Shown here: piece by piece, positions 1-64,000 of the stretch
How the letters are laid out: every line of letters begins with the position of its first letter
Position numbering within the stretch: position 1 is the first letter of the stretch
DNA from: an uncultured delta proteobacterium
Lineage (GTDB): Bacteria; Desulfobacterota; Binatia; UBA9968
Reading direction: 5' to 3'
Assembly (NCBI GenBank): GCA_963804165.1
Contig: CAWDPO010000002.1
Location: 96,001 to 160,000, forward strand
DNA length: 64,000 nucleotides
Notes under the pieces: model-generated
The model's database searches: none
What the model saw: only the letters and a program-made list of their open reading frames with translations
Told to the model about the DNA's origin: nothing
Position numbers and translations under genes: made by a program

Positions 1-577
1 TCGCCTGCACGAGCATTTCCTGATCGAACACGAAATTGTCGGAATTGAGCAGAAACGGCACTTCTTCCAATACGCGACGGCTAAAAGCTCGATAACCGGT
101 GTGGTATTCGGTAAGTTTGTTTCCCAGCACCCAGTTTTGTATTCCTGTTAGAAATCTATTGCCCATGAACTTCCACCACGGCATCCCTTGCTCGACCACA
201 TTTCCCTGCATAAGGCGTGATCCCAAAACAACGTCCGCCTCCCCCGCTTTCAGAGGCGCGACCAAGTTAGGCAGCAAAGTCGGATCATATTGATAGTCGG
301 GGTGCAACATGACGACGATGTCCGCGCCGGCCTTGAGCGCTTCGGTGTAGCAAGTTTTTTGATTGCCGCCATAGCCGTAGTTGCGCGCGTGGACAAAGAC
401 TTCTAACTGTAGCTCCCTGGCGATCTGCAGCGTCTCGTCGCCACTGGCGTCATCGACGAGAATCATCTGATCGACATCTGCTTTGGGGATCGCATCGTAG
501 GTCAGACGCAGGGTCTTGGCGGCATTGTATGCCGGCATGACAACGACGACTTTTGGTTTTTCAACGACTTCGATCAT
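1..577 (-). CDS. Glycosyltransferase family 2 (polyprenol-phosphate sugar synthase-like), runs off the window edge
   Basis: Read manually: MIEVVEKPKVVVVMPAYNAAKTL...ILVDDASGD...NYGYGGNQKTCY...DIVVMLHPDYQYDP; absent from the ORF track because it is truncated. Confidence 0.85.
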   Translation of the reverse strand, partial: MIEVVEKPKVVVVMPAYNAAKTLRLTYDAIPKADVDQMILVDDASGDETLQIARELQLEVFVHARNYGYGGNQKTCYTEALKAGADIVVMLHPDYQYDPTLLPNLVAPLKAGEADVVLGSRLMQGNVVEQGMPWWKFMGNRFLTGIQNWVLGNKLTEYHTGYRAFSRRVLEEVPFLLNSDNFVFDQEMLVQA

Positions 578-586
578 GACCCACTC

Positions 587-2120
587 TTACAGCACCTTGA
601 ATAGCAGCATCTTGTTATCTCGCGTTCCGATGAACGTTTTCTCTAGAGCTAAACCGTACCGTTCAGGTCGTTTCGTAATCTCGGGGTAGGCTCTCTCAAG
701 CGTTCTCGATTCTATGGCGAGATAATCCGCCGTCTGCTTTCGCAATTCGCTGCTCAACTCGGGTTGTTTGATTTGAGTAAGTGAAATGGTCCGGGCCGCC
801 GCGTAGAAAGTGACTCTCTCGTCGAATACCGCGACTTTTAGAGCGCCCGCGTTGTTTTGCGGTTTCAGATACCATCCCGTTTCGCGAACGTAAGCCTTTT
901 CACGGGACACCGGCCTCAACGTCTTTGGCAGGGTCGCAACGAGAAAGATAACAATTATGATTGCTGCCACACGCACACACTTCTCGGTGGAAAACGTCAC
1001 CCGCAATTTGTCCCAGGCATACATCATGCCTAGTGCCACCCATCCCAGTGAGATCGGCACGGCTTGCAAGGCATATCGTCGCTTTACATAAATGAGCGCA
1101 AATCCGAAGACGTAGAATAGCACAAAAACAATAAGTAACAGCTCCGGTTTTGTCCAAAGCTTGTTCCGGTAACCGACGAAAATGCCAACCAACAGGAACG
1201 GCACGTAGGAATAGTACAGGGCCGCGAAAAACACGCCCGCGGCGGGAATCATGTCCGAGGCCACCTGACTTAAATAGTGAATGGGATGACGGCGAATGTA
1301 ATCGTTAAACACAAACGAGCGAAGGCCGGCGTCTTGCTGGAGATCTCCCGCTTCGAACGCTCCTGACTCTTTCAAGTTAATCGCGAGAGTGATCCCCGCC
1401 TTGCGGCTGATGGCTCCGAAGCGCCCCGTCTCTTTGCTCAAGTAGGTGATATAAGGGAGCGAGAACAACAGGAAGCCCATACCCAGCAGTGCCAAAGAGG
1501 GCACCCATTGCGCGAAACTAGTTCGTCCGCGCAAAAACCAGCGGAACAACGAAAATACCGGAATGATCAACAAGAAACCGATTGCTTCGGGGCGCACCAA
1601 ATAGGCGTAACCAGCAACCACACCACCCCAAAATAAGCGCGCTTTGCGCCCTTGTTCAATGCCGGTAAGAAAGAGATAGAGAGCGACCGTGGAAAAGAAA
1701 ATATAGGTGTTTTCACTGCGCACGTGGACAGAATAGAGAGCCAGAAAAGGGCTGATAGCGGCAAGAAAACAAGCTAGGATCGAAATTTTCTTACCGAATA
1801 CATCGGTGAATATCCCATACAACGGAAGCAGTAACAAAACACCCAGAAGCAAAGACAAACCTTGCCCAGCCAACTCCCAGTCACCGAACAACGGATAAAT
1901 CGGGGGCAACGAGCAACGGATACCCAGGTGGATAAACCGAGGACATAGCGGCATTGAGGTCACCCCGGTAAAAGTCTTGCGCGGCTCGCAGGTAAACGAC
2001 TCCGTCCGAGCAGATGCAGTAATATTGCCACAACAGGTAGAGCCGAATGCCCGCGGCTACAGTTAAAGACGCTAAAAACCAATGTTTGGCATGACGCGGC
2101 ACAAAACGTGAGTTAACCAT
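587..2120 (-). CDS. Multi-pass membrane GT-C glycosyltransferase (ArnT/PMT_2-like), one frameshift near 1910
   Basis: ORFs 1881..2120 (SDGVVYL..A, YPPGYP) and 587..1963 (many TM segments, LVRPEA, RRYAL) join into one GT-C-like protein. Confidence 0.75.
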
Positions 2121-3033
2121 GACTTTCCGTTTTCAGAACGGATCGGCCGCGCAGCCGCCGCGCTCTCATCGACTCTAAACGCTTCGACTCTCTAAGCACA
2201 TTTTTAATCAGCTGGCGCCGCGCTTTTCGTCGCTCGAATGCCGTCCCCAGGTAGCATTTTAAAAACATCAATTTATCGGTCTGCCCTAGCTGTCGTCCCA
2301 GAGTTCGGTGTAGTTGGACGAGATTTTTGATCCGGCGTTTTTCACTTAATGGCATATAGCGTCTTACGCCCTCAAGGTCGAGTAGAACAAAACTGACGGG
2401 GTCTTCGGATGCGTCACTGGTCGCCAGAATATTCGCATCCTTAAGATCATTATGGTAAATACCTTGACCGTGAAGATTAAGAAATAGTTGTGCCAAACGC
2501 CTCAAGAAACCACGCCTTCGCGCAAATCCGTCGCGACCGCGTCGGTTCGCGAGCTCATCACGCCAATAAGCATTGATGGTCTTGCCGTTGACAATCTCTT
2601 CAGTAATGAAGAAGCTTTTAGTGATCGTGCCCCGCACGCGGGTTTCAACCGCTGCGATGGGTACCACAGTGGGAATATTTGCGGACTGAAGAATCGCTGC
2701 GCCCCGCAACGCGCGGAACGCGCCGGAACGCATAAACGGCGACGCAAGTTTATAACGCAAGGAAAACGCATTGTACCGCTTGATATAAACTGCATGCGGC
2801 ACTCCCGCAACATCCACGATCAAGCGCCCAACTTTGATCTTTTTTTCATCTTTTATAATTTCACACGGCGGACTGTTAAGAAGCTGATCCGCATCCGACA
2901 ATTGTTCAATAAAAGAGCGATCGGCAAGTCGCTCAGCGATCCAAATCGATGCACCTCTTCGCCTACGATGAATGAATTCAGGAAACACGGGGCAATGACG
3001 GCGTTCGGCAAGCTTCGCGCAAAACCGATTCAA
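2113..3033 (-). CDS. Lipopolysaccharide kinase, Kdo/WaaP family
   Basis: VYIKRY, IYHNDLKDANIL and LLDLEG kinase motifs; LPS core context. Confidence 0.8.
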   Translation of the reverse strand: MNRFCAKLAERRHCPVFPEFIHRRRRGASIWIAERLADRSFIEQLSDADQLLNSPPCEIIKDEKKIKVGRLIVDVAGVPHAVYIKRYNAFSLRYKLASPFMRSGAFRALRGAAILQSANIPTVVPIAAVETRVRGTITKSFFITEEIVNGKTINAYWRDELANRRGRDGFARRRGFLRRLAQLFLNLHGQGIYHNDLKDANILATSDASEDPVSFVLLDLEGVRRYMPLSEKRRIKNLVQLHRTLGRQLGQTDKLMFLKCYLGTAFERRKARRQLIKNVLRESKRLESMRARRLRGRSVLKTESHG

Positions 3034-4132
3034 GCTTTTGAAAATGATTGTCCCACGAGTATTCTTCGGCTAACCGGCGAGCCTCATTCGTCAACGCAGC
3101 GTCTTTCGATCTATTCACTAACGAAATGATTTTGCCTTCCAAATTCTTTGGTTCGTTGCACCTATCGACAATCCCTTCGACCAAAGTTCCCGTGAGGATT
3201 TCTGAAGCGCCGACATCGCGGCTGACAAGGACGGGCAAGCCGGTGGCGAGGCCTTCGAGAATCACATTACCGAACCCCTCCTGGAGCGAAAGCAAGATAA
3301 CGAGATCGGCGGCCGCAAAGTAATTCTCGATGTCCTGCTGGCGCCCGGTAAATACAATTCTACCCGGAGCCACTGATTCGCCCCATGCTTGATAACGAGC
3401 AATTTTGGCATCCGCACCGACAACCAATAGATAAACCTCCGCGAGTTTTTTGGAGTCCCAAAGGGAAATCACCCGGTCCAAGCCCTTGCGGCGAAACCCG
3501 CTCCCGGCAAAGAGCACGAGGGGCGCCTCCGGCGGAATCTTCCAGCGAACGCGAATCGACCGGCGAAATTCGTCCCGTCGGGCCGGATGAAACAAATGAT
3601 CGTCCACGCCGTTGTAAAGAACACTTATTTTTTCGCTCGCAACGCCGTAGTTCGACATGATGTCTCTCTTTACGAACTGCGACACGGCAATAATCTTCTT
3701 TAGCCGATGCGCATCAAACTGTCGTTTCTCTACCGCAAGCAGGCTCCGGTGGTAGCCGCTGATCGATTGCCAAAGACATCGCGCCGGGCCGCCTTCGGCC
3801 CCCATCCGAAGCAAAAACCCGCGATGCGTGGCGGCGCCGCAGCGTAGAATATCCGCCGCAAACAGCCGGCCGAAATTGACCACGACATCGCAGCAACTGT
3901 CGCGAATCGGTTTCTGCGCAGCCAGAGCAAAGCTCCACAATTCCGCCGTCCGACCCATTGGTACCACGGGCACCCTATGCGCGAGTGCGCCGCGCGGCAC
4001 CGCTACGCTATATTCATTGCAAAATAGATGCACCTCATGCCCGAGATCTCGCAGTCCTTCGGCGGTCTTGAAAAGATCCCTTTCAGTTCCCCCTCTTAAA
4101 TCGAGGCGTTTATGAACCAGCGCGATTTTCAC
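2978..4132 (-). CDS. Glycosyltransferase family 4 (WaaG/RfaG-like LPS core glycosyltransferase)
   Basis: VKIALVH...GGTER start (GTG 4132), RKGLD and EGFGNVILEGLATGLPV GT4 motifs. Confidence 0.85.
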   Translation of the reverse strand: MKIALVHKRLDLRGGTERDLFKTAEGLRDLGHEVHLFCNEYSVAVPRGALAHRVPVVPMGRTAELWSFALAAQKPIRDSCCDVVVNFGRLFAADILRCGAATHRGFLLRMGAEGGPARCLWQSISGYHRSLLAVEKRQFDAHRLKKIIAVSQFVKRDIMSNYGVASEKISVLYNGVDDHLFHPARRDEFRRSIRVRWKIPPEAPLVLFAGSGFRRKGLDRVISLWDSKKLAEVYLLVVGADAKIARYQAWGESVAPGRIVFTGRQQDIENYFAAADLVILLSLQEGFGNVILEGLATGLPVLVSRDVGASEILTGTLVEGIVDRCNEPKNLEGKIISLVNRSKDAALTNEARRLAEEYSWDNHFQKLESVLREACRTPSLPRVS

Positions 4133-4937
4133 CGGCTGCAAGCGTCTTCCGGGCGACTCCGACGATATTATCCGATAACAGCAGAGCGGGATTGAAACAA
4201 AACGAGAGAATCTGCCAATTGTAACGTCGCTGCACCGGATCTTTTTCGGCACGAATTACTGCGATGAGACTGCAAACCCACATGAGGGGCCACAAGAGCA
4301 TCGCGGAAATTCGCGAGGCCATTTTGACCCGCGTCCTCTTCGATTCCTTGATCTCAAAACCGTAATGAAACAACAAATAATACAGCTCGTAAAAGTGCAG
4401 CAAGTAAATATTCGGCGCTTGGCCTGGCGTACTCGTGTAATGCGCCGGCCTAACCCGTCCGCGCAAGAATCCGGTAAACAAGAATCGTAGGCGAGAAAAC
4501 ACATTGAGGATGTTCGGCGTACTGATCAATAGCGCCCCGCCGGGTCGAAGAACCCGCGCGATCTCCCGGATCAGCTGTGGTTGATTTTCGATATGTTCGA
4601 TCACCTCGACAAGGTCCACCGCGTCAAAGCTTTCAGCGCGAAAAGGCAAGTAACGGTTGAGATCGACCCCGGCGACTCGCTCGATACCTCGCGGCATCAG
4701 CAGTGGGGCGCAATAGTCTGTGGCGACGACGGAATAACCGAGCTTAGCCAATAACTGCGCGGTATCACCATCGCCGCAACTTAAGTCCAGCATCTTCCTG
4801 CCACTACGGGCATTGTCGGACCACGCTGTCGCGACCGAAGTCAATATCGTCGAATTTGCCATCCGGGGTAGACGAACCTCAGTGAAACCGTTTCCGTGTT
4901 TATCGGTCACGATTCGCGGGAAATGTCCGAATTCCAT
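4110..4937 (-). CDS. Class I SAM-dependent methyltransferase
   Basis: LDLSCGDG, EVIEHIEN and RVLRPGGALLISTPN motifs; true start probably ATG 4862. Confidence 0.8.
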   Translation of the reverse strand: MEFGHFPRIVTDKHGNGFTEVRLPRMANSTILTSVATAWSDNARSGRKMLDLSCGDGDTAQLLAKLGYSVVATDYCAPLLMPRGIERVAGVDLNRYLPFRAESFDAVDLVEVIEHIENQPQLIREIARVLRPGGALLISTPNILNVFSRLRFLFTGFLRGRVRPAHYTSTPGQAPNIYLLHFYELYYLLFHYGFEIKESKRTRVKMASRISAMLLWPLMWVCSLIAVIRAEKDPVQRRYNWQILSFCFNPALLLSDNIVGVARKTLAAGENRAGS

Positions 4938-5803
4938 TGCAGCAGTTTTCTGAAACTCACGGTTGGGTCAACACCGTCGCACTCATGGCGGCGTTTGCGT
5001 GTTTGATTTTCGATCCAACGCGCGAATTGACGATCGGAGCCCGACAGCCGTTCTCGACCCAAATAGGCACATAAAAACCGCACTCGATCGTGCAAAGTGA
5101 TACAGGGCAGTGGCATGCGATTAAGTTGAATCAGATTACGCTTCCATAAAAATCGCGGGAACCAGCGCGGATATCGACGGGTGCGATCGTTATCCATGAA
5201 ATACACTGTGAGTCCCCCGGGGGCGGCACTCGAGATAAATAGATTCGATGCCACCAGATCGCCATGGACGAAGCCGAGTCGGTGAAATTGCCGAAGCAGC
5301 TGCGCTATTGTGGTCACGCCGTTTTTTTTTATCGTCATTAATCCTTTACGGTCACCGTCGTTTGCCGACTGTGCCAAGAATAACGGCAACGAATATCCGT
5401 CCACTTTCGCGGTTAAAATAAACCCCCGTTGGACAAATCGAAATGAACGCAGTTCGCCGGCTGCGATCGTTTGCGGAACCTTGAACCCTGCGGCTGATAA
5501 AGCCAACCCTTGACGCCAGAAGCGAAACGGCTTCGACGAGCGAAAGAAGTCCTTAACGGCGCTACTTGCCGGTATGGAATGAAAGACTTTAAGGTAATAT
5601 TGATTTTTGCTTCCAGGCGTCGGCCAGTCGACTGCGAGAGTCTGAGGGTGCTTCGAGGGCGCTTGCTCGTTGACCAGACCCAGCACCCTCGTTTGTAATT
5701 CTCTACTCCATGCCTCCGGCAGGACAACCAGACGCCAGTCGCCGTCGCTGAGCGATTGATAATCAGCAGCGCGGTGCACCGTGAACCTGCTGCGTGCCAA
5801 CAC
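4907..5803 (-). CDS. Lipopolysaccharide kinase, Kdo/WaaP/InaA family
   Basis: YYLKVF, FVHGDLVASNLF and FMDNDR motifs. Confidence 0.75.
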   Translation of the reverse strand: MLARSRFTVHRAADYQSLSDGDWRLVVLPEAWSRELQTRVLGLVNEQAPSKHPQTLAVDWPTPGSKNQYYLKVFHSIPASSAVKDFFRSSKPFRFWRQGLALSAAGFKVPQTIAAGELRSFRFVQRGFILTAKVDGYSLPLFLAQSANDGDRKGLMTIKKNGVTTIAQLLRQFHRLGFVHGDLVASNLFISSAAPGGLTVYFMDNDRTRRYPRWFPRFLWKRNLIQLNRMPLPCITLHDRVRFLCAYLGRERLSGSDRQFARWIENQTRKRRHECDGVDPTVSFRKLLQWNSDISRES

Positions 5804-6827
5804 TGCCGATCGCGAGGTCGATTTTATCAGCGATTTGTTCGGCTGAAATGGACTTCATACAAATACGCCCGATACTGCATCGTCTGCGATTACACGGCAC
5901 GCAGGGCGCATGTCCCTGGATCACCAAATTGCCAAAGCCGTACGGGCCCGTGCGTTGAGGGCTCGTCGCTCCCCAGAGCGAAATCACCGGAGTTCGCACG
6001 GCCGCGGCGATGTGCATTAGCCCGGTGTCCGGACCGACGGCCAGTTGAGCGTTATCGATTATCCCAATCGCTTCGCGAAGCGATGTGCGTCCTACCAGGT
6101 TGGTGACAACGACGCGTGCGTCGGCCGCCGCCTCCAGCGCTAACGCTTGATCTTCCTTGCCGCCGAGCAGAACGACATCGAGACGATAGTCGTCATGAAG
6201 CATTTCGGCGCATCGAGCCATTTGGACGGCAAACCATTTTTTACTATCCCAACGGGCGCCGACAAACACAGCGGCGAACGGCGGACGAACTCCGGAGAGA
6301 TGATGCTCGACGGAACTCCACTCGGCACCGGTGAGATGAAAATCCCATTCCAGCGGCGCGCGCGGTACGCCCAGATAGTCGGCAAATCGGAGATAATGTT
6401 CGAGCTTCGAAAACGTTTCACCATACGTGTCGATATGCAGGTTGTTATAAAGCCAATTCAATTCCTTGCTGTCGTGGCGGCCAAAACCTATACGCTGACC
6501 CGCACCGGACCACCAGCTGATAAAACCGCTCTTAAAATGCCGCTGCAGGTCGAGCACCAGATCAAATCGCTCGGCTCGAATTTGCGCGAGAAACCGTCCA
6601 AAGCTCTTCCACCATTGAGAGCGGTCGAAGACGATAATTTCATCGATGGCGGGATTCTCCTGAAGTAAAGGCAACGACGCCGGTTCGACTGACCACGCCA
6701 GAAAGGCGCGGGGAAATCCTTGACGCAACGAATCGGCCAGGGGCAAAGCCCGAGTCACATCCCCAATCGAGCCGTGCAGGATGATCAAAATCTTTTTGGG
6801 ATTAAACTTGGGCGTATTAGGTTGCAC
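5763..6827 (-). CDS. Glycosyltransferase family 9 (ADP-heptose:LPS heptosyltransferase, WaaC-like)
   Basis: SIGDV, DLVLDLQ and DTGLMHIAAA GT9 motifs. Confidence 0.85.
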   Translation of the reverse strand: MQPNTPKFNPKKILIILHGSIGDVTRALPLADSLRQGFPRAFLAWSVEPASLPLLQENPAIDEIIVFDRSQWWKSFGRFLAQIRAERFDLVLDLQRHFKSGFISWWSGAGQRIGFGRHDSKELNWLYNNLHIDTYGETFSKLEHYLRFADYLGVPRAPLEWDFHLTGAEWSSVEHHLSGVRPPFAAVFVGARWDSKKWFAVQMARCAEMLHDDYRLDVVLLGGKEDQALALEAAADARVVVTNLVGRTSLREAIGIIDNAQLAVGPDTGLMHIAAAVRTPVISLWGATSPQRTGPYGFGNLVIQGHAPCVPCNRRRCSIGRICMKSISAEQIADKIDLAIGSVGTQQVHGAPRC

Positions 6828-7647
6828 GGTAAAAGCTGAGAAACTCGCGCCAAGCCGACGGCGAAAATAACTTTAGTTCCGGATCGAGCCGACGGACGGA
6901 TCGCCATAGACGGGCGAGATTTTTGTTGGCCATGACCTCAGACAACTGGCCCAAGAAAAGCTTGGCCTTGTCATAGTCGATGATGTAGCATGCCACGCCG
7001 TGATCTTCGACGCGCAAAAGTATATTTTTCAGATTGAGATCGGCGTGATAAACCCCCTGACGGTGCATCAAACGAATGCTCTCGGCGGCCGCCTGCAGCG
7101 CGGCGTCCAGGCCCACGCGTTCGGTCATACCGCTCTGCAAGGCCGACCAAAGATCCTCCGCACCGGCCAATTGCTTCGTCACCAGCCACCCGCGGTAAAA
7201 AGGTCCGACCGAACGGCTCATATAGGCCGCGTATACTTCCACCGTCCGTAAGCCACGCCGGCGCAATTCCTCGGTGATCGCAAGTTCGCGAAAAGGCCGC
7301 GGCGGCCAGGTAAAAAACATTTCGCCCGTAATGCCGCGAAAAAAACCGCCGTGGCGGTACAGTCGAACAAGCGCGGTCTCTCCCGGCGGCAACTGAACCG
7401 CCTTCAAGACCCCGCGTCCCTGGTAGCGGCCCGCTTCTGTGATCGACGCGTGCTCGTTCGGGGATGTGAAAAATTCAATATGCGCGACCTGATCCTGACG
7501 GACAACCAGCCGACGGCCCTGCAAATCGACTATTCTTTTAAAGCCATCCGGAGTCGCCCCCCACCCTAGATTTTCGATCCATGCGCCGCGACTGACGGTT
7601 GCGCGCATTGGCCGAACGACCTCTTGCTGTTCGAGCTGGCGTTTCAA
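6817..7647 (-). CDS. Kdo kinase-like LPS kinase (KdkA family)
   Basis: GRG, VRLYRHGG, RPFREL, YHADLNLKNIL and IIDYDK match the KdkA motif order. Confidence 0.75.
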   Translation of the reverse strand: MKRQLEQQEVVRPMRATVSRGAWIENLGWGATPDGFKRIVDLQGRRLVVRQDQVAHIEFFTSPNEHASITEAGRYQGRGVLKAVQLPPGETALVRLYRHGGFFRGITGEMFFTWPPRPFRELAITEELRRRGLRTVEVYAAYMSRSVGPFYRGWLVTKQLAGAEDLWSALQSGMTERVGLDAALQAAAESIRLMHRQGVYHADLNLKNILLRVEDHGVACYIIDYDKAKLFLGQLSEVMANKNLARLWRSVRRLDPELKLFSPSAWREFLSFYRAT

Positions 7648-8744
7648 ATCGTCACGACGACGGGCTCAAACGACCGGCGCCCCGGTGGAACACCGGGTTT
7701 TCCGGCGCCCATAAGTTTGCGCACGCATTCGAGGACGTTTTGCGCGCCAATTTGCCGGATACAGTCCTCTCCGCCCAACGGACAACGGCGCCCGCCGTGA
7801 GACGCGCACGGTCGGCAAGAAATATCTCGCCCGATGACGATCGCGTCCTTCGTATAGGGGAAAAACCCGAGCTCGGGGGTGGTGGCGCAAAAAATCGCCA
7901 CGGTGGGCACCCGCCGCGCCACCGCGATATGCATGGGAGCGCTATCGTTGGTGATAAACATCCCGCACCGGCTTATCGCCGCCGCCAACTCGTGCAGGCT
8001 GATCTGATCGATGAGATTGATCGCCGCGCCGCCTGAGCGTCTTTGCACATCCTCGACGACAGGCGCGTCCTCAGGGCCGCCGAAAAGCAAAACCTGGCAG
8101 GCGAATTCCTTCCTTAAGAGCAGGATCAATTCGGCGAATCCCGCCGCCGACCAACGCTTGGTCGGCCATACGGAGCCGGGGTTAATGCCCACAACTTTGT
8201 CGTTTTCCCTGACACCGAGCACCGTTAGCTTTTGATTCACGGCCTGCTGAACTGCCGCGTCCACGGGTAAATCGAGCACGCGATGGCATTCTTCAACGGG
8301 CACGTCGAAGGCCTGCAAGATCGAAAGATTTCGCTCAACGTCATGGCGCCGCTCATCGCGCTCAACGCGGCGGTTAAATAGAAACCAGCCACGACTCTGG
8401 CGGAAACCAACCCGGCACGGTATCTCGGCGAGGTAGAGCAGCAACGCGCTCCGAAGAGATTTGTGCGGCGTCAGCGCAAGGGTAAAACCCTTTGCTCTGA
8501 GAACCGCCGCTTTCGCCCACAAACCTCGGAATCCGCGATCCGACAATTTTTTATCGTCGATGATGATTTCATCGATGGCCGGATGATCTTGCAAAAGCTC
8601 TCGGCTGGCTGGCTGACAGATTACGGTCAGTTTCTTTACGGGGAAGCAACGTCTGAGCTCGGCTATCAGCGGGACGGTCAATACGCTATCACCGAGAAAA
8701 CTCGTTTGCAGCACAAGGACATTATCCCAACTGGGCGCGGCCAT
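7644..8744 (-). CDS. waaF: LPS heptosyltransferase II (GT9)
   Basis: LQTSFLGD, PGSVWPTKRW, TNDSAPMHIA and CRPC motifs; own ATG at 8744 preceded by AGAGG. Confidence 0.8.
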   Translation of the reverse strand: MAAPSWDNVLVLQTSFLGDSVLTVPLIAELRRCFPVKKLTVICQPASRELLQDHPAIDEIIIDDKKLSDRGFRGLWAKAAVLRAKGFTLALTPHKSLRSALLLYLAEIPCRVGFRQSRGWFLFNRRVERDERRHDVERNLSILQAFDVPVEECHRVLDLPVDAAVQQAVNQKLTVLGVRENDKVVGINPGSVWPTKRWSAAGFAELILLLRKEFACQVLLFGGPEDAPVVEDVQRRSGGAAINLIDQISLHELAAAISRCGMFITNDSAPMHIAVARRVPTVAIFCATTPELGFFPYTKDAIVIGRDISCRPCASHGGRRCPLGGEDCIRQIGAQNVLECVRKLMGAGKPGVPPGRRSFEPVVVTI

Positions 8745-8918
8745 TAAACCTCTCAGACGGATCGCTTCATCTATCAGCATCACCGGAATGTCATCTTTGA
8801 TGGGGTACATCAGCCGGCAAGCGTCGCAGATCAAGCCGTCATTGGTCGGGTTTAAATGAATATCCCCTTTGCATTTCGGGCAAGCTAGAATGTCCAATAA
8901 TTCCCTGCTGATCGTCAT
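8745..8918 (-). CDS. Trm112/YcaR-like zinc-ribbon protein; reads in frame into waaF in this sequence
   Basis: LLDILACPKCKG...LICDACRLMYPIKDDIPVMLIDEA is the typical UPF0434/Trm112 signature. Confidence 0.85.
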
Positions 8919-8996
8919 GTGGGTATCTCCTCAGCGGATAGAAACATTCGAAATGGAAATCCGGCGCGGACGACACCGCATAGCCGGAAAAATTCG

Positions 8997-9857
8997 TCAG
9001 CGCTGAAACGGGGTCAGCGCGTCCCAGCCCCGGCGATAACCGCGCTGCGACTGGTCCGGGTCTCGGTTCACGAACGGCCGGTGATACATCGGATGCTTGA
9101 GGCTCCTTACCTCATGTTCCAACGTGAATTTGCGTATGTCGCCGTTGGGATCGACGATGTCCTTGAAACGAAATTGATGGTTGCGCACAGCCTCGGAAAT
9201 CAATCCGCGGCTGTTGAGGTAAGCATAGGGTGCGGAAAAGTTTGCAACGTAAATCGCGATATGATGGCCATCATAAGCCGCAAGAGCTTTGTCCGTCTCA
9301 CGGAATAACAGCGACTGATGACGCCCGATCTTGACGCGGCCGAACGGACCCTCGGAATCCGACTCTATCGTTACCGGGGCGCCAAGCGCTGCCCCGTAGA
9401 AACGCAAGATCCCTTCCATCGCCCCCACGGGCACCGAAAACTCCACGTAGGGAATTCCGAGTGTCATATCGCCAAATGCAGCCTGGCTGGCATAACATCG
9501 ATAACGGTTGCCCCACGGAGACGTAACGACGATCTTTTCCCCGCTTCTTGAGAATGAGAACTCGCTGCCCTTCAATCCTTCCGTGACGGATTTTAAGCGC
9601 GTCTCAAGCGCATCGAGATCCGGCACGACTATGCCAACGTGGCCCTCGATCATCTGCGGGTTTCGCGTCGGTAAATGAAACTGCTGCTCACCGACGTTGA
9701 CCCACATATTGTTGAGGCCCACGTTCAAATAGGGATCGCGCGTAAAGCCCAAACCTACCACATAGAAGAGCGACGCCCGCGATTGATCCGGAATCTGGAT
9801 ATTGACGTGCTCCAGACTAACGATATTGCCGATATCTTCTTCCGCATATTCGTTCAT
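8997..9857 (-). CDS. VOC/glyoxalase-like protein (two-domain)
   Basis: LEHVNI..PD...FY..GLG, QFHLP and GHHIAIY VOC-type motifs. Confidence 0.65.
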   Translation of the reverse strand: MNEYAEEDIGNIVSLEHVNIQIPDQSRASLFYVVGLGFTRDPYLNVGLNNMWVNVGEQQFHLPTRNPQMIEGHVGIVVPDLDALETRLKSVTEGLKGSEFSFSRSGEKIVVTSPWGNRYRCYASQAAFGDMTLGIPYVEFSVPVGAMEGILRFYGAALGAPVTIESDSEGPFGRVKIGRHQSLLFRETDKALAAYDGHHIAIYVANFSAPYAYLNSRGLISEAVRNHQFRFKDIVDPNGDIRKFTLEHEVRSLKHPMYHRPFVNRDPDQSQRGYRRGWDALTPFQR

Positions 9858-9936
9858 TGGTCACCTCGAGATTAGCGATTTCCAACCCGATCTCCTGGAT
9901 TTATTCCACCCGAATCTTGTCCTTGTGATATCTCGC

Positions 9937-10878
9937 CTAGTCCTGCATGGCGCAGATCCAATTCCATTGATTTGCCAATCCTTCCGCCAACCCGACCTTT
10001 GGTGAATAACCAAGCTTATTTTTCGCCTGGTCGAGGCGTGCCGTTGTGTGGCGTACGTCGCCTTTCTGGCGATCGCTGGACTTAAGCTTTGCCTTGCGCC
10101 CGGAAATTTTCTCGGCGAGTTCGATGGCCTTCAAGAGACTGACTTCTGTCCCCCCTCCCAGATTAAAAACCTCACCCACGCCGGGATATGTCGCCGCCGC
10201 GATGACACCCTCGACGATGTCCTGATAATAGGTAAAATCGCGCGTCTGCCCGCCATCATCGAACAGCGGCACTTCGTCACCGCGCAACAACGCGCGCATA
10301 AATAGATGAAAGAACATATCCGGCCTTTGGCGCGGACCATAAACAGTAAAAAAACGCAGCGAGACCGTCGGCACGGCAAAGGCCTTCCAGTAAAGATGGC
10401 ACAAGTGCTCGGCGGCAAGCTTCGATGCGCCGTAGGGCGAAACCGGCCTCGTCAAACCCTCCTCGCGCATCGGCAGGTCATCCGTATCGCCGTAAACGGA
10501 TGAAGTCGACGCATAGACAAACTTCGCAAGGCGAACGCCTTTTGCCGCTTCCAGTAGAAGCTGGGTCGCCGTGATGTTATTTTCTGTATACCGGGTAAAT
10601 TCTTTACCCCAACTGGCGCGAACCCCGGGCTGGCCCGCGAGATGAAAAACGTAGGTGACGTCGCCTAACAGATGCGGCAAATTCATCTGCAACAAGCTGT
10701 CGCCGACAAACGTAAATCTCTCGCGATGGGCAAAATGAGCGAGATTCTTTTCTTTGAACCGGCGTGGATAGTTATCGAGGAAATTGTCAACCCCGATGAC
10801 TTCGTGGCCCGCCGCCAACAGCTGTTCCGCGAGGTGTGAACCGATAAAACCGGCGACACCCGTAATCAGCGATTTCAC
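9937..10878 (-). CDS. NAD-dependent sugar epimerase/dehydratase (UDP-glucuronate/UDP-glucose 4-epimerase family)
   Basis: TGVAGFIGS, HLAGQPGVR, YGASK and RFFTVYGPRQRPDM motifs. Confidence 0.9.
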   Translation of the reverse strand: MKSLITGVAGFIGSHLAEQLLAAGHEVIGVDNFLDNYPRRFKEKNLAHFAHRERFTFVGDSLLQMNLPHLLGDVTYVFHLAGQPGVRASWGKEFTRYTENNITATQLLLEAAKGVRLAKFVYASTSSVYGDTDDLPMREEGLTRPVSPYGASKLAAEHLCHLYWKAFAVPTVSLRFFTVYGPRQRPDMFFHLFMRALLRGDEVPLFDDGGQTRDFTYYQDIVEGVIAAATYPGVGEVFNLGGGTEVSLLKAIELAEKISGRKAKLKSSDRQKGDVRHTTARLDQAKNKLGYSPKVGLAEGLANQWNWICAMQD

Positions 10879-10942
10879 CGATCGCCCGCTTTCTCAGCGG
10901 CAAAATTGTGATGATTCATACTTGTCTTGAGCCGTTTAACAG

Positions 10943-10970
10943 AGTATACGAGCCGCAGAAATTAAGGCAA
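10943..10970 (-). promoter_or_regulatory. Putative sigma70 promoter for the epimerase/LPS core genes
   Basis: Minus strand TTGCCT-16 bp-TATACT about 65 bp upstream of the epimerase start. Confidence 0.4.
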
Positions 10971-11033
10971 ATATAAATCGCTCCCCTTGATCATGATCGG
11001 ACACCGCTAACAGCTCGAATGTGCAGTTCATGT

Positions 11034-12128
11034 TCAAGTGCCGCTTCGCGATTCCTTAATTTTTTCGACGATCGCATCGACCAGTGCCGCGCCGTTATCT
11101 ACGCTCATCGCGACGCGCAGCGCCAAAAGTTTGTCTTTTGCAAACGGAAACCGCGCCAGCTTTAGAATATCCTTCTCCGTGGTGACGATCAAATCCACCA
11201 ATCGACCGACGCGATTGATTTGCTGCCAATCCCGCGCCGTATACAAGTGGTGGTCAGGAAATTCAAGGGTCTCGACGATCTCGCCCTCCCACTCATGAAT
11301 AAGACGATAGAGTCCCCTGGGATCAGCGACACCGGTCACGGTCAAAATTTTGCTGCGATAGAGAAGCGTCAACGGGAATTCCTTGCGCCGCCCCGACCCC
11401 AGACCCAATAGCGACACCGGTCTCAAGGAGCCGACAAAGGTAACGTTCTGCCGGTCGCGCGGCAGAATCGAACTCCACTCGTCCTTTACCGCGGTAACGA
11501 GTAACAAATCGGCCCGGCGATGATTCCGCCGGGGCTCGCGAAAGGGCCCAGCGGGAAGGGTCCAGCCGTTTGTATCGGAGCCTAAGAGCAGCAAATCAAC
11601 ATTTCTCTTCACGCGCCGATGTTGGAATCCGTCGTCCAAGATAAATACATCAACATCCGCAGCCCGCAACAGCTCAACCGCAGCGGCGCTGCGGTCCTTG
11701 CCGATACCGACGGTCTGACCATATAGCGCCGCCATCATCAACGGCTCATCGCCTGCTTTGGACAGTCCCGCGTCGGTTTCAGCAGTCGAAAAATCTGTGC
11801 TTTGCGGCGGCAAGACGACCGCTTCGGTGGTTTGACGGTGATACCCACGGCTTAAAATTCCGACACTCAATCCCCGTTCTTTCAACTCTTGGGCGATCCA
11901 CAGGCAGGTCGGTGTTTTTCCCGTGCCGCCCACAGTGAGATTGCCAACACTGATCACCGGTTTGGGTAACCGCGCAGATTTCATGCAGCCCAAAGAAAAT
12001 AGCGCGTTGCGCAGCTGCACAAAGGTCATGTACAAAAACGAAACCGGCAATAGCAAAAACCACGTAAGCCCGCCGCGGAATCCTTTCCGCTCCCACACCT
12101 CACGCGCCGACAGAGTCATCATAATCAT
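11034..12128 (-). CDS. lpxK: Tetraacyldisaccharide 4'-kinase
   Basis: SVGNLTVGGTGKTP, LSRGY, GDEP, LDDGFQH, LPAGPFRE, FPDHH and TTEKD motifs. Confidence 0.95.
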   Translation of the reverse strand: MIMMTLSAREVWERKGFRGGLTWFLLLPVSFLYMTFVQLRNALFSLGCMKSARLPKPVISVGNLTVGGTGKTPTCLWIAQELKERGLSVGILSRGYHRQTTEAVVLPPQSTDFSTAETDAGLSKAGDEPLMMAALYGQTVGIGKDRSAAAVELLRAADVDVFILDDGFQHRRVKRNVDLLLLGSDTNGWTLPAGPFREPRRNHRRADLLLVTAVKDEWSSILPRDRQNVTFVGSLRPVSLLGLGSGRRKEFPLTLLYRSKILTVTGVADPRGLYRLIHEWEGEIVETLEFPDHHLYTARDWQQINRVGRLVDLIVTTEKDILKLARFPFAKDKLLALRVAMSVDNGAALVDAIVEKIKESRSGT

Positions 12129-12173
12129 TTAATGCATGGCGAGTGCTCTTTGATCCGTTCCCTGGTCAGCCCG

Positions 12174-13442
12174 TCACAGATAACGCTGCGCCAACGAAAA
12201 GTTGCGCGCGAAAGCGTCGCGGTTCGCGCCCGCGAACTCAGACGCGCGTCTACCCATCTGGAGACGCGCGTCTGAATCGGCCAAGAGGCTAATCAATACA
12301 CTGGCTAAATGGTCTGCGTCCTGGACCTCGATCGCGGCGCCGCTCCGCTTCATTCCTGCGGCGATGGATTCGAAATTACTCATATAGCGGCCGAACAGCA
12401 CCGGCTTTTCAAATCGCGCCGGCTCTAGAACATTGTGGCCTCCCACGTCGACCAAACTGCCGCCGACAAAAGCAACATCCGCGGCGGCAAAAAAGTCGGA
12501 CAATTCGCCGACCGTGTCGAGCAGCAAGATATCTTTTTCAAAGTATTTCTCAGGCTGAACTTGGCTTTTCCGATGAAATGCAAACGGACTGTTTTTCAGT
12601 AACTTCTCCACTTCGGCGAAGCGTTCAGGATGACGCGGCGCCAAAACCATCGTCAGTGCCGGAAACTGCTCTCGCGCTAACGCCAATACCCGGAGCAAAA
12701 TTTCCTCTTCGCCGCGATGGGAACTCCCAGCCACAAGCAGTTGGCCGCCCGGACCTCGAGCCGAGACGATGCTTCGGCAACGCTCGTCGACACTCTCCGA
12801 GGCAAATTTTAGACTTCCGGCCACTGCGACTTTGGTTTCGTCCGCCCCGAGCTTTTGAATCCGCACTGCGTCCTCCGGCGACTGCATGCCGAAGAATGTG
12901 AAATACCCGAGTACCTGATAAAAAAAACGCCGCCAGACGAAATACCGTGAAAAGGCTTTCGGTGAAAGACGTCCGCTCAGCAGTAGAGTCGGGATGCCGC
13001 AACGATATGATTCACGCACCAGATTCGGCCAAATTTCCGTTTCTATGAACACCAGCAGGGAGGGTTGGATTCTCGCCAACGCGCCACGCACGATCCAGTC
13101 GAAGTCCAAAGGCAGAAAAATCGCCGCATCAACACCCTCCATTTGTCGCGCTAGCCGATTGCCGGTCGCGGTGAATGTAGAAATCAGGACTTTTCGCCCC
13201 GGACACGCCGCCTTAAGCGCCCGCAACAGGGCGCCGGCAGCGCGGACTTCGCCGACCGATGCCGCATGGATCCATACGGGTTGGAGCCCCGCCAAACCGG
13301 CAAACAAATCTTGAGGATAAAATCCAAATCGTTGGCCGAGACCATCTCGATAACGCGGTCCGAGCACTAGGATGAACGGCAGCAACGGCAGCGCCGCCAC
13401 GAACACAATCATTAGGGCAATGTTATAGAGCAAATACCACAC
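12174..13442 (-). CDS. waaA: Kdo transferase
   Basis: WIHAASVGE, ETEIWPN, APRHPER and GGHNVLEPA motifs. Confidence 0.95.
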   Translation of the reverse strand: MWYLLYNIALMIVFVAALPLLPFILVLGPRYRDGLGQRFGFYPQDLFAGLAGLQPVWIHAASVGEVRAAGALLRALKAACPGRKVLISTFTATGNRLARQMEGVDAAIFLPLDFDWIVRGALARIQPSLLVFIETEIWPNLVRESYRCGIPTLLLSGRLSPKAFSRYFVWRRFFYQVLGYFTFFGMQSPEDAVRIQKLGADETKVAVAGSLKFASESVDERCRSIVSARGPGGQLLVAGSSHRGEEEILLRVLALAREQFPALTMVLAPRHPERFAEVEKLLKNSPFAFHRKSQVQPEKYFEKDILLLDTVGELSDFFAAADVAFVGGSLVDVGGHNVLEPARFEKPVLFGRYMSNFESIAAGMKRSGAAIEVQDADHLASVLISLLADSDARLQMGRRASEFAGANRDAFARNFSLAQRYL

Positions 13443-13456
13443 GAGAATTTCCGAAG

Positions 13457-15219
13457 TTAATGTAAGATCTCGCGCTCTTCAGTGTTACGGTCTTCAAGCG
13501 CCTGGATCGAGTAGAGTCGGCTGTACTCGCCATTTCGAGCGAGCAGTTCTTCGTGGGTTCCCTCTTCCGCTACGGCGCCATCAACCATGACGACGATCCG
13601 ATCGGCTCTGCGCACCGTCGACAATCGATGGGCGATAACGATGGTCGTTCGCGTGGCCATGAGATTTTCCAGGGCATCCTGCACCAAGCGCTCCGAATCC
13701 GCATCGAGCGCCGACGTCGCTTCATCAAGAATCAGAATCGGCGCGTTCTTGAGCAGCGCTCGCGCGATGGCAAGACGTTGGCGCTGCCCGCCGGAAAGTT
13801 GCATACCCATTTCCCCAATCACGCGAATCATAGCCCTTAGGCATAGCCACGATAAACTCATGCGCGTGCGCCGCCTTGGCCGCCGCGATGACAGCAGTCA
13901 AATCCCGATCCGGGGTCGCCGTAGGCGATGTTATTTCTCACCGTATCGTTGAATAGAAACGTGTGTTGGGTGACAATGCCGATTTGCGCGCGCAGCGAAC
14001 GAACGGTTATGTCGCGAACATCAACGCCGTCGAGTGTGATTTGTCCTGTGCCGACGTCGTAGAATCTTGGGATCAAGTCGACCAGCGTGCTCTTCCCCAC
14101 TCCGCTCATCCCGACTAGCGCCACCCTCTGTCCGGCTTCGATGGTCAGATTAATATCCTTCAGCACCGGCGCGTCGCCATAGGCGAAATTGACATCGTGA
14201 AACTCGATCCTTTCTCGAAACGGCGCCGCCTCCCTCGCGTCGGCCTTATCGGCAATTGCCGGTTACTCATCGAAATTTCGAAGACGCGCTCGGCGCCGGC
14301 GAGGCCCTGATGCACGGACGTGTAAGTCCGAGCTTAACCCTTTGAAGGGCCCGTACATTAGAAACATCGCAGCCATGAAAGCCATAAATTCGCCTTGCGT
14401 GCGTCCTCCGTCGATGACACTCCAACCGCCGTACCAAACCACGCCGCCGATCGCCGAAAGACGCCAGCAGTTCCATTGCCGGCGCGACGATCGACTTTAT
14501 TCTGCTTGCGCGTAATGATTGCTTAAAGAGCTGCCAGTTCTCCGCCATGAAGCGGTGGTCTTCGTAGCTGTTCCATGCCGAACGCTTTGACAATGCGATT
14601 GCCCTGAATACTTTCCTGTAAGAGCGAGGTCAGCATGCCGGTACTGACCTGGCCGCGCCGGGTGAATTGTTTGATCTTCCTACTGAGTCGCATGACCGGC
14701 AGCACTGACGCCGGAAAGACAAAAAAAGCGATAGAAGCGAACACCCAGTCCTTCATGAAGGCGACGAACGATCAGCACCACGAGCGACGTCACGTCTTTC
14801 ATCACCGATGCCAGAGCGTCGGTGATCGAGTAACGCATCAGCGAACATCGCTGATGAACCCTGGCGATCAGCGTTCCGGTCGGGATTCCGATGAAAAAAC
14901 GACAGCGGAAAGCGATAGGAAATGGCGGTTGAGGCTGTTTCGAACATCATTGATAATCCTCAGACCGACGTAATCATTGAGATAGCTCTGGCCAAAATTC
15001 ATAAACCACGAAAGGCGAAGATCCGACCACGATAACCGGCAATAGTTCAACAGCGCGCTTCGATCCTTGCGCGCAAAAACGTCATCCATGATCCGCTGGA
15101 CTAAGAAACGGAATCACCCCGTCGGTGGCGCCAAAGCCGATCATGCAGAGCAGCCCCAAGGCAAAATAGGGCCAAATATAGGGTTTTAAATAAATTAATA
15201 GCCGAAGGTAATACTTCAC
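13457..15219 (-). CDS. msbA: Lipid A export ABC transporter, several frameshifts
   Basis: Fragments give the TM domain, Walker [18 protein letters not shown] and ILDEATS; lies between lpxB and waaA. Confidence 0.85.
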
Positions 15220-15229
15220 CGATTCACTC

Positions 15230-16386
15230 ACGATCTAATCTCATCGCATCATCGGTCATGGCGAGATCAGCAACCCGTCCCGCCGCGCCGGGCGACGCCG
15301 AAACGATCGCGCAGCTTGCGCGAGTTTTTCAGCGAGGCCGCGGCGCAGTATTATCGTCGTCGAATAAAAGACCGGCTTTCCGCCCAGACGATCGACCGAC
15401 ATCGTTTTGGAGCAGTTCCGGCACCACTCTTTCCTGGGCAACAAGATTGACCATGCCGAAATGTTCGACCCGCACGAGAAGCATCGCCAAGCCAGGTGAG
15501 CCAGGACACGCGATAAACGATAATCATCGGTGTGCCGAGTAGCCGATTTCGACGTCGCCGTGCCCGACGCCGTCCAGGCCAGATCGGCCGCATTGATTGC
15601 ATTATAGCGATCACTTCCACACTAGGATGGCTCGTTGGCTGTCCCGAACGCGCCTCGCAGATTTCGCTCATCTCGATGGTGCTCGCGCGCAGGCAAAAAA
15701 ATTGAACTATTACATTTCTGCTGCAACTGAAACGCTGCGTCGCGCATCACCCGAGGTGGCGGCTCACCTCGCCAGTCCGACTACCCGGTAAGAGCGCAAT
15801 GGTCAATTTTTTTGGATCCGAGTCCGAGCCTCGTCAAGACGTCTTTTCGCGGCTTTCAGTCGCTTTCACGCTTTCGAACAAGAGGATGGCCGACAAAGGT
15901 GGTATTTACCCGATGGCGCCGGTAAAAAGCCTCTTCAAAGGGAAACACCACCGCCATATGATCGACTCAGCGGGCGATTATTTTTACCCGTCCTTTGCGC
16001 CACGCCCATATCTGCGGGCTGATGTAGTAAAGAACCGGAATGCCCAATGTTTTAGCGACCCGCGCCAAACGCAAATTAAAATCCGGGAAAGTCGATCAAC
16101 ACCAACAAATTCGGCCGCCGTGCTGATCAATGCCTCGCTTGAGCAGATCGGTAGGCGCGCCAAACATTTTTGAATTTGCCGGCCAATTCGGTGAAACCCA
16201 TGCCGGTCAATTGGGCGACATTGAACAACGGTTCAAAATTGCGTCGCTGAAGTTGCCGCACCGGCCACGCCAAACACTTTCAAGGTCGCATCCCGTTGAT
16301 GCAACGCGTCGACGAATTGCGCGCCATGACGCGTCACCCGACGCTTCGCCGACCACGAGCATAATCTGTTTGGGCGAATCTGCCAC
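15230..16386 (-). CDS. lpxB: Lipid-A-disaccharide synthase, heavily frameshifted (end approximate)
   Basis: [11 protein letters not shown] start, [21 protein letters not shown] and [10 protein letters not shown] fragments across frames. Confidence 0.8.
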
Positions 16387-16419
16387 GATGGGGAGAATCA
16401 CGGCGAGAGCTCAAAGCTG

Positions 16420-17342
16420 TTAACTGATCAATCGAGGCGATCTCCAGCGCGCGCAACGCTTCGGCGCCGCCGACCAACGGCAGCGTCCGAGCCGCCACGC
16501 AATCGAGAAAGGAATCGATCTCATCGGCCAAAGCATCACCGTCCTTGATTTCGATATTCTCGGCGCGAATGTCGAGCCATCCGGCGCCGGGCGCCGGTTT
16601 GTGATAAATCTGTGCCCGGCGTTGGTCGTAGTCGATCGAAATATAAGCATCGGATTGAAAAAATCGCATCTTGCGCTCCCGCTTGAGCGAAACCCGACTT
16701 GAGGTCACGTTGGCGATGCAGCCATTGGCAAAGTTGATACGCGCGTTGGCAATATCCGGCTTGTCGGTAAGCACCGGCACACCGACGGCTTCGACGCGCA
16801 CTACCGGCGAGCGTACCAAACTCGCAATCACGTCGATATCATGAATCATCAGATCAAGACCACGTCGACATCGGTGCCACGCTCGATAAACGGCGCCAAG
16901 CGATGGCACTCAACGAACTTTGGACTTTTGATGACTCCTTCGAGGCGGCGGATCGCCGGGTTGAAGCGTTCAAGATGACCGACTTGCAGAAGCACGTTTT
17001 TCTGCTGCGCCGCTCGCGACCAATTCGCGCGCCTCGTCAATGTCCGCGGTCAAGCGGTTTTTCCACCAAAACATCGATGCCGGCGTCGATGAAGTCGCGC
17101 GCCACCTGATAATGAAAGCGCGTTGGCACGGCGATGCTGACGCACTTTACCCGGCCAAACAACTCCCGATAATCGGTCAATGCCCCGACGCCAACCGCGG
17201 CGCCGATTTCTTTGGCGCGAGCTTCGTCAGTGTCGGCAACCGCGACCAGGTTTGCTTTTGCCGATGCGGCATATTTCTCGGCGTGGAACTTGCCGAGATA
17301 GCCGACGCCGACGACGCCGACGTTGATTTTATTGCCTGCCAC
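16420..17342 (-). CDS. Gfo/Idh/MocA oxidoreductase, GnnA-like (UDP-GlcNAc 3-dehydrogenase), frameshifted
   Basis: GVVGVGYLGKFHA, VLVEKP, QVGHLERFNPA and DLMIHDID; position between lpxI and lpxB. Confidence 0.75.
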
Positions 17343-17344
17343 GG

Positions 17345-18170
17345 TCAATGAGTTATGAATCTGCGCTGACGCCGACGACGCGATCCCATAAGCGTCGGCG
17401 TGGCCCAATAAGGCTTTCTTTCTCCAGCAAGATCGTCTTGCCGGCTTCCACGCCAAAACGTCGCCGCCGCACTGGTGCAGCAGAACGATGGTGTCGACCC
17501 CACGGCCGGCACGTCGAAGCGCAGATCCTGCTGCGGCTTACTTACTTTGACCACCACGCATCCCGATTTGGCCAGCGCTCCGCCGCGCTTGATCGCCGCA
17601 TCGGTTCCTTCCACCGCTTCGACCGCCACGACCACTTGATTCTTCACGACGACGGTTTGGCCGATACCCAGACGGCCGATTTCCTTTGCGATCCGAAAAC
17701 CCAGCTCGATATCGTCCCACTCCTCTGGCGCGGCTCGCGTTTGGTCAAGACCCTGCCCGCGCAAATGATTTGCGGACAAACAGAGCGTCGATTCCAAGAA
17801 TCCGAATGCCCTCTCAAGCTAGCTCATCGGCGATACCGCGTAACAGTGCGTCGTCCTCGCGGCTTTTCAGTTTGGCTAAAAAGCGCACGCCGCGGAGATC
17901 CGGCCGAAAATTGCCGAATAGTTTCACTTTGCGGATGCCGCCGGCCATCACCGCCTCGGTGACCGCCGCTGCGTTGAAACAGTGCGAATAATTTTACCGA
18001 GCTGGCCGACATAAATCCAAGTCGATTCGTCGGCGATGTCTATCAATCTCATTTTCCGTTTCGCCGTCGATGCGCCACCGCGATCACGCGAATAACCTTG
18101 CGCGTTTTGCCTCCTCGGCAAAAATGAGCGGAAACTTGCCATTGCCCGCGATTAACCCTAATTTCTTCAC
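17345..18170 (-). CDS. lpxI: UDP-2,3-diacylglucosamine pyrophosphatase, frameshifted
   Basis: KKLGLIAGNGKFP start, IGQTVVVK, AVEAVEGTD and KPQQDLRFDVPAVG motifs. Confidence 0.9.
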
Positions 18171-18225
18171 GGCGGTAAGCAGAATTGCTCGAGACCACCG
18201 GAGCATTGAGAAAATAGATTCAAAG

Positions 18226-19009
18226 CTAGCGGCAAACTCCCCGCTGCGACGTGCGCAATGAACGAAACGAATTCTTCGATTTCAGCAATGGCAGGCAATT
18301 CCTGGCGGATCCTATTCAACGCGTCCTCGGTTCTTGAGCTTGGATTGAAAGCGATCCGGTAGGCTTTGCGAATCGATGTCAATGACCGTTTTATCAAAGC
18401 CCCGCCGTTTGAGTCCCTCGATATTTAGGCCGTGCAGCTTGGCGCGGTCGCCGGTGGCATTGCAGTACGGTGGAACGTCTTTCGAGACCATCGAGCCGGC
18501 GCCCAAGATCGCGCCCGTGCCGATACGGACGAACTGATGAATGCCGACCAGACCGCCAACGATGACGAAGTCTTCAATCGATCACATGGCCGCCCAACGT
18601 CGCGCCGTTGGCGATGACGTTGCGGTTGCCGACGATGCAGTCGTGCGCGATGTGGCAATACATCATGAATAGATTTTGATCGCCCACGCGCGTCACCATG
18701 CCGCCGCCGCGTGGTTCCCGGATTGAGCGACACATATTCTCGAATGGTGTTGCGATTGCCAATGATCAGTTCGCTCGGCTCGCCTTTATACTTGAGATCC
18801 TGCGGCACGGAGCCTACGCTGGCGAATGGGAAAACTACATTGCCTCGCCCAAAGTCGTCCGCCCTTGAATGACGGCATGAGAATGAATCTTGCTGCCTTT
18901 GCCGATCTTTGACTCCCGCGCCGATGACACTGAATAGGGGCCGATTTCAACGTCGCTGTCCAAGTTCGGCGTGGGGATCGACGATCGCGGTAGGATGCAT
19001 GTGGCTCAT
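18226..19009 (-). CDS. lpxA: UDP-N-acetylglucosamine acyltransferase, frameshifted
   Basis: [28 protein letters not shown] and DVPPY...[12 protein letters not shown]. Confidence 0.9.
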
Positions 19010-19015
19010 GTCACG

Positions 19016-19470
19016 TCAAAGACTCCTTACGTCATCTCCACTTCCATGGCCGAGATTTCGGCCTGAGCTGACCACTTTACCATCGACTGAGGCGACTGCC
19101 CTGCATCTTCCAGAACGGAGCCGCGCCGTTTGATGCAGGTCAATTCCATGCGCAATTGATCGCCCGGGCTCCACCGGTCGTTTGAATTTGACTTTATCGA
19201 GTCCGGTCAGACACAAATACTTTGTTTTCCGCCATGCCGCCGCGCGCATTATGAGCGAAAATCGCGCCCACTTGGGCCATCGCTTCGCAGATCAGCACTC
19301 CTGGCATCACCGGCCGTTGGGGAAAATGGCCCTGAAAAAAATTGCTCATTGATCGAAACATTTTTGATGCCGACAATTTTTTCGTCGCCGTGGATTTCCA
19401 AGATTCGGTCGACCAGCAAGAACGGATAACGGTGCGGGATAAATTTGAAGATTTCCTTAACGTCCAGCAT
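19016..19470 (-). CDS. fabZ: 3-hydroxyacyl-ACP dehydratase, frameshifted
   Basis: [13 protein letters not shown] and [23 protein letters not shown]. Confidence 0.9.
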
Positions 19471-20549
19471 CGCGATCGAGTCTCCTTTTCCGCCTCTCTT
19501 AAGCAGCCGCGCCAGCTGTTTCTCCAAACTGCGCACGGTACTCCAAAGTTTCGGCAGCTGGGGCAGCAGCAGTCATCACCTTTAACCACTCATGATGCGG
19601 CGCAGCCGCGATGCCCCCAGATAAGAACGGCGCCTGCGGAGCAACAGATTGCGGAATTCCCGATTGCGGTCCAATCGATTGCGCCGTCGCCGATCTCAAT
19701 ATGATTGACGATGCCCACTTGTCCGGCCAGCGTAACGTTTCTTCCTAACCGCGTGCTGCCGGCGATCCCGCCTGAGCCGCGACCACCGAATACTCGCCGA
19801 CAACCACATTGTGGGCGATCTGCACCAGGTTATCGATCTTCGCGCCGCGAGCCGATCACGGTTCGCCCGAGCGTCGCGCGGTCGACCGTGGTGTTCGCGC
19901 CGATTTCGACATCGTCTTCGATCGACAACGATGCCCGACCTGGGGAATTTTGATACGATATTCGCCGGCACCCGCGTAACCGAAATCCATCGCTGCCGAT
20001 CACAACGCCCGCGTGCAGAATGACCCGTTCTCCCAACCGGCACCCGTCGCGCACGACGACGTTGGGATGAAGCGTACAATCAGCGCCGATCTGTGAATCC
20101 GCGCCAAGAAACACGCCGGGGAAAAGCACGGTCCCCTTGCCGATTCGCACGCGGGGTCCGACAAATACATTGGGAAAGACCGTCACGCCCGCCGATAACC
20201 GCGCTGCGATCGATATGAGCTTGGGACTCAAATCGCCGCTGAATTGCGGCGCGGGATGAAAAGGGTTGAAGAATTTTTGCGAAGGCGACGTACGGATCCG
20301 CGGTCTCGATAAATATTTAAGTCGCGGCGCTTTAGTCGCTTTCGCTCGACAACACCGGGGCCGACAATTACCGCGCTAGCGCGGCACTGGGGCAAGAAGC
20401 GTTGATAGCGCGGGTTGGTAAGAAAAGTGATTTCGCCCGGGACCGGCCCGTCGATCGGCGCGACTCTTATGAATGATGACACTTCCGTCTCCGATAACTT
20501 TGCCTCCGACATGAGTGGGCGAGATCGCTGAGCGTTTGCGAATCGTCAC
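19470..20549 (-). CDS. lpxD: UDP-3-O-acylglucosamine N-acyltransferase, frameshifted (ends approximate)
   Basis: ITFLTNPRY, hexapeptide repeats, VIGSDGF and [19 protein letters not shown]. Confidence 0.9.
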
Positions 20550-21061
20550 TTATTTTTTGGCCCGGCTATTATAGGATTCGATCACCTTGCTGGTGATATC
20601 CGATGCCTTGGTCGCTAAAAAGAATTTGCGATTTTTCGAAGATGAGCGTGAACTTTTCAGCTTTGCCGACTTCGTTAACGATCTGTTCGAGTTCCTTAAG
20701 AATATCGCCCATCATCTCGTTGTTCTTTTGCTGCAGGTCGTCTGATAATCGCCCATGGTGCGTTGCAAGGTGACTGAACGTTTTTGTAGATCCGCCTCAA
20801 GATTGCGCCGCTCTTCGTCTTTCAACAGCGGGCCCTTTTTTTCGATATCGCTCTTTATGCGATCGAGATCTTGCCGTTCTTTTTGGATATCCGCTTCGGC
20901 CTTTTTTATCTGCGCCTGGAATCTTTCTTTAGCCCGTTTCCGGCCTGCGAATCGGCAATGACCCGCTGGATATCGACAAATCCAATCTTTATGCGTTCCT
21001 GAGCAGACGCGACCGAACAAGAAAGTAACAGCGCCCCGATTGCAAGCAGCCAGTATTTCAC
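20550..21061 (-). CDS. skp: Periplasmic chaperone OmpH/Skp, frameshifted
   Basis: Signal peptide, KIGFVDIQRVI, coiled coil, DITSKVI C-terminus; between bamA and lpxD. Confidence 0.85.
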
Positions 21062-21107
21062 TAAGACCTCCGGAACTGGTTGATGAATTGATGAGAATGA
21101 AGTGCCT

Positions 21108-23550
21108 TTACGGTTGAGTGCCGATCGAGAAGCCGAGCACCGACGTATCGTCGCCGGATTTTTTACTGATCGGAAACCCGAGTTCGACGCGTAGCGGGCC
21201 AAACGGCGACATCCACCGTACGCCGGCGCCGACCGAGCGGCTGCAGATCACTGAAAAGTTAAACTTGTTCTCGAAGGAATTGCCCGTGTCGAAAAATGCC
21301 ACGCCGCGCAGTCCATACTGTTCCATAGATAGGAAACAACAACTCGGTATTGAACACTATCGCCTTATCCCCACCGACGACTTCGGTCGACGAGCACACG
21401 ACGTTCCGGTGGCGACCCGGATCAATCCGATGGGCTCCCGCGGTCCGATGGTACGATCTGCGAAACCGCGAATGGAGTTAATACCGCCAAGAAAATAGCG
21501 CTCGAAAAGAGGCAGATCTTTCTTGCCGTTGTTGCGTTCAGCTAAGCCCACTCCATAACCTACGGAACCTCCCAACGACAACACGTAGGCGCCGCCCCAG
21601 TTAGGATCCTTGAGCAATGGATAATACCAACGCCCGCTGACGTCGGACTTGATAAACCGCTACGTCACCGCCCAATCCTGCCATCTTAAAGGATAACCCG
21701 GACTTGAAGCCCTCGGTCGGGCTTAAAGAAATGATCGCGGCTATCGTAGCTGAGCCGCGGCGTCACGCTGCTCGTCAACGATTTACCTTTTTCCGCTATT
21801 GATCGACTCCGGCGCATTAGCTGATACATTTTTGATATTTTCATTTGTCAGATCGTAGGACAAACCGCCGCGCATATAATCCCAAATCGTCGGTCTGATC
21901 GTTGCTCGCCAGTAAAGTCCGAGCCTCGCTCTGCCTCCGGTTTACTCCCGTCCGAAGAACGGCATGCGAAAATCTTTCAAGCGGGTAGCTGCGAATTAAT
22001 CCCGAAACCGATCTTATCCTCATCGAAATCGAGTAAATTCCCGTTTCGTGTTAAACACATCCAAGCCCAGCGAAGACTTTGAATCGATAAAATAAGGATC
22101 GGTGACACTCAAGATATAGTCTTGGCGGCTCGTGCCGATGCTGAAATTGCCGCTCACGCCCTGTCCCCGGCCCGAAAAGTTTTTCTCCGAAACATTGGCA
22201 GTGAAGACAAAACCATCACCGCTGCTGTAACCGCCGCCAACTTGAAATGTTCCGGTCGGTCCCTCTTTTACGTCAACCAGCACATCGAGAGCGTCGGCTT
22301 GATCGGTTTTCTTTGTGGTGATCTGGACATCCTCGAAATAACCGGTTCGTTGCAGCGGCATTGTTACTCTGGGTGATTTTGTCACCCGAAAAAAGCTCTT
22401 GTTCGTTCGCGATCAATTCACGACGCACGACTTTGTCGCGGGTTTTGGTATTGCCGGTGACCAGCACTCGATTGAAATAAACCGGCGGGCCCTTGGTTGA
22501 TCACCAGCGCCACGTCGACATTTTTGTCGCCGGGATTGATCTTGGTCATCGGGTCGACTTGAACGAAAGCAAAGCCCTTGTTCGAATACATGTCGGACAG
22601 CGAGGTGACGTCTTCGCGCAAGCGGCTGCCGCGAAAAATTTGCCCGGTGGTGAGCTTGACTCGATTTCAACATCTTTTCCCGTCGTCGATCAATTCGCCG
22701 CCGATCTCGACTTTGCCGACCCGATACTGCGGCCCTTCTTTAATGCGAAAGATAACTTCCAGACCCGTCACGTGCCCGCAAAATCAGCCGGGATCATCGA
22801 TCTTGTGTTCGACGTAGCCATGATCATTGTAGTGATTGGAGAAGATCGCGACATCGTTCGTCAGCATGTCGCGATCGAGCACGCCACGATTCGTTATGAA
22901 TGAAAAAATCCACTCCTCTTTGGTGCCAATCAAGCCTTTGAGCTCACCCTGACGAAAAGGCCTTGATTCCCATCAAAGACACCTTCTTGATCAAAAGCCG
23001 ATTGCCTTCGATGATATCAAGAGTGACAACCGCTTGATTGTTAGCTTCGACTGAAACCGGATAATCGACCACCGCGTTCACATAACCTTGTTCACTGATA
23101 TAACTTTCGTACCTTTTCGACGCCTTCGGCGACTTTCGTCCGGTCCAAGATTGTGCGTGGGCCCACACCTAAAGCGGTTTCGATCTTTTCTTTCCGACAC
23201 TTGCGACGCGCCTTGAATCCTGACTTCGCGAATATACGGCTTTTCTTTGACCGCATAGGTCAGAACACCGTCCGGTGAGAGCTCGGCATGGACGTCGTCG
23301 AAAAAACCCATGCGAAAAATCGCTTTTACATCTTGATCAACGACCGCAGGATCGAAGCTTTCTCCCGCCCGGCTTTTCAGGTGCAGACGAATGCCGTCGT
23401 CTTCAACTCGACGTTGCCGCTAATGCGGATATCCTTCAGCGTGACTTTTTGTCGGTTTGGATCTTCAGCGGAAAACGTGCCGACGGCGAAAAACGACAAG
23501 AACAGGAAGCAAACAATCGCGGCATTTCGTGCGGTTTTGAAAAATTCCAT
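21108..23550 (-). CDS. bamA: Outer membrane protein assembly factor, frameshifted
   Basis: POTRA motifs (GNTKTRDKVVRRE, GYFEDV, VKEGPTG), YFLGGINSIRGF, WMSPFGPLR. Confidence 0.9.
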
Positions 23551-23637
23551 CAAGGCGTGCAAAACAGGTACCTTAAAATGCCAAAAGATTTCTAAATGTT
23601 TAGCAAAAACCGATACTTTTGTAAAGCCAAAATTGCA

Positions 23638-24317
23638 TTACTGGATCGCGGTCAGGTGGCCATCCTTCAGTTCCGCTTGCCGGCCGATCCTGTCGGCGAA
23701 TTGACGGTTGTGGGTGGCAACGATCAAGCCGATCCCTTGCTCTTCGTTCAGCCGGAACAGCAAACTCTGGACCTCCTCACCGATGCGCAAATCCAACGAT
23801 CCCGTGGGCTCGTCCGCCAAGACCAATTTCGGTTTGAGAATCACCGCTCGCGCCACAGCCACACGCTGCTGTTCGCCCCCGATAGCTTTCCCGGGCGATG
23901 GCTCATACGGGCCTTTAGCCCGACCAGTGCCAATAATTCGGTCGCATCGATTTTGGCTTGACTGGGATCGACCCCCCGTATGAGCGCCGGAAACATTACG
24001 TTCTCTAAAGCCGAGAAATCGGGCAATAGGTAATGAAACTGAAAAACAAAGCCGATTTGCTGATTGCGAAACTCACATAACGCAGTCTCGTCCGCGAGTG
24101 GCAATTCCTTGCCGCCAAATAGAATTTTGCCGCCGGTCGGCCGGTCCAGAGTGCCGAGAATATGCAGTAATGTGCTCTTTCCAACCCCCGACTCACCGAC
24201 GATCGCTAGACGCTCACCTTGGGCAATATCGAGATTCACCCCGCGCAATACATGAATCTCGTTGCCACCCTCGGTAAAGGATTTGCGTAAGTCTCGGACG
24301 GCGAGGAGATTACTCAT
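23638..24317 (-). CDS. lolD: Lipoprotein-releasing ABC ATPase, one frameshift near 23878
   Basis: [31 protein letters not shown] and LADEPTG. Confidence 0.9.
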
Positions 24318-25557
24318 AGCGGATGATTTCCACGGGGTCGAGCTTCGCAGCTTGACGCGCAGGGTAGATACTTGCGACCAAGCACACCGCAAACGACGTC
24401 AAAGCGACCAAGACGAAGTTGCTCAAGTAAATTCGCACCGGCACCGTGGAGATGAGAAACACGCCGTCCGGCAGTTGGAACCCATACTCGGAGATCAGAC
24501 CGCAGACCAGCAGTCCCAAGATCACGCCCATCGTCGTTCCGACCACGCCGATAATGCATCCTTTGAGCAAAAAGATTTTTCGGATGCTCTTTTGCGTAGC
24601 GCCCATCGAGCGTAATATCGCGATATCCTTTTTCTTTTCCATCACGACCATAACCAAGGTGGATACGATATTGAACGCGCCGATCAAAACCATCAACAGC
24701 AGCACCAAAAAATAGACTGTCTTTTCGAGTTTGAGCGCGGAAAAAAGGTTCGGCCAAAGCCGCGTCCAATCCTCAGCAAAGTAAGGAAAGCCTAAACGCC
24801 TTTGAATCTGGTCGGCGATCTGGCGCGATTGATTGACGTCGCGGATTCTAATCTCAATGTTTGTGACGGCGTTGCCAAGCTCGAAAAACTTTTGCGCGTC
24901 GGTAAGCGACATGATCACCAAAGTAGAATCGATCTCGCTCATGCCGGTTTTGAGGATGCCCGTTATGACGAATCGCCGTACTTTCGGAATTACACCGATC
25001 GCCGTCGGGCTCCCCAAAGGCGATACGACTTGCACCGGACTGCCAAGAAAAACGCCCAACTGGTTGGCCAATCGCTCGCCGAGGATAATTCCCGGAAGCA
25101 AAACGGTGCGCTCCTCGACTCGGATGGGCCGCGGCGTTTTGAACCCGTCGAGGCTTCCTTCTTTGATGTAGCTTTGTAAGTTGACGACGCTGTTGACTCG
25201 GTCCGGATCGACGCCGCGCACCACGACACCGGAGACCCTCGAGCCCGCGGTCAGCATGACCTGGCCATAGATCGTCGGTGTGGCCGCAACGACGCCATTT
25301 TCTTTGACCACTTGCTGCATCAATCGCTCGTAGTCTTGCAGCTGGTCCCCCGACTTGACCAGCGCGATATGCGCGTTGATCCCGAGCAGACGATCGCGCA
25401 GGGTTTCCTCGAAACCGGTCATCACGGCCATCACGACGTTGAGAGTCATCACGCCGATCATGACGCCGAGCACCGAGATCAGCGTGATGAGCGAAATGAA
25501 AGTTTCTTGCCGACGCGCCTGCAGATAGCGCAGGCCGATGAACAATTCGTATTTCAT
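24310..25557 (-). CDS. lolE: Lipoprotein-releasing ABC permease, LolC/E family
   Basis: FIGLRYL...FISLITLIS, FNIVSTLVMVVMEKKKDIAILRSMGA and YPARQAA. Confidence 0.9.
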   Translation of the reverse strand: MKYELFIGLRYLQARRQETFISLITLISVLGVMIGVMTLNVVMAVMTGFEETLRDRLLGINAHIALVKSGDQLQDYERLMQQVVKENGVVAATPTIYGQVMLTAGSRVSGVVVRGVDPDRVNSVVNLQSYIKEGSLDGFKTPRPIRVEERTVLLPGIILGERLANQLGVFLGSPVQVVSPLGSPTAIGVIPKVRRFVITGILKTGMSEIDSTLVIMSLTDAQKFFELGNAVTNIEIRIRDVNQSRQIADQIQRRLGFPYFAEDWTRLWPNLFSALKLEKTVYFLVLLLMVLIGAFNIVSTLVMVVMEKKKDIAILRSMGATQKSIRKIFLLKGCIIGVVGTTMGVILGLLVCGLISEYGFQLPDGVFLISTVPVRIYLSNFVLVALTSFAVCLVASIYPARQAAKLDPVEIIRYE

Positions 25558-25575
25558 AGGGTGAAATAATTCCGC

Positions 25576-27082
25576 TTAACGTTGCGGTCGGAGCAACGGA
25601 AAGAGAATGACGTCTCGAATGGATGCGGAATTGGTGAACAACATTACCAGACGGTCGATTCCGATGCCCTCCCCTGCGGCCGGCGGCATGCCGTATTCGA
25701 GCGCGCGCACGTAGTCGTCGTCGATCGGATTCGCCGTGTCGTCGCCGGACTCCCGCGCCGCCATCTGTTGCAAAAACCGCTCGCGCTGATCGGCCGGATC
25801 GTTGAGCTCAGAAAACGCATTGGCCAATTCGCGGCCGCCGATATATAACTCGAACCGATCCACCATCGCCGGGTTCACTTCGTTTTTACGCGCCAAAGGC
25901 GAGACCTCGATCGGATAGCCCGTGATGAACGTCGGCTGGATCAATTGCGCCTCGGCAACGTTTTCGAAAATTTCCACCAAGGCATTGCCGTACGGCGCGC
26001 TCGAATCGATCTGCAGACCTCTTTTCTGGGCGTATCGATGGAGCCCATCCAAGGTGTCGACATCCTCGTCTTGCGCGTCCCCGTGAGTGATAATCGCTTG
26101 ACGAAGCGTCAGCCGGCGCCAGGGCGCGGATAGATCGATGACCTGATCACCGTAGGTCACTTGCAGCGCACCGATCACTTCTTTTGCCAACGTGACAAAA
26201 AGCTCCTCGGTCAATTGCATCAAGTCATCGAAGGTCGCATAAGCCTGGTAAAATTCAACCATGGTAAACTCAGGGTTGTGACGCACCGAAATGCCCTCGT
26301 TGCGGAAATTGCGATTCAGTTCGAAGACCCGTTCAAAGCCGCCCACGACCAGGCGCTTCAGGAAAAGTTCCGGCGCCACGCGCAGGTACAGCTCCATATC
26401 GAGCGTATTATGGTGCGTAATAAACGGCCGCGCCGCCGCGCCGCCGGGGATCGGCTGCATCATCGGCGTTTCGACTTCGAGGAAGTCGCGCTCCTCGAAA
26501 AACCGGCGCAATGCTCGAATGATCCGCGAACGCGTCTCGAATACCTGGCGCACTTCCGGATTCACCATAAGGTCGACATAGCGCTGACGATAGCGCACCT
26601 CTACGTCGGCCAAACCGTGCCACTTTTCCGGCAGCGGCCGCAAACATTTCGTCAGCAGGCGTAACCCTTCGGCCTCGAGAGTCAGCTCGTTGGTTCGCGT
26701 GCGAAACAAATGGCCCGAAACACCGACGATATCGCCCATATCCAGAGTCCGAAATAATCCGTAAACGTCTTCGCCAACCCGATTCTGCTGAATGTAGATT
26801 TGCAAGCGTCCGCGGCGATCCTGGATGTGAAAGAACGAAGCTTTGCCCATGCGCCGAATTGCCATGATGCGGCCCGCGATTCGGATATCCTTCGGCGCCG
26901 CGGCAAGCTCTTCCTCGCCGCCGGCGGCGAATTTATTAGAAATTTCCGATGGAGTGTGGGTCGGTTTGAAGTCGTTGGGATAGGCGACCGCCCCGCGTAG
27001 CCTTGAGTTTCGCGAGCTTCTGTTTGCGGACTTCCACTTGCTCGCTGTTGTCTTCGCTTAAAATTTGGTCTTTGGCTGCCAT
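25576..27082 (-). CDS. lysS: Lysine--tRNA ligase (class II), N-terminus frameshifted
   Basis: RRMGKASF, RYRQRY, YLRVAPELFLKRL, FRNEG and GMPPAAGEGIGIDRL; upstream YPNDF segment and ATG at 27082. Confidence 0.95.
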
Positions 27083-27142
27083 TTTGCCTCGCCGCGCGCA
27101 CAAGCGCCCTGATTCGCGCTGGTTTGAATTTTCGCCGAAGGA

Positions 27143-28006
27143 TTACAATCCGAGATTTTTGCAGATCGCTTTAACGGAGTAGGACTTGTTCAATGAATAA
27201 AAGTGAAGCCCCGCGACACCGAATTTGATCAATTCCTCGCACTGGCGAGTCGCGTATTCGACCCCTAACTCGATTGCGGCTTCATCGTCATGCTCGACCT
27301 TGGCCAGCTCCTGCTCTAGTTTCGCCGGAATTTTTGCACCGCACAACGCAGTAAACCGGCGCACTTGCGGCGCTGACAAAATCGGCAACACCCCGGGCAC
27401 GATGGGCACGCGCACGCCCAGTTTTGTCAGATCCTCGGCAAACCGATAATAATCGTCATTGTCAAAAAATAACTGGGTAATCACCACGGCCGCACCGGCA
27501 TCGACCTTTTCCTTTAAGAACTTCATATCCGACGCGCGACTTTCGGCGCGCGGATGAACCTCAGGGAAACCTGCCACGCCGATCGAAAATGCGCCGACGG
27601 CGACGGCCTCGCGCACCAGCTCGACGGCGTGCTGAAAGCCATCCGGGTGCGGCTGCCAATCCGCCATTCCTTGCGGTGGATCACCGCCCAGCGCAAGCAG
27701 GTTTTCAATTCCCTTACTTTTGAGCCGGCTCAAGATCACACGGGCTTCGGTTTTCGACTGTCCGACCACGGTTAAATGACACATAACCTCCAGACCGCAG
27801 CCGTCGTGAATGGTTTCGACAATATCGATGGTTTTTTCGCGCGTGCTTCCGCCCGCCCCGTACGTAACAGAACAAAAGCCAGGATTGAGCCTCTTGATCG
27901 TTTCAATCTCGCTAAAGAGGTTTTCCTCGCCTTTTTCCGTCTTTGGAGGAAAGAACTCGACCGATAGGGTCAGCCCAGGCTGGGCATACAGGTCGGCTAA
28001 CTTCAC
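27143..28006 (-). CDS. metF: 5,10-methylenetetrahydrofolate reductase
   Basis: SVEFFPPK, SVTYGAGGSTR, GDPP, ITQLFFD and HFYSLN. Confidence 0.95.
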   Translation of the reverse strand: MKLADLYAQPGLTLSVEFFPPKTEKGEENLFSEIETIKRLNPGFCSVTYGAGGSTREKTIDIVETIHDGCGLEVMCHLTVVGQSKTEARVILSRLKSKGIENLLALGGDPPQGMADWQPHPDGFQHAVELVREAVAVGAFSIGVAGFPEVHPRAESRASDMKFLKEKVDAGAAVVITQLFFDNDDYYRFAEDLTKLGVRVPIVPGVLPILSAPQVRRFTALCGAKIPAKLEQELAKVEHDDEAAIELGVEYATRQCEELIKFGVAGLHFYSLNKSYSVKAICKNLGL

Positions 28007-28107
28007 ACAAGTCCTTGATGACTACCTTCGGCGTAGCGCTATTAGTAGCACAATGTTTTGCGCCGGACAATTGGCACGCAAAACGAAATAAAGGATCTTC
28101 TTAGACG

Positions 28108-28518
28108 TTATTGCCGGTTAACCCGCTCACGGGCGGCAAGCGGATCGCAGTTGGAACCGGCTTCGGGCGTGATAAGCGGGCGGAGGGAATCCGTATGCTT
28201 GAGCAGCGCAGCCTTGATACTCTCATCCACCTGATAAAATTCCAATGTTTCCTTAAATATTTGCCGGCGACGCGCAAAATGACCTCCCATGATCGGATGA
28301 TTCGCGTGCACTTTGCCGAGCGGTCGACCCTGATATTCAATACCGGCGCCGAGAAATTCCGCCGCGAGCTGATATTCTAATTCTTTAATCCGTTGTCGGT
28401 CGGCGTTGCGAAAGAAAAACCCGATCATGCGATCGGCAAAGACACGGTCGATAAACGTGCTGATAATCAGGCGCAGCCGGTTTTCGCCGCCGATCTTTTC
28501 GAAAAGACTTGCATTCAT
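28108..28518 (-). CDS. Group I truncated haemoglobin-like protein
   Basis: SLFEKIGG, DRMIGFFF, FLG..YQGR.L..VH (proximal His); ATG at 28518. Confidence 0.8.
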   Translation of the reverse strand: MNASLFEKIGGENRLRLIISTFIDRVFADRMIGFFFRNADRQRIKELEYQLAAEFLGAGIEYQGRPLGKVHANHPIMGGHFARRRQIFKETLEFYQVDESIKAALLKHTDSLRPLITPEAGSNCDPLAARERVNRQ

Positions 28519-28544
28519 GCGAACATTGACACGATTTCCGACCG

Positions 28545-28865
28545 TCACATCATCCCGAGTTGCAGACGCGCAGCCTCCGACATTTTGCTCGGGTCCCAAG
28601 GCGGCTCCCAGACGAGATCGATTTTCGCGTCGGTGACGCCGTCGACGGCCCTCACTTTGGCTTCGATCTCGGCCGGTAGAGATTGTACGGCGGGGCAATG
28701 GGGTGAGGTGAGCGTCATTTGTATTGTCACAGTGCCTTCGGCGCTCACTTTCACGTCGTAAACCAACCCCAGCTCATAAATATTGACGGGAATTTCCGGG
28801 TCGAAGCAAGACCGTAGAGCTTCCACGACCTGCGCTTCGATAATCGTTTCGTTGATACTTTCCAT
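28545..28865 (-). CDS. DUF59/MIP18 Fe-S assembly protein (short form)
   Basis: DPEIPVNIYELGLVY, TLTSPHCP and VWEPPW motifs. Confidence 0.9.
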   Translation of the reverse strand: MESINETIIEAQVVEALRSCFDPEIPVNIYELGLVYDVKVSAEGTVTIQMTLTSPHCPAVQSLPAEIEAKVRAVDGVTDAKIDLVWEPPWDPSKMSEAARLQLGMM

Positions 28866-28886
28866 TTGCAACTATCACCTTACGTG

Positions 28887-29444
28887 TTATTCGATACCCA
28901 ATTGCTGTTTCGCAGAGATCGAGATCATGCTCTGATTCCACGGCGGATCCCACACGAGCTCGACGTCGGCCTCGCGCACTCCGGGCACGGCGAGCAATCT
29001 TTTTTTGATATCGTCCTTGAGAAATTCCCCCATGCCGCAACCTTGCGCGGTCAACGTGAAGCGCACCACCGCTTTGTGCCCGCCATCCGCAAGCGGCCGC
29101 ACGTCACAGTCATAGATTAGACCCAGATCGACAATATTAACCGGAATCTCGGGATCAAAACACGAGCGTAGCTCACTCCAAACGAGTTCATCAATGGAGC
29201 CGGATGATATTTTTTCCGCCGGTTGCCAACGAGTTTCGTCGTCTCGCGGAGGTAGACCGAGCGCATCGCCGTCTTTGCCGTCGATCCGCACATTATAGCC
29301 GCGCTCGGTCATCACCGTATAAGTGCCGCCCAGCGCTTGAGTCAGCCAAACCGTGCTCCCGACAATCAACGTTATCCGCTCGCCGCTTGGAACCATTACC
29401 GCATTGCAAGCGCGCTTGAGTTTGATCGGCTCTTCCGTAATCAT
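28887..29444 (-). CDS. sufT: Fe-S cluster assembly protein SufT (extended DUF59)
   Basis: TQALGGTYTV...RIDGKDGDALG N-terminal domain plus DPEIPVNIVDLGLIY and TLTAQGCGMG. Confidence 0.85.
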   Translation of the reverse strand: MITEEPIKLKRACNAVMVPSGERITLIVGSTVWLTQALGGTYTVMTERGYNVRIDGKDGDALGLPPRDDETRWQPAEKISSGSIDELVWSELRSCFDPEIPVNIVDLGLIYDCDVRPLADGGHKAVVRFTLTAQGCGMGEFLKDDIKKRLLAVPGVREADVELVWDPPWNQSMISISAKQQLGIE

Positions 29445-29476
29445 TGGCTTACCCCCTCGCACCGCGATCGAGCGCG

Positions 29477-29929
29477 TCACTCCGTGGTTGCCGGCTGAGT
29501 TTCGCCGTGCAGCGCCGCGTTGACTGTATGCCAAGCCAAGCTGGCACACTTCACCCGCGCCGGGAATTTACAGACACCGGATAGAATCGTAAGCTTGCCC
29601 ACTCTCTTAGCCGCGGCGTCTGCGCCGTCCTCGCCGGTCAACATTTTGTGCACGCTCTCAAAGAGCTCATTGGCCGCAGCTTCGGTCTTGCCCTTGAGCT
29701 CGGCAGTCATGATCGAAGCCGATGCTTTGGAGATCGCGCAACCCGAGCCCTGAAATGTAATGTCCCGAATGACGCCATTGTCCAGATGTAGATACACCGT
29801 GACGTGATCGCCGCATAGAGGATTATAGCCCTCCGCCTTGCGGTTGGCATCGGCCATTACCCGATAGTTCCGCGGACTCTTATTATGGTCCAGGATGACT
29901 TCCTGATACAGCTCGTCCAGATCCGACAT
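29477..29929 (-). CDS. sufU: SUF system sulfur-transfer/scaffold protein
   Basis: LYQEVILDH, NPLCGD, GSGCAIS and RVKCA. Confidence 0.95.
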   Translation of the reverse strand: MSDLDELYQEVILDHNKSPRNYRVMADANRKAEGYNPLCGDHVTVYLHLDNGVIRDITFQGSGCAISKASASIMTAELKGKTEAAANELFESVHKMLTGEDGADAAAKRVGKLTILSGVCKFPARVKCASLAWHTVNAALHGETQPATTE

Positions 29930-31203
29930 CAGCCAAAAACTTTCCGAACTCGATGGATGGCTCGCGCCAGCACATCGATTTCTTCAATCGTGTTGTAAAA
30001 AGCAAACGACGCGCGCGTGGTCGCCGGCACGCCGAAGCGCTGCATCACCGGCATGGCACAATGATGTCCCGCGCGCACCGCTACGCCTTCCTGATCGAGA
30101 ATCGTGCCAACATCGTGCGCGTGCACGTGGTCCAAAACAAATGACAGCACGCCGGCTTTTTCCTTTGCGGTGCCGATGATGCGCACGCCATCAATGCTCG
30201 CGAGGGCGTCCGTCGCGCAGCGAAGAAGCCGTTGCTCATGCGTCACTAGCGCGTCCCAATCGAGCGCCAGCAAATAGTCGATCGTCGCGCCCAAGCCGAT
30301 CCCGCCGGCGATATGCGGCGTGCCAGCTTCGAACTTGTACGGCAAAACATTGTAATGGGTTTTCTCGAAGGTCACCAGGCTGATCATGTCGCCGCCACCC
30401 TGATACGGCGGCATTTTTTCCAGCAGCTCGGCGCGTCCGTAAAGCACACCGACGCCAGTCGGCCCGAACATCTTATGGCCGGAAAATGCGTAAAAATCAC
30501 AGTCGAGATCCTGTACGTCGACTCTCAAGTGCGGTACCGCCTGGGCGCCGTCGAGCAGAACAGGCACACCCCGCTCATGCGCCAATGCGACAACCTCTTT
30601 GACTGGCACGATTGTTCCGAGTGCATTGGAAACATGGGTTATCGAGACAAACTTGGTCTTATCGTTTAACAGTCGACAGAACTCTTCCATCACCAGCTCG
30701 CCGTCGTGATTGATTGGAATGACCCGCAGCTTCGCGCCGACCTGCTCGCACAGTATTTGCCATGGCACGATGTTAGAGTGATGCTCCATCGCCGAAACGA
30801 TGATTTCGTCGCCGGACTTTAAGAAGCTACGTCCGTAGCTTTGCGCGACCAGATTGATGGCTTCGGTCGTGCCGCGAACGTAAATAATTTCCTTGTCGGA
30901 ACGGGCGTTGATGTAGCGTCGGATTTTATCCCGCGCCGCTTCGTAGGCCGCCGTGGCCCGTTCACTCAAATGATGCACGCCGCGGTGAATATTGGAATTC
31001 TCAGCGCTGTAATAAGCAACGAGGGCGTCGATCACGCTTTGGGGCTTTTGGCTAGTCGCGCCGTTATCGAGATAGACCAGCGGCTTGCCGTGAACTTTCT
31101 GCTTGAGGATCGGAAAATCCTCGCGCAGTCGCATCACATCGAAGTCCCTGGATTGAGTGCGAGAATCAGGCAAATGAGATACTGCTTTCATGATAACACT
31201 CAA
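29929..31203 (-). CDS. sufS: Cysteine desulfurase
   Basis: [21 protein letters not shown] and VRAGHHCA (group II). Confidence 0.95.
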
Positions 31204-32519
31204 TCCCTGCGAAATTTCGCCACCAGGTAATCGTTTAATTGCCGGCGCAAAGAATCGATTCTAATCCGCCCGACCACGTCGCCGGCAAAGGCGAAGGTCA
31301 AAAGACTCCGCGCTTCCTTCAGGTCAAGGCCGCGCGAACGGAGATAAAACAAAGCATCGGCGTCCATTTGGCCGATGGTCGAGCCGTGGCTGCATTTGAC
31401 GTCGTCGGCATAAATTTCCAATTGCGGCTTGGTATTCACCACGGCGTTTTCGGACAGCAGCAAATTCTTATTGACCTGCCGCGCGTCTGATTTTTGCGCG
31501 TCTTTGTGCACGACGATCTTGCCGTTAAAGACACCATGCGCCGCGCCGTCCAAAATCCCCTTATAGAATTCGAAACTGCTGGCGTGCGGCTTGAGATGAT
31601 CGATTTCGGTAAAGGTATCGACATGCTGCTTGTCACCGGCCAGGTAAAGACCGTTGAGCACGCATTCTGCGCCCTCGCCATTCAAAGCCACGTGGACGTT
31701 GTTGCGAACCCACGATCCGCTCAGCGTTACCGCGTGGGCCGTCAGACGGGCACCGCGATTTAAGTCGGCCTCCAGCACTCCCATGTGAAAAGCGGCTTGC
31801 CCCTCCCGCTGCAGGCGATAATGCTCGACTGACGCATCCGCCTCTGCGATCAATTCCGTGACCGCGTTGCAAAAATAACTGCCGCCGTTTGCGCCGACGT
31901 AGCTCTCGACAATTTTCGTTTCGCTGCCGGCGCCGAGAAAGATGAGCGTGCGCGGATGCGAAACCAACTGCCCCGCACCGCCGCTCGACGCGTAAATCAA
32001 GTAGATCGGCTGCGCCAAACGACAACCCGATGGAACTACAACAACCGCGCCGTCGCCCATAAACGCGGTATTGAGCGCCACGAAAGCGTGACTTGTAGGG
32101 TTGGCATGACGCCCGAGCTGAGCCGGCAAAAGCGGGTCGTCGCGCTTGACCATATCTGCTAGGCTTGCGAGTCGCACTCCCTGAGGCAGATCTTGCCCGG
32201 AAGAAATTTCGCGCGCCCACGCTCCGTTGACGAAACCCAAACGAGGACAAGCGGGGTCGGCAAATCCTCGCGTAATCACTTCCTCGGCATTGATACCTGT
32301 CGCGGCGCCGTTCGCCTGCGCGAAAGGCAACGACGCGATTGGCTCGACGCTGGTGTATTTCCAGTCTTCGTCTTTCGTCGTCGGAAATCCCCGTGCCGCA
32401 AAGCTCGCGATTCCCGCCCGGCGCAGTTCCTTGAGCCAAGCTGGAGCGTTGGCGTTTCCATTCGACTGCCACTGCTCGAAGGCCGCCAGATATCGCTCTT
32501 TACTTTCCGCAGCGATCAT
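31200..32519 (-). CDS. sufD: Fe-S cluster assembly protein
   Basis: [24 protein letters not shown] and [16 protein letters not shown] (SufD, not SufB). Confidence 0.9.
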
Positions 32520-32548
32520 ATTCTTTCCAACTATAAGGGACGTGTGAC

Positions 32549-33307
32549 TTATTGCACGGCAGCTGCTTCGCCCTTGAGCCAATCGTAGCCCTTACTCTCC
32601 AGCTCGAGCGCCAATTCTTTCGTGCCGGACTTTACGATTCGGCCGTCGTGCAACACGTGGATGAAATCGGGCACGATGTAATTCAATAAACGTTGATAAT
32701 GGGTAATGACGATCATGGCGCGGTCCGGCCGCCGCAGCGCATTGACCCCGTTGGCGACGACGCGCAGCGCGTCGATATCGAGGCCCGAATCCGTTTCGTC
32801 GAGCAACGCCAGCATGGGATCCAACACCGCCATTTGTAAAATCTCGTTGCGTTTTTTTTCGCCGCCGGAAAAGCCTTCGTTCAGCGGCCGATTGATCAGC
32901 GCCTGATCCATTTCCACCAGTTTCAATTTTTCTTTAATCAGAGTGAGGAACTCCATCGCGTCCAGCTCTTCGAGACCGTTGTGTTTCCGCACCGCGTTGA
33001 GCGCGGCTTTGAGGAAATAGGTCGTACTGACCCCGGGAATCTCGACGGGGTATTGGAACGCAAGAAAAATCCCTTCGCGGGCGCGCAACTCCGGGCTCAT
33101 GGCCAGGAGATCTTTGCCGCGGTAAAACACTTCACCGCCGGTGACTTCGTAGTTTTCGCGTCCCGACAAGACATGCGCCAGAGTACTTTTTCCCGAACCA
33201 TTCGGTCCCATGATCGCATGCACTTCACCCGCGCCGACATGAAGGTCGATGCCGCGCAAGATTTCCCGACTGCCAACCTTTGCCGTAAGCCCGTGAATAT
33301 CCAACAT
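32549..33307 (-). CDS. sufC: Fe-S cluster assembly ATPase
   Basis: GPNGSGKST, AFQYPVEIPGV, FSGGEKKRNE and LDETDSGLDID. Confidence 0.95.
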   Translation of the reverse strand: MLDIHGLTAKVGSREILRGIDLHVGAGEVHAIMGPNGSGKSTLAHVLSGRENYEVTGGEVFYRGKDLLAMSPELRAREGIFLAFQYPVEIPGVSTTYFLKAALNAVRKHNGLEELDAMEFLTLIKEKLKLVEMDQALINRPLNEGFSGGEKKRNEILQMAVLDPMLALLDETDSGLDIDALRVVANGVNALRRPDRAMIVITHYQRLLNYIVPDFIHVLHDGRIVKSGTKELALELESKGYDWLKGEAAAVQ

Positions 33308-33335
33308 GCTCAAACCTTTCGAAATTCCCTGTCGC

Positions 33336-33827
33336 TCAAACCGCCTTTTGCAGGGGCGCTTTAACCAATCGCCGTTTGAGGCCTTGTCGGTCCGCAATCT
33401 CGGCGAGCGAGACGCCGGCGAGAAATTCGGCGAGCACGATCTGCGCCTTTTCCCAGACCGATTTTTGCGAGCACACCGCGCAAAAAGAACAATAATTGGC
33501 GCCCTGTTCGAGACACTCCATCAACACCAGCGGTCGCTCGACGGTCTCGTAAACATCCTTGATCGAGATCGCCTCCGCGACCTTGGCGAGGGTAAAGCCG
33601 CCTTTGGAGCCGATGTGCGACTGGACCAATCCGCCAGCGACTAGATCTTTCATGATTTTGGATAGATAGAATGACGGAATATCCTGGCTCTTCTCGATCT
33701 CGGCTCGGCTAATGATCTTGCCCGCCGGTTGTCCGGCAAGATAAGACAACGCCCGGACCGCATAATCCACGCGTCGCCCGACGTTCATTAATGAACTGCG
33801 TACGCCCTTAACCTTCGCGCGATTCAC
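33336..33827 (-). CDS. Rrf2-family transcriptional regulator with Cys cluster (IscR/SufR-like)
   Basis: DYAVRAL, G.KGGF.LA and C-terminal ECLEQGANYCSFCAVC; GAGG RBS before GTG 33827. Confidence 0.9.
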   Translation of the reverse strand: MNRAKVKGVRSSLMNVGRRVDYAVRALSYLAGQPAGKIISRAEIEKSQDIPSFYLSKIMKDLVAGGLVQSHIGSKGGFTLAKVAEAISIKDVYETVERPLVLMECLEQGANYCSFCAVCSQKSVWEKAQIVLAEFLAGVSLAEIADRQGLKRRLVKAPLQKAV

Positions 33828-33844
33828 GATTGCCTCACAATTTG

Positions 33845-33874
33845 AATATAGACTCTGTAAGTCTGCATTGTCAA
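33845..33874 (-). promoter_or_regulatory. Sigma70 promoter of the SUF operon with overlapping IscR type-1-like operator
   Basis: TTGACA-18 bp-TATATT; the spacer holds the palindrome ATGCAGACT-TACAG-AGTCTATAT (GACT-N5-AGTC). Confidence 0.75.
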
Positions 33875-34078
33875 GGTGGCAAGACGAGAGCCTGATTCCA
33901 CCGCGGATTACGAAGTCGGGACCAATGGTAGACGGATTATTCGGTCATCCCGGACCACCCGACGTCGGGCGCCGTCGCGGAGCTATAAAATAACTAATAG
34001 TCGGATACACGCCGATTAGAATACCAACGCTGCCGGTGTCACGGCGATTTCTTCGAACGGAAGAGTCCATTCACCTTC

Positions 34079-34792
34079 TCACGTCCGCGATGCCAAGAAG
34101 TCATCGACGGCCCGATTGACTTCGTCTGGTTGTTCCGCGAAAGGGAAATGACCGGCATGTTTGAGTTTCAGATATTGCGAGCCGGAAACGGCGTTGTGTA
34201 TCTCAAGCTCATACTCCGGTGTCGAAGCGGGATCGTCGACTCCGCGTATCAGGAGCAGTGGTGGCGCGAGCGTATGAATTCGCTCGCGCACATCGAAATG
34301 ATCGATCGCCATGAAATCACGGTGTTGCGATAACGGCCCTACCCTGCGGTGACACTCCACGAGATGGTCCCGCAATTCCGGCTTCATGAACAAGAATTGA
34401 TGGCGCATGGTTTCCAGCCATTGCCGGTATGTTCCAGGATCCGCCGCGGCCTTCAAGCGAAACTCCAGCGCACCCCCCGCTCGCTCCCTCGGTCGCATCC
34501 CGGTGGTCATCAACACAAGTGCTTTCACCTCCTCGGGATAGTCGAGGCCATACTGGAGTGCGATGCAACCACCCAGCGTATAACCGACCAGTATCAGCTC
34601 TTTCTGTTTGCCCTTAGACCACAACCACCCTCTTAGCCACTCGGTATATCGTTCCACATTGGTGCAGGGCGCACCGTCCGGATGGCCGGGCAATGTCGGC
34701 GCGAGACTGCCGGGATAGTGTTCGAGCTGATAAACGAATGAGTCGGCGCATCCTCCGGCGCCAGGCCCATGGACAAAAACCATTTGAGTCAT
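34079..34792 (-). CDS. Alpha/beta hydrolase fold protein
   Basis: FVHGPG, LPGH, GYTLGG elbow, RGVDD and AGHFPFAEQP. Confidence 0.85.
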   Translation of the reverse strand: MTQMVFVHGPGAGGCADSFVYQLEHYPGSLAPTLPGHPDGAPCTNVERYTEWLRGWLWSKGKQKELILVGYTLGGCIALQYGLDYPEEVKALVLMTTGMRPRERAGGALEFRLKAAADPGTYRQWLETMRHQFLFMKPELRDHLVECHRRVGPLSQHRDFMAIDHFDVRERIHTLAPPLLLIRGVDDPASTPEYELEIHNAVSGSQYLKLKHAGHFPFAEQPDEVNRAVDDFLASRT

Positions 34793-34858
34793 AGGTTGCT
34801 CCTAGGCATGGGACGCGAGGCGACAGTCAGACGTTCCTTTCCGATTCGTCCCACGGCT

Positions 34859-35128
34859 TCACTCCTCCTCAATTGCCCGCACCATCGTCACCACACTTTT
34901 GTTGACGGCAAGAAACGGCGCGTCGAACTTCTCGTTTGGCTCCGGCAGCGCTTCCACTTTCGCGTCCGTCAGGGCGAGAAAGTGCTTATCCGCATTGTTT
35001 AGAAAGTCAGATAGCCGCACACTGTATCCGCCCACCCCTGCCAGTGGCACGAACAGCGTTCCTCTGATTTTGTAGGTGTCAGTGAAAATCTCGACTTCAA
35101 TTCGATAGCCCTTGGCCTCCGCCATCAT
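34859..35128 (-). CDS. Small conserved hypothetical protein (DUF6812-like)
   Basis: IRGTLF...RLSDFLN...FLALTDA...FLAVNK pattern; GAGGA RBS. Confidence 0.65.
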   Translation of the reverse strand: MMAEAKGYRIEVEIFTDTYKIRGTLFVPLAGVGGYSVRLSDFLNNADKHFLALTDAKVEALPEPNEKFDAPFLAVNKSVVTMVRAIEEE

Positions 35129-35240
35129 CGCATCCTCGCTGGATGATTAAGACTCGCCATCGCCGCGTGGGGACAAAACATGTGTGCTCGCTCGGGTCAC
35201 CTTACTTTACGGTCGCAACGCGTGGCGAAGCGTCATCGCG

Positions 35241-36593
35241 TTAAGCGCATAACCGGATTAACTCCCTTACATCGACCAGTTTATCGAGGCTCCCGATCAA
35301 ATCACGCATTTGCTGCGCGCGATCACGGCCGATCACGGGCTCGGCGTTTGCCATGAATTTTGCCTCGAGCGCGGCCTCGCTCATGGGATTGTCCGCCGTT
35401 CCGGTGGCGTGCTCAATAAACGCACGATGTTTCACACCATCGATGACGACGACCGCCTCTGCCTCGTCGTTGCCGAGTGATTCGTCGATCATCACCTTCA
35501 CTTTGCGCCGTAGGGCGATCACGGACGGATCGCTGGCGCGTCCGTCGGTGTACTGCGGGATACGCGCCGCGCCGTCGATAAGCGCCACGGCTGCGCTGTG
35601 ATAGACGCTGAACTTGGATTGCAGTCCCGACGCGGGCTCCTCGAGGCCGGTCACCGAAACGACGAGAGGATTGACGCGCAATTCGATAGCATCGATCCGG
35701 GCGGGATCGATTGTAACCTGGGAGCGTAGGGCGATCACCGCGTCGATCACCGGATGCTGCACGACTCCGCAGGCGTAGGGCTTGTGGCCGTTGCGCGTGA
35801 TCTCCCAGCGGGAGCCCAACTCATCGGTGAGCGCTTGCGGCGCCGCCACGTCGCTGTAGATGCGGCAGTAGCCGCGCTTGCCTTCGATGATTTCCAGCGA
35901 GCCGTCGAAGCCGCGCTCGGCGAGGAGCGCGGCCAGCACGCCGCTCGATGCCGCCTTGCCGGCGTGAAATGACTTGCACATCGTGCCGCGATTCTGCTGC
36001 ATGCCTGCCGACTGGGTCGCAGCGATCGCCATTGCGTGGTTCAGGCGCTTGGCATCAAGCTTGAGCAGCTTTCCCGCCGCGACGCCGGCCGCGATGCTGC
36101 CGAGCGTGCCGGTCAAGTGCCAGCCGCCTCGATGATGTCCCGGCGCCGTCCGGCCGGTACGCACACCCGCTTCGAATCCCACGGCGTAGGCAAGCAGAAA
36201 GTCCGCACCGCTCACCAGATCTCGCTCGGCAATCGCGAACAGCGCGGCAAGCGTCGGCGAACTCGCGTGCAGCAGTGTACCGCCCATATGTGTGTCGTCG
36301 TAGTCGAGCACGTGCCCGGCCTGGCCGTTGGCGATCGGCGCATCGAGAAATCCCAGCTTCAAGCCGCGTCCGAAAACCGTCGCCTGCGGCCTTCCGCCCG
36401 CCTCCTGCAGCACCGCCAGCAGATGATCGAGGGTTGGATGGCGGCTTCCCGCGACCACACAACCCAACCAGTCGAGCACTCCGCGCTTGCCTTCGTCGAT
36501 CGCTCTGCGGGGCAATTCAGCAAACCGCACCGACGCCATCCGCGCGCAGAATTCACGCGTCGCTCCTGAGACTTCCGGGGCTGCGTCGTTCAA
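35241..36593 (-). CDS. MmgE/PrpD family protein
   Basis: HVLDYDDTH, GWHLTGT, KSFHAGKAA, KPYACG and GTADNPMS. Confidence 0.9.
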   Translation of the reverse strand: MNDAAPEVSGATREFCARMASVRFAELPRRAIDEGKRGVLDWLGCVVAGSRHPTLDHLLAVLQEAGGRPQATVFGRGLKLGFLDAPIANGQAGHVLDYDDTHMGGTLLHASSPTLAALFAIAERDLVSGADFLLAYAVGFEAGVRTGRTAPGHHRGGWHLTGTLGSIAAGVAAGKLLKLDAKRLNHAMAIAATQSAGMQQNRGTMCKSFHAGKAASSGVLAALLAERGFDGSLEIIEGKRGYCRIYSDVAAPQALTDELGSRWEITRNGHKPYACGVVQHPVIDAVIALRSQVTIDPARIDAIELRVNPLVVSVTGLEEPASGLQSKFSVYHSAAVALIDGAARIPQYTDGRASDPSVIALRRKVKVMIDESLGNDEAEAVVVIDGVKHRAFIEHATGTADNPMSEAALEAKFMANAEPVIGRDRAQQMRDLIGSLDKLVDVRELIRLCA

Positions 36594-36739
36594 CGTGTCA
36601 CTCCCCCTCTCAACCGGCTCTCGGCCGGTTCTTCGACGAGCACTGCCTAAAACAGAATCGGTGTCAGAAATTCACAGCTACGATCAGTCACTAACGGTCA
36701 GGTCATGAGCAAAGTGCCCGGTGAATAAACGTACAGTTG

Positions 36740-37624
36740 CTACCCAAGCTCGAATTCCGGACTTTGGATGTCTCCACCCCAGATATCGACGGGGCTGCCG
36801 ACTGGATAGATTATCGGCTGATGAGTGGCGTCGTCGAGACGTCGATGGCCCCAGCCGAACTCAACGGCGAATCCGCCCGGGGTTTGCACGTAAACATGGA
36901 CGGTCTGACAATTGATATGGCGGCCGGGTCCCATGCCGATCGGCGCTTTGTGAATGCGCAAGAAATGATACGAGCGCATGACATCGTCGAGGGACTCCAC
37001 TTCCAGCATCACGTGTTGCAGTCTGGGAGATTTGCCGGGCATGCACGGCGCAAAAGCGACGGAGTGATGGCGCGCATTGCAGCGCAGGAAGCACAAACGA
37101 ACGTTGTCATCGATGTATACCCAGTCGCTCAGGCGAAAACCCAACACAGCCGTGTAGAAATCATGCGACCGCTGGGTATCCCTCACGGTGAGCAGCACGT
37201 GACCCAAACCCAGAACGCTCAGGTCCCGGGTGTAGCGCACCGGCTCTTTTGCGACTTCGAAGCCGTACGCCAGTGCCAGATTGTGTCCGTCGGGGTCGGT
37301 GAATTCGATAAAATCTTTCACACGCCGCTCGATGCACTCTTCCGGCATGCCGTGGCGCCAATGGATGCCTTCGGCTGTGAGCTTGGTCTGCCATTCGGCT
37401 AGCTCTTGCGGACCACCGGCGTCGAAACCGAGATAGCGGAGAGTCGACTCCCGAGCAGTCGACGCCGCGATGCGATGCTGATACCGATCCGCCCGGATAT
37501 ACGTGAGCATCCCATCCGACGACCGGCTCACTGGAAATCCGAGCGTATCGCGCGCAAAAGTTTCGAATCCTTCACGATCCGGCAAGCCCACTCCGACCTG
37601 CATGATATCGATGATTGTCGTCAT
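36740..37624 (-). CDS. Type I extradiol ring-cleavage dioxygenase (BphC/MhpB-like VOC)
   Basis: GLGHVLL, FLRCNARHHS, LQHVMLEV, GRH and YVQTPGGFAVEFGW metal-ligand motifs. Confidence 0.85.
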   Translation of the reverse strand: MTTIIDIMQVGVGLPDREGFETFARDTLGFPVSRSSDGMLTYIRADRYQHRIAASTARESTLRYLGFDAGGPQELAEWQTKLTAEGIHWRHGMPEECIERRVKDFIEFTDPDGHNLALAYGFEVAKEPVRYTRDLSVLGLGHVLLTVRDTQRSHDFYTAVLGFRLSDWVYIDDNVRLCFLRCNARHHSVAFAPCMPGKSPRLQHVMLEVESLDDVMRSYHFLRIHKAPIGMGPGRHINCQTVHVYVQTPGGFAVEFGWGHRRLDDATHQPIIYPVGSPVDIWGGDIQSPEFELG

Positions 37625-37695
37625 GATTGACTTTCCTTTTGGCGCGATGCGAGAGAGCCAGGCTGTGTTTGTTTAATATTGCGGATTTCAGGACA

Positions 37696-37725
37696 CAATA
37701 GTTCAACTGGTTGAAACAGTGCAAC
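37696..37725 (-). promoter_or_regulatory. Putative promoter with palindromic operator upstream of the dioxygenase
   Basis: Minus strand TTGCAC-18 bp-TATTGT with TTCAAC-N2-GTTGAA (37702-37715) in the spacer. Confidence 0.4.
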
Positions 37726-37937
37726 CCGTTCAAAGTTTGATCATCGAAGCAGGTAAGACTTTCCCAGCAAGCACATGATTAAGGAATCCGACGACGATCA
37801 CCCCTTTACTATTCTCCGCGGAAACAAGCCGTGACTAGTGCGCGGACCTTTTTCGATGACGTGAACGTTTGGAATGGATGTTCCCAGTTTACACTCGCCC
37901 TCTTTTTCCTCACGACCCCCTGTGCTAGAAAAATTCC

Positions 37938-38480
37938 ATGTCGATACTCAAGGTCACCCGCCTCGGGCATCCGGTCCTACGTAATATCACCGAGCAAGTG
38001 CCGCTTCAGGAGCTGCAATCCCCGGTCATGCAGAAATTTATCGACGATATGGTCGAGACGATGAAAGAGTATGAGGGCGTCGGCTTGGCGGCCGATCAGG
38101 TTTTTGAGTCGAAGCAAGTTGCCGTGCTCGAGGTCGCGGATAATCCGCGCTATCCGAACAAGCCGGCGGTGCCGCTGACGGTTTTGGTGAATCCCAGAAT
38201 CACGCCGCTGTCCGACGAAATGGAAGAAGACTGGGAAGGCTGTCTCAGCATTCCCGACTTACGCGGCCGGGTGCCGCGTTACAAGAGTATTCATGTTCAG
38301 GCCCTCGACCGCGACGGCAACCCGCTCGACTTCGTCGCCGAAGACTTTCACGCCCGCGTGATTCAGCACGAGTTCGACCATTTGAACGGCAAAGTCTATC
38401 TCGACCGCATGCGCGATTTGACGACGCTCACGTTTCTGCAGGAATTGGCCCGCTATTGGCTCCGTTCCGAGCAGGGTTAG
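37938..38480 (+). CDS. def: Peptide deformylase
   Basis: GVGLAADQ, EGCLS and QHEFDHL motifs. Confidence 0.95.
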   Translation: MSILKVTRLGHPVLRNITEQVPLQELQSPVMQKFIDDMVETMKEYEGVGLAADQVFESKQVAVLEVADNPRYPNKPAVPLTVLVNPRITPLSDEMEEDWEGCLSIPDLRGRVPRYKSIHVQALDRDGNPLDFVAEDFHARVIQHEFDHLNGKVYLDRMRDLTTLTFLQELARYWLRSEQG

Positions 38481-38481
38481 T

Positions 38482-38545
38482 TTTGAGCTTTGAGAGAAAA
38501 GCTTTGAGGCGTGAGTCGGACGTTTTGAAAATCAACGCTCAACGG
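38482..38545. repeat. Degenerate 7-bp periodic repeat with complementary-sense units
   Basis: tttgagc|tttgaga|gaaaagc|tttgagg|cgtgagt, then tcaacgc|tcaacgg. Confidence 0.4.
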
Positions 38546-38589
38546 TTTCCTCCCGGCCCTATCACTCCAGCCTCGTTGAGTTTCCTGTC

Positions 38590-39906
38590 ATGAAAAGTTA
38601 CAGTCGCGCCATGCATTCTCCTCAGCTCGAATCATCTTTGGAACGACTCCTCGGCGCTGTGTCAGCGGGAACCGCGCCGATTTTGGAGCGCGCTCTTTCG
38701 GGCCAAGACATCAGCGTCGACGAAGCGGCGCGGTTATTCGATGCCAACGGGTCGGATCTTTTGGCGATGATCGCCGCGGCCGACGAACTCCGCGCCCGAA
38801 CTGTCGGCGACGTCGTCACCTATGTCATCAATCGCAATATCAATTTCACCAATGTGTGCGTCAAAGCCTGCGGCTTTTGCGCCTTTAGCCGCGGTCATCT
38901 GGCCGAAGAAGGTTATTACCTGCCCAACGAAGAAATTATCCGGCGCGCTCAAGAAGCTCATGACTTGGGCGCGACGGAAGTCTGCGTGCAGGCCGGCCTG
39001 GCGCCGGGCATGGACGGCTGGCACTACGTGAAACTCTGCCGCGCTTTGAAGGAAGCGCTCCCCGATATCCACGTGCACGGCTTTTCCCCTGAGGAAGTGC
39101 TCTACGGCGCGACCCTCACGGGAGTGAGTATTCGCGAGTATCTCGTTGCGCTCAAGGACGCCGGCGTGGGAAGTCTTCCGGGGACTTCGGCGGAAGTTCT
39201 CGTGGACGAAATCCGCCAACAGGTATCGCCGGGACGCATCGGCACCACGCAGTGGGTCGAATTGATCCAAACCGCGCACGAAGTTGGTATCCCCACCACG
39301 TCGACGATCATGTATGGCTACATCGAAAGCTCCCTCGACAAAGCCATCCATTTGAATATTTTGCGGGAAATTCAAAAGCGCACCGGCGGCATCACCGAGT
39401 TCGTGCCGCTCAGTTTCGTCTACGAAGAAGCGCCGATGTTTCACCGCAAACCGCCCGCCGGATTGCGCCGCGGCGCCAGCGGCGCCGAAGTGATGAAAAT
39501 GTATGCGGTGTCGCGATTGATGTTGAACAACACCATTCCCAACCTGCAAGTATCGTGGGTGAAAGAAGGGCCGAAACTGTCGCAAATCGCGCTTCTCGCC
39601 GGCGCCAACGATTTCGGCGGCACGCTGATCAACGAGAGCATTTCCACTGCGGCGGGTGCCGGCTACGGTCAATTGATGAAGCCGTCGCAATTCCGCGGCA
39701 TGATTCGAGAGATGGGGCGCATTCCCGCGGAGCGCTCGACGACCTATCAAAAAATTCGCGTCTTCGAGTCCGAAGATCAGCACCGCGACTTGCTCGATGA
39801 GGTCAACGATCCGTCGCAGCGGTTCGGCTCTTATCAGAATCTCATCCAACTGAAAGAGTACCGCTTTCGCGATTTTTACCGGACGCAAAAAGATCTCAGA
39901 GATTAG
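38590..39906 (+). CDS. cofH: Radical SAM FO synthase subunit CofH
   Basis: NRNINFTNVCVKACGFCAF, PGTSAE, TSTIMYG, EFVPL, NLQVSWVKEG and ANDFGGTLINESIS; SWVK points to CofH rather than MqnC/MqnE. Confidence 0.8.
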   Translation: MKSYSRAMHSPQLESSLERLLGAVSAGTAPILERALSGQDISVDEAARLFDANGSDLLAMIAAADELRARTVGDVVTYVINRNINFTNVCVKACGFCAFSRGHLAEEGYYLPNEEIIRRAQEAHDLGATEVCVQAGLAPGMDGWHYVKLCRALKEALPDIHVHGFSPEEVLYGATLTGVSIREYLVALKDAGVGSLPGTSAEVLVDEIRQQVSPGRIGTTQWVELIQTAHEVGIPTTSTIMYGYIESSLDKAIHLNILREIQKRTGGITEFVPLSFVYEEAPMFHRKPPAGLRRGASGAEVMKMYAVSRLMLNNTIPNLQVSWVKEGPKLSQIALLAGANDFGGTLINESISTAAGAGYGQLMKPSQFRGMIREMGRIPAERSTTYQKIRVFESEDQHRDLLDEVNDPSQRFGSYQNLIQLKEYRFRDFYRTQKDLRD

Positions 39907-39918
39907 TCGGCGGCCCAG

Positions 39919-40566
39919 ATGAATGCTTCAACAGCGATGAACGGCGACCCAGCGCAGTTTGAAGCCATCGGCACTCGCCTCGGATTTAGTGTCGCCGAGC
40001 ACACGCCCGAACGGCTGCGTTTACTTTGGCAAGGTCCGCGTTTCCCAGCGTTTCTTTGCCTTGGCATCGCACTACTCCTGTTGTTCGTGTCGGTACCTAT
40101 CGTGCAAGCTCTGCATCAGCGTGGATTTATCGGACCTGCGGCGTCGCTGTGGTATTTTCCCCTGATGAATTTGATCCTCTTCGGCATCGCGATCTTTCTG
40201 ATCACGCAGCGCCGCGTCATTGAAATCGACGGCGACGCGCGTGTGATTACCCTGCGCCGCCAGAGCCTCTATCGTTCGATAATATTTTGCGCGTCGTACG
40301 GCGAAATCGAGAGCGTGGAACTCGGGGTCGATCAGGTCTACAGCGGCTTTGCCTTGGGCGGCTCTACCGCGGCGCAACAATTCGCCGTCCCATCATTGCG
40401 CCTAGGTCTAAAAAGCGGCGACGCCTTGTTATTGGACCGCGGAAGCTTTCGCAAGCTCACGGAGCTGGGGAAGCTGGTGAGCGAGCGCATTGCAAAACCA
40501 CTCGAGATCGATCCGCAATTGCAGCCGCAAGCGCAAGCGGTTCCGGAAGAAAATTCAGGGAAATAA
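39919..40566 (+). CDS. Hypothetical membrane protein (two TM helices plus a soluble domain)
   Basis: Two hydrophobic segments; follows cofH by 12 bp. Confidence 0.6.
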   Translation: MNASTAMNGDPAQFEAIGTRLGFSVAEHTPERLRLLWQGPRFPAFLCLGIALLLLFVSVPIVQALHQRGFIGPAASLWYFPLMNLILFGIAIFLITQRRVIEIDGDARVITLRRQSLYRSIIFCASYGEIESVELGVDQVYSGFALGGSTAAQQFAVPSLRLGLKSGDALLLDRGSFRKLTELGKLVSERIAKPLEIDPQLQPQAQAVPEENSGK

Positions 40567-40571
40567 GTCGT

Positions 40572-41225
40572 TTAGGAAGCGGCGGCGCGGCCGATCAGCT
40601 GATGTAACTGCGCAATGGCCTTTTTGACCCCTTCTTGGGTCAGCTGCTCGGCGTTCAACCATCTAACACCGCGCGCGCCGATCTCCCCGATGGCGAAAAT
40701 ATTTTCACTCAGCGACTTTTGCGTTTCATCGAAACTCGCGGACCAGATCACATCGCCGCGCCGCACATCGACGAGATCCAACACGAACCCCACCGACGCC
40801 GGACTCTTGGCACCCCACTCGTCGCCCACTCTCTCGCGATAGCGCCGCACTCTGCCGATCATCACGGCGTCGGCGTACACCATCTCACCGAGTTGGCGCA
40901 AGCGCGCCGATTCTCCCGTTGCTGTGATCGTTTGACTGACTTCCCGCACTTCGCTCTCGGATACGATCTGCCAATTGGGGAGGCTATTCATCACGGAATA
41001 GATGATCCGCGCTAGCGTTTCCGACGGATCGCGCTCGGCATTTTTCGCTTCGCCTGGCCCTGCGGGCGTTCTCAAACGCTGTGCGCTATTGTCGCCCGGC
41101 AGCATGACTGCAATCCGCCGGATGCGTCGCGCTTCCAAGTCCGTGGAATGCCGGCTTTGCAGATTGCCGGGCCCGAAGCTGCAGCTGCACAGCAAAAGCA
41201 TGAGAAGTGAGAAAACTTTTACCAT
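40572..41225 (-). CDS. Putative lipoprotein (CsgG/DUF799-like fold)
   Basis: MVKVFSLLMLLLCSC lipobox-like start; IAVM, ADAVMIG.V and G.VIWSA pattern. Confidence 0.6.
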   Translation of the reverse strand: MVKVFSLLMLLLCSCSFGPGNLQSRHSTDLEARRIRRIAVMLPGDNSAQRLRTPAGPGEAKNAERDPSETLARIIYSVMNSLPNWQIVSESEVREVSQTITATGESARLRQLGEMVYADAVMIGRVRRYRERVGDEWGAKSPASVGFVLDLVDVRRGDVIWSASFDETQKSLSENIFAIGEIGARGVRWLNAEQLTQEGVKKAIAQLHQLIGRAAAS

Positions 41226-41230
41226 ACCAA

Positions 41231-43038
41231 CTATTTCTCCGCACCGCTTACCCGAATACCGAGTTCCCGAAGCTGGCGCGTCTCTACGCTCGACGGCGCG
41301 TCGGTGAGCATGCACACCGCGCGCTGGCTCTTGGGGAACGCGATCACGTCGCGCAGCGACTTGGCGCCGCTCAAGAGCATCGCCAGCCGATCGATACCGA
41401 AGGCAATGCCGCCGTGGGGCGGCGCCCCGAAACTCAAAGCCTCCAGAAAAAACCCAAACTTCGCTTCCGCTTCTTCGGCGCCGATGCCCATGAGGCCGAG
41501 AATTTTTTTCTGCAACTCCACTTGATGGATACGAATGCTGCCACCGCCGATCTCGATGCCGTTGAGCGCCAAATCGTACGCCTTGGATCGGCTCTTCGCG
41601 GGCTCGCTGTCGAGCAAAGGCAAATCCTCATCCAACGGCGACGTGAACGGATGATGCAGGGCAACGTAACGCTTTTCTTGAGGATCGAATTCCATCAGCG
41701 GAAAATCCACCACCCATACGAGCGCGTAATCTTTTTCCGGGATCAAACCGAGCTTTTCGCCCAAGTGCAGGCGCAGATTGCCGAGCGCATCGTGCACCAC
41801 CTTGGCGCGGTCGGCGGAGAATAGCACCACGTCGCCGACCTGTGCCTCCGCGATTTCTTCGATCGCCTTCTGTTCGGCCTCCGAAAGAAACTTCGCGATC
41901 GGCGATTGCCAACCTTCGGCGGTGATCTTGGTCCAGGCGATTCCTTTGGCGCCGAACGTCGCCACGAACGGGGTCATATCGTCCAAGTCTTTGCGCGACA
42001 GCGCCGCGCCGTTGGGAATGCGGATGCCTTTCACCACACCGCCGTTCTGAATCGCGCGCGGCAAACACCCGCGCCTGGCAATTGCGCAGAGCGTCGGTGA
42101 AATCCTTGATTTCCAAACCGAAGCGCAGTATCCGGCTTATCCGAGCCGAAGCGATTCATCGCCTGTTCGTAAGTCAAGCGCGCAAACGGACGCTTGAGCT
42201 CGATGCCTTTCAGCTCTTTGAATAAGAGCGAGATCATGCCCTCGACAACCTGCATCACGTCTTCGGGTTGGACGAACGACATTTCCATGTCGAGCTGGGT
42301 GAATTCCGGCTGGCGGTCGGCACGCAGGTCTTCATCGCGAAAACATTTGACGATCTGAAAGTAGCGGTCGAGTCCGCCGACCATGAGAATCTGCTTGAAT
42401 AATTGCGGCGACTGCGGCAGCGCATAAAACTTGCCGGGATAGATGCGGCTCGGAACCAAGTAATCGCGCGCGCCCTCCGGCGTGCTTTTGGTCAAAACCG
42501 GTGTTTCCACGTCGATAAATCCCAGGCCGTCGAGATAGTCGCGGATCGACTTCGTCATCCGATAGCGCAGCAGCAAATGACTCAAGCTCTGCGGCCGGCG
42601 CAGATCGAGATATCGGTATTTGAGCCGGGTGTTCTCGTTGGCGTCGGTTTCGTCTTCGATGACGAACGGCGGTACAGCCGACGCATTAAGCAAGCGCAGC
42701 TCGTTGCAAACCAGTTCCACTTCACCGGTAGCGTGATCGGGATTGATCGTCTCCGGCGATCTTTTGGACAGGGTCCCGCGTGCCGCGATGACGTCCTCGG
42801 AACGAATCTGTTTTGCTTTCTCGTGTGACGCGGCATCGACCTCCGGGCGAAATACCACCTGGCAAATACCGCTGCGGTCGCGCAGATCGACAAAAATAAC
42901 GCCGCCGTGGTCGCGGCGGCTATGAACCCAACCTACCAAGATCAGGTCACTGCCGACCGCAGCGGCGCGCGGTTCGCCGCAATAGCAGCTGCGTTTCCAG
43001 TCGCCCCACTGATCGCTAAACACTCTGTCCGTCGCCAT
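41231..43038 (-). CDS. aspS: Aspartate--tRNA ligase, frameshifts near 42060-42130
   Basis: [41 protein letters not shown] and [14 protein letters not shown]; the His in RRDHGG is typical of non-discriminating enzymes. Confidence 0.95.
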
Positions 43039-44324
43039 CAGCCCATCTTCCTGGCCAGCAACTCCGCCTCGATTCTGTCCAAACCGATTTCCTCCTGCCG
43101 TTTGCTGGCCATGTCGCGCAGCACCGCTTTGCCTTTGGCCAGCTCATCATCGCCGAGGATCAATACCGACGCTGCTTTGAATTTGTCGGCGCGGCGCATT
43201 TGACTCTTCAAGCTGCGCGCTTCGCCTTCCATCTCCACGTTCAGATTATTTTTGCGCAAGCGATGAACCAACGGAAAAGCCCAATCGCGCGCCTCCTCAC
43301 CGACCCAAACGACATAGAGGTTCGGGCCAGCGTTCGCCACGCTCTCTTGCATCTTGAGCAACATCGTCAGCCGCTCTATGCCCATGGCAAAGCCGACACC
43401 GGGAATCGCCGGCCCTCCGAGTTGCTCAACCAAACCGTCATAACGCCCGCCCGCGGCGATCGCGCTTTGGGAGCCCAGTTGCGCGGTGGTCCATTCGAAC
43501 GTCGTGCGGCAGTAGTAATCGAGGCCGCGCACCATGCGCGGATTGAGCGTGTATTTCACGCCTGTGCTGCGCAACGGCCGCTGCACGGAGTCAAAATGCT
43601 CGCGGCACGCGGCGCAGAGCGATTCGAGAATCGACGGCGCGTCTTTCGTTGCCTCGATGCAACCGGGCTCCTTGCAATCGAGTGCTCGCAGCGGATTGCG
43701 ATCAATGCGCCGCCGGCAATTGGCGCACAACGAATCCTCCCGCGCTTTTAAAAAGGCCAACAGCGTTTCGCGATACTGCGGCCGGCATGCCGCATCGCCG
43801 AGCGAATTGAGCTGCAGCGTTGGTTCGGTCAAACCGATGAAATCGAAAAAATCGTTGAGCAGGAGCAAGACTTCCGCGTCGATGAACGGATCGCCGCGCC
43901 CCAAAGCTTCAGCGCCGATTTGATGAAACTGGCGCATGCGGCCTTTCTGTGGCCGCTCGCGCCGAAACATCGGCCCCATGTAATAAAGTTTGCGCGCCGG
44001 TTCGACTTTATACATCTCAGCTTCCACGTAAGCGCGCACGACGCCAGCGGTGCCCTCCGGCCTCAGCGTGAGCTTGGTTCCTTCGGCATTGTTGTCAGTG
44101 CTCCGGCCGTCGCGATCTTCGAAAGTATACATCTCCTTTTCGACGATGTCCGTGGTTTCGCCGATGGACCGGCTGAACAGCTCGGTCTTTTCGACGATCG
44201 GAATGCGGATCTCGGCAAAGTTGTAGGCCGTAAAAACGCGGCGCGCCACCGCTTCCACCTGCTGCCAAGCGCCGACCTCTTCCGGCAGGATATCCGAGAA
44301 TCCCTTAATACTAGTGATCTTCAT
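43038..44324 (-). CDS. hisS: Histidine--tRNA ligase
   Basis: KEMY, LRPEGTA, FRRERPQKGR, VRGLDYY and GGRYD; ATG 44324. Confidence 0.95.
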   Translation of the reverse strand: MKITSIKGFSDILPEEVGAWQQVEAVARRVFTAYNFAEIRIPIVEKTELFSRSIGETTDIVEKEMYTFEDRDGRSTDNNAEGTKLTLRPEGTAGVVRAYVEAEMYKVEPARKLYYMGPMFRRERPQKGRMRQFHQIGAEALGRGDPFIDAEVLLLLNDFFDFIGLTEPTLQLNSLGDAACRPQYRETLLAFLKAREDSLCANCRRRIDRNPLRALDCKEPGCIEATKDAPSILESLCAACREHFDSVQRPLRSTGVKYTLNPRMVRGLDYYCRTTFEWTTAQLGSQSAIAAGGRYDGLVEQLGGPAIPGVGFAMGIERLTMLLKMQESVANAGPNLYVVWVGEEARDWAFPLVHRLRKNNLNVEMEGEARSLKSQMRRADKFKAASVLILGDDELAKGKAVLRDMASKRQEEIGLDRIEAELLARKMG

Positions 44325-44409
44325 CTGCGTTATCGGGTGAGTCTCAACCAAGACACCATAAGAAACCAGGCAGGTCAAGTTAACGATGATTGCGGCAACC
44401 AAGATGCGA

Positions 44410-45137
44410 CTAATCGGCGCGCGCCCGGTAACGGTATATTCGGCTCCGCCGCGTGGTGCCGTACAATTCGGCAAACAGAAAACCGCGAAAGGTCATCAGA
44501 TAGGTGAGGCCAAGACCGATCATGAAGGAATAAAGGAATAGACTCAGCACAGCCGGCAAGCCGAAAAGCAACGGCGCGCTGACCTCAAGCAGATAATAAC
44601 CCGCGACCGCCAATAGAATGTTTGGAATTAGCCACTCGATCCAATTTTCCACGATAAAATTATAGCTCGCGCTGATCAGCTCGAGCCCGGCTGTCCGACT
44701 TTGATAAATCAATTCCGGCACCGGATTGAGCAGAATGTATAGCCCGAGTTTGATCAACAGGTAAATCAGCGCGCCGTTGGGCGACGTCGCCAAAACCTCC
44801 GCAGCCGACGCGCATGGGAATCCACAGGATGAACGCGATCGTCATCAACTCCCACAAATAGACCATGAATCCGTTAAGAAAATCATTGAAATTAGCCTTG
44901 CCGCTTTCGACCATATTTTTGATCAGATAGAGACCCGAACTTGCGCAAGCTGCCCTCGCGATCGAATACAGCAGTCCGCCGATGATTCCCAATGGCGCCA
45001 CCAGCGAAAGCGACGATCGTTAAACCGACGCCGTAAGCGATCGGAGCGAAGCTGACGATCCAATTCTTGCGCACGCACTCCAACGAGCGCTTGAAGGCCC
45101 TGGCATAGAGCCAAAGCGTGGCCTGGAAGATTTGCAT
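44410..45137 (-). CDS. Hypothetical multi-pass membrane protein, frameshifted
   Basis: Three overlapping hydrophobic ORF pieces join; AAGGGAG RBS before ATG 45137. Confidence 0.6.
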
Positions 45138-45284
45138 TGCTCCCTTATATAGCAGATGCGTGACGTCGATGCAGCGCCAAACCGAAAAAATGGTCGATAT
45201 GGGCGTGGACATATGAAAACGGCTGCGTTATAAGCCTCGAAACCAAGGAATCTCACAATGAATTCTCGGCGAGGAGAGCGCCCC

Positions 45285-46271
45285 ATGAAAACATTCACGC
45301 TCTTGTTTCCGGTCTTGTTTTTCTTCGCGGCTGTCCACCTAGCGTCGGCGCAGAGCATCACACTTCGCTACGGCCAAATTCCCTCGACGATCAAGACGAT
45401 CTCCTCGCTGCAGTTCTACCTCGCCCAGCGCAAAGGTTTCTTTACCCGCGAAGGAATCCACCTCGAGATGGTGCCGATCGAAGGAGGCGCCGCGAATATG
45501 GTTGTCGCTCTCAACAAGGGAACCGTGGACATCACCCGCACCGCGACGCCCTATTTGATCCAGGACGTTCTCAAAGGCTCCGACAATGTCGCAATCCTCG
45601 GTGAAACGGCAACGCCGATCTACAGTTTAATCGTGAAACCCGATATCAAAACTTTTGCCGACTTAAAGGGGAAAAACGTCGGTCTTTCTCTGGCCGTAGA
45701 CACCATCTCCATATCAACGCGCAAACTTCTGGCGATGAACGGCGTCAAGGAAGGCGATTTCAAGGTCAAAGAGCTTGTCGGAACTCCGGCGCGAAGTGAT
45801 TGTCTCAAGAAAGGGGAATGCGACGCGGTGCCGCTCGGCCAACCGGAAGATCTCGTGTTAATGAAACAGGGCTATCGACGTCTCGGCGTGTCCACCGATG
45901 CCATGTCGAACTTTCAGTTTGTCGTCAGCGCGGTGCGGCGCTCCTGGGGCGAAAAGAACAAAGACGCACTGGTTCGCTACGTCCGCGCCTTGGCAACATC
46001 CTATCGCTACATGCGCGAGTCGGCGAACCGTGATGATGTCGTGCGTGTCGCCGTAGACACCACCGGCACATCCGAAGAAATCGCCCGGGAAACGCTCGCG
46101 CTTTACTTCGAGCCTGACCGCGGCGTCGTCCCCAAGCAGGGCGAGATCGACGTCAAGGGCTTTAGCGAGGTGATTCGCGTCATGGGCGAAGCTGGCGAGC
46201 TCAAGCCGCCCCTGCCCTCCGCCGAGCGTTTCATCGACTTGCAGTATCTGAAGGCAGCCGGTTTGCAGTAA
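45285..46271 (+). CDS. ABC solute-binding protein, NMT1/SsuA-like
   Basis: Signal peptide, KGFFTREGI and IKTFADLKGK motifs; no permease adjacent. Confidence 0.85.
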   Translation: MKTFTLLFPVLFFFAAVHLASAQSITLRYGQIPSTIKTISSLQFYLAQRKGFFTREGIHLEMVPIEGGAANMVVALNKGTVDITRTATPYLIQDVLKGSDNVAILGETATPIYSLIVKPDIKTFADLKGKNVGLSLAVDTISISTRKLLAMNGVKEGDFKVKELVGTPARSDCLKKGECDAVPLGQPEDLVLMKQGYRRLGVSTDAMSNFQFVVSAVRRSWGEKNKDALVRYVRALATSYRYMRESANRDDVVRVAVDTTGTSEEIARETLALYFEPDRGVVPKQGEIDVKGFSEVIRVMGEAGELKPPLPSAERFIDLQYLKAAGLQ

Positions 46272-46336
46272 TGACGCTGCGTGCCAACAACTCAACACCC
46301 CCCTAATCTAATAGATTGCTCAGAAAAGCCTCTGCA

Positions 46337-46643
46337 GGCTGCTCAAAAAGATCCAGAGGCGAGGCGCGCGAAAAAACGACGAGCGGAGGCGTACAATCAC
46401 ATCGGAGCGAGGCGATCGAGCGCAACGACAGACTGTGTGAAAACTCCGAAACTTTTAAGACGGTGGGAATAGGGAACCATATTCATGACGAAATTAACGA
46501 TCGTCATCCCTAAATCCGTTTCGTTCATGCTTCAAAGTGGGAGAACATGAGCGTCATTTTGGTCCGTCGCTTACTTTTCACACAGTCTGACGTTGACGCG
46601 AGGCGATTGAGCGAACGAAGCCTATGGGTCTTTTTCAGCAGCC
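46337..46643. repeat. Non-coding element with 15-bp terminal inverted repeats (outer MITE/REP-like element)
   Basis: GGCTGCTCAAAAAGA (46337-46351) versus TCTTTTTCAGCAGCC (46629-46643), 14/15 match; internal ~22-bp direct repeat gcgaggcgatYgagcg(c)aacga. Confidence 0.65.
46429..46589. mobile_element. 161-bp MITE-like insert with perfect 15-bp TIRs
   Basis: CAGACTGTGTGAAAA (46429-46443) and TTTTCACACAGTCTG (46575-46589); AT-richer interior, no transposase. Confidence 0.7.
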
Positions 46644-46646
46644 AAT

Positions 46647-46937
46647 CTAGCAGGAATAAATGTGTACTTCGTTTTCTTCGATGCGCCGGCCGCGGGTGAT
46701 CAATTTCAAGAGGCTGCACACGTTTCGGCTCACGTCATTGATATTAGCGACCGGAAATCCGTCCTTAATATACCGACCGATGAACTTATCTTCGCCCATA
46801 TTTACGATCTGTAGATACTCGTCGTTGGTGCCTTCGAAGTAGTGCTTCGTTCCTGGCGCCGGATTAGCCAAATCGTCTTGCAACGCCTTGGTAATCTTTA
46901 TGCCCACGAACAGCCGCTTCGTCCCTTCGTCCATCAT
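46647..46937 (-). CDS. Hypothetical protein (~95 aa)
   Basis: Clean ORF with AAGGAG RBS and protein-like composition. Confidence 0.65.
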   Translation of the reverse strand: MMDEGTKRLFVGIKITKALQDDLANPAPGTKHYFEGTNDEYLQIVNMGEDKFIGRYIKDGFPVANINDVSRNVCSLLKLITRGRRIEENEVHIYSC

Positions 46938-47027
46938 CTGTCTCCTTCGCTACGGTCATTATCATAGCCGAGCCGAAACAACCACACCGTACGAGACAGA
47001 GGCTTCCCCTCGCTGCGCCACGCCACG

Positions 47028-47285
47028 TCACGTAACTTTCCCGGTTGACGCTTGCTCCGATCGACTCCGATAAAACCCGATTTGCACCCTTTCCACGGTC
47101 GCCAACCCGTCCGAAATCGCGCGGTCGATGACCGGCAAGAACGCCTCGATTTTTTCCGTCGTATCGATGATTTCGACAATGGACAGATCGGTCGAGAGCT
47201 CCAAGATCTTGGCGGTGCGCACACGACTGCGCGCGCCAAAGCCTTCCACACCGCGCAGCACGTAGCCCCCGCTAGACCTCCCGTC
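47028..47285 (-). pseudogene. DUF190 (PII-like) gene fragment, 5' part missing
   Basis: GLAGAT(fs)VLRGVEGFG...KILELSTDL.IVEIID..EKIEAFLP...GLATVE; no recognisable N-terminus. Confidence 0.7.
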
Positions 47286-47575
47286 CTGAAGTGAAACTAA
47301 AAGACCCCTACCTCAATCCAATCAAAGTAGGGGTCATCAATTCGCCGTTGCGAATGGTTTACTGGCGAACCCCATCGCCTCAAATCTATCGCATTATTTG
47401 TTCAAAAACGCCGCCAAGTCAATTTAAAGGATGGACACATGAGAACGGCGTCGATCGCCCTCGCGCAAATTAGCTGGGGAAAAACAACTCTTGCCATGCG
47501 ACCGACGGCGCTGCTTTCGTTTACCCACAAAAAACGGTTACTCTCGTCCGATCACCGGATGATGAAAGGCGTACC

Positions 47576-48455
47576 ATGAAGATCAAATCGAAGGAGTTTC
47601 GCGTCGTTGAAGGCGATAAGGTTAACCTCAAAAAGTGGCCGACCAAGGTGAACCGTTATTACACATCAAAGAAACAACTAAGAAAAATGCTGCGCGCCCA
47701 CGTCAAAGAGATGAGCGAACTGCAAAATCTCCTCTACGCCTCCAACAGTTATGCCGTGCTGCTGATCTTCCAGGCGATGGATGCCGCCGGCAAGGATAGC
47801 GCGATCAAACATGTAATGTCCGGAGTCAATCCTCAAGGTTGCCAGGTGTTCAGTTTCAAGCATCCGAGCCTCGAAGAGTTGGACCATGATTTTTTGTGGC
47901 GCACCACGCGCGCACTGCCCGAACGTGGCCGAATCGGGATTTTCAACCGCTCTCACTACGAGGAAGTTCTTATCGTTCGAGTCCATCCCGAACTTCTGCG
48001 TGCCGAAGGTATTCCCGATGAAGCGCTCGACGACAAGACAATCTGGCGCGACCGATATCGATCGATCCGTCATTTCGAGGCCCATCTGCACCGCAACGGC
48101 ACGCGAATCGTCAAGTTTTTTCTCCATCTTTCCAAAGAGGAACAGCGCAAACGTTTTCTCGCCCGCATCGACGAGCCGGATAAGAACTGGAAATTTAGCA
48201 GGTCAGACGTCGAAGAAAGAAAATACTGGGACGACTATATGAATGCCTAATGAATGCCTATGAAGCCTGCCTGAACGCCACGAGTATGCGCCATTCACCC
48301 TGGTATATCGTCCCGGCCGATGACAAGGGAACGCGCGACTGATCATTTCACGAATCATTCTCGATACTCTTCGCGGATTGAAGATGAAGTACCCAACTAT
48401 TACTGAAAAACAGCGCAAAGAACTGCGCGCTCTGCGCCGGCTGCTGGCTAAATAA
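47576..48455 (+). CDS. ppk2: Polyphosphate kinase 2 family protein, interrupted by an 11-bp duplication at 48239-48260
   Basis: [27 protein letters not shown] and WKF..SD..ER; [11 protein letters not shown] continues after the stop. Confidence 0.9.
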
Positions 48456-48691
48456 AGGATGTTTGTCCATCGATTACCGACGGAGGCTCGAAGATCGTCG
48501 CAGCAAACGGCCTGGATCGGTATTTTCTCGCCGCGCTGGTTTGAATCCGTTAGCGCTGGCCGCTCCCTGCCATTTGCTTGCGGCGTGGCGGGCAGCAGAC
48601 CATGGGCGATTTGCCGCGACGCGTCGACGTGAATATACTCATGAAACCCAGCCGCGCCGTTGAGCGTCGAGGGCAACGAAGGGAATCAGCG

Positions 48692-49714
48692 ATGAGAGTA
48701 AAATCAACTTTGAGGACCGCCGCGCTTATGTTTACGCTACTGAGTGCGGCGCATGCGCATGGCGGAGCGACGGCGGATGCCGCCCTCAAGAAGGGCTTTA
48801 TTCGGTGCGGCGTCAACACCGGCCTTGCCGGCTTCGCGCAGCCGGATAGCAACGGCGAATGGCGCGGCATCGACGTCGATCTTTGCCGCGCCGTCGGCGG
48901 CTGCGCTGTTCGGCGATGCGCGAAAAGTTCGCTACACGCCGTTGACCGCGCAACAGCGCTTCACCGCTTTGCAGTCGGGCGAAGTGGACATTCTTTCGCG
49001 CAATACCACCTGGACCTTCGACGCGCGACGCCAGTCTCGGACTCAACTTCGTCGGCATCAATTTCTACGACGGCCAGGGGTTCATGGTGACAAAAAAACT
49101 TAACGTAAAAAGCGCGAAGCAATTGACCGGCGCCGCTATTTGCGTGCAACCCGGCACCACCACCGAGCTCAATCTCGCCGACTACTTTCGCGCTCAAAAG
49201 TATGAAATTCAAGCCGGTGGTGATCGAGAAATTCGAAGAGGTGCTCAATGCCTATTTCGCCGGGCGTTGCGATGTCTTCACCACCGACGTGTCCGGACTG
49301 GTCGCGGCTACGCGCGTCGCGCGCGGCCAATCCCGGCGACCACGTCATCCTGCCGGAGGTGATTTCCAAAGAGCCCTTCGGTCCGGCGGTGCGCCACGGC
49401 GACGATCATTGGTTTGACGTCGTCAAATGGACGCTGTTCGCCACGATCGAAGCCGAAGAGCTCGGCCTTACGTCGAAGAACATCGAACAGCAAGCGCAAA
49501 GCGCCAGATCCGGTCGATCCAGCGATTCGTCGGCGCCAAGGGCGACTTCGGCAAGATGCTCGGCCTGGACAATCGCTGGGCTTACAACATCATCAAACAG
49601 GTGGGCAACTACGGCGAGAGCTTCGATCGCAACCTGACGCCGCTGGGTCTCGACCGCGGCCTCAACAAGCTATGGAATCGCGGCGGCCTCATGTACGCGC
49701 CGCCGATGCGCTGA
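48692..49714 (+). CDS. aapJ: General L-amino acid ABC solute-binding protein, frameshifted
   Basis: CGVNTGLAGF, RFTALQSGEVDILSRNTTWT, ISKEPFGP, VGNYGE and GGLMYAPPMR. Confidence 0.85.
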
Positions 49715-49795
49715 CCGCAGCGGCAGTCGCAAGAACTCCATCCGTCTTGAAACTCGTGAATCGCAACGTGTCACTGGCGCCGGCGAAAGCAATTC

Positions 49796-50799
49796 ATGGC
49801 GTCCTTGAATCAGCTGCGCAGTTCGATCGCGGCGCTCTATCAAGCCTTGCTGGCGGCCGCCATTATCCTCGCTGCTTGGTATTTCATTGCCAACGCGCTG
49901 GACAATCTGCTTGCGCGGCGGATCGCCAGCGGCTTTGGTTTTCTCGCGTCGCGAGGCCGGCTTCGAGATCGGCGAAACCACATTTCTTTCCTACAACGCT
50001 GCCGACACCTACCTAAGAGCGCTGGCGGTCGGCTTGCTCAATACCTTCCGGGTCGCGACCCTGGCGATCATTTTTTCGACCTTCATCGGCGCGCTCATCG
50101 GTTTGGCGCGTTTATCGCCCAACTGGCTGCTTGGCAAAGATCGCCGCAGGCTATGTCGAAACTGCTCCGCAACGTGCCCTTGGTCGTGCAACTGTTTTTC
50201 TGGTACGCCGTGATCACCGAGAGCTCTGCCCGCGCCGGCCGAGGCGCTGAATCCGCTGCCGGGCGTATTTCTCAGCAATCGCGGCTTGGCAGTTCCCCTC
50301 AATCGTCGCAACTGCTCCCATTCGAAGCTGGAATATCCCGCTTGCTCAGCGGATTTAATTTTTCCGGCGGCGGTTGTGTTGTCGCCGGAATTCGCCGCGT
50401 TGTTTCTTGGCCTGGCGCTTTATACCGCCGCGTTTATCAGCGAAATCGTCCGCGCCGGAATCCTCGCCGTCGACCGCGGCCAAGTTCGAGGCGGCTGCAT
50501 TCGCTCGGCCATCGGTGAAGCCCAGCTCATGTGCTTTATCATCCTGCCCCAAGCGCTGCGCGTGATCGTACCGCCGCTCACGAGCCAATACTTGAACTGC
50601 ACCAAAAACAGTTCCCTGGCCGTGGCGATCGGCTATCCCGATCTGGTTTCCATCGCCAATACGACGATCAACCAAACCGGCCAAGCCATCGAAGGCATCG
50701 CCATCATCATGCTCGTTTATCTAACGATCAGCCTGGCGATCTCCGGCTTCATGAACTGGTACAACCGCCGCATTCGCGCTGCGGGGAGCCAAGCGATGA
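49796..50799 (+). CDS. aapQ: Amino acid ABC permease, frameshifted (end approximate)
   Basis: GFGFL, VGLLNT, RNVPL, SPEF, YTAAFISEIVRAGI and KNSSLAVAIGYPDL. Confidence 0.85.
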
Positions 50800-51905
50800 A
50801 CCGCAACGGCGATCGACGCCGCGCACGGCGGCACTGCAGCATGGCTGCGCGACAGGTTGTTTTCCAGTTGGCCGAGTTCGATGGCGACCCTCGCGATTCT
50901 CTATCTTGCTTGGAAGGTCGTGCCGGCACTGATCGACTGGGCGCTGGTCCGCGCCGTCTGGTCGCCGCATAAGCGCGCGTCTGTGTCGCGAGTGCCACCG
51001 GCCAGCGGCGCCTGTTGGGCGTTCGTCGCCGACAAGTACCGCTTTATTTTATTCGGCACCTTTCCGCATGACCAACAGTGGCGACCCGCCTTGGTGATCG
51101 CGATCTTGCTCGCGACTTTACGCCGTGAGCGCATTGGCAAACACTGCGCGCGATCCCGCTTGCTCTCTTTGGCTCGCAGGCATGAGCGGCGATCGGCGTA
51201 CTTATGTGGGGCGGCATTTTCGGCCTGAGGTACGTCGAAAACGAACGCTGGGGCGGGCTGACGCTGACGCTCCTGCTCAGCACCTTCGGCATCGCCTTCG
51301 CGTTTCCACTGTCGATTCTATTGGCGCTCGGGAGGCGCTCCGAAATGCCGCTGGTTCGTTGGCTCTCCATCGCCTACATCGAATTGATTCGCGGCGTGCC
51401 GCTGATCTCCGTTCTGTTTATGGCCTCCGTCATGTTTCCGCTTTTTCTGCCGGCCGGGAGTGTCCATCGACAAGCTGCTGCGCGCCCAGCTGGCGATGAT
51501 CTTATTTGCCGCAGCCTATCTTGCCGAAGTGGTGCGCGGCGGCCTGCAAGCGATTCCTCGCCAGCAAGACGAAGCGGCCCAAGCTCTCGGACTCACGCTA
51601 CTGGCAGCGCACGTGGTTACGTTAATCTGCCGCAAGCGCTGCCCATCGCTATTCCGCCGTTGGTCAATACCTTCATCGGCTTTTTCAAGGACACATCGCT
51701 GGTCGTGATCATCGGGCTCTTCGATTTTCTGACGACGATCAAAGTTTCTCTCAGCGAACCGGCCTGGACCGGATTCGGCGTCGAGGCATACTTATTTGCC
51801 GCCTTGGGCTATTTTCTTTTCTGTTATCCCATGTCGCGATATAGCCAAGCCCTTGAGCGGCAAGGAGCGCGCGGCACGGGGATAAATAATCTGCGGGAGA
51901 ATTGA
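50796..51905 (+). CDS. aapM: Amino acid ABC permease, frameshifted
   Basis: GACWAFV, WGGLTLTL, IELIRGVPLISVLFM, AEVVRGGLQAI and FKDTSLV. Confidence 0.85.
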
Positions 51906-52268
51906 GATCTAAACTCGCGCGCGAAAGCGTCCTCGCGGCGTTTCATCTGTGCCTGGGGATCCATTCCCTAAAGATCACATCGGCACGCTCAGACAAATTC
52001 TTACGCGACTCGCCGTATCGCTGAAGAAGCGATTTCCACTTCTCATGTTGACATGCGTGATCGCCAGGGTTCAGTCGGAAACAGGATCATAACCGCATAC
52101 CCCGAGTCACGCCTGAAAGATTGTTGCCGCCGATCGGTAAAGGGCACCGAAAGTCGCAGCCGACGATCATATCCAGCGCTATCTTGCCTGCGCGCAAATG
52201 GAATGAGGAGTTATCTCGGGAGGGGTGAATCGGTCGTGTGGAGTCGAATTCGATACTGTCCGCGCTTT

Positions 52269-52391
52269 TTACCGGAAGTATTGCACGTTCCTTCTGCGCC
52301 TCTTCGGTTTCGCTACACTGATAAATATGACGAACGCGATTACCGGCACCGCAACCATAATCAAAACGAGCGTTATGAGATCAGTGTACAT
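52269..52391 (-). CDS. 40-aa single-TM small protein (not in the ORF track)
   Basis: MYTDLITLVLIMVAVPVIAFVIFISVAKPKRRRRNVQYFR*; AGGAAGG RBS; TM helix followed by a basic tail. Confidence 0.55.
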   Translation of the reverse strand: MYTDLITLVLIMVAVPVIAFVIFISVAKPKRRRRNVQYFR

Positions 52392-52418
52392 TGCAATCCT
52401 TCCTGACACGAGCCTCTG

Positions 52419-52505
52419 AGCAACTCGGATGCCAGGCAACAAAGCCAATAAAATCGGACGGTTACCCGCAGATAGTGGATGGCCTGTGGTGTCAAATTAC
52501 GACAC
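52419..52505 (-). promoter_or_regulatory. Sigma54-type promoter with upstream palindromic activator site
   Basis: TGGCAT-CCGAG-TTGCT (52434-52419; GG-N10-GC) and GTGTC-N7-GACAC (52489-52505). Confidence 0.55.
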
Positions 52506-52739
52506 GGATGTCACAGTTGGCATTGGCAAAAGTCACGTAAGTTTGTGATTTTCACCTTTCCTGGACTGGCCATCGGCGAATTAACACCGTCCGAAGTATT
52601 GGCAAAAAGTACGGGTGAGACTGCAGACAGATCCTTTAAAATGAAAAAAATTAACAAAGCTTTGCGGCGAAACCATGGGAGCAACTGTATTGCTCACAGC
52701 AGTTTACCGATGGAATTAATTCAAGGAAGCCCGGGTTGC

Positions 52740-53825
52740 CTACTTCGCGCGATACAGCCCGAACACCTGGTGGTAGAGATCTGTGAGTTCCTGAGTCTTA
52801 AGGGTCTTAACGTTGGGTGTCAAAAAAATAAATTCCTTTTGCAGGAGCTCCTGCAGCCACGGCAAATGCTTAACCCCTTTTCTAACCGCGATCCGTCCGG
52901 TCAAATCCGACATCTTGCTCTGTCCCTCCTGCGACAGTAGCCAGTCGTAGAAAAGGACCCCCGCGTGCGGGTGAGGCGAATGCTGCATCAGCGCCAACAA
53001 ATCGGGCTCCGCGCCATAGGGATCGAATAGGCGGAAGTCGATGGGCGCTCCCTTCGATTTGAACTCGGCGACGCGCCGCCCGCGCGCCGCGACGGCGATC
53101 GACGACTCGCCGCCGAGCAATAATTGCACGCGCATCACACTACTCGATCCGGGCATGTGGAGGTCCTGTTTTGCCAGCGCCCTCATGTATTCGAGTCCTT
53201 TGTCCTTGCCCATTCGATCCAACACGACACCGAACCACTCATAGTCTTCGGTGCCGAGACTCATCTTCCCTCTCCACTTGGCTTGCAACAGATCCTGATA
53301 GGTCTTCGGTGCGTCCTGCTGCGAAACCAGCTTTGTGTTGAATGCGAGAACGATCGGCGTCACGTCGAACGCGGTCCAGTAGCCGTCTGGATCGAAAGCT
53401 CCTTTGAACAGCGCGTTCCTCTCCGGCGAATAATACACTGTCGCCAACTGCAGCTGTCGTAACTGTGAGGTTTCGACTGGGGCCGAGCCAATGACGTCAA
53501 CCGCATGACGACCCGCTTTGGCTTCCGTATCGGCGCGCCGGACGACACCGGAAGGCGTCGAGCGAAAAGCATTGGTCTTGATAAAGGGATACGCTTGCTC
53601 GAAGGCGCTCAATATCTTTGGATAGTCGGTTAAGCTTACCGACGTATAAAGAACGACTTGACCTTCGCGCTTGGCCCCTTCTTCCAGCATAGTCCGACGC
53701 TGCGCTGGCGGCAGACTTTGAATTTTTTTCAGAACTTCGCCGACGGTCGCAGCATTACCGGAGACCACAGCAAAGAGTTGGGAAAGTCCACACAACAAGA
53801 CGCTAGAAAACAGCCGAAACCTCAT
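52740..53825 (-). CDS. Extracellular solute-binding protein (iron/polyamine-type ABC family)
   Basis: Signal peptide, AKREGQVVLYTS, APKTYQDLL..KWRGK and HPHAGVLFYDWLLSQEGQ. Confidence 0.85.
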   Translation of the reverse strand: MRFRLFSSVLLCGLSQLFAVVSGNAATVGEVLKKIQSLPPAQRRTMLEEGAKREGQVVLYTSVSLTDYPKILSAFEQAYPFIKTNAFRSTPSGVVRRADTEAKAGRHAVDVIGSAPVETSQLRQLQLATVYYSPERNALFKGAFDPDGYWTAFDVTPIVLAFNTKLVSQQDAPKTYQDLLQAKWRGKMSLGTEDYEWFGVVLDRMGKDKGLEYMRALAKQDLHMPGSSSVMRVQLLLGGESSIAVAARGRRVAEFKSKGAPIDFRLFDPYGAEPDLLALMQHSPHPHAGVLFYDWLLSQEGQSKMSDLTGRIAVRKGVKHLPWLQELLQKEFIFLTPNVKTLKTQELTDLYHQVFGLYRAK

Positions 53826-54245
53826 GCGCTCTTTCTCTCGCTTGTTCGCATTCTCTGCTTCAGAAATCCGCTTGAGCATTCGTTACCTCTTCGCGTCATC
53901 CTTGCCTGAATTGATCTGCTTTCCGATAACATGCCGGATGATTCCGACGCAACATGTCGACGTCGTTTCTGCATCAACTTCCTCATCCGCCCAGGCGAGA
54001 TCATTGACGCAGGCTCTGTAGAACGCCGAGTGACCGCTCGGTCGAATTCTACACCACGCGCTACGAATTCTTGACTTGTGCTTTCAGCATCGAGTACGCT
54101 CACGCTCAGTTCGGTGGTCGAGATTGTTCAACCCGAACGAGCAGTGCGGGCTGAAACGTCGACATCGCAGATATCACCGATTGGTCCTTTGCTAAAAAAG
54201 CCAACGAACAGTTGAAACGATAAATACATTAAATGGAGGTGGACA

Positions 54246-54650
54246 ATGGCTCGAATTCGCCACATCGCGATCGGCACGCGGGATCCGGAAGCAACCGCGC
54301 GGTTTTATATCGAGGGTCTCGGCTTGAAACAAGTCGGTAAGGTCAGCACGCCAACTTCTGAGGGTTATTACTTGAGCGACGGCCACGTAAACCTCGCGAT
54401 CCTGAAGTTCAAGTACGACGACCCAGCGACAACAGAGGGCGCGCCCAAGTACACCGGCCTGCACCACTTCGGCGTTGAAGTCGAAGACATGGCTGAATCA
54501 CGGGCGCGCATCGAAAAAGCCGGTGCCGTGCATCGTCCTTACCCGGGAACCGATGAGATGGCGAAGCGCGGCAACGTCGAGGTCAAGTTTACGGTGCCGG
54601 ACGGCGTGACCGTTGACCTATCCGAGCACGGCTGGCTCGGGACCAAGTAA
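54246..54650 (+). CDS. VOC/glyoxalase family protein
   Basis: IRHIAI, YLSDGHVNLAILK, GLHHFGVEV and EVKF..PDGV..DLS; GGAGG RBS. Confidence 0.85.
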   Translation: MARIRHIAIGTRDPEATARFYIEGLGLKQVGKVSTPTSEGYYLSDGHVNLAILKFKYDDPATTEGAPKYTGLHHFGVEVEDMAESRARIEKAGAVHRPYPGTDEMAKRGNVEVKFTVPDGVTVDLSEHGWLGTK

Positions 54651-54856
54651 TCAGCTGCCCCTGCAGCCAAGTCCTCCCAAAGTCGTTGCGCGGATCAAAT
54701 AAAGAAACTTCGCAGCGCCGAACGACAACACGAGCGGGAGATTAACCGTCTACGCTGGAACAATTTCCCGCGTACAATGTTGGGAGCGCCGTCGCCCTGG
54801 CCTGTCCCGGCGAATCACCAACAACATTGTCGAATCATCACGAAAGGAATAACAAC

Positions 54857-55879
54857 ATGCCGCCACAACGCTACAACTCGGCGATCCAACGCGTAAAAGG
54901 TTTTCTCGAATTGGCCTCGGCGCTATACGACACATCGTTATCGCACCAAACTCAAAGGGCGGCCGAAGGCGTACTCCAAACGGATTCGCGCCTCGGCTAT
55001 TATCTGCAGCTCTCCTTGCTGCCGCGCGGCAAACAAGAAAAATGCATTTCACTCTCCTTTGCGGCGGACAGCTTTCGCGAGCTCAAGCTTCTGGCGCAAG
55101 GGAAAGTGTCCGTGGCGTGGATCAATCCGTCGGCCTCGGCGACGCTTGCTTACAGAGGGACAGGACCGCTTCGCGGTCGAATTCCGCTAAGGACAATTGC
55201 GGTTTTTCCTTCCTGGGACGTGGTGGGCTTTGCCGTTCACGAATCAACGGGGATTACATCGCTAGAGCAAATCAAGAAAGAGCGGCTTCCAATCAAGCTT
55301 TCCACCGGGCCGGCGAGCGCGAGCGACTTGGTGGAAAGCCCGGTGACCTTCATGATCAGCGCGGCTATGAAGGCGGCCGGTTTCACGTTCGCAGATATCC
55401 GCAAGTGGGGTGGAAAGATTCAAGAGGTGTCGCGGCCGAGCCATCCCGACCGCCGCGCTTCTGTGGAGAATGGCAGCGTAAACGCGGTCTTCGACGAAGG
55501 TATCAAGAGCTGGGGCCAATCCGTGCTCGATCACGGCTTTCGCTATCTCCCCATCGAGGGATCGATGCTGCGAAAACTAAAAGCCCTGGGTTACCGCCCC
55601 GGAGTGGTACCGCACACCCAATTCAAAGGTCTCGCCGCCGATGTGCCCACTATCGACTTTAGCGGCTGGCCCATGGCCGTGCGCGCGGACATGCCGAACG
55701 ATATCGCCTATGCGCTGTGTGAGGCCATCGAACTGCGCCGCGCAGCGATTCCGACCGACAACTTCCGCCCCCTCGACATCGCTGACCTCTGCGCCAACGG
55801 GCCGGAAGCGCCCTACGACGTCCCTCTTCATCCAGGAGCAATAAGGTTTTATCGGGAGCGAGGTTATCTGAAAAAATAA
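54857..55879 (+). CDS. TAXI/NMT1_3-like solute-binding-fold protein without signal peptide
   Basis: GITSLEQI, VRADMPNDIAY and VPLHPGAIRFYRERGYL TAXI C-terminal signature. Confidence 0.75.
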   Translation: MPPQRYNSAIQRVKGFLELASALYDTSLSHQTQRAAEGVLQTDSRLGYYLQLSLLPRGKQEKCISLSFAADSFRELKLLAQGKVSVAWINPSASATLAYRGTGPLRGRIPLRTIAVFPSWDVVGFAVHESTGITSLEQIKKERLPIKLSTGPASASDLVESPVTFMISAAMKAAGFTFADIRKWGGKIQEVSRPSHPDRRASVENGSVNAVFDEGIKSWGQSVLDHGFRYLPIEGSMLRKLKALGYRPGVVPHTQFKGLAADVPTIDFSGWPMAVRADMPNDIAYALCEAIELRRAAIPTDNFRPLDIADLCANGPEAPYDVPLHPGAIRFYRERGYLKK

Positions 55880-56059
55880 GGCAGGAAAGGCGGTGTCATG
55901 AATCTCATCGAGCGCGGATCTGTCGGGTGACTAAGCGAATGCGACTGGGTCGGGTAAAATAGTGCATGACCGCATCGAATACCACAAAACTGATAACTCG
56001 TTCGCATGGAGATATGACCGATTTCACGAACTCAACAGTGAACAATGGGATTGGTATGC

Positions 56060-56388
56060 CCCACCCCGCCGAATCTCATCTTCCCTCCTGGCTAGCTCGA
56101 CGATCCGTTTGGCCGCCTTCTCCTTGATATCGCGTTTTCAGCGCCGTCCGCGGTTGTCGTGAACCACGCCCATTAGCTCCGGCTCTCTTCACCTTCGCTT
56201 TGATCTGGTAACACTGCCGCTCGCTGATCCCCAAATAGCACAGCTGCCCTGCCCATCGTCAGCTCGTCTCGAAACACTCTTTGAATGATCTCTATCCGCT
56301 TCTCGTCTTGCATCGTCAGGGTTGTCATCGCCAAACCCTGACATAATTACGTTGCCGTTATCCCCTGTCAGAATCACTTTGCTATACA
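56060..56388 (-). mobile_element. IS1202/ISNCY-like insertion sequence remnant (left end plus 5' transposase fragment)
   Basis: TGT-initiated end at 56388 with TGACATAATTAC/TGTCAGAATCAC subrepeats; ATG 56328 gives MTTLTMQDEKRIEIIQRVF...ISERQCY...VVHDNRGR with frameshifts and a stop. Confidence 0.7.
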
Positions 56389-56689
56389 TAATGGTAAATA
56401 AACAGTTGACATTTTTGTCATAATTGTGCACTTAATGCGTCCGATTATCAGCCGGTCCAAAGTTGAATTGCATTATCTCCAATGAACGTCTTCTTCGACG
56501 GCTTGCAGCCGAACGCCGGCAGCTTGATTGCACTGTCAAGAGCCAAAGATAAAAATTAACAAACCCGATAATGACCGCATGGTTGAGAAACCCGTGTAGA
56601 AAATAGTTGGCAAGATCAAACACAGTAGAGGGTGCAAGAGGAAATAGATGTAACGCCCTATATCCCAAGGCTCACCGGGGGAAGTGTGT

Positions 56690-58235
56690 ATGGCCACCAA
56701 AGCGTTGAACCTATCGAACATTCAAGGAAACATAATCGGGGGCTTCAACAAGGATTTTCAAGACTTTTTGTTTCTACAATTTGCAGGAGCCGGCCATGCG
56801 CGAGCTTGGATCCGTGAAATCTTGAATCCAAAGTTTTCTCCTGGGCTCGCAAACTCAACCAGTCGGAACGTCCTAAAATTCAACGCTCAGTTCAAGGCGC
56901 TACGTGCCGAGGGTATCGAACCGGAAACGGTGATCACCTCTGAATGGACACACCTCGCAATTTCCTTTCTTGGCTTCAAGGCGCTGGGAATCTCCGCTAG
57001 ATCGCTGGCTCGTTTTCCGCGAGCCTTTCGCGCCGGCATGGCCGACCGGAAAAAGATCCTGGGGGACTTGGGTGCAAACGATCCAAAAAATTGGCTGCCG
57101 GCGTTCCAAGCGGGCAATATCCATGCCCTCTTAATCGTGGCCGCCGATAGCGAGGCGCAACTCAACCTCCGAGTTGATGCCTTGCAGAACTCTAGAATTT
57201 TCAAGAACGGAGTCAGAGTGCTCTATCAGGAACATGGCAGAACTCGCGAAGACGAACGCGGGCATGAGCACTTTGGGTTCAAGGACGGTGTATCCCAACC
57301 GGGAATTCGTGGGGTCACGCAGCCAACAGATCCTCTTGGCAATCCCCATTGCGGCCAACCGGGTCAGTCTTTGGTGTGGCCAGGAGAGTTCGTCCTCGGC
57401 TATCCGACGCAGAAACCCAAGCACAAGCCTGGAGTTGATGGCCCCAATCCAGATCCCGGGCCGCTCAGCAGATCGGGCCCCTCCCGGTGGACTACAGACG
57501 GTTCGTATCTGGTATTGCGCCGTTTGCGCAAGATGTGCTCGGATTTCGCAAACAACTAAATGACCTTGCGGAGCCAATGGTCTCACCGAAGATCTGATGG
57601 GCGCAAAACTTATGGGACGCTATAAAAGCGGCTACCCATTGATGCAGCGGGAATTTCATCGTCAATCAGCCATTCCGCCGGGCGCCGATCCAGGGAAGGT
57701 TCTTCCCGCGCTCAACAAGAGTGAAACGCTGAATAACAACTTTAGATTTGCCAATGATCCAAGCGGAGATGTGTGTCCCTTCGCGGCTCATATTCGGAAG
57801 GCGAATCCCCGTGATGAAATTATTTCAGACAATCCAGCGGACAGTGAAAGCCAGGTGCAAACCCACCGGATTTTGAGGCGCGGTATCCCCTTTGGCGCAT
57901 CTCTAGGCGCGCTGCGCGGCGGAGATGCTAATGATCAGCGAGGCCTCCTCTTCGTGTGTTTTCAGAAAGACATACAAAGGCAATACGAGTACGTGCAAAC
58001 CCAATGGATCAATAACATCAACTTTCCTCCGTCTGCTGCTGATGTAACGCCTGGTCCGGACCCAATTGTCGCGATGACTCATGGTGGACGATTTCATCTG
58101 GAGTCAAACAAATCGGCCGTTCACATTCAAAATTATGTCAAAATGACCGGCGGGGAGTATTTTTTTTCTCCGTCGTTGAAGACACTAAAAAAATCGGTCA
58201 ACATAAGATTTAAGGCGCGTCGGAACATCGCATAG
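56690..58235 (+). CDS. DyP-type (dye-decolourising) peroxidase, frameshifts near 57530-57590
   Basis: NIQGNI, EHFGFKDGVSQP (GXXDG), PGEFVLGY, DGSYLVLRRL, AHIRKANPR, RILRRGIPFG and GGEYFFSPS. Confidence 0.9.
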
Positions 58236-58331
58236 CAAAAAACTTATGCATTGGCTAAGTGCGAATTGGCCGGAATCAGTTCTAAAGTTTCTCTTGAGAG
58301 TGAAACAAATCTAAATAAGGAGGCAAAGGTC

Positions 58332-58631
58332 ATGGTCAAAGCAAAGGCTAAGAAATATTCTAAAAACGGACCACCGCGAAGGCCGAGAGGCAATGGGAAC
58401 GACGATCCGACCGAAGCCGTATTTCGCGTCGATTTAGAGACCGGAAAAATGCGCATTACCGACCAGAGGGGTGATGAGATCGTAGAGGACCCGGTCACTC
58501 CAGAAAAAGTCACCAAGTATGGGATCACTGAATGGGTGCCCTTGGGGCAGTTATTTTACGCAAAGTGCAATATTAAGCACGGCGGCTGCACCATAAGAAT
58601 AATCAACAACAGAGAAGTGTTAGTTTGGTAA
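58332..58631 (+). CDS. Hypothetical 99-aa protein
   Basis: Strong TAAGGAGG RBS; basic N-terminus and C-terminal CNIKHGGCTIRIINNREVLVW. Confidence 0.65.
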   Translation: MVKAKAKKYSKNGPPRRPRGNGNDDPTEAVFRVDLETGKMRITDQRGDEIVEDPVTPEKVTKYGITEWVPLGQLFYAKCNIKHGGCTIRIINNREVLVW

Positions 58632-58709
58632 GCCTCCTGGGCAGAAGCTAACTCGATCAGCCCAGCAGCTATTCCCACACGCGATCTCGGCCACACAACT
58701 GCAGCGGGC

Positions 58710-61700
58710 TCACGGTAGAGCCAAGCTGATGCGGCCGAAAATTGTCCTGGTTGGCTGAATCCGCGGGTTTTTGAAATCCAAGTCGAAATAGTTGAACTTT
58801 TTGTCCAACAAATTAGTTGCACCAATGGTGACAAATCCATAGCGCATCGGCAAGCGCCAATTCAGGGCAAGGTCCAGTGTCCAAAAATCATCGCTGCCGT
58901 TGCGCGAGACTCCGGCTACTTTGAGATTGAATTTTCCGTTTTGATGATAGTAGGTAGGCTGCAAGACAGCGCTCAGGCCTGAAGAGTGAAAAAAGTTCAA
59001 TCCCAGTGGCACTCGATGGGTATTTAGGCGAGCCGGAAAACTAGTCGTGCCTTCTCTGGTGAAATGTTCAAACTGATATTCGGTGCGTAGCGCAAACCAG
59101 GGATGTGGCGTCCAAAAGAAATAGACCCGACTCTGTTGTTCCTCTGCGTCCTGCATTTCCTCCACGAGCTGGCCGTTGTTGTTCAATCTCGTCAACGGCA
59201 CCTTTAGGTTTCTTCCTGAATATTCGATCCCGCCAAAGACTTCCTTGGTAAACTTTTGATCCACAGCGACTCCATAGCGCCACGCCTCGGTTCCATTGAT
59301 ATCATCGAAGAATTGATTGAACCCGGCGACTTGGGTGGGCTCAAGGGTTTGATCGGTTATCAATGTTCGCTTTAGCACGCGAAATGCCGCACCGCGAACA
59401 GTGGTATCGACCCATGGGTTCCAGACAATGCCGAACTTCGGATTGAATTGATCCTTGGATTCGAAATTGCCACCCCTCGTATCGACAAAATCGCCACTGG
59501 CGCCCAGCGTTACAGTCAATGCCTTTGTCGGACTCCAATGGAGATAGTTGTACAAGTTTACATGTTTTTGATCGTCGCTCTCGCCGGGAAAGGCAAGGAT
59601 GTCATCGGGCGGCGGGAGCGGTAACCCGATTGTCGTGAAAAACCGGCCGTTGATCTTCGCATAGCCAAAACCCGAGACGACGTTAAAGTATGTTGAGCGA
59701 TATAGATGCTGAGCTTCCCCCTGAAATAAGTCTTGCGGGTTCTTGAAATCTTGAAAGGTAAACAACGGTAGTAACTGATCGTCTTTCTGAGTAAATCTTG
59801 AGTGTTGAAAAATGAACGAGCCGAGCAATGTCGAATTCGATGTCAACGCGTGCCGGATCCCGAAGCGGGCCGTTTGGCGTTCTTCCCGATTGACTTCCCC
59901 AGGAAAAAAATCGTCGGGAAAAAATCGCAGTCTATTGTCGCCATATACCAGGCTTCGGTAACGATACTCCCCTTGAATGCTTGTGCTAGACGATAGTTCC
60001 GCTTGCACGAATGCATTGCCGATTGAATCTCGCTGGCCGATATTTTTGCGAAAACCATCAGTCTGAAAATGAAACCCCCCTAGGCTAAAGGAGGTCTTCT
60101 TATAAATTCCCGATAAGACTCCTTCCCCCGCGTAAGTGTTATTTTCGCCGGCCAGGCCGGTCGTCTGGAAATTAATCCCATTCCGATTAAACAGCGGATT
60201 AAACTCATTGAACGAGAAAACCGCCGGACCGGCGCTTCAATCAAGAGCAGATCGCTCTCAGCCAACCGCGGCTGAATCGGCGTCATGTTCAATGGCTGGA
60301 GCAATTGCGACTGCAATAGTTCGCTCACCCGGGCGATCTCGTGGCGTGGCAAAACCGAATAAGAGTCCGCAAGAAATCTGTGGGCGGAAAAATTCGTTGG
60401 ATCGGTATTGACCGACTTCCATCCTTCGACCAGCGCAAGCTGCTGAAACCCAAGATCGCTGTAGATTCGACCCAGGCTGGCGCTTCGTGCCGCGAGATCG
60501 GAATCGAGTTGAAGACTTGAGCGGTAGACTGCCCGATTGTCGTTTAACTCGATTGCTTTTTGTATGTCATGCAAAGCCTCGACCGGGCGGTTGGTGGTTT
60601 GCTTCGCAATAGCATCGTAGAACCAGGGTGTGGGATCCTTCGGGTCCAGTTCCTTGGCAATGGCATACTCGCGCTCGTCCCTTGGGCCGCGCTTCTCTTC
60701 AAAATAGGCTTTGCCCAAATAACTTCGGACGATCGAGTTGTTCGGGTCCAGGCTGGCAGCAATTTCAATCTCCCGTCTACCCTCCTGCAAATCACCCTCT
60801 CGGATCTTTGCTAGTCCCAGACCCAGCCTCGGGAGGTAATCGGCTTGGTCAAACTCAATCGCTTTTTCGAAGGCAGCCTTGGCCTCCGTGGTGTTGACCT
60901 GTGTCAGATAAGCGAATCCGAGGACCGTCCGCGTTCTCGACAGGTTTGGATCCAGAGCGACCGCCTTTTTGGCCGCTTCAAGGGCTTCGTCCAGATCGGC
61001 GAATGACATGTGGAGCTCCGCTAACCGCGCCCAAGCCAGGGTGTTTTCCGGGTTTGCTTGTACCGCCTGTTGCAAGCTGGTCCGCGCGCCTTCGAGATCG
61101 AAATTCGCCTGCTGACCGTAGGATAAAGCGATCAGCGCTGACGCGGATTTTGGGTCGCCTTAACGGCCTTCTGCGCGAGTGCAAGCGCTTTTTCCTTGTC
61201 GTTTTGGACAACGGCAATTATCGATTGGAGTGCGATGGCATCGCTGTATTTTGGATCTAAACTCAGTGCCCGCTCAAGATCCGGACCTGCTTCATCGACG
61301 CGCCCTACGGCAAGCAGCAAAGAGGCGCGGTAGGCAAAAAACCGTGGTTCCCGGAGATCGTTAGGCACACCTTTGATGGCCTCAAAGGCCCCCTGAAAAT
61401 CACCCTTCATGTAAGACTCAAGAGAGTTTCGCACCATCCCCTGCCAACCGGGCCCGGCTGGAAATTCCTCCGGGCGTAAATAGAGGGCGGGCGGATAGTA
61501 TAAGGCCCATTGAACTGCATCCCGGGGACGCACAACGGTGCGCAATACGGGAGCTTGTCCTCTTTCGGCTACAGCCGACTGACCATCGGTCAGCGTCACG
61601 CTCCCAGCTTGGTTCGAAGCCAACACCATACCCTCAAAAATCGTTATCAAGGCTCTGTCGGCCTCGACCTGAACCAAGCCCTCGGTTCCCTCCACACCAG

Positions 61701-62094
61701 CGTTGACGAACGCGGTGATGATCTCCAAATTGCGCGGCAGGCGGCTGAAAAAGTAGAGAGCGCCGCGGACCAGCTCGATGAGGGAGGTTCTCTCTTCTCT
61801 CACTCCTCCGAGAGTGATCGTGGTGTCTTGGTTCAGGCGGAGAACGGGTTGATTGACCAACGCAACATCAGCCCGGCTTCTCTCGCCAACCTGAATCCTA
61901 TCTCCTGGGCAATAGCCGTCGTTTAGTCGGGCCGGCTGCCATTGGGTCTGGCCCGCCCGACGAACTTCGACGCTCCCTTGAACAGAGACTAACTTGGCTA
62001 CAGGGGGATCGCAGGTCGTCGCCGCGAAGGACGGAATCGATGACAATAAACTAAGACTCGCGCAGAGCACCGCAATCCGTCGTATTCTGTTCAT
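58710..62094 (-). CDS. Outer-membrane FecR-domain + TPR + TonB-receptor-like beta-barrel protein (NsrA-like), about 1130 aa, frameshifted
   Basis: Signal peptide; FecR-like AKLVSVQG.VEV...GDRI...NAGVEGTE; multiple TPRs; amphipathic barrel strands (QFNPKFGIVW, DLALNWRLP, GATNLLDK). Confidence 0.85.
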
Positions 62095-62408
62095 ACTATC
62101 AACTCCCGTTCTCCCTAGTCCTCTACAGGGAGCGTGTCGGAAATCGCCGTGGCCCTTCGACAGCGTCGAGGCAAACGACTAACCTGTTGAATCTCGATCT
62201 TGTGGCGTCTTTTCGTCGGCAGCTTGTCGAACAATGAATAGACTTTTGACATAGTCTGAGGAGAGAGTGCGAATGCGTTCGGGACGCATCGTTCGGGAGG
62301 AAGGTTTCCTTCGATAATTGATTATTGAAGAATCGGCTTTATGCGTGATTTATCTCCGCCCGTCATCAATCATCGACGTATATATCACAGGAATAGTCAG
62401 AATGGTTA

Positions 62409-64000
62409 TTATTTTTCGTCTATGGGGATCACGCCCGTCCAAGACCCATCAGGTGGATGCATCCGGTACTCCTTACAAAGTTTAAGGTAGAACAGTGACA
62501 GGCTATCTGCGCCGAGAATATCGATGCATTCATGAAATTTCTTTTCGGCATCGTCCCAAGCGCGCCGTCGGAATGCGCCTAGGGCGTCGGAAAAGATAGC
62601 GCAAGCCTGCTTCTGATTTTCATTGGCATCTTCCGCCCGATCTAGCAATTCGTAAACTACGACCGGCTGTGTCTTACCTCTCAGCAAGAAGCTCCCCGCG
62701 TTTCTCGTCATAAAATCATTTAAATCGTGGACGACCTCTTGAGAAACCAATATCTGAGTCCCTAGATATTTATTTAGACCGTCCAGCCGAGCCACTGTGT
62801 TGACCGTATCCCCCGTAACGCCATACTCATAATGATCCCCGGCGCCCATGTTGCCGAGGTATATTTCGCCGGCGTGGACCGCAATGCGGGTCGGAAGACT
62901 GACGCTCGCAAAGGCCTGATTGAATCGAACGACGGCTTTGGCAAGCCCCAAAGCTGCCGCACAAGCTTTTTTCCCGAGCGTCACGTCCGGACCTTGCGCC
63001 TGCCAGATAGCCAAAATCGAATCTCCCTTGAGCTCAACCACAAGACCGCCGTGTTGCTTGATCGGCTCAAAGGTGGTCTCGAAATACTCGTGCATGAGGT
63101 CGCTTAACTCCCGCGGACCCATCTTTTCCGACAGGTTCGTATAACCCGCAGCATCGGCGAACAAACAAGCACCGTAGACGGTTTGCCCGCCGCGTCTGAT
63201 ATCGACGATGTTTCGCGCCATCTGATTGACCACATCGTTCGGAACATAGTAACCCAACGCATTCCGAATATTCTGCCGTTCTTTGTTGGTTTCGAAATAA
63301 TTTAATAACATGGAGCCGACGATGCCGAGAGGCGTTTGCACAAGGAGCGGAATGACAATCGGATACCAGGTGGCTTCGGCTTTGAACTGATACTCGGCAG
63401 CCGCCAGATAGAGAAGGCTCAAAATCACAACTGCGACCGCAGCCGGTATGGTTCCGGTCGCGCGGCAGATCGTACCGATGACCATACCCCAGACGAGAAT
63501 AATGAAAATGTAGGAATATGAACTGATCGTTTTTACCGGTGAATCTTCGAGAAGATTCGCAAACGCCGTCGCGGCAATTTCCACGCCGCTGATAAATACG
63601 CCGTTGGCTTGTGAATAAACCGTATGGAAGCTGTCCTGTCGTTCCGCGAGCAAGATTTCCGAATATCCGACAAAAACAGCTTTCCCCTTGAGCTCCACCG
63701 GTTTTTTGTCGCCGGAAATTCCACCGGGGCGCAAGGCGTGATTATAGGGGACGGTCGTTAGCGTCCGGGGCGGACCGTAATAATTGAGATAGCGGCGATT
63801 TTCGCCGCCGTACATTCTTACAAGAGACTTGAGCAATCTGTACTTTTCGCCGTGGCTTGCCGCGAGATTCGAGCGCTCCAACTGCGCGATCATTTTCTCT
63901 GAAAGGGTTGGGTCGCTTTCAAAAATTTCCCTTATATCTCTCATGAATTTCGCGACGCCTCGGGCTTGTAGCCCAGTACCGACAGTCCACGGCAGCCTTC
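62409..64000 (-). CDS. CHASE2-domain membrane class III nucleotide cyclase, 5' end outside the window
   Basis: CHASE2 tail (LNYYGP, LKGKAVFVG, SGVEIAATAFANLL), three TMs, catalytic FADAAGYT, ELKGD and GDTVNTVARL; frame stays open to 64000. Confidence 0.9.
   Translation of the reverse strand, partial: RLPWTVGTGLQARGVAKFMRDIREIFESDPTLSEKMIAQLERSNLAASHGEKYRLLKSLVRMYGGENRRYLNYYGPPRTLTTVPYNHALRPGGISGDKKPVELKGKAVFVGYSEILLAERQDSFHTVYSQANGVFISGVEIAATAFANLLEDSPVKTISSYSYIFIILVWGMVIGTICRATGTIPAAVAVVILSLLYLAAAEYQFKAEATWYPIVIPLLVQTPLGIVGSMLLNYFETNKERQNIRNALGYYVPNDVVNQMARNIVDIRRGGQTVYGACLFADAAGYTNLSEKMGPRELSDLMHEYFETTFEPIKQHGGLVVELKGDSILAIWQAQGPDVTLGKKACAAALGLAKAVVRFNQAFASVSLPTRIAVHAGEIYLGNMGAGDHYEYGVTGDTVNTVARLDGLNKYLGTQILVSQEVVHDLNDFMTRNAGSFLLRGKTQPVVVYELLDRAEDANENQKQACAIFSDALGAFRRRAWDDAEKKFHECIDILGADSLSLFYLKLCKEYRMHPPDGSWTGVIPIDEK

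Follow-up and report, generated by a model that had tools for sequence, protein, structure and literature searches.

A conserved pair of genes for a FecR-TPR-barrel receptor and a CHASE2 cyclase: a candidate envelope-spanning sensor with a plausible cGMP output in an uncultured Binatia bacterium

Two adjacent minus-strand genes in the 64,000-nucleotide stretch of DNA analyzed here (the window) encode a CHASE2/class III nucleotide cyclase and, behind it, a receptor made of a FecR-like domain, TPRs and a β-barrel. This arrangement, first read from the sequence, was confirmed (Table 1). We consider it fairly probable that the two genes specify a sensor that spans the envelope, resembles NsrA/CyaK and has cGMP as its output, and that the two frame breaks in the receptor gene are assembly errors.

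The cyclase open reading frame (62409..63998) is open at the window end, and adjoining DNA completes a protein of 749 residues, with its start at window-equivalent position 64658 and its first 220 codons outside the window. It matches the Pfam families CHASE2 (1.8e-29) and Guanylate_cyc (1.4e-13). Hydropathy predicts a first transmembrane helix at about residues 5 to 27, a periplasmic part from 28 to 376 and then the three helices that lead to the catalytic domain. According to hmmalign, the catalytic residues are complete, with both metal-binding Asp residues and the transition-state Asn and Arg. The spacer between the two genes has no Rfam match and can be aligned in part to that of the same-genus genome G015; those of G004 and G006 are much shorter.

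Downstream lie three minus-strand open reading frames, 61132..62094 (320 aa), 60080..61075 (331 aa) and 58710..60008 (432 aa), in which Pfam recognized, in order, FecR and TPR, TPR, and no family. An intact homologue of 1,135 aa from G015 aligned with them by tblastn in three successive frames (87% identity for its residues 6-320, 90% for 321-628 and 58% for 628-1135), and they therefore represent a single gene, of about 1,127 codons, with two single-base deletions. A signal peptide opens the encoded protein and is followed by a FecR-like domain, then by about 11 TPRs and finally by a 22-strand barrel that is of the type seen in TonB-dependent transporters but has no plug. The Pfam FecR match is well above threshold (E 1.1e-11; 45.5 bits against a cut-off of 24), and the whole β-rich domain spans approximately residues 33-185, or 40-192 in the model of the G015 orthologue. 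The full-length G015 model (pLDDT 81.3) also shows about 24 helices at residues 224-605 and 22 strands at 647-1134. A model of the C-terminal 508 aa likewise has 22 strands (pLDDT 88.1, pTM 0.83); its best solved matches were the TonB-dependent transporters FhuE, PqqU, FpvA and FecA (TMq ~0.7 and E 3e-18 to 1e-15 in Foldseek), and Pfam found no Plug family in the receptor. Pfam, tblastn, the barrel model and the signal peptide thus bear out the original prediction of an exported FecR-TPR-barrel protein of roughly 1,130 aa behind the cyclase.

Table 1. Features of the receptor-cyclase locus (window coordinates)
Feature	Position	Strand	Basis
CHASE2 / class III nucleotide cyclase gene	62409..64000, running past window end	-	ORF, Pfam
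Three transmembrane helices linking CHASE2 to cyclase domain, residues 377-452	63303..63530	-	Hydropathy, translation checked
Cyclase catalytic domain, residues 498-665	62664..63167	-	Pfam, hmmalign
Glu542 codon GAG, purine-specifying position	63033..63035	-	Alignment to Cya2, codon checked
Gly613 codon GGC, second specificity position, 7 residues before catalytic Asn	62820..62822	-	Alignment, codon checked
Cyclase-receptor spacer, 314 nt	62095..62408	-	
Receptor signal peptide, 25 aa, ends SFA/A	62020..62094	-	Translation read by eye
FecR-like domain (Pfam match), receptor residues 65-157	61624..61902	-	Pfam FecR
Receptor segment A, frame 1: signal peptide, FecR-like domain, first TPRs	61159..62094	-	tblastn
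Receptor segment B, frame 2: TPR array	60239..61156	-	Pfam TPR families, tblastn
Receptor segment C, frame 3: short linker, plug-less 22-strand barrel, stop codon	58710..60236	-	Model, Foldseek
Frame break 1, one base missing	61155..61158 (~61156)	-	Frame switch between G015 residues 320/321
Frame break 2, one base missing	60236..60238 (60237/60238)	-	Frame switch at G015 residue 628

The same scheme of barrel receptor and CHASE2 cyclase is found in Sinorhizobium meliloti, with NsrA and CyaK (and CyaD1/D2). NsrA is described as an outer-membrane β-barrel protein of about 1,200 aa that is needed for signal-dependent activation of the CHASE2 cyclases (PMC13001267, PMC7529298). The comparison with NsrA, proposed at the outset, gained support from a megaplasmid of Ensifer canadensis, in which the gene of a 1,216-aa protein, made up of FecR, TPRs and a C-terminal region, is followed by that of a 682-aa CHASE2 cyclase. 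Over a stretch of 508 aa the Ensifer protein is 26% identical to the G015 receptor (E 8e-20), and the barrel gives another, weak match; this is distant homology only, measured on this counterpart rather than on S. meliloti NsrA. The gene order is reversed relative to NsrA/Ensifer, the cyclase coming first here, and, unlike with NsrA/CyaK, no Clr-type regulator lies nearby.

These features suggest the following mechanism. The exported receptor would be seated in the outer membrane by its barrel, while both its TPR solenoid and, at the N-terminus, its FecR-like domain would reach into the periplasm. The cyclase would sit in the inner membrane: its CHASE2 domain would face the periplasm, three more helices would cross the membrane, and the class III cyclase domain would lie in the cytoplasm. 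Something that happens at the surface of the cell or within its outer membrane would alter the receptor, whose FecR-like domain would contact CHASE2 and switch the cyclase dimer on or off. The product, most likely cGMP because all catalytic residues are present and the Glu/Gly pair of Cya2 takes the place of the adenylate-cyclase Lys, would then be recognized by one of the cNMP-binding proteins from other loci (13 matches in the genome). It had been proposed to look beyond position 64000 for a Crp/Fnr-type cNMP effector or a phosphodiesterase; we found neither in the roughly 10 kb upstream of the locus nor in the 14 kb downstream of it.

The assignment of the product rests on a comparison with Cya2 of Synechocystis PCC 6803, likewise a CHASE2-regulated class III cyclase, which makes cGMP and becomes an adenylate cyclase through the E488K change (PMC5995499); the literature we found on Cya2 describes no outer-membrane partner. 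Among solved structures, that of Cya2 (2w01, E 3.6e-17) is the best match to the catalytic domain, and it has the same residues at both specificity positions: Glu542 aligns with its Glu, where the Cya2 E488K structure (6fht) and CyaB (3r5g) have Lys, and Gly613 with its Gly, where CyaB has Thr. The neighboring cyclase of Ensifer, of the rhizobial type, has a Lys/Ser pair instead. The residue pair therefore makes the proposed cGMP output plausible; the pair is, however, variable in the genus and the clade. Other members of the genus have Asn/Gly (G003), Asp/Gly (G006) or Glu/Ala (G004), and among 42 cyclases encoded upstream of a receptor gene on the same strand, Asp/Arg (12) and Asn/Arg (8) recur, pairs for which we know of no characterized counterpart. 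As Glu drifts within genus and clade (Asp, Asn, Glu and Gly all occur there), it is not a family trait, and Cya2 by itself does not suffice to tell what the clade makes. It is thus a serious possibility, if short of an even chance, that the module works as described but with a product other than cGMP alone, be it cAMP, both of the purine nucleotides or some further cyclic nucleotide, as the drift in the genus, the prevalence of Asp/Arg or Asn/Arg in the wider clade and the Lys/Ser pair of the rhizobial type would suggest. Arguing for cGMP are the exact match of the pair to that of a proven CHASE2 guanylate cyclase and the absence of the adenylate-cyclase Lys from all 42 upstream-type cyclases.

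Sensing of an external macromolecule by the barrel is an idea carried over from NsrA, and the locus may be read otherwise. The barrel protein might report the state of the envelope (for instance outer-membrane or periplasmic stress), or a secreted partner might use it as a channel or an anchor, and that state would be what CHASE2 senses. In many relatives the receptor gene is directly followed by one for a fast-evolving, secreted, Cys-rich protein of 215 to 300 aa, and two of the same-genus loci have a DsbA-like gene behind it as well; the barrel is of transporter type, and other FecR partners of CHASE2 have ties to the cell wall rather than the surface. In this genome a second pair lies on contig C6, where the CHASE2-PP2C gene has as neighbors one ORF with FecR and one of the OmpA family. 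The Burkholderia BiofilmReg operon is similar in having, by its description, a gene for a periplasmic LysM-FecR protein adjacent to that of a CHASE2 histidine kinase; it differs in using a peptidoglycan-binding anchor, not an outer-membrane barrel, and in its two-component output (PMC5192318). We nevertheless regard this reading as rather unlikely. NsrA, the one studied case, is reported to be required for the response to added ribosomal protein uL2 (PMC7529298), and the barrel is the part that diverges fastest (58% identity against 87 to 90%), which would be expected if it binds ligands at the cell surface. Moreover, the window contains no Cys-rich gene, and tblastn searches with five Cys-rich proteins of this kind gave no match in the genome, which is 81% complete.

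With the FecA-FecR-FecI system the pair has in common a barrel of the TonB-dependent-transporter type, FecA being among the Foldseek matches, and a FecR-family periplasmic domain. Here, however, a single exported protein without a plug contains both the barrel and the FecR domain, and the signal would pass to a cyclase instead of an anti-sigma part and an ECF sigma factor. ECF sigma, anti-sigma and TonB/ExbBD genes, the lack of which beside the receptor in the window had been noted at the outset, were indeed found neither among 10 ORFs scanned upstream of the cyclase nor among the scanned window ORFs of at least 70 aa below position 58600.

The frame breaks in the receptor gene are probably assembly errors and not marks of a dead gene, because related strains have the missing bases, the segments are open, dN/dS is low and nearby genes are split as well. 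At break 1, contigs of runs X1 and X4 continue beyond 61156 with one additional base and then similar sequence; at break 2, those of X2 and X3 insert a base behind 60237 (96 to 99% alike over the compared pieces). Of the positions first suspected, 60080-60250 does contain break 2, whereas the one at about 61135 is the stop of frame 1, some distance from the break itself at about 61156. None of the three segments has an internal stop, and dN/dS relative to G015, measurable for the first two, is 0.06 for segment A and 0.04 for segment B, which lies behind break 1. Genes for an ABC ATPase (13460-14262), a DyP peroxidase (56684-58235) and AspS (41631-43143) are also split in the window, as is the CHASE2-PP2C gene on C6. 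A real and very recent pseudogene in this strain, with the cyclase acting alone or not at all, would account for two independent single-base deletions within 3.4 kb when rpoB and rpoC, 8 kb on another contig, are unbroken, showing that the assembly is not full of errors throughout. The module is also patchy in the genus (the barrel query matched 5 of 24 other species) and therefore dispensable, and the runs compared come from related strains other than this one (best share of words 0.19), so that the frameshifts could be real. Given the open segments, the low dN/dS values and the second split signaling gene, we judge a pseudogene unlikely.

The receptor-cyclase pair is a conserved module. Co-occurrence of the two genes had been set beforehand as a test that could refute the proposed partnership, and the cyclase was directly upstream of the receptor in all five same-genus loci, in spite of differing flanks (TctA at one, UbiD at another). 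We then counted partners at 80 loci from many phyla, 45 of which had at least 2.5 kb upstream and 4 kb downstream. A CHASE2 transducer adjoined the receptor gene in 41 of these 45, with a cyclase output in 35 and a PP2C phosphatase, a Ser/Thr kinase or no recognized output in 6; the partner in the other four was a HAMP-PAS-GGDEF-EAL protein, and no well-flanked locus lacked a partner.

The divergence of individual domains points to a relay from FecR to CHASE2, as had been suggested. In pairwise identity, the FecR domain follows CHASE2 more closely (Spearman 0.81) than it follows the receptor's own TPRs (0.66) or barrel (0.49). With the cyclase domain and TPRs removed, the partial Mantel correlation between FecR and CHASE2 was 0.61, a value reached by none of 2,000 permutations, although significance is overstated by a Mantel-type test on related sequences; the values for TPR-CHASE2 and barrel-CHASE2 were 0.02 and 0.04. 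Recombination of two blocks, cyclase with FecR and TPR with barrel, could also produce the correlation. The second pair on C6 adds to the support for a relay: two of the three CHASE2 genes in the genome adjoin one of its three FecR-domain genes. The LysM-FecR protein and CHASE2 kinase described for Burkholderia (PMC5192318) likewise speak for this pairing of domains. It is very improbable that the two genes are mere neighbors without joint function, as the 314-nt spacer might suggest, given this specific coupling and a pairing that persists across phyla despite changing flanks and even changing output domains.

The receptor family is very widespread, with 534 confirmed relatives among species genomes, so that a novelty resting on its occurrence outside rhizobia finds no support. 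A cluster of a CHASE2 cyclase, a FecR-domain outer-membrane protein, a TPR protein and a phosphodiesterase has been reported in Campylobacterota; as described there, it differs in that FecR/outer-membrane and TPR parts are separate proteins, a phosphodiesterase is included and the cyclases are called adenylate cyclases (PMC9239204). Judged by its sequence, the pair studied here is distantly related to NsrA-CyaK of Sinorhizobium. A kind of module already studied in a legume symbiont is thus present in this bacterium with an enzyme that looks built for cGMP instead of cAMP.

Read from the sequence, the CHASE2 cyclase gene and the receptor gene that follows it on the minus strand form a real, conserved two-gene module of the NsrA/CyaK kind, named after the outer-membrane barrel protein and CHASE2 cyclase of Sinorhizobium meliloti. 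The window ends inside the cyclase gene, which when read on in the same contig encodes 749 aa with a CHASE2 domain (Pfam, 1.8e-29) and a class III cyclase domain (1.4e-13). Hydropathy predicts one N-terminal membrane helix, a periplasmic region of about residues 28 to 376, three helices between 377 and 452, and then the cytoplasmic cyclase domain. Behind a spacer of 314 nt lie three ORFs (320, 331, and 432 aa), each in a frame of its own, in which Pfam detected, in order, FecR plus TPR, TPR, and no family. The intact 1135-aa receptor of G015, a genome of the same genus, aligns across the three ORFs in succession (residues 6 to 320 at 87%, 321 to 628 at 90%, and 628 to 1135 at 58% identity). 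They therefore represent one gene of about 1,127 codons, from which one base is missing at each of two sites. Its first 25 residues resemble a signal peptide, directly followed by the FecR-like domain.

A model of the last 508 aa, based on 31 relatives (pLDDT 88.1, pTM 0.83), is a barrel of 22 strands (DSSP). The nearest solved structures are the TonB-dependent transporters FhuE, PqqU, FpvA, FoxA, and FecA (Foldseek E 3e-18 to 1e-15, TMq about 0.7); the Plug family was absent from the window ORFs and from the intact orthologues by Pfam. The full-length model of the G015 receptor (pLDDT 81.3, pTM 0.77) consists of a beta-rich domain at 40 to 192, about 24 helices at 224 to 605, a short low-confidence linker, and the barrel at 647 to 1134. 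The original prediction of an approximately 1130-aa protein with a FecR-like domain, a long TPR array, and a C-terminal barrel is thus borne out by Pfam, alignment, and models, and Pfam scans of the neighbors agree with its statement that ECF sigma, anti-sigma, and TonB genes are absent nearby.

Conservation within the receptor gene is mosaic, and the barrel is about equally distant (52 to 58% identity) from all closer relatives, which suggests that the surface part diverges rapidly or has been exchanged. Around the pair, Rfam gave no match at E values up to 0.1, promoter-like sites numbered 3 where 4.7 were expected, and terminator-like sites numbered 20 where 10.4 were expected, with none of them informatively placed. 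A gene upstream of the cyclase, beyond the window end, codes for a 390-aa protein with neither a signal peptide nor a Pfam family, for which the best Atlas score (0.75) gave no usable lead; it is not kept beside the pair in the same-genus loci.

Positions of the genes and sites discussed, in window or locus coordinates
Feature	Sequence	Position	Strand	Remark
Cyclase gene	window	62409 to past the window end	-	
Receptor gene	window	58710-62094	-	
First missing base	window	about 61156		
Second missing base	window	60237/60238		
Receptor region compared with the intact gene	window; L015 (G015 locus)	58713-62094; 6203-9610		FecR and TPR part 87-90%, barrel 58% identical
Gene of 390-aa protein	L002 (extends past the window end)	6972-8144	-	314 nt upstream of the cyclase gene
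Cys-rich protein gene	L016	5346-6182	-	
Cys-rich protein gene	L018	5571-6305	-	
IS200-like transposase	L036	11254-12414		between the receptor gene and the downstream CHASE2 gene
Second FecR/CHASE2 pair	L101 (G000:C6:64001-76000)	4297-7595		
Third CHASE2 gene and neighbors	L102 (G000:C37:102001-121000)	2838-13160		
Envelope gene cluster	window	13460-24400		
ABC ATPase gene	window	13460-14262		split
bamA	window	about 21117-23413	-	internal stops
aspS	window	41631-43143		split
PPK2 gene	window	47474-48247		ends early, at 183/229
DyP-type peroxidase gene	window	56684-58235		split; one N-domain ORF and one C-domain ORF

The pairing of the two genes was followed within the genus and beyond. With the barrel as query, matches were obtained in 5 of the 24 other species of the genus and in none of the 16 genomes from two other families of the order. 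A CHASE2 cyclase gene lies directly upstream in each of the five same-genus loci, amid differing flanking genes; it is whole in genomes G015, G003, G004, and G006 and split in G019. At least 534 relatives were confirmed among at least 602 pattern matches (one genome per species), and the best 80 of these, from many phyla and including three identical in DNA to three same-genus loci, were surveyed as loci, using an HMM made from six CHASE2 cyclases and Pfam on chosen neighbors. Forty-five of the 80 were well flanked, i.e., had at least 2.5 kb upstream and at least 4 kb downstream. A CHASE2 cyclase was present in 35 of the 45, directly upstream on the same strand in 29 (one of them split), upstream and divergent in 1, and downstream in 5. 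Six further well-flanked loci contained a CHASE2 protein with another output, and four a HAMP-PAS-GGDEF-EAL protein downstream. None was partnerless, and the 17 of 80 loci that had no partner were all short of flank on at least one side. The other outputs identified by Pfam were a PP2C phosphatase (L031, which is outside the 45 well-flanked loci, and L032), a Ser/Thr kinase (L078 and L079), and CHASE2 alone (L036); L039 and L089 were placed among the loci with other outputs by their likeness to these. Therefore, the co-occurrence on which the original prediction depended is clearly conserved, with a CHASE2 partner in 41 of 45 well-flanked loci and in all five same-genus loci, and the FecR-TPR-barrel protein is almost always found beside a CHASE2 transducer, whatever its output domain. 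A search starting from CHASE2 showed that 91 of the 151 genomes searched in the phylum encode this domain.

A relay from the FecR part to CHASE2 was addressed by comparing domain-wise pairwise identities in 31 receptor-cyclase pairs. FecR identities follow those of CHASE2 (Spearman 0.81) more closely than those of the TPR array (0.66) or the barrel (0.49) of the same protein. With the cyclase domain and TPR regressed out, the FecR-CHASE2 correlation keeps 0.61, a value reached in 0 of 2,000 label permutations, whereas the other partial correlations vanish (TPR-CHASE2, 0.02; barrel-CHASE2, 0.04; FecR-cyclase domain, -0.14). As kinship of the sequences inflates this test and block-wise recombination could produce the same picture, it supports, but does not prove, that the FecR part relays to CHASE2.

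Two independent cases hint in the same direction. The genome of the window has three CHASE2 genes and three FecR-domain genes, and two of its CHASE2 genes adjoin a FecR-domain gene. In the second pair, a 151-aa FecR ORF and a 191-aa OmpA-family ORF face a 531-aa CHASE2 ORF, which overlaps a 274-aa SpoIIE/PP2C ORF in another frame; the latter two are probably parts of a single CHASE2-PP2C gene that a frameshift has separated. In Burkholderia, according to passages of PMC5192318, a LysM-FecR protein is encoded beside a CHASE2 histidine kinase. The third CHASE2 gene of the window's genome codes for 536 aa with a truncated cyclase match and lies behind the gene of a TPR-CHAT protein; DUF928, a ShlB-type transporter, and a 1060-aa protein of no family follow, in a neighborhood devoid of FecR.

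The original prediction had proposed cGMP as the output of the cyclase. The window cyclase has all four catalytic residues, two metal-binding Asp plus the transition-state Asn and Arg, as do 40 of 42 relatives of the upstream type, whose gene precedes that of the receptor on the same strand. Among solved structures, the catalytic domain is closest to 2w01, from the Synechocystis guanylate cyclase Cya2, itself CHASE2-regulated according to passages of PMC5995499. In phmmer alignments, Glu542 corresponds to the Glu of Cya2 (E488 position), which is Lys in the adenylate-cyclase variant 6fht, and Gly613 corresponds to the Gly of Cya2; in the adenylate cyclase CyaB (3r5g), the two positions are occupied by Lys and Thr. 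The window cyclase thus shares both specificity residues with guanylate cyclases of the Cya2 type. The pair is Glu/Gly in G015 as well, but Glu/Ala in G004, Asn/Gly in G003, and Asp/Gly in G006. Among the 42 upstream-type cyclases of the best 80 loci, 12 have Asp/Arg, 8 Asn/Arg, and 4 Gly/Thr, followed by smaller classes. Glu/Gly is therefore not a family trait. The adenylate-cyclase Lys occurs in 0 of the 42, and the wider clade mostly carries Asp/Arg or Asn/Arg. For the window cyclase itself, the residues tip the balance slightly toward cGMP as the product.

A look past position 64000 for a Crp/Fnr effector or a phosphodiesterase had also been suggested. None was present in the roughly 10 kb on the upstream side of the cyclase gene or the roughly 14 kb on the downstream side of the receptor gene, nor in the four same-genus loci scanned. 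Elsewhere in the genome there are 13 cNMP-binding matches, of which the closest lies on the same contig at a distance of about 109 kb.

In many relatives, including G003 and G019, the gene directly behind that of the receptor codes for a secreted Cys-rich protein of 215 to 300 aa with 9 to 19 Cys. It occurs with any transducer type (L034, L035, L037, L047, L054, L059, L094, and others), and its products form a loose, fast-evolving family; in G003 and G019 it is followed by a SurA_N/DsbA-like gene. The position behind the receptor gene holds no such gene in the window, G015, or G004, and five Cys-rich proteins used as tblastn queries had no match in the window's genome. Some loci have instead a 71-aa protein with a Cys/Trp-rich tail at the end.

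The two frame breaks in the receptor gene may be assembly errors or real deletions. Contigs from two sequencing runs of other samples (X2 and X3), 96 to 99% alike to the window over the pieces aligned, have an extra base behind 60237. Those of two others (X1 and X4) also extend beyond 61156, where a single additional base is followed by similar sequence. The largest share of sampled words in any run was 0.19. The four aligned runs thus represent related strains and not the window strain, and they cannot decide whether the deletions are real in its genome. The three receptor segments are free of stops, with dN/dS relative to G015 of 0.06 for the segment ahead of the first break and 0.04 for the one after it, the barrel segment being too diverged for this measure. 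Other genes are broken too: three more in the window are split (ABC ATPase, aspS, and DyP peroxidase), its bamA matches in at least five pieces, and the CHASE2-PP2C gene on contig C6 is interrupted. The extra bases in related strains, the open segments, and these other broken genes speak for assembly error; the whole rpoB and rpoC genes on another contig and the lack of a run from the window strain speak for real deletions. We consider assembly error quite likely, and real deletions correspondingly improbable; the receptor gene is probably intact in the organism. Programmed frameshifting was dropped because the G015 and G003 orthologues and 74 of the best 80 loci read through in one frame.

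The envelope gene cluster of the window is fragmented into many short ORFs, with an MsbA-like ABC ATPase followed by pieces that match lpxA, fabZ, lpxD, ompH, and bamA; either the assembly is rich in errors here, or this copy of the cluster is decaying. Contig C29 carries an unbroken second gene of the BamA family; its product matched the broken bamA region by tblastn in two weak pieces, which did not reveal the kind of breaks. The ORF for aspartyl-tRNA synthetase breaks off at position 178 of a 308-position profile, and the one after it is in another frame.

The locus is no new kind of system. In S. meliloti, passages of PMC13001267 and PMC7529298 describe NsrA as an outer-membrane barrel protein required for activation of CyaK and CyaD1/D2 by the ribosomal protein uL2. 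The exported FecR, TPR, and barrel protein, the CHASE2 class III cyclase next door, and the conserved pairing are shared with NsrA/CyaK. The differences are that the cAMP made there is read by the Crp-type Clr, whereas the window cyclase has Glu for Lys and no cNMP-binding gene nearby. An Ensifer canadensis megaplasmid gene of the same architecture is 26% identical to the G015 receptor (E value, 8e-20, with a weak barrel match) and adjoins a CHASE2 cyclase gene; the specificity pair of the Ensifer cyclase next to the NsrA-like gene is Lys/Ser. A protein search of a plasmid collection returned 11 Ensifer, Rhizobium, and Sinorhizobium records, matching in the FecR part only, with S. meliloti NsrA not among them. 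The 22-strand barrel is shared with TonB-dependent transporters, but in the receptor it follows a TPR array and has no N-terminal plug. FecIRA signaling involves an ECF sigma gene and a FecR that has a membrane helix and, in the cytoplasm, an anti-sigma part, in contrast to the window locus. A Campylobacterota cluster of a CHASE2 cyclase, a FecR-domain outer-membrane protein, a TPR protein, and a phosphodiesterase is described in passages of PMC9239204. The literature searched yielded no study in which a CHASE2 guanylate cyclase is linked to a partner in the outer membrane.

At the level of the family, three findings extend the known case: the company of CHASE2 whatever the output, the divergence of FecR and CHASE2 in step, and a common environmental cyclase devoid of the adenylate-cyclase Lys. 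A joint reading, which we put forward tentatively and hold to be somewhat less probable than its negation, is that FecR-like domains would be general periplasmic partners of CHASE2, and that the FecR-TPR-barrel protein would be a portable outer-membrane front end fitted to cyclases, PP2C phosphatases, Ser/Thr kinases, and GGDEF-EAL proteins. The large environmental clade that includes the window cyclase would then have given up the adenylate-cyclase Lys; its signal from the surface would be cGMP, or a different cyclic nucleotide in members with Asp/Arg or Asn/Arg. To our knowledge, the ligand of CHASE2 is still unsettled, and bacterial cGMP signaling has few worked examples. These three results of the survey therefore yield a concrete FecR/CHASE2 domain pair for binding tests and a set of natural specificity variants for assay. 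If the joint reading is true, the orphan CHASE2 domain would gain its first general ligand, a protein partner, and bacterial cGMP signaling from the outer membrane would become testable.

Follow-up and report, generated by a model that had tools for sequence, protein, structure and literature searches.

A CHASE2 receptor cyclase that may make cGMP, from a family that varies at its base-selecting site

The CHASE2 cyclase encoded at the end of the 64,000-nucleotide stretch of DNA analyzed here (the window) may make cGMP, and its relatives vary at the site that selects the purine base. The canonical adenylyl cyclase (AC) pair, Lys together with Asp or Thr, is absent from this enzyme, which presents Glu542 and Gly613 instead. 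On the balance of the residue comparisons described below, the chances that GTP is the preferred substrate, with cGMP as product, are judged to be about even, and turnover of ATP is also possible. The earlier note on this DNA had proposed that the enzyme probably makes cGMP. The match to the guanylyl cyclase (GC) Cya2 in architecture and in the Glu/Gly pair holds, but the wording is too strong, because two further Cya2 determinants are replaced (by Glu611 and Ala623), Glu542 is variable among relatives, and no enzyme assay was found in the literature for any member of this cyclase family.

Architecture and catalytic residues of the cyclase

The gene lies on the minus strand and appears in the ORF list as a frame (62409..63998) that is open at the window end. 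Its first 220 codons fall past that end, and the contig extends the gene to 160658, which places the start at the window-equivalent position 64658. The full product comprises a CHASE2 domain, four membrane segments, a class III cyclase domain and a C-terminal tail (Table 1). The CHASE2 domain (residues 33-395) scores 103.5 bits against its Pfam model, over the cut-off, and the catalytic domain (Guanylate_cyc, PF00211, residues 498-665) scores 51.3 bits against a cut-off of 21.9. Membrane segments were predicted via a Kyte-Doolittle scan with a 19-residue window; the first hydrophobic segment spans residues 1-30 and is encoded outside the stretch analyzed. The Cya2 segment aligned to the transducer element contains the FGRY motif named in PMC5995499. 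The C-terminal tail (residues 666-749) has no Pfam match, and its residues W701, F708, D718, Y724 and W740 are invariant across 25 aligned relatives.

Table 1. Coordinates of the cyclase gene, its domains and key residues, and the partner gene (window positions).
Feature	Position	Strand	Remarks
CHASE2-4TM-cyclase gene, 3' 1592 bases (529 codons + stop)	62409..64000	-	full protein 749 aa
Periplasmic CHASE2, C-terminal part	63474..64000	-	Pfam match = residues 33-395 of full protein
Hydrophobic block after CHASE2, likely three membrane segments	63303..63530	-	residues 377-425 and 433-452
Cyclase transducer element	63219..63275	-	'ALGYYVPNDVV' aligned to Cya2 'TFGRYLTDQVV' (6FHT alignment)
Class III nucleotidyl cyclase catalytic domain	62664..63167	-	residues 498-665
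Asp502, first metal-binding Asp (FADAAGYT)	63153..63155	-	codon GAT; kept in 120/120 homologues
Glu542, at AC-Lys / GC-Glu / Cya2 Glu488 position	63033..63035	-	codon GAG
Lys544, two residues past Glu542	63027..63029	-	codon AAG; Met in Cya2, Ile in pSymB cyclase
Asp546, second metal-binding Asp (ELKGD)	63021..63023	-	codon GAT; kept in 120/120 homologues
Glu611-Tyr612-Gly613	62820..62828	-	Gly613 at Cya2 Gly562; Glu611 at a Cya2 Lys
Asn620...Ala623-Arg624 (VNTVARL)	62787..62801	-	Asn/Arg pair intact; Ala623 at Cya2 Tyr
Conserved C-terminal tail, residues 666-749	62412..62663	-	alignment of relatives
Partner gene, FecR-TPR-beta-barrel outer-membrane protein (~1130 aa in relatives)	58710..62094	-	three reading frames here

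The catalytic domain was compared with PDB chains using phmmer, with Cya2 residue numbers taken from the table in PMC6005667. The best match was 6FHT (a Cya2 E488K fusion), followed by 2W01 (Cya2) and 3R5G (CyaB); 2W01 matches significantly, though at a distance (65.7 bits, E 3.8e-17). The catalytic set D502, D546, N620 and R624 aligns to Cya2 D448, D492, N569 and R573, and both the codons and this alignment bear out the earlier claim that the two metal-binding Asp residues and the transition-state Asn/Arg pair are intact. Direct codon reading found the Glu codon and the Gly codon (GGC, 62820-62822, in YGVTGDTVN) exactly where they had been placed. Their proposed role as the specificity pair agrees with the alignment, in which Glu542 falls on Cya2 Glu488 ('velkgd' against 'DEFMGD') and Gly613 on Gly562 ('yeygvtgdtvn' against 'TKYGVVGAQVN'); when both Cya2 and the AC CyaB are considered, it is Glu and Gly, not Lys with Thr or Asp, that occupy these positions. 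The gene product would therewith be an inner-membrane receptor cyclase with a catalytically complete class III domain, its activity being predicted from sequence.

The outer-membrane partner and the Sinorhizobium meliloti pair

The gene following the cyclase encodes a FecR-TPR-barrel protein and is split in the assembly by two frameshifts, near 61156 and at 60233-60237. A FecR-like ORF lies directly downstream of the cyclase in 54 of the 59 related loci with at least 1.2 kb of downstream sequence, and is a single ORF of ~1130 aa in 38 of the 49 loci with at least 3.7 kb. Neither a cNMP receptor nor a phosphodiesterase gene adjoins the cyclase gene of the window. Of 24 sequencing runs listed, 20 contain part of the stretch; the share of the sampled words in any one run is at most 0.16, and no RNA run is among them. 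The run-derived Logan contigs cover, at 90% likeness, positions ~58706-60720 plus scraps, and none of 62409-63760.

A similar arrangement is present on pSymB of Sinorhizobium meliloti, where a 1219-aa ORF with FecR and TPR matches (Pfam) ends at the start of a CHASE2 cyclase gene, the only one on that replicon. We take this pair to be NsrA-CyaK, a naming that also leans on the replicon having a single CHASE2 match. In the literature, the S. meliloti outer-membrane protein NsrA (~1200 aa) is described as relaying a signal to the inner-membrane CHASE2 cyclases CyaK, CyaD1 and CyaD2, and the module as a cAMP pathway. The cyclases of the window and of pSymB are homologous (25% identity, E 1e-23), and so are the partners, with E-values of 1e-17 for the FecR-TPR part and 6e-11 for the barrel. 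Gene order is reversed, the barrel gene coming first on pSymB and the cyclase first in the window. At the base-selecting site the pSymB cyclase is of the AC type, with Lys/Ser and an Asp two residues before the Ser ('DKYIGD' and 'DYSALGD', against 'ELKGD' and 'EYGVTGD' in the window's enzyme).

Variation at the base-selecting site and substrate preference

Among the 120 closest homologues, position 542 is occupied by Asp (55), Asn (29), Glu (17), His (11), Gly (5), Ser (2) and Gln (1), and is hence polar in all but the five Gly rows; Lys was found in none of the 120. Full-length homologues with 56-65% identity do not conserve Glu542. The Glu/Gly pair occurs in 17 of the 120, and 16 of these constitute one clade with 100% local support, in which both residues are unchanged throughout, 15 proteins other than the query carrying them in entries whose sources include JGI, ENA, NCBI and Logan. 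The same pair was identified in 1 of 151 rows of a 50%-cluster set (the query itself) and in 2 of 77 species-level genome loci. Column 542 changes 11 times on the family tree, which was built without Cya2 itself, where the median column changes 8 times and 77 of the 181 columns match or exceed its count; this amounts to weak constraint for a supposed specificity residue. The unchanged Glu inside its clade says little, because 98 of the 181 cyclase columns are also invariant there. The states at 542 follow clades and are not scattered over the tree: 15 changes suffice for all groups together, whereas shuffling gives a mean of 71.8; the His/Gly pair has one origin on the tree and the Glu/Gly pair two.

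The wider family, as sampled by the 50%-cluster set, presents mostly Asp/Arg at positions 542 and 613. Position 542 is seldom Lys. Of its four occurrences, three are paired with Asp at 613: the 150 cluster representatives include three, two with Asp613 and one, a 227-aa fragment, with Gly, and the 77 genome loci include one, with Asp613. Asp at 613 was seen among the cluster representatives only alongside Lys542, and in the wider family a change at one position mostly comes with a change at the other. The genome that encodes the window's enzyme contains 10 cyclase domains, of which six are Lys/Thr and two, the query and one more, are Glu/Gly; since six Lys/Thr cyclases are kept in the same genome, Glu/Gly is not the default state of the organism. 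Family members were located in at least 601 genome loci of Nitrospira, Nitrosomonas, Desulfobacterota, Binatia, Brocadiaceae and others; cultured carriers include Nitrosomonas sp. Nm132 and Nm34, N. supralitoralis and Desulfosarcina variabilis. A tblastn search against plasmids yielded distant matches only (25-35% identity).

The residues surrounding this pair vary as well. Position 544, which differs from the canonical AC-Lys position, is Lys in 81 of the 120 close homologues, and position 623 is Ser in 112 and Ala in 8. The caveat raised earlier, that Lys544 might restore the use of ATP, is a fair one, although a Lys is common here in the family. Residues 544 and 611 pair as K-E in 68 homologues, E-K/R in 13, A-E in 13 and A-R in 8, E-E being absent; this raw pattern looks like a charge swap, for which a phylogenetically corrected independent-pairs test returned p = 1 with only 5 usable pairs. 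A basic or imidazole residue is present at 542, 544 or 611 in 114 of the 120, and the acid/base pattern at these three positions resembles the acid-base-small triad of GCs.

For the reading in which GTP is preferred, the signal would pass from the periplasmic CHASE2 domain through the membrane segments and the transducer element to the class III cyclase domain, with synteny and homology suggesting that the input probably comes from the adjoining FecR-TPR-barrel protein, as in NsrA-CyaK/CyaD1/D2. In the active site, Glu542 would accept hydrogen bonds from guanine N1-H and N2-H2, Gly613 would leave space for the base and Lys544 would supply a nearby positive charge, a part that would be played by a residue two before the second determinant in Cya2 (Lys) and in eukaryotic GCs (Arg). 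The Lys supporting the Cya2 Glu is here assumed to be the one two residues before the Gly. Guanine is recognized mainly by the Glu, whose contact with N1/N2 carries most of the specificity in solved GC-GTP complexes (PMC7384201), and a single E488K exchange converts Cya2 to an adenylyl cyclase (PMC5995499). In mutants of the AC Ma1120, the K-to-E exchange combined with D-to-G gave the best GC activity (PMC4215837). The Tyr directly before the catalytic Arg is reported to enhance GC activity, as cited in PMC4215837.

Counted in favor of cGMP are the residue match and architecture shared with Cya2, the six Lys/Thr paralogues, the absence of Lys542 from close homologues, the coupling of 542 and 613 and the stable clade. 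The points counted against it are Ala623, Glu611 and Ala504 at the Cya2 positions of Tyr, Lys and Arg450, the weak constraint at 542, the dual specificity of an Ma1120 mutant (see below), the description of the homologous NsrA module as a cAMP pathway, the lack of an adjoining cGMP receptor or phosphodiesterase gene and the two frameshifts of the partner gene in the assembly.

The pSymB cyclase retains Lys/Ser and the six paralogues in the same genome Lys/Thr, and cAMP-making lineages therefore keep Lys. Together with its absence at position 542 in the 120 close homologues, its pairing with Asp in three of four cases in the wider family and the probably unfavorable placement of a carboxylate facing adenine N1 in the canonical pose, this renders it rather unlikely that the enzyme is an adenylyl cyclase, or prefers ATP, by tolerating non-canonical residues while Lys544 or others hold adenine. 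Such an enzyme would give cAMP as output, as described for NsrA-CyaK, and it draws support from the homology of the two modules, the loose constraint on position 542, the two missing GC-enhancing residues and the database names of the relatives, assigned automatically, all of which read 'adenylate cyclase' or 'adenylate/guanylate cyclase'. A dual or promiscuous purine cyclase, in which an open Gly pocket and a lone Glu discriminate little and the product mix tracks NTP pools, is improbable. The Ma1120 mutant with Glu, Gly and Tyr is indeed only dual-specific, preferring ATP and GTP equally (PMC4215837, PMC7384201), but strong selectivity for GTP is reported for wild-type Cya2, which carries the same pair (PMC6005667). 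Likewise, with the remainder of the site fixed, position 542 has wandered between Asp, Asn, Glu, His, Gly and Ser, but its states are clade-specific, as the comparison with shuffled states indicates. Also in keeping with a mixed output, Clr of S. meliloti, the receptor in a related pathway, responds to both cAMP and cGMP (PMC10127613). It is very improbable that the product is a different cyclic nucleotide, for example a pyrimidine cNMP, or that the protein is a regulatory pseudo-enzyme: its determinants are non-canonical, with Ala504 at a listed active-site Arg position, and class III-like cyclases can make cCMP or cUMP according to a mention in PMC10249747, but D502 and D546 are kept in 120 of 120 homologues and N620 and R624 in 119 of 120, Gly613 would enlarge rather than shrink the pocket, and the best PDB matches are purine cyclases.

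Wider implications and comparison with solved cyclases

Almost all members of the family are without the adenine-binding Lys, and Glu, Asn or His, each with Gly, has become fixed in clades of its own. We tentatively consider it possible that the Glu/Gly enzyme belongs, as a single branch, to a large and unstudied family in which CHASE2 cyclases are coupled to outer-membrane receptors. If the base-selecting residues still set the product, the usual output of this family would be cGMP, or clade-specific products, rather than cAMP; the Asp/Arg pair of most members would fit the guanine donor/acceptor pattern. If so, the few documented cases would greatly understate how common cGMP signaling is among environmental bacteria. 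Few bacterial GCs have been shown experimentally, those named in the literature consulted being Cya2, a Rhodospirillum centenum pathway and Xanthomonas XC_0250 (PMC6005667, PMC4215837). Should the window's enzyme produce cGMP, a soil lineage would join this short list, and a trans-envelope sensing module known to date solely from a rhizobial cAMP pathway would gain a connection to cGMP. At the base-selecting site the family offers a series of natural variants (Lys/Asp, Asp/Arg, Asn/Gly, His/Gly and Glu/Gly), which, together with the cultured members, makes the long-standing question of nucleotide choice by class III cyclases directly testable.

With the canonical AC CyaB of Pseudomonas (3R5G, E 1.7e-16), the enzyme shares the fold and the catalytic residues, whereas CyaB presents Lys ('DKFVGD') and Thr ('MDYTIIG') at the positions of Glu and Gly. 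From Cya2 of Synechocystis sp. PCC 6803 it differs in Glu611 ('YEYG'), where Cya2 has Lys ('TKYG'), in Ala623 ('VNTVAR'), where Cya2 has Tyr before the catalytic Arg ('VNLTYR'), in Lys544, where Cya2 has Met, and in Ala504, which replaces the listed active-site residue Arg450 (PMC6005667). Its family is, moreover, mostly Asp/Arg and tied to a FecR-TPR-barrel gene, the neighbors of cya2 itself lying outside the comparison. The parallel with Cya2 that had been drawn earlier is sustained nonetheless: both are CHASE2 membrane cyclases of ~750 aa (749 aa against 756 aa for Cya2) with Glu/Gly at the two base-selecting positions, both metal-binding Asp residues, the Asn/Arg pair and a basic residue at the Cya2 Lys608 position (Arg660 here), and both proceed from CHASE2 through membrane segments, transducer element and cyclase domain to an uncharacterized C-terminal extension, following the Cya2 architecture given in PMC5995499.

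Domain layout and catalytic residues of the CHASE2 cyclase

In the source genome, whose positions G000:C2:96001-160000 make up the window, the CHASE2 cyclase gene is complete and encodes a protein of 749 aa (P0001). By hydropathy scan this protein has a single hydrophobic segment at its N-terminus and a further block at residues 377-452. Together with the Pfam domain limits, this gives a periplasmic CHASE2 domain flanked by membrane segments, as is usual. The last 84 residues (62412-62663, minus strand) had no Pfam match. This tail is well conserved, with W701, F708, D718, Y724 and W740 invariant in 25 relatives; a C-terminal extension, uncharacterised, is also present in Cya2, the CHASE2 guanylyl cyclase (GC) of Synechocystis (PMC5995499).

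Direct reading of the codons placed Glu542 (GAG, 63033-63035) and Gly613 (GGC, 62820-62822) exactly where the earlier note had located the two base-selecting residues, and the metal-binding Asp502 and Asp546 and transition-state Asn620 and Arg624, which it had described as intact, are all present. A phmmer search of PDB chains gave matches to 45 different sequences, led by 6FHT, an E488K fusion of Cya2 (E 3.2e-19), Cya2 itself (2W01, E 3.8e-17) and the Pseudomonas adenylyl cyclase (AC) CyaB (3R5G, E 1.7e-16). In this alignment 'velkgd' falls on 'DEFMGD' of Cya2 and 'yeygvtgdtvntvarl' on TKYGVVGAQVNLTYRI. Combined with the residue table of PMC6005667, it equates Glu542 and Gly613 with Cya2 Glu488 and Gly562, Asp502 and Asp546 with Asp448 and Asp492, and Asn620 and Arg624 with Asn569 and Arg573, whereas CyaB has Lys and Thr at the base-selecting positions. 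The proposed Cya2-like Glu/Gly pair therefore stands on alignment to solved cyclases. FGRY, the transducer-element motif of Cya2 (PMC5995499), aligns with 'LGYY'. The position of Cya2 Arg450 is occupied by Ala504.

Cya2, a membrane cyclase with a Glu-Gly pair, strongly prefers GTP (PMC6005667), and the single E488K exchange turns it into an AC (PMC5995499). In a fungal GC-GTP complex, the contact of Glu with N1/N2 is the sole hydrogen bond seen, and the authors give it the major role in specificity (PMC7384201). PMC6005667 adds that the Glu of Cya2 is 'assisted by a supporting Lys' and that the Gly acts 'in concert with a Tyr'. This Tyr, three residues past the Asn position, greatly enhanced GC activity (PMC4215837), and an Ma1120 variant with all of Glu, Gly and Tyr was no more than dual-specific (PMC4215837, PMC7384201). 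Since 'VNLTYR' of Cya2 pairs with 'VNTVAR', the Tyr position holds Ala623 in the cyclase studied here. Two residues before the Gly it has Glu611, where Cya2 has what we take to be the supporting Lys and eukaryotic GCs have Arg.

Base-selecting residues among close and distant relatives

A full-protein search scored 7999 candidates, 1836 of them at E <= 0.001, and the best 120 were analyzed. All are CHASE2 cyclases of ~750 aa with 56-84% identity to the query. Sources are named for few of them: Binatia, 'Deltaproteobacteria' and Methylomirabilota. Asp502, Asp546 and Tyr612 are invariant in their alignment (120/120), Asn620 and Arg624 are each present in 119/120 and Gly613 in 115/120. Position 542 is occupied by Asp (55), Asn (29), Glu (17), His (11), Gly (5), Ser (2) or Gln (1), and by Lys in none of the 120. 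The Glu carriers are the 15 sequences nearest the query (66-84% identity), P0028 (65%) and P0058 (61%). In a FastTree phylogeny of all 120 and 10 more distant outgroup sequences, 16 Glu/Gly sequences group in a single clade (local support 100%), sister to a clade with Asp/Gly and Gly/Gly pairs; His/Gly has one origin on the tree and Glu/Gly two. Residue states are strongly clustered (15 changes for all groups together, versus a shuffled mean of 71.8). Because column 542 changes 11 times against a median of 8 for the 181 cyclase-domain columns, 77 of which change as often or more, and because 98 of the 181 are invariant within the Glu clade anyway, Glu542 is stable in its own clade without demonstrably special constraint.

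The wider family was surveyed with a HMMER scan of the last 287 residues against 1.84 billion cluster representatives, which yielded 68,580 matches at E <= 0.001 and 2,440 at E <= 1e-30. The best 150 matches and the query, mostly CHASE2 cyclases of ~750 aa, made up 151 rows whose motif alignment was inspected by eye. The 542/613 pairs included Asp/Arg (84), Asn/Arg (14), Asp/Thr (8), Asn/Ala (8) and Gln/Arg (5), and the query alone was Glu/Gly. Lys occupies position 542 in 3 of the 151 rows: two of these have Asp at 613, and the third, a 227-aa fragment, has Gly. Asp at 613 occurs solely with Lys. A one-genome-per-species scan located relatives at at least 601 loci, in Nitrospira, Nitrosomonas, Desulfosarcina, Brocadiaceae, Binatia and many other taxa. 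Among the 80 loci kept, 77 had a readable cyclase domain, with the pairs Asp/Arg (38), Asn/Arg (11), Gln/Arg (5), Asn/Gly (5), Asp/Gly (3), Gly/Thr (3), Glu/Gly (2; L058, L093), single cases of Glu/Ala, Glu/Arg and Lys/Asp (L077), and 7 others. The Asp/Arg-dominated set (proteins P0121-P0270, loci L015-L094) is a family tied to the FecR-TPR-barrel gene.

On these pair counts, the wider family has given up the adenine-binding Lys almost entirely, and the canonical Lys/Asp pair mostly returns as a unit. We read this as a sign that positions 542 and 613 still work jointly in base choice. The Asp/Arg pair may suit guanine, in which case the Asp carboxylate would lie opposite the N1-H and N2-H2 donors and the Arg guanidinium opposite O6 and N7. 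Literature searches aimed at other questions met no studies of Asp/Arg cyclases.

The partner gene and other cyclases of the source genome

Downstream of the cyclase gene, on the same strand, lie three ORFs. Of 49 related loci with sufficient flanking sequence, 38 have one ORF of ~1130 aa that all three match, and a FecR-like ORF directly follows the cyclase in 54 of 59 loci. The intact copy at L015 comprises FecR, TPR and a TonB-dependent-receptor-like barrel. By tblastn the copy in the window is collinear with it but spread over three frames. The frame changes near 61156 and 60233-60237, and short A4 and T4 runs occur within ~15 bases of these regions. In two sequencing runs, contigs from relatives with 95-97% similarity have an additional C after 60237, which gives the frame state of intact orthologues. 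The nearby DyP-type peroxidase is also split, into N-domain (56684-57559) and C-domain (57597-58235) ORFs in different frames; as the third frame break within 6 kb, it points to assembly indel errors, the simplest reading of the frame splits. Real loss, with the partner gene a recent pseudogene, is possible.

Features of the CHASE2 cyclase, its surroundings and the receiver-cyclase on contig C37 (window coordinates unless stated)
Feature	Position	Strand	Remarks
CHASE2 cyclase ORF, within-window part	62409..63998	-	runs off window end
CHASE2 domain	residues 33-395		Pfam, 103.5 bits
Class III cyclase domain	residues 498-665		Pfam, 51.3 bits
FecR + TPR ORF	61132-62094	-	Pfam
TPR ORF	60080-61075	-	Pfam
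432-aa ORF	58710-60008	-	no Pfam match
DyP-type peroxidase, split	56684-58235	+	1 kb beyond partner gene
Receiver-cyclase, 399 aa	L014 10393-11592	-	'ERFVGD', 'DYGTVG' = Glu/Gly
Receiver-cyclase neighbourhood	L014 5720-15326		G000:C37:117720-127326

PF00211 matched at 11 places in the genome, and residues were called by aligning the cyclase domains to the family profile. Six are Lys/Thr. One, a Gln/Ala domain with His in place of the Asn, looks degenerate. A split domain (L009/L012, G000:C37:108482-109050) has Pfam model positions 9-73 and 82-177 in separate frames and ORFs; one piece has Asn at the first base-selecting position, and the other has Thr at the second. Two domains are Glu/Gly: the CHASE2 cyclase and the C37 receiver-cyclase. 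The genome also encodes 13 cNMP-binding domains. Upstream of the receiver-cyclase lies a dCache-HAMP-GAF-GAF-HisKA kinase. The genes downstream of it encode a metallo-beta-lactamase-fold protein, a substrate-binding protein and an 889-aa fusion of a cNMP-binding domain to a Na/sulfate-symporter-type transporter. The locus resembles a self-contained cyclic-nucleotide pathway, whose cyclase may be a stronger candidate for cGMP synthesis than the CHASE2 cyclase.

Substrate preference and likeness to the NsrA-CyaK module

The earlier note had proposed that the CHASE2 cyclase probably makes cGMP. Its Glu/Gly match to Cya2 holds, and the claim itself is weakened to an even chance that GTP is the preferred substrate. 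Glu542, the lack of Lys among close relatives, its scarcity across the wider family, its near-coupled return with Asp and the contrast to the six Lys/Thr paralogues argue for GTP; two missing Cya2 determinants, the loose constraint at position 542 and a cAMP precedent in rhizobia weigh against it. Preference for ATP is rather unlikely, little discrimination between purines less likely still, and any other product or role very improbable. The family-wide 542/613 pattern is a more interesting lead than this single Cya2-like GC candidate.

The protein is a complete and probably active receptor cyclase of an NsrA-CyaK-like module. NsrA is an outer-membrane beta-barrel protein of ~1200 aa that relays a plant signal to CHASE2 cyclases and raises cAMP (PMC13001267, PMC7529298), and FecR-domain proteins adjoining CHASE2 sensors have been reported for SMc02177 and a Burkholderia operon. 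The one CHASE2 match on Sinorhizobium meliloti pSymB, taken here as CyaK, is a 649-aa cyclase, and the ORF immediately before it, of 1219 aa, has FecR and TPR matches. The two cyclases share 25% identity (E 1e-23), and the outer-membrane proteins match over both FecR-TPR (E 1e-17) and the barrel (E 6e-11). The pSymB cyclase, however, is Lys/Ser and the present one Glu/Gly; the studied module is therefore of the AC type, and the one described here is not.
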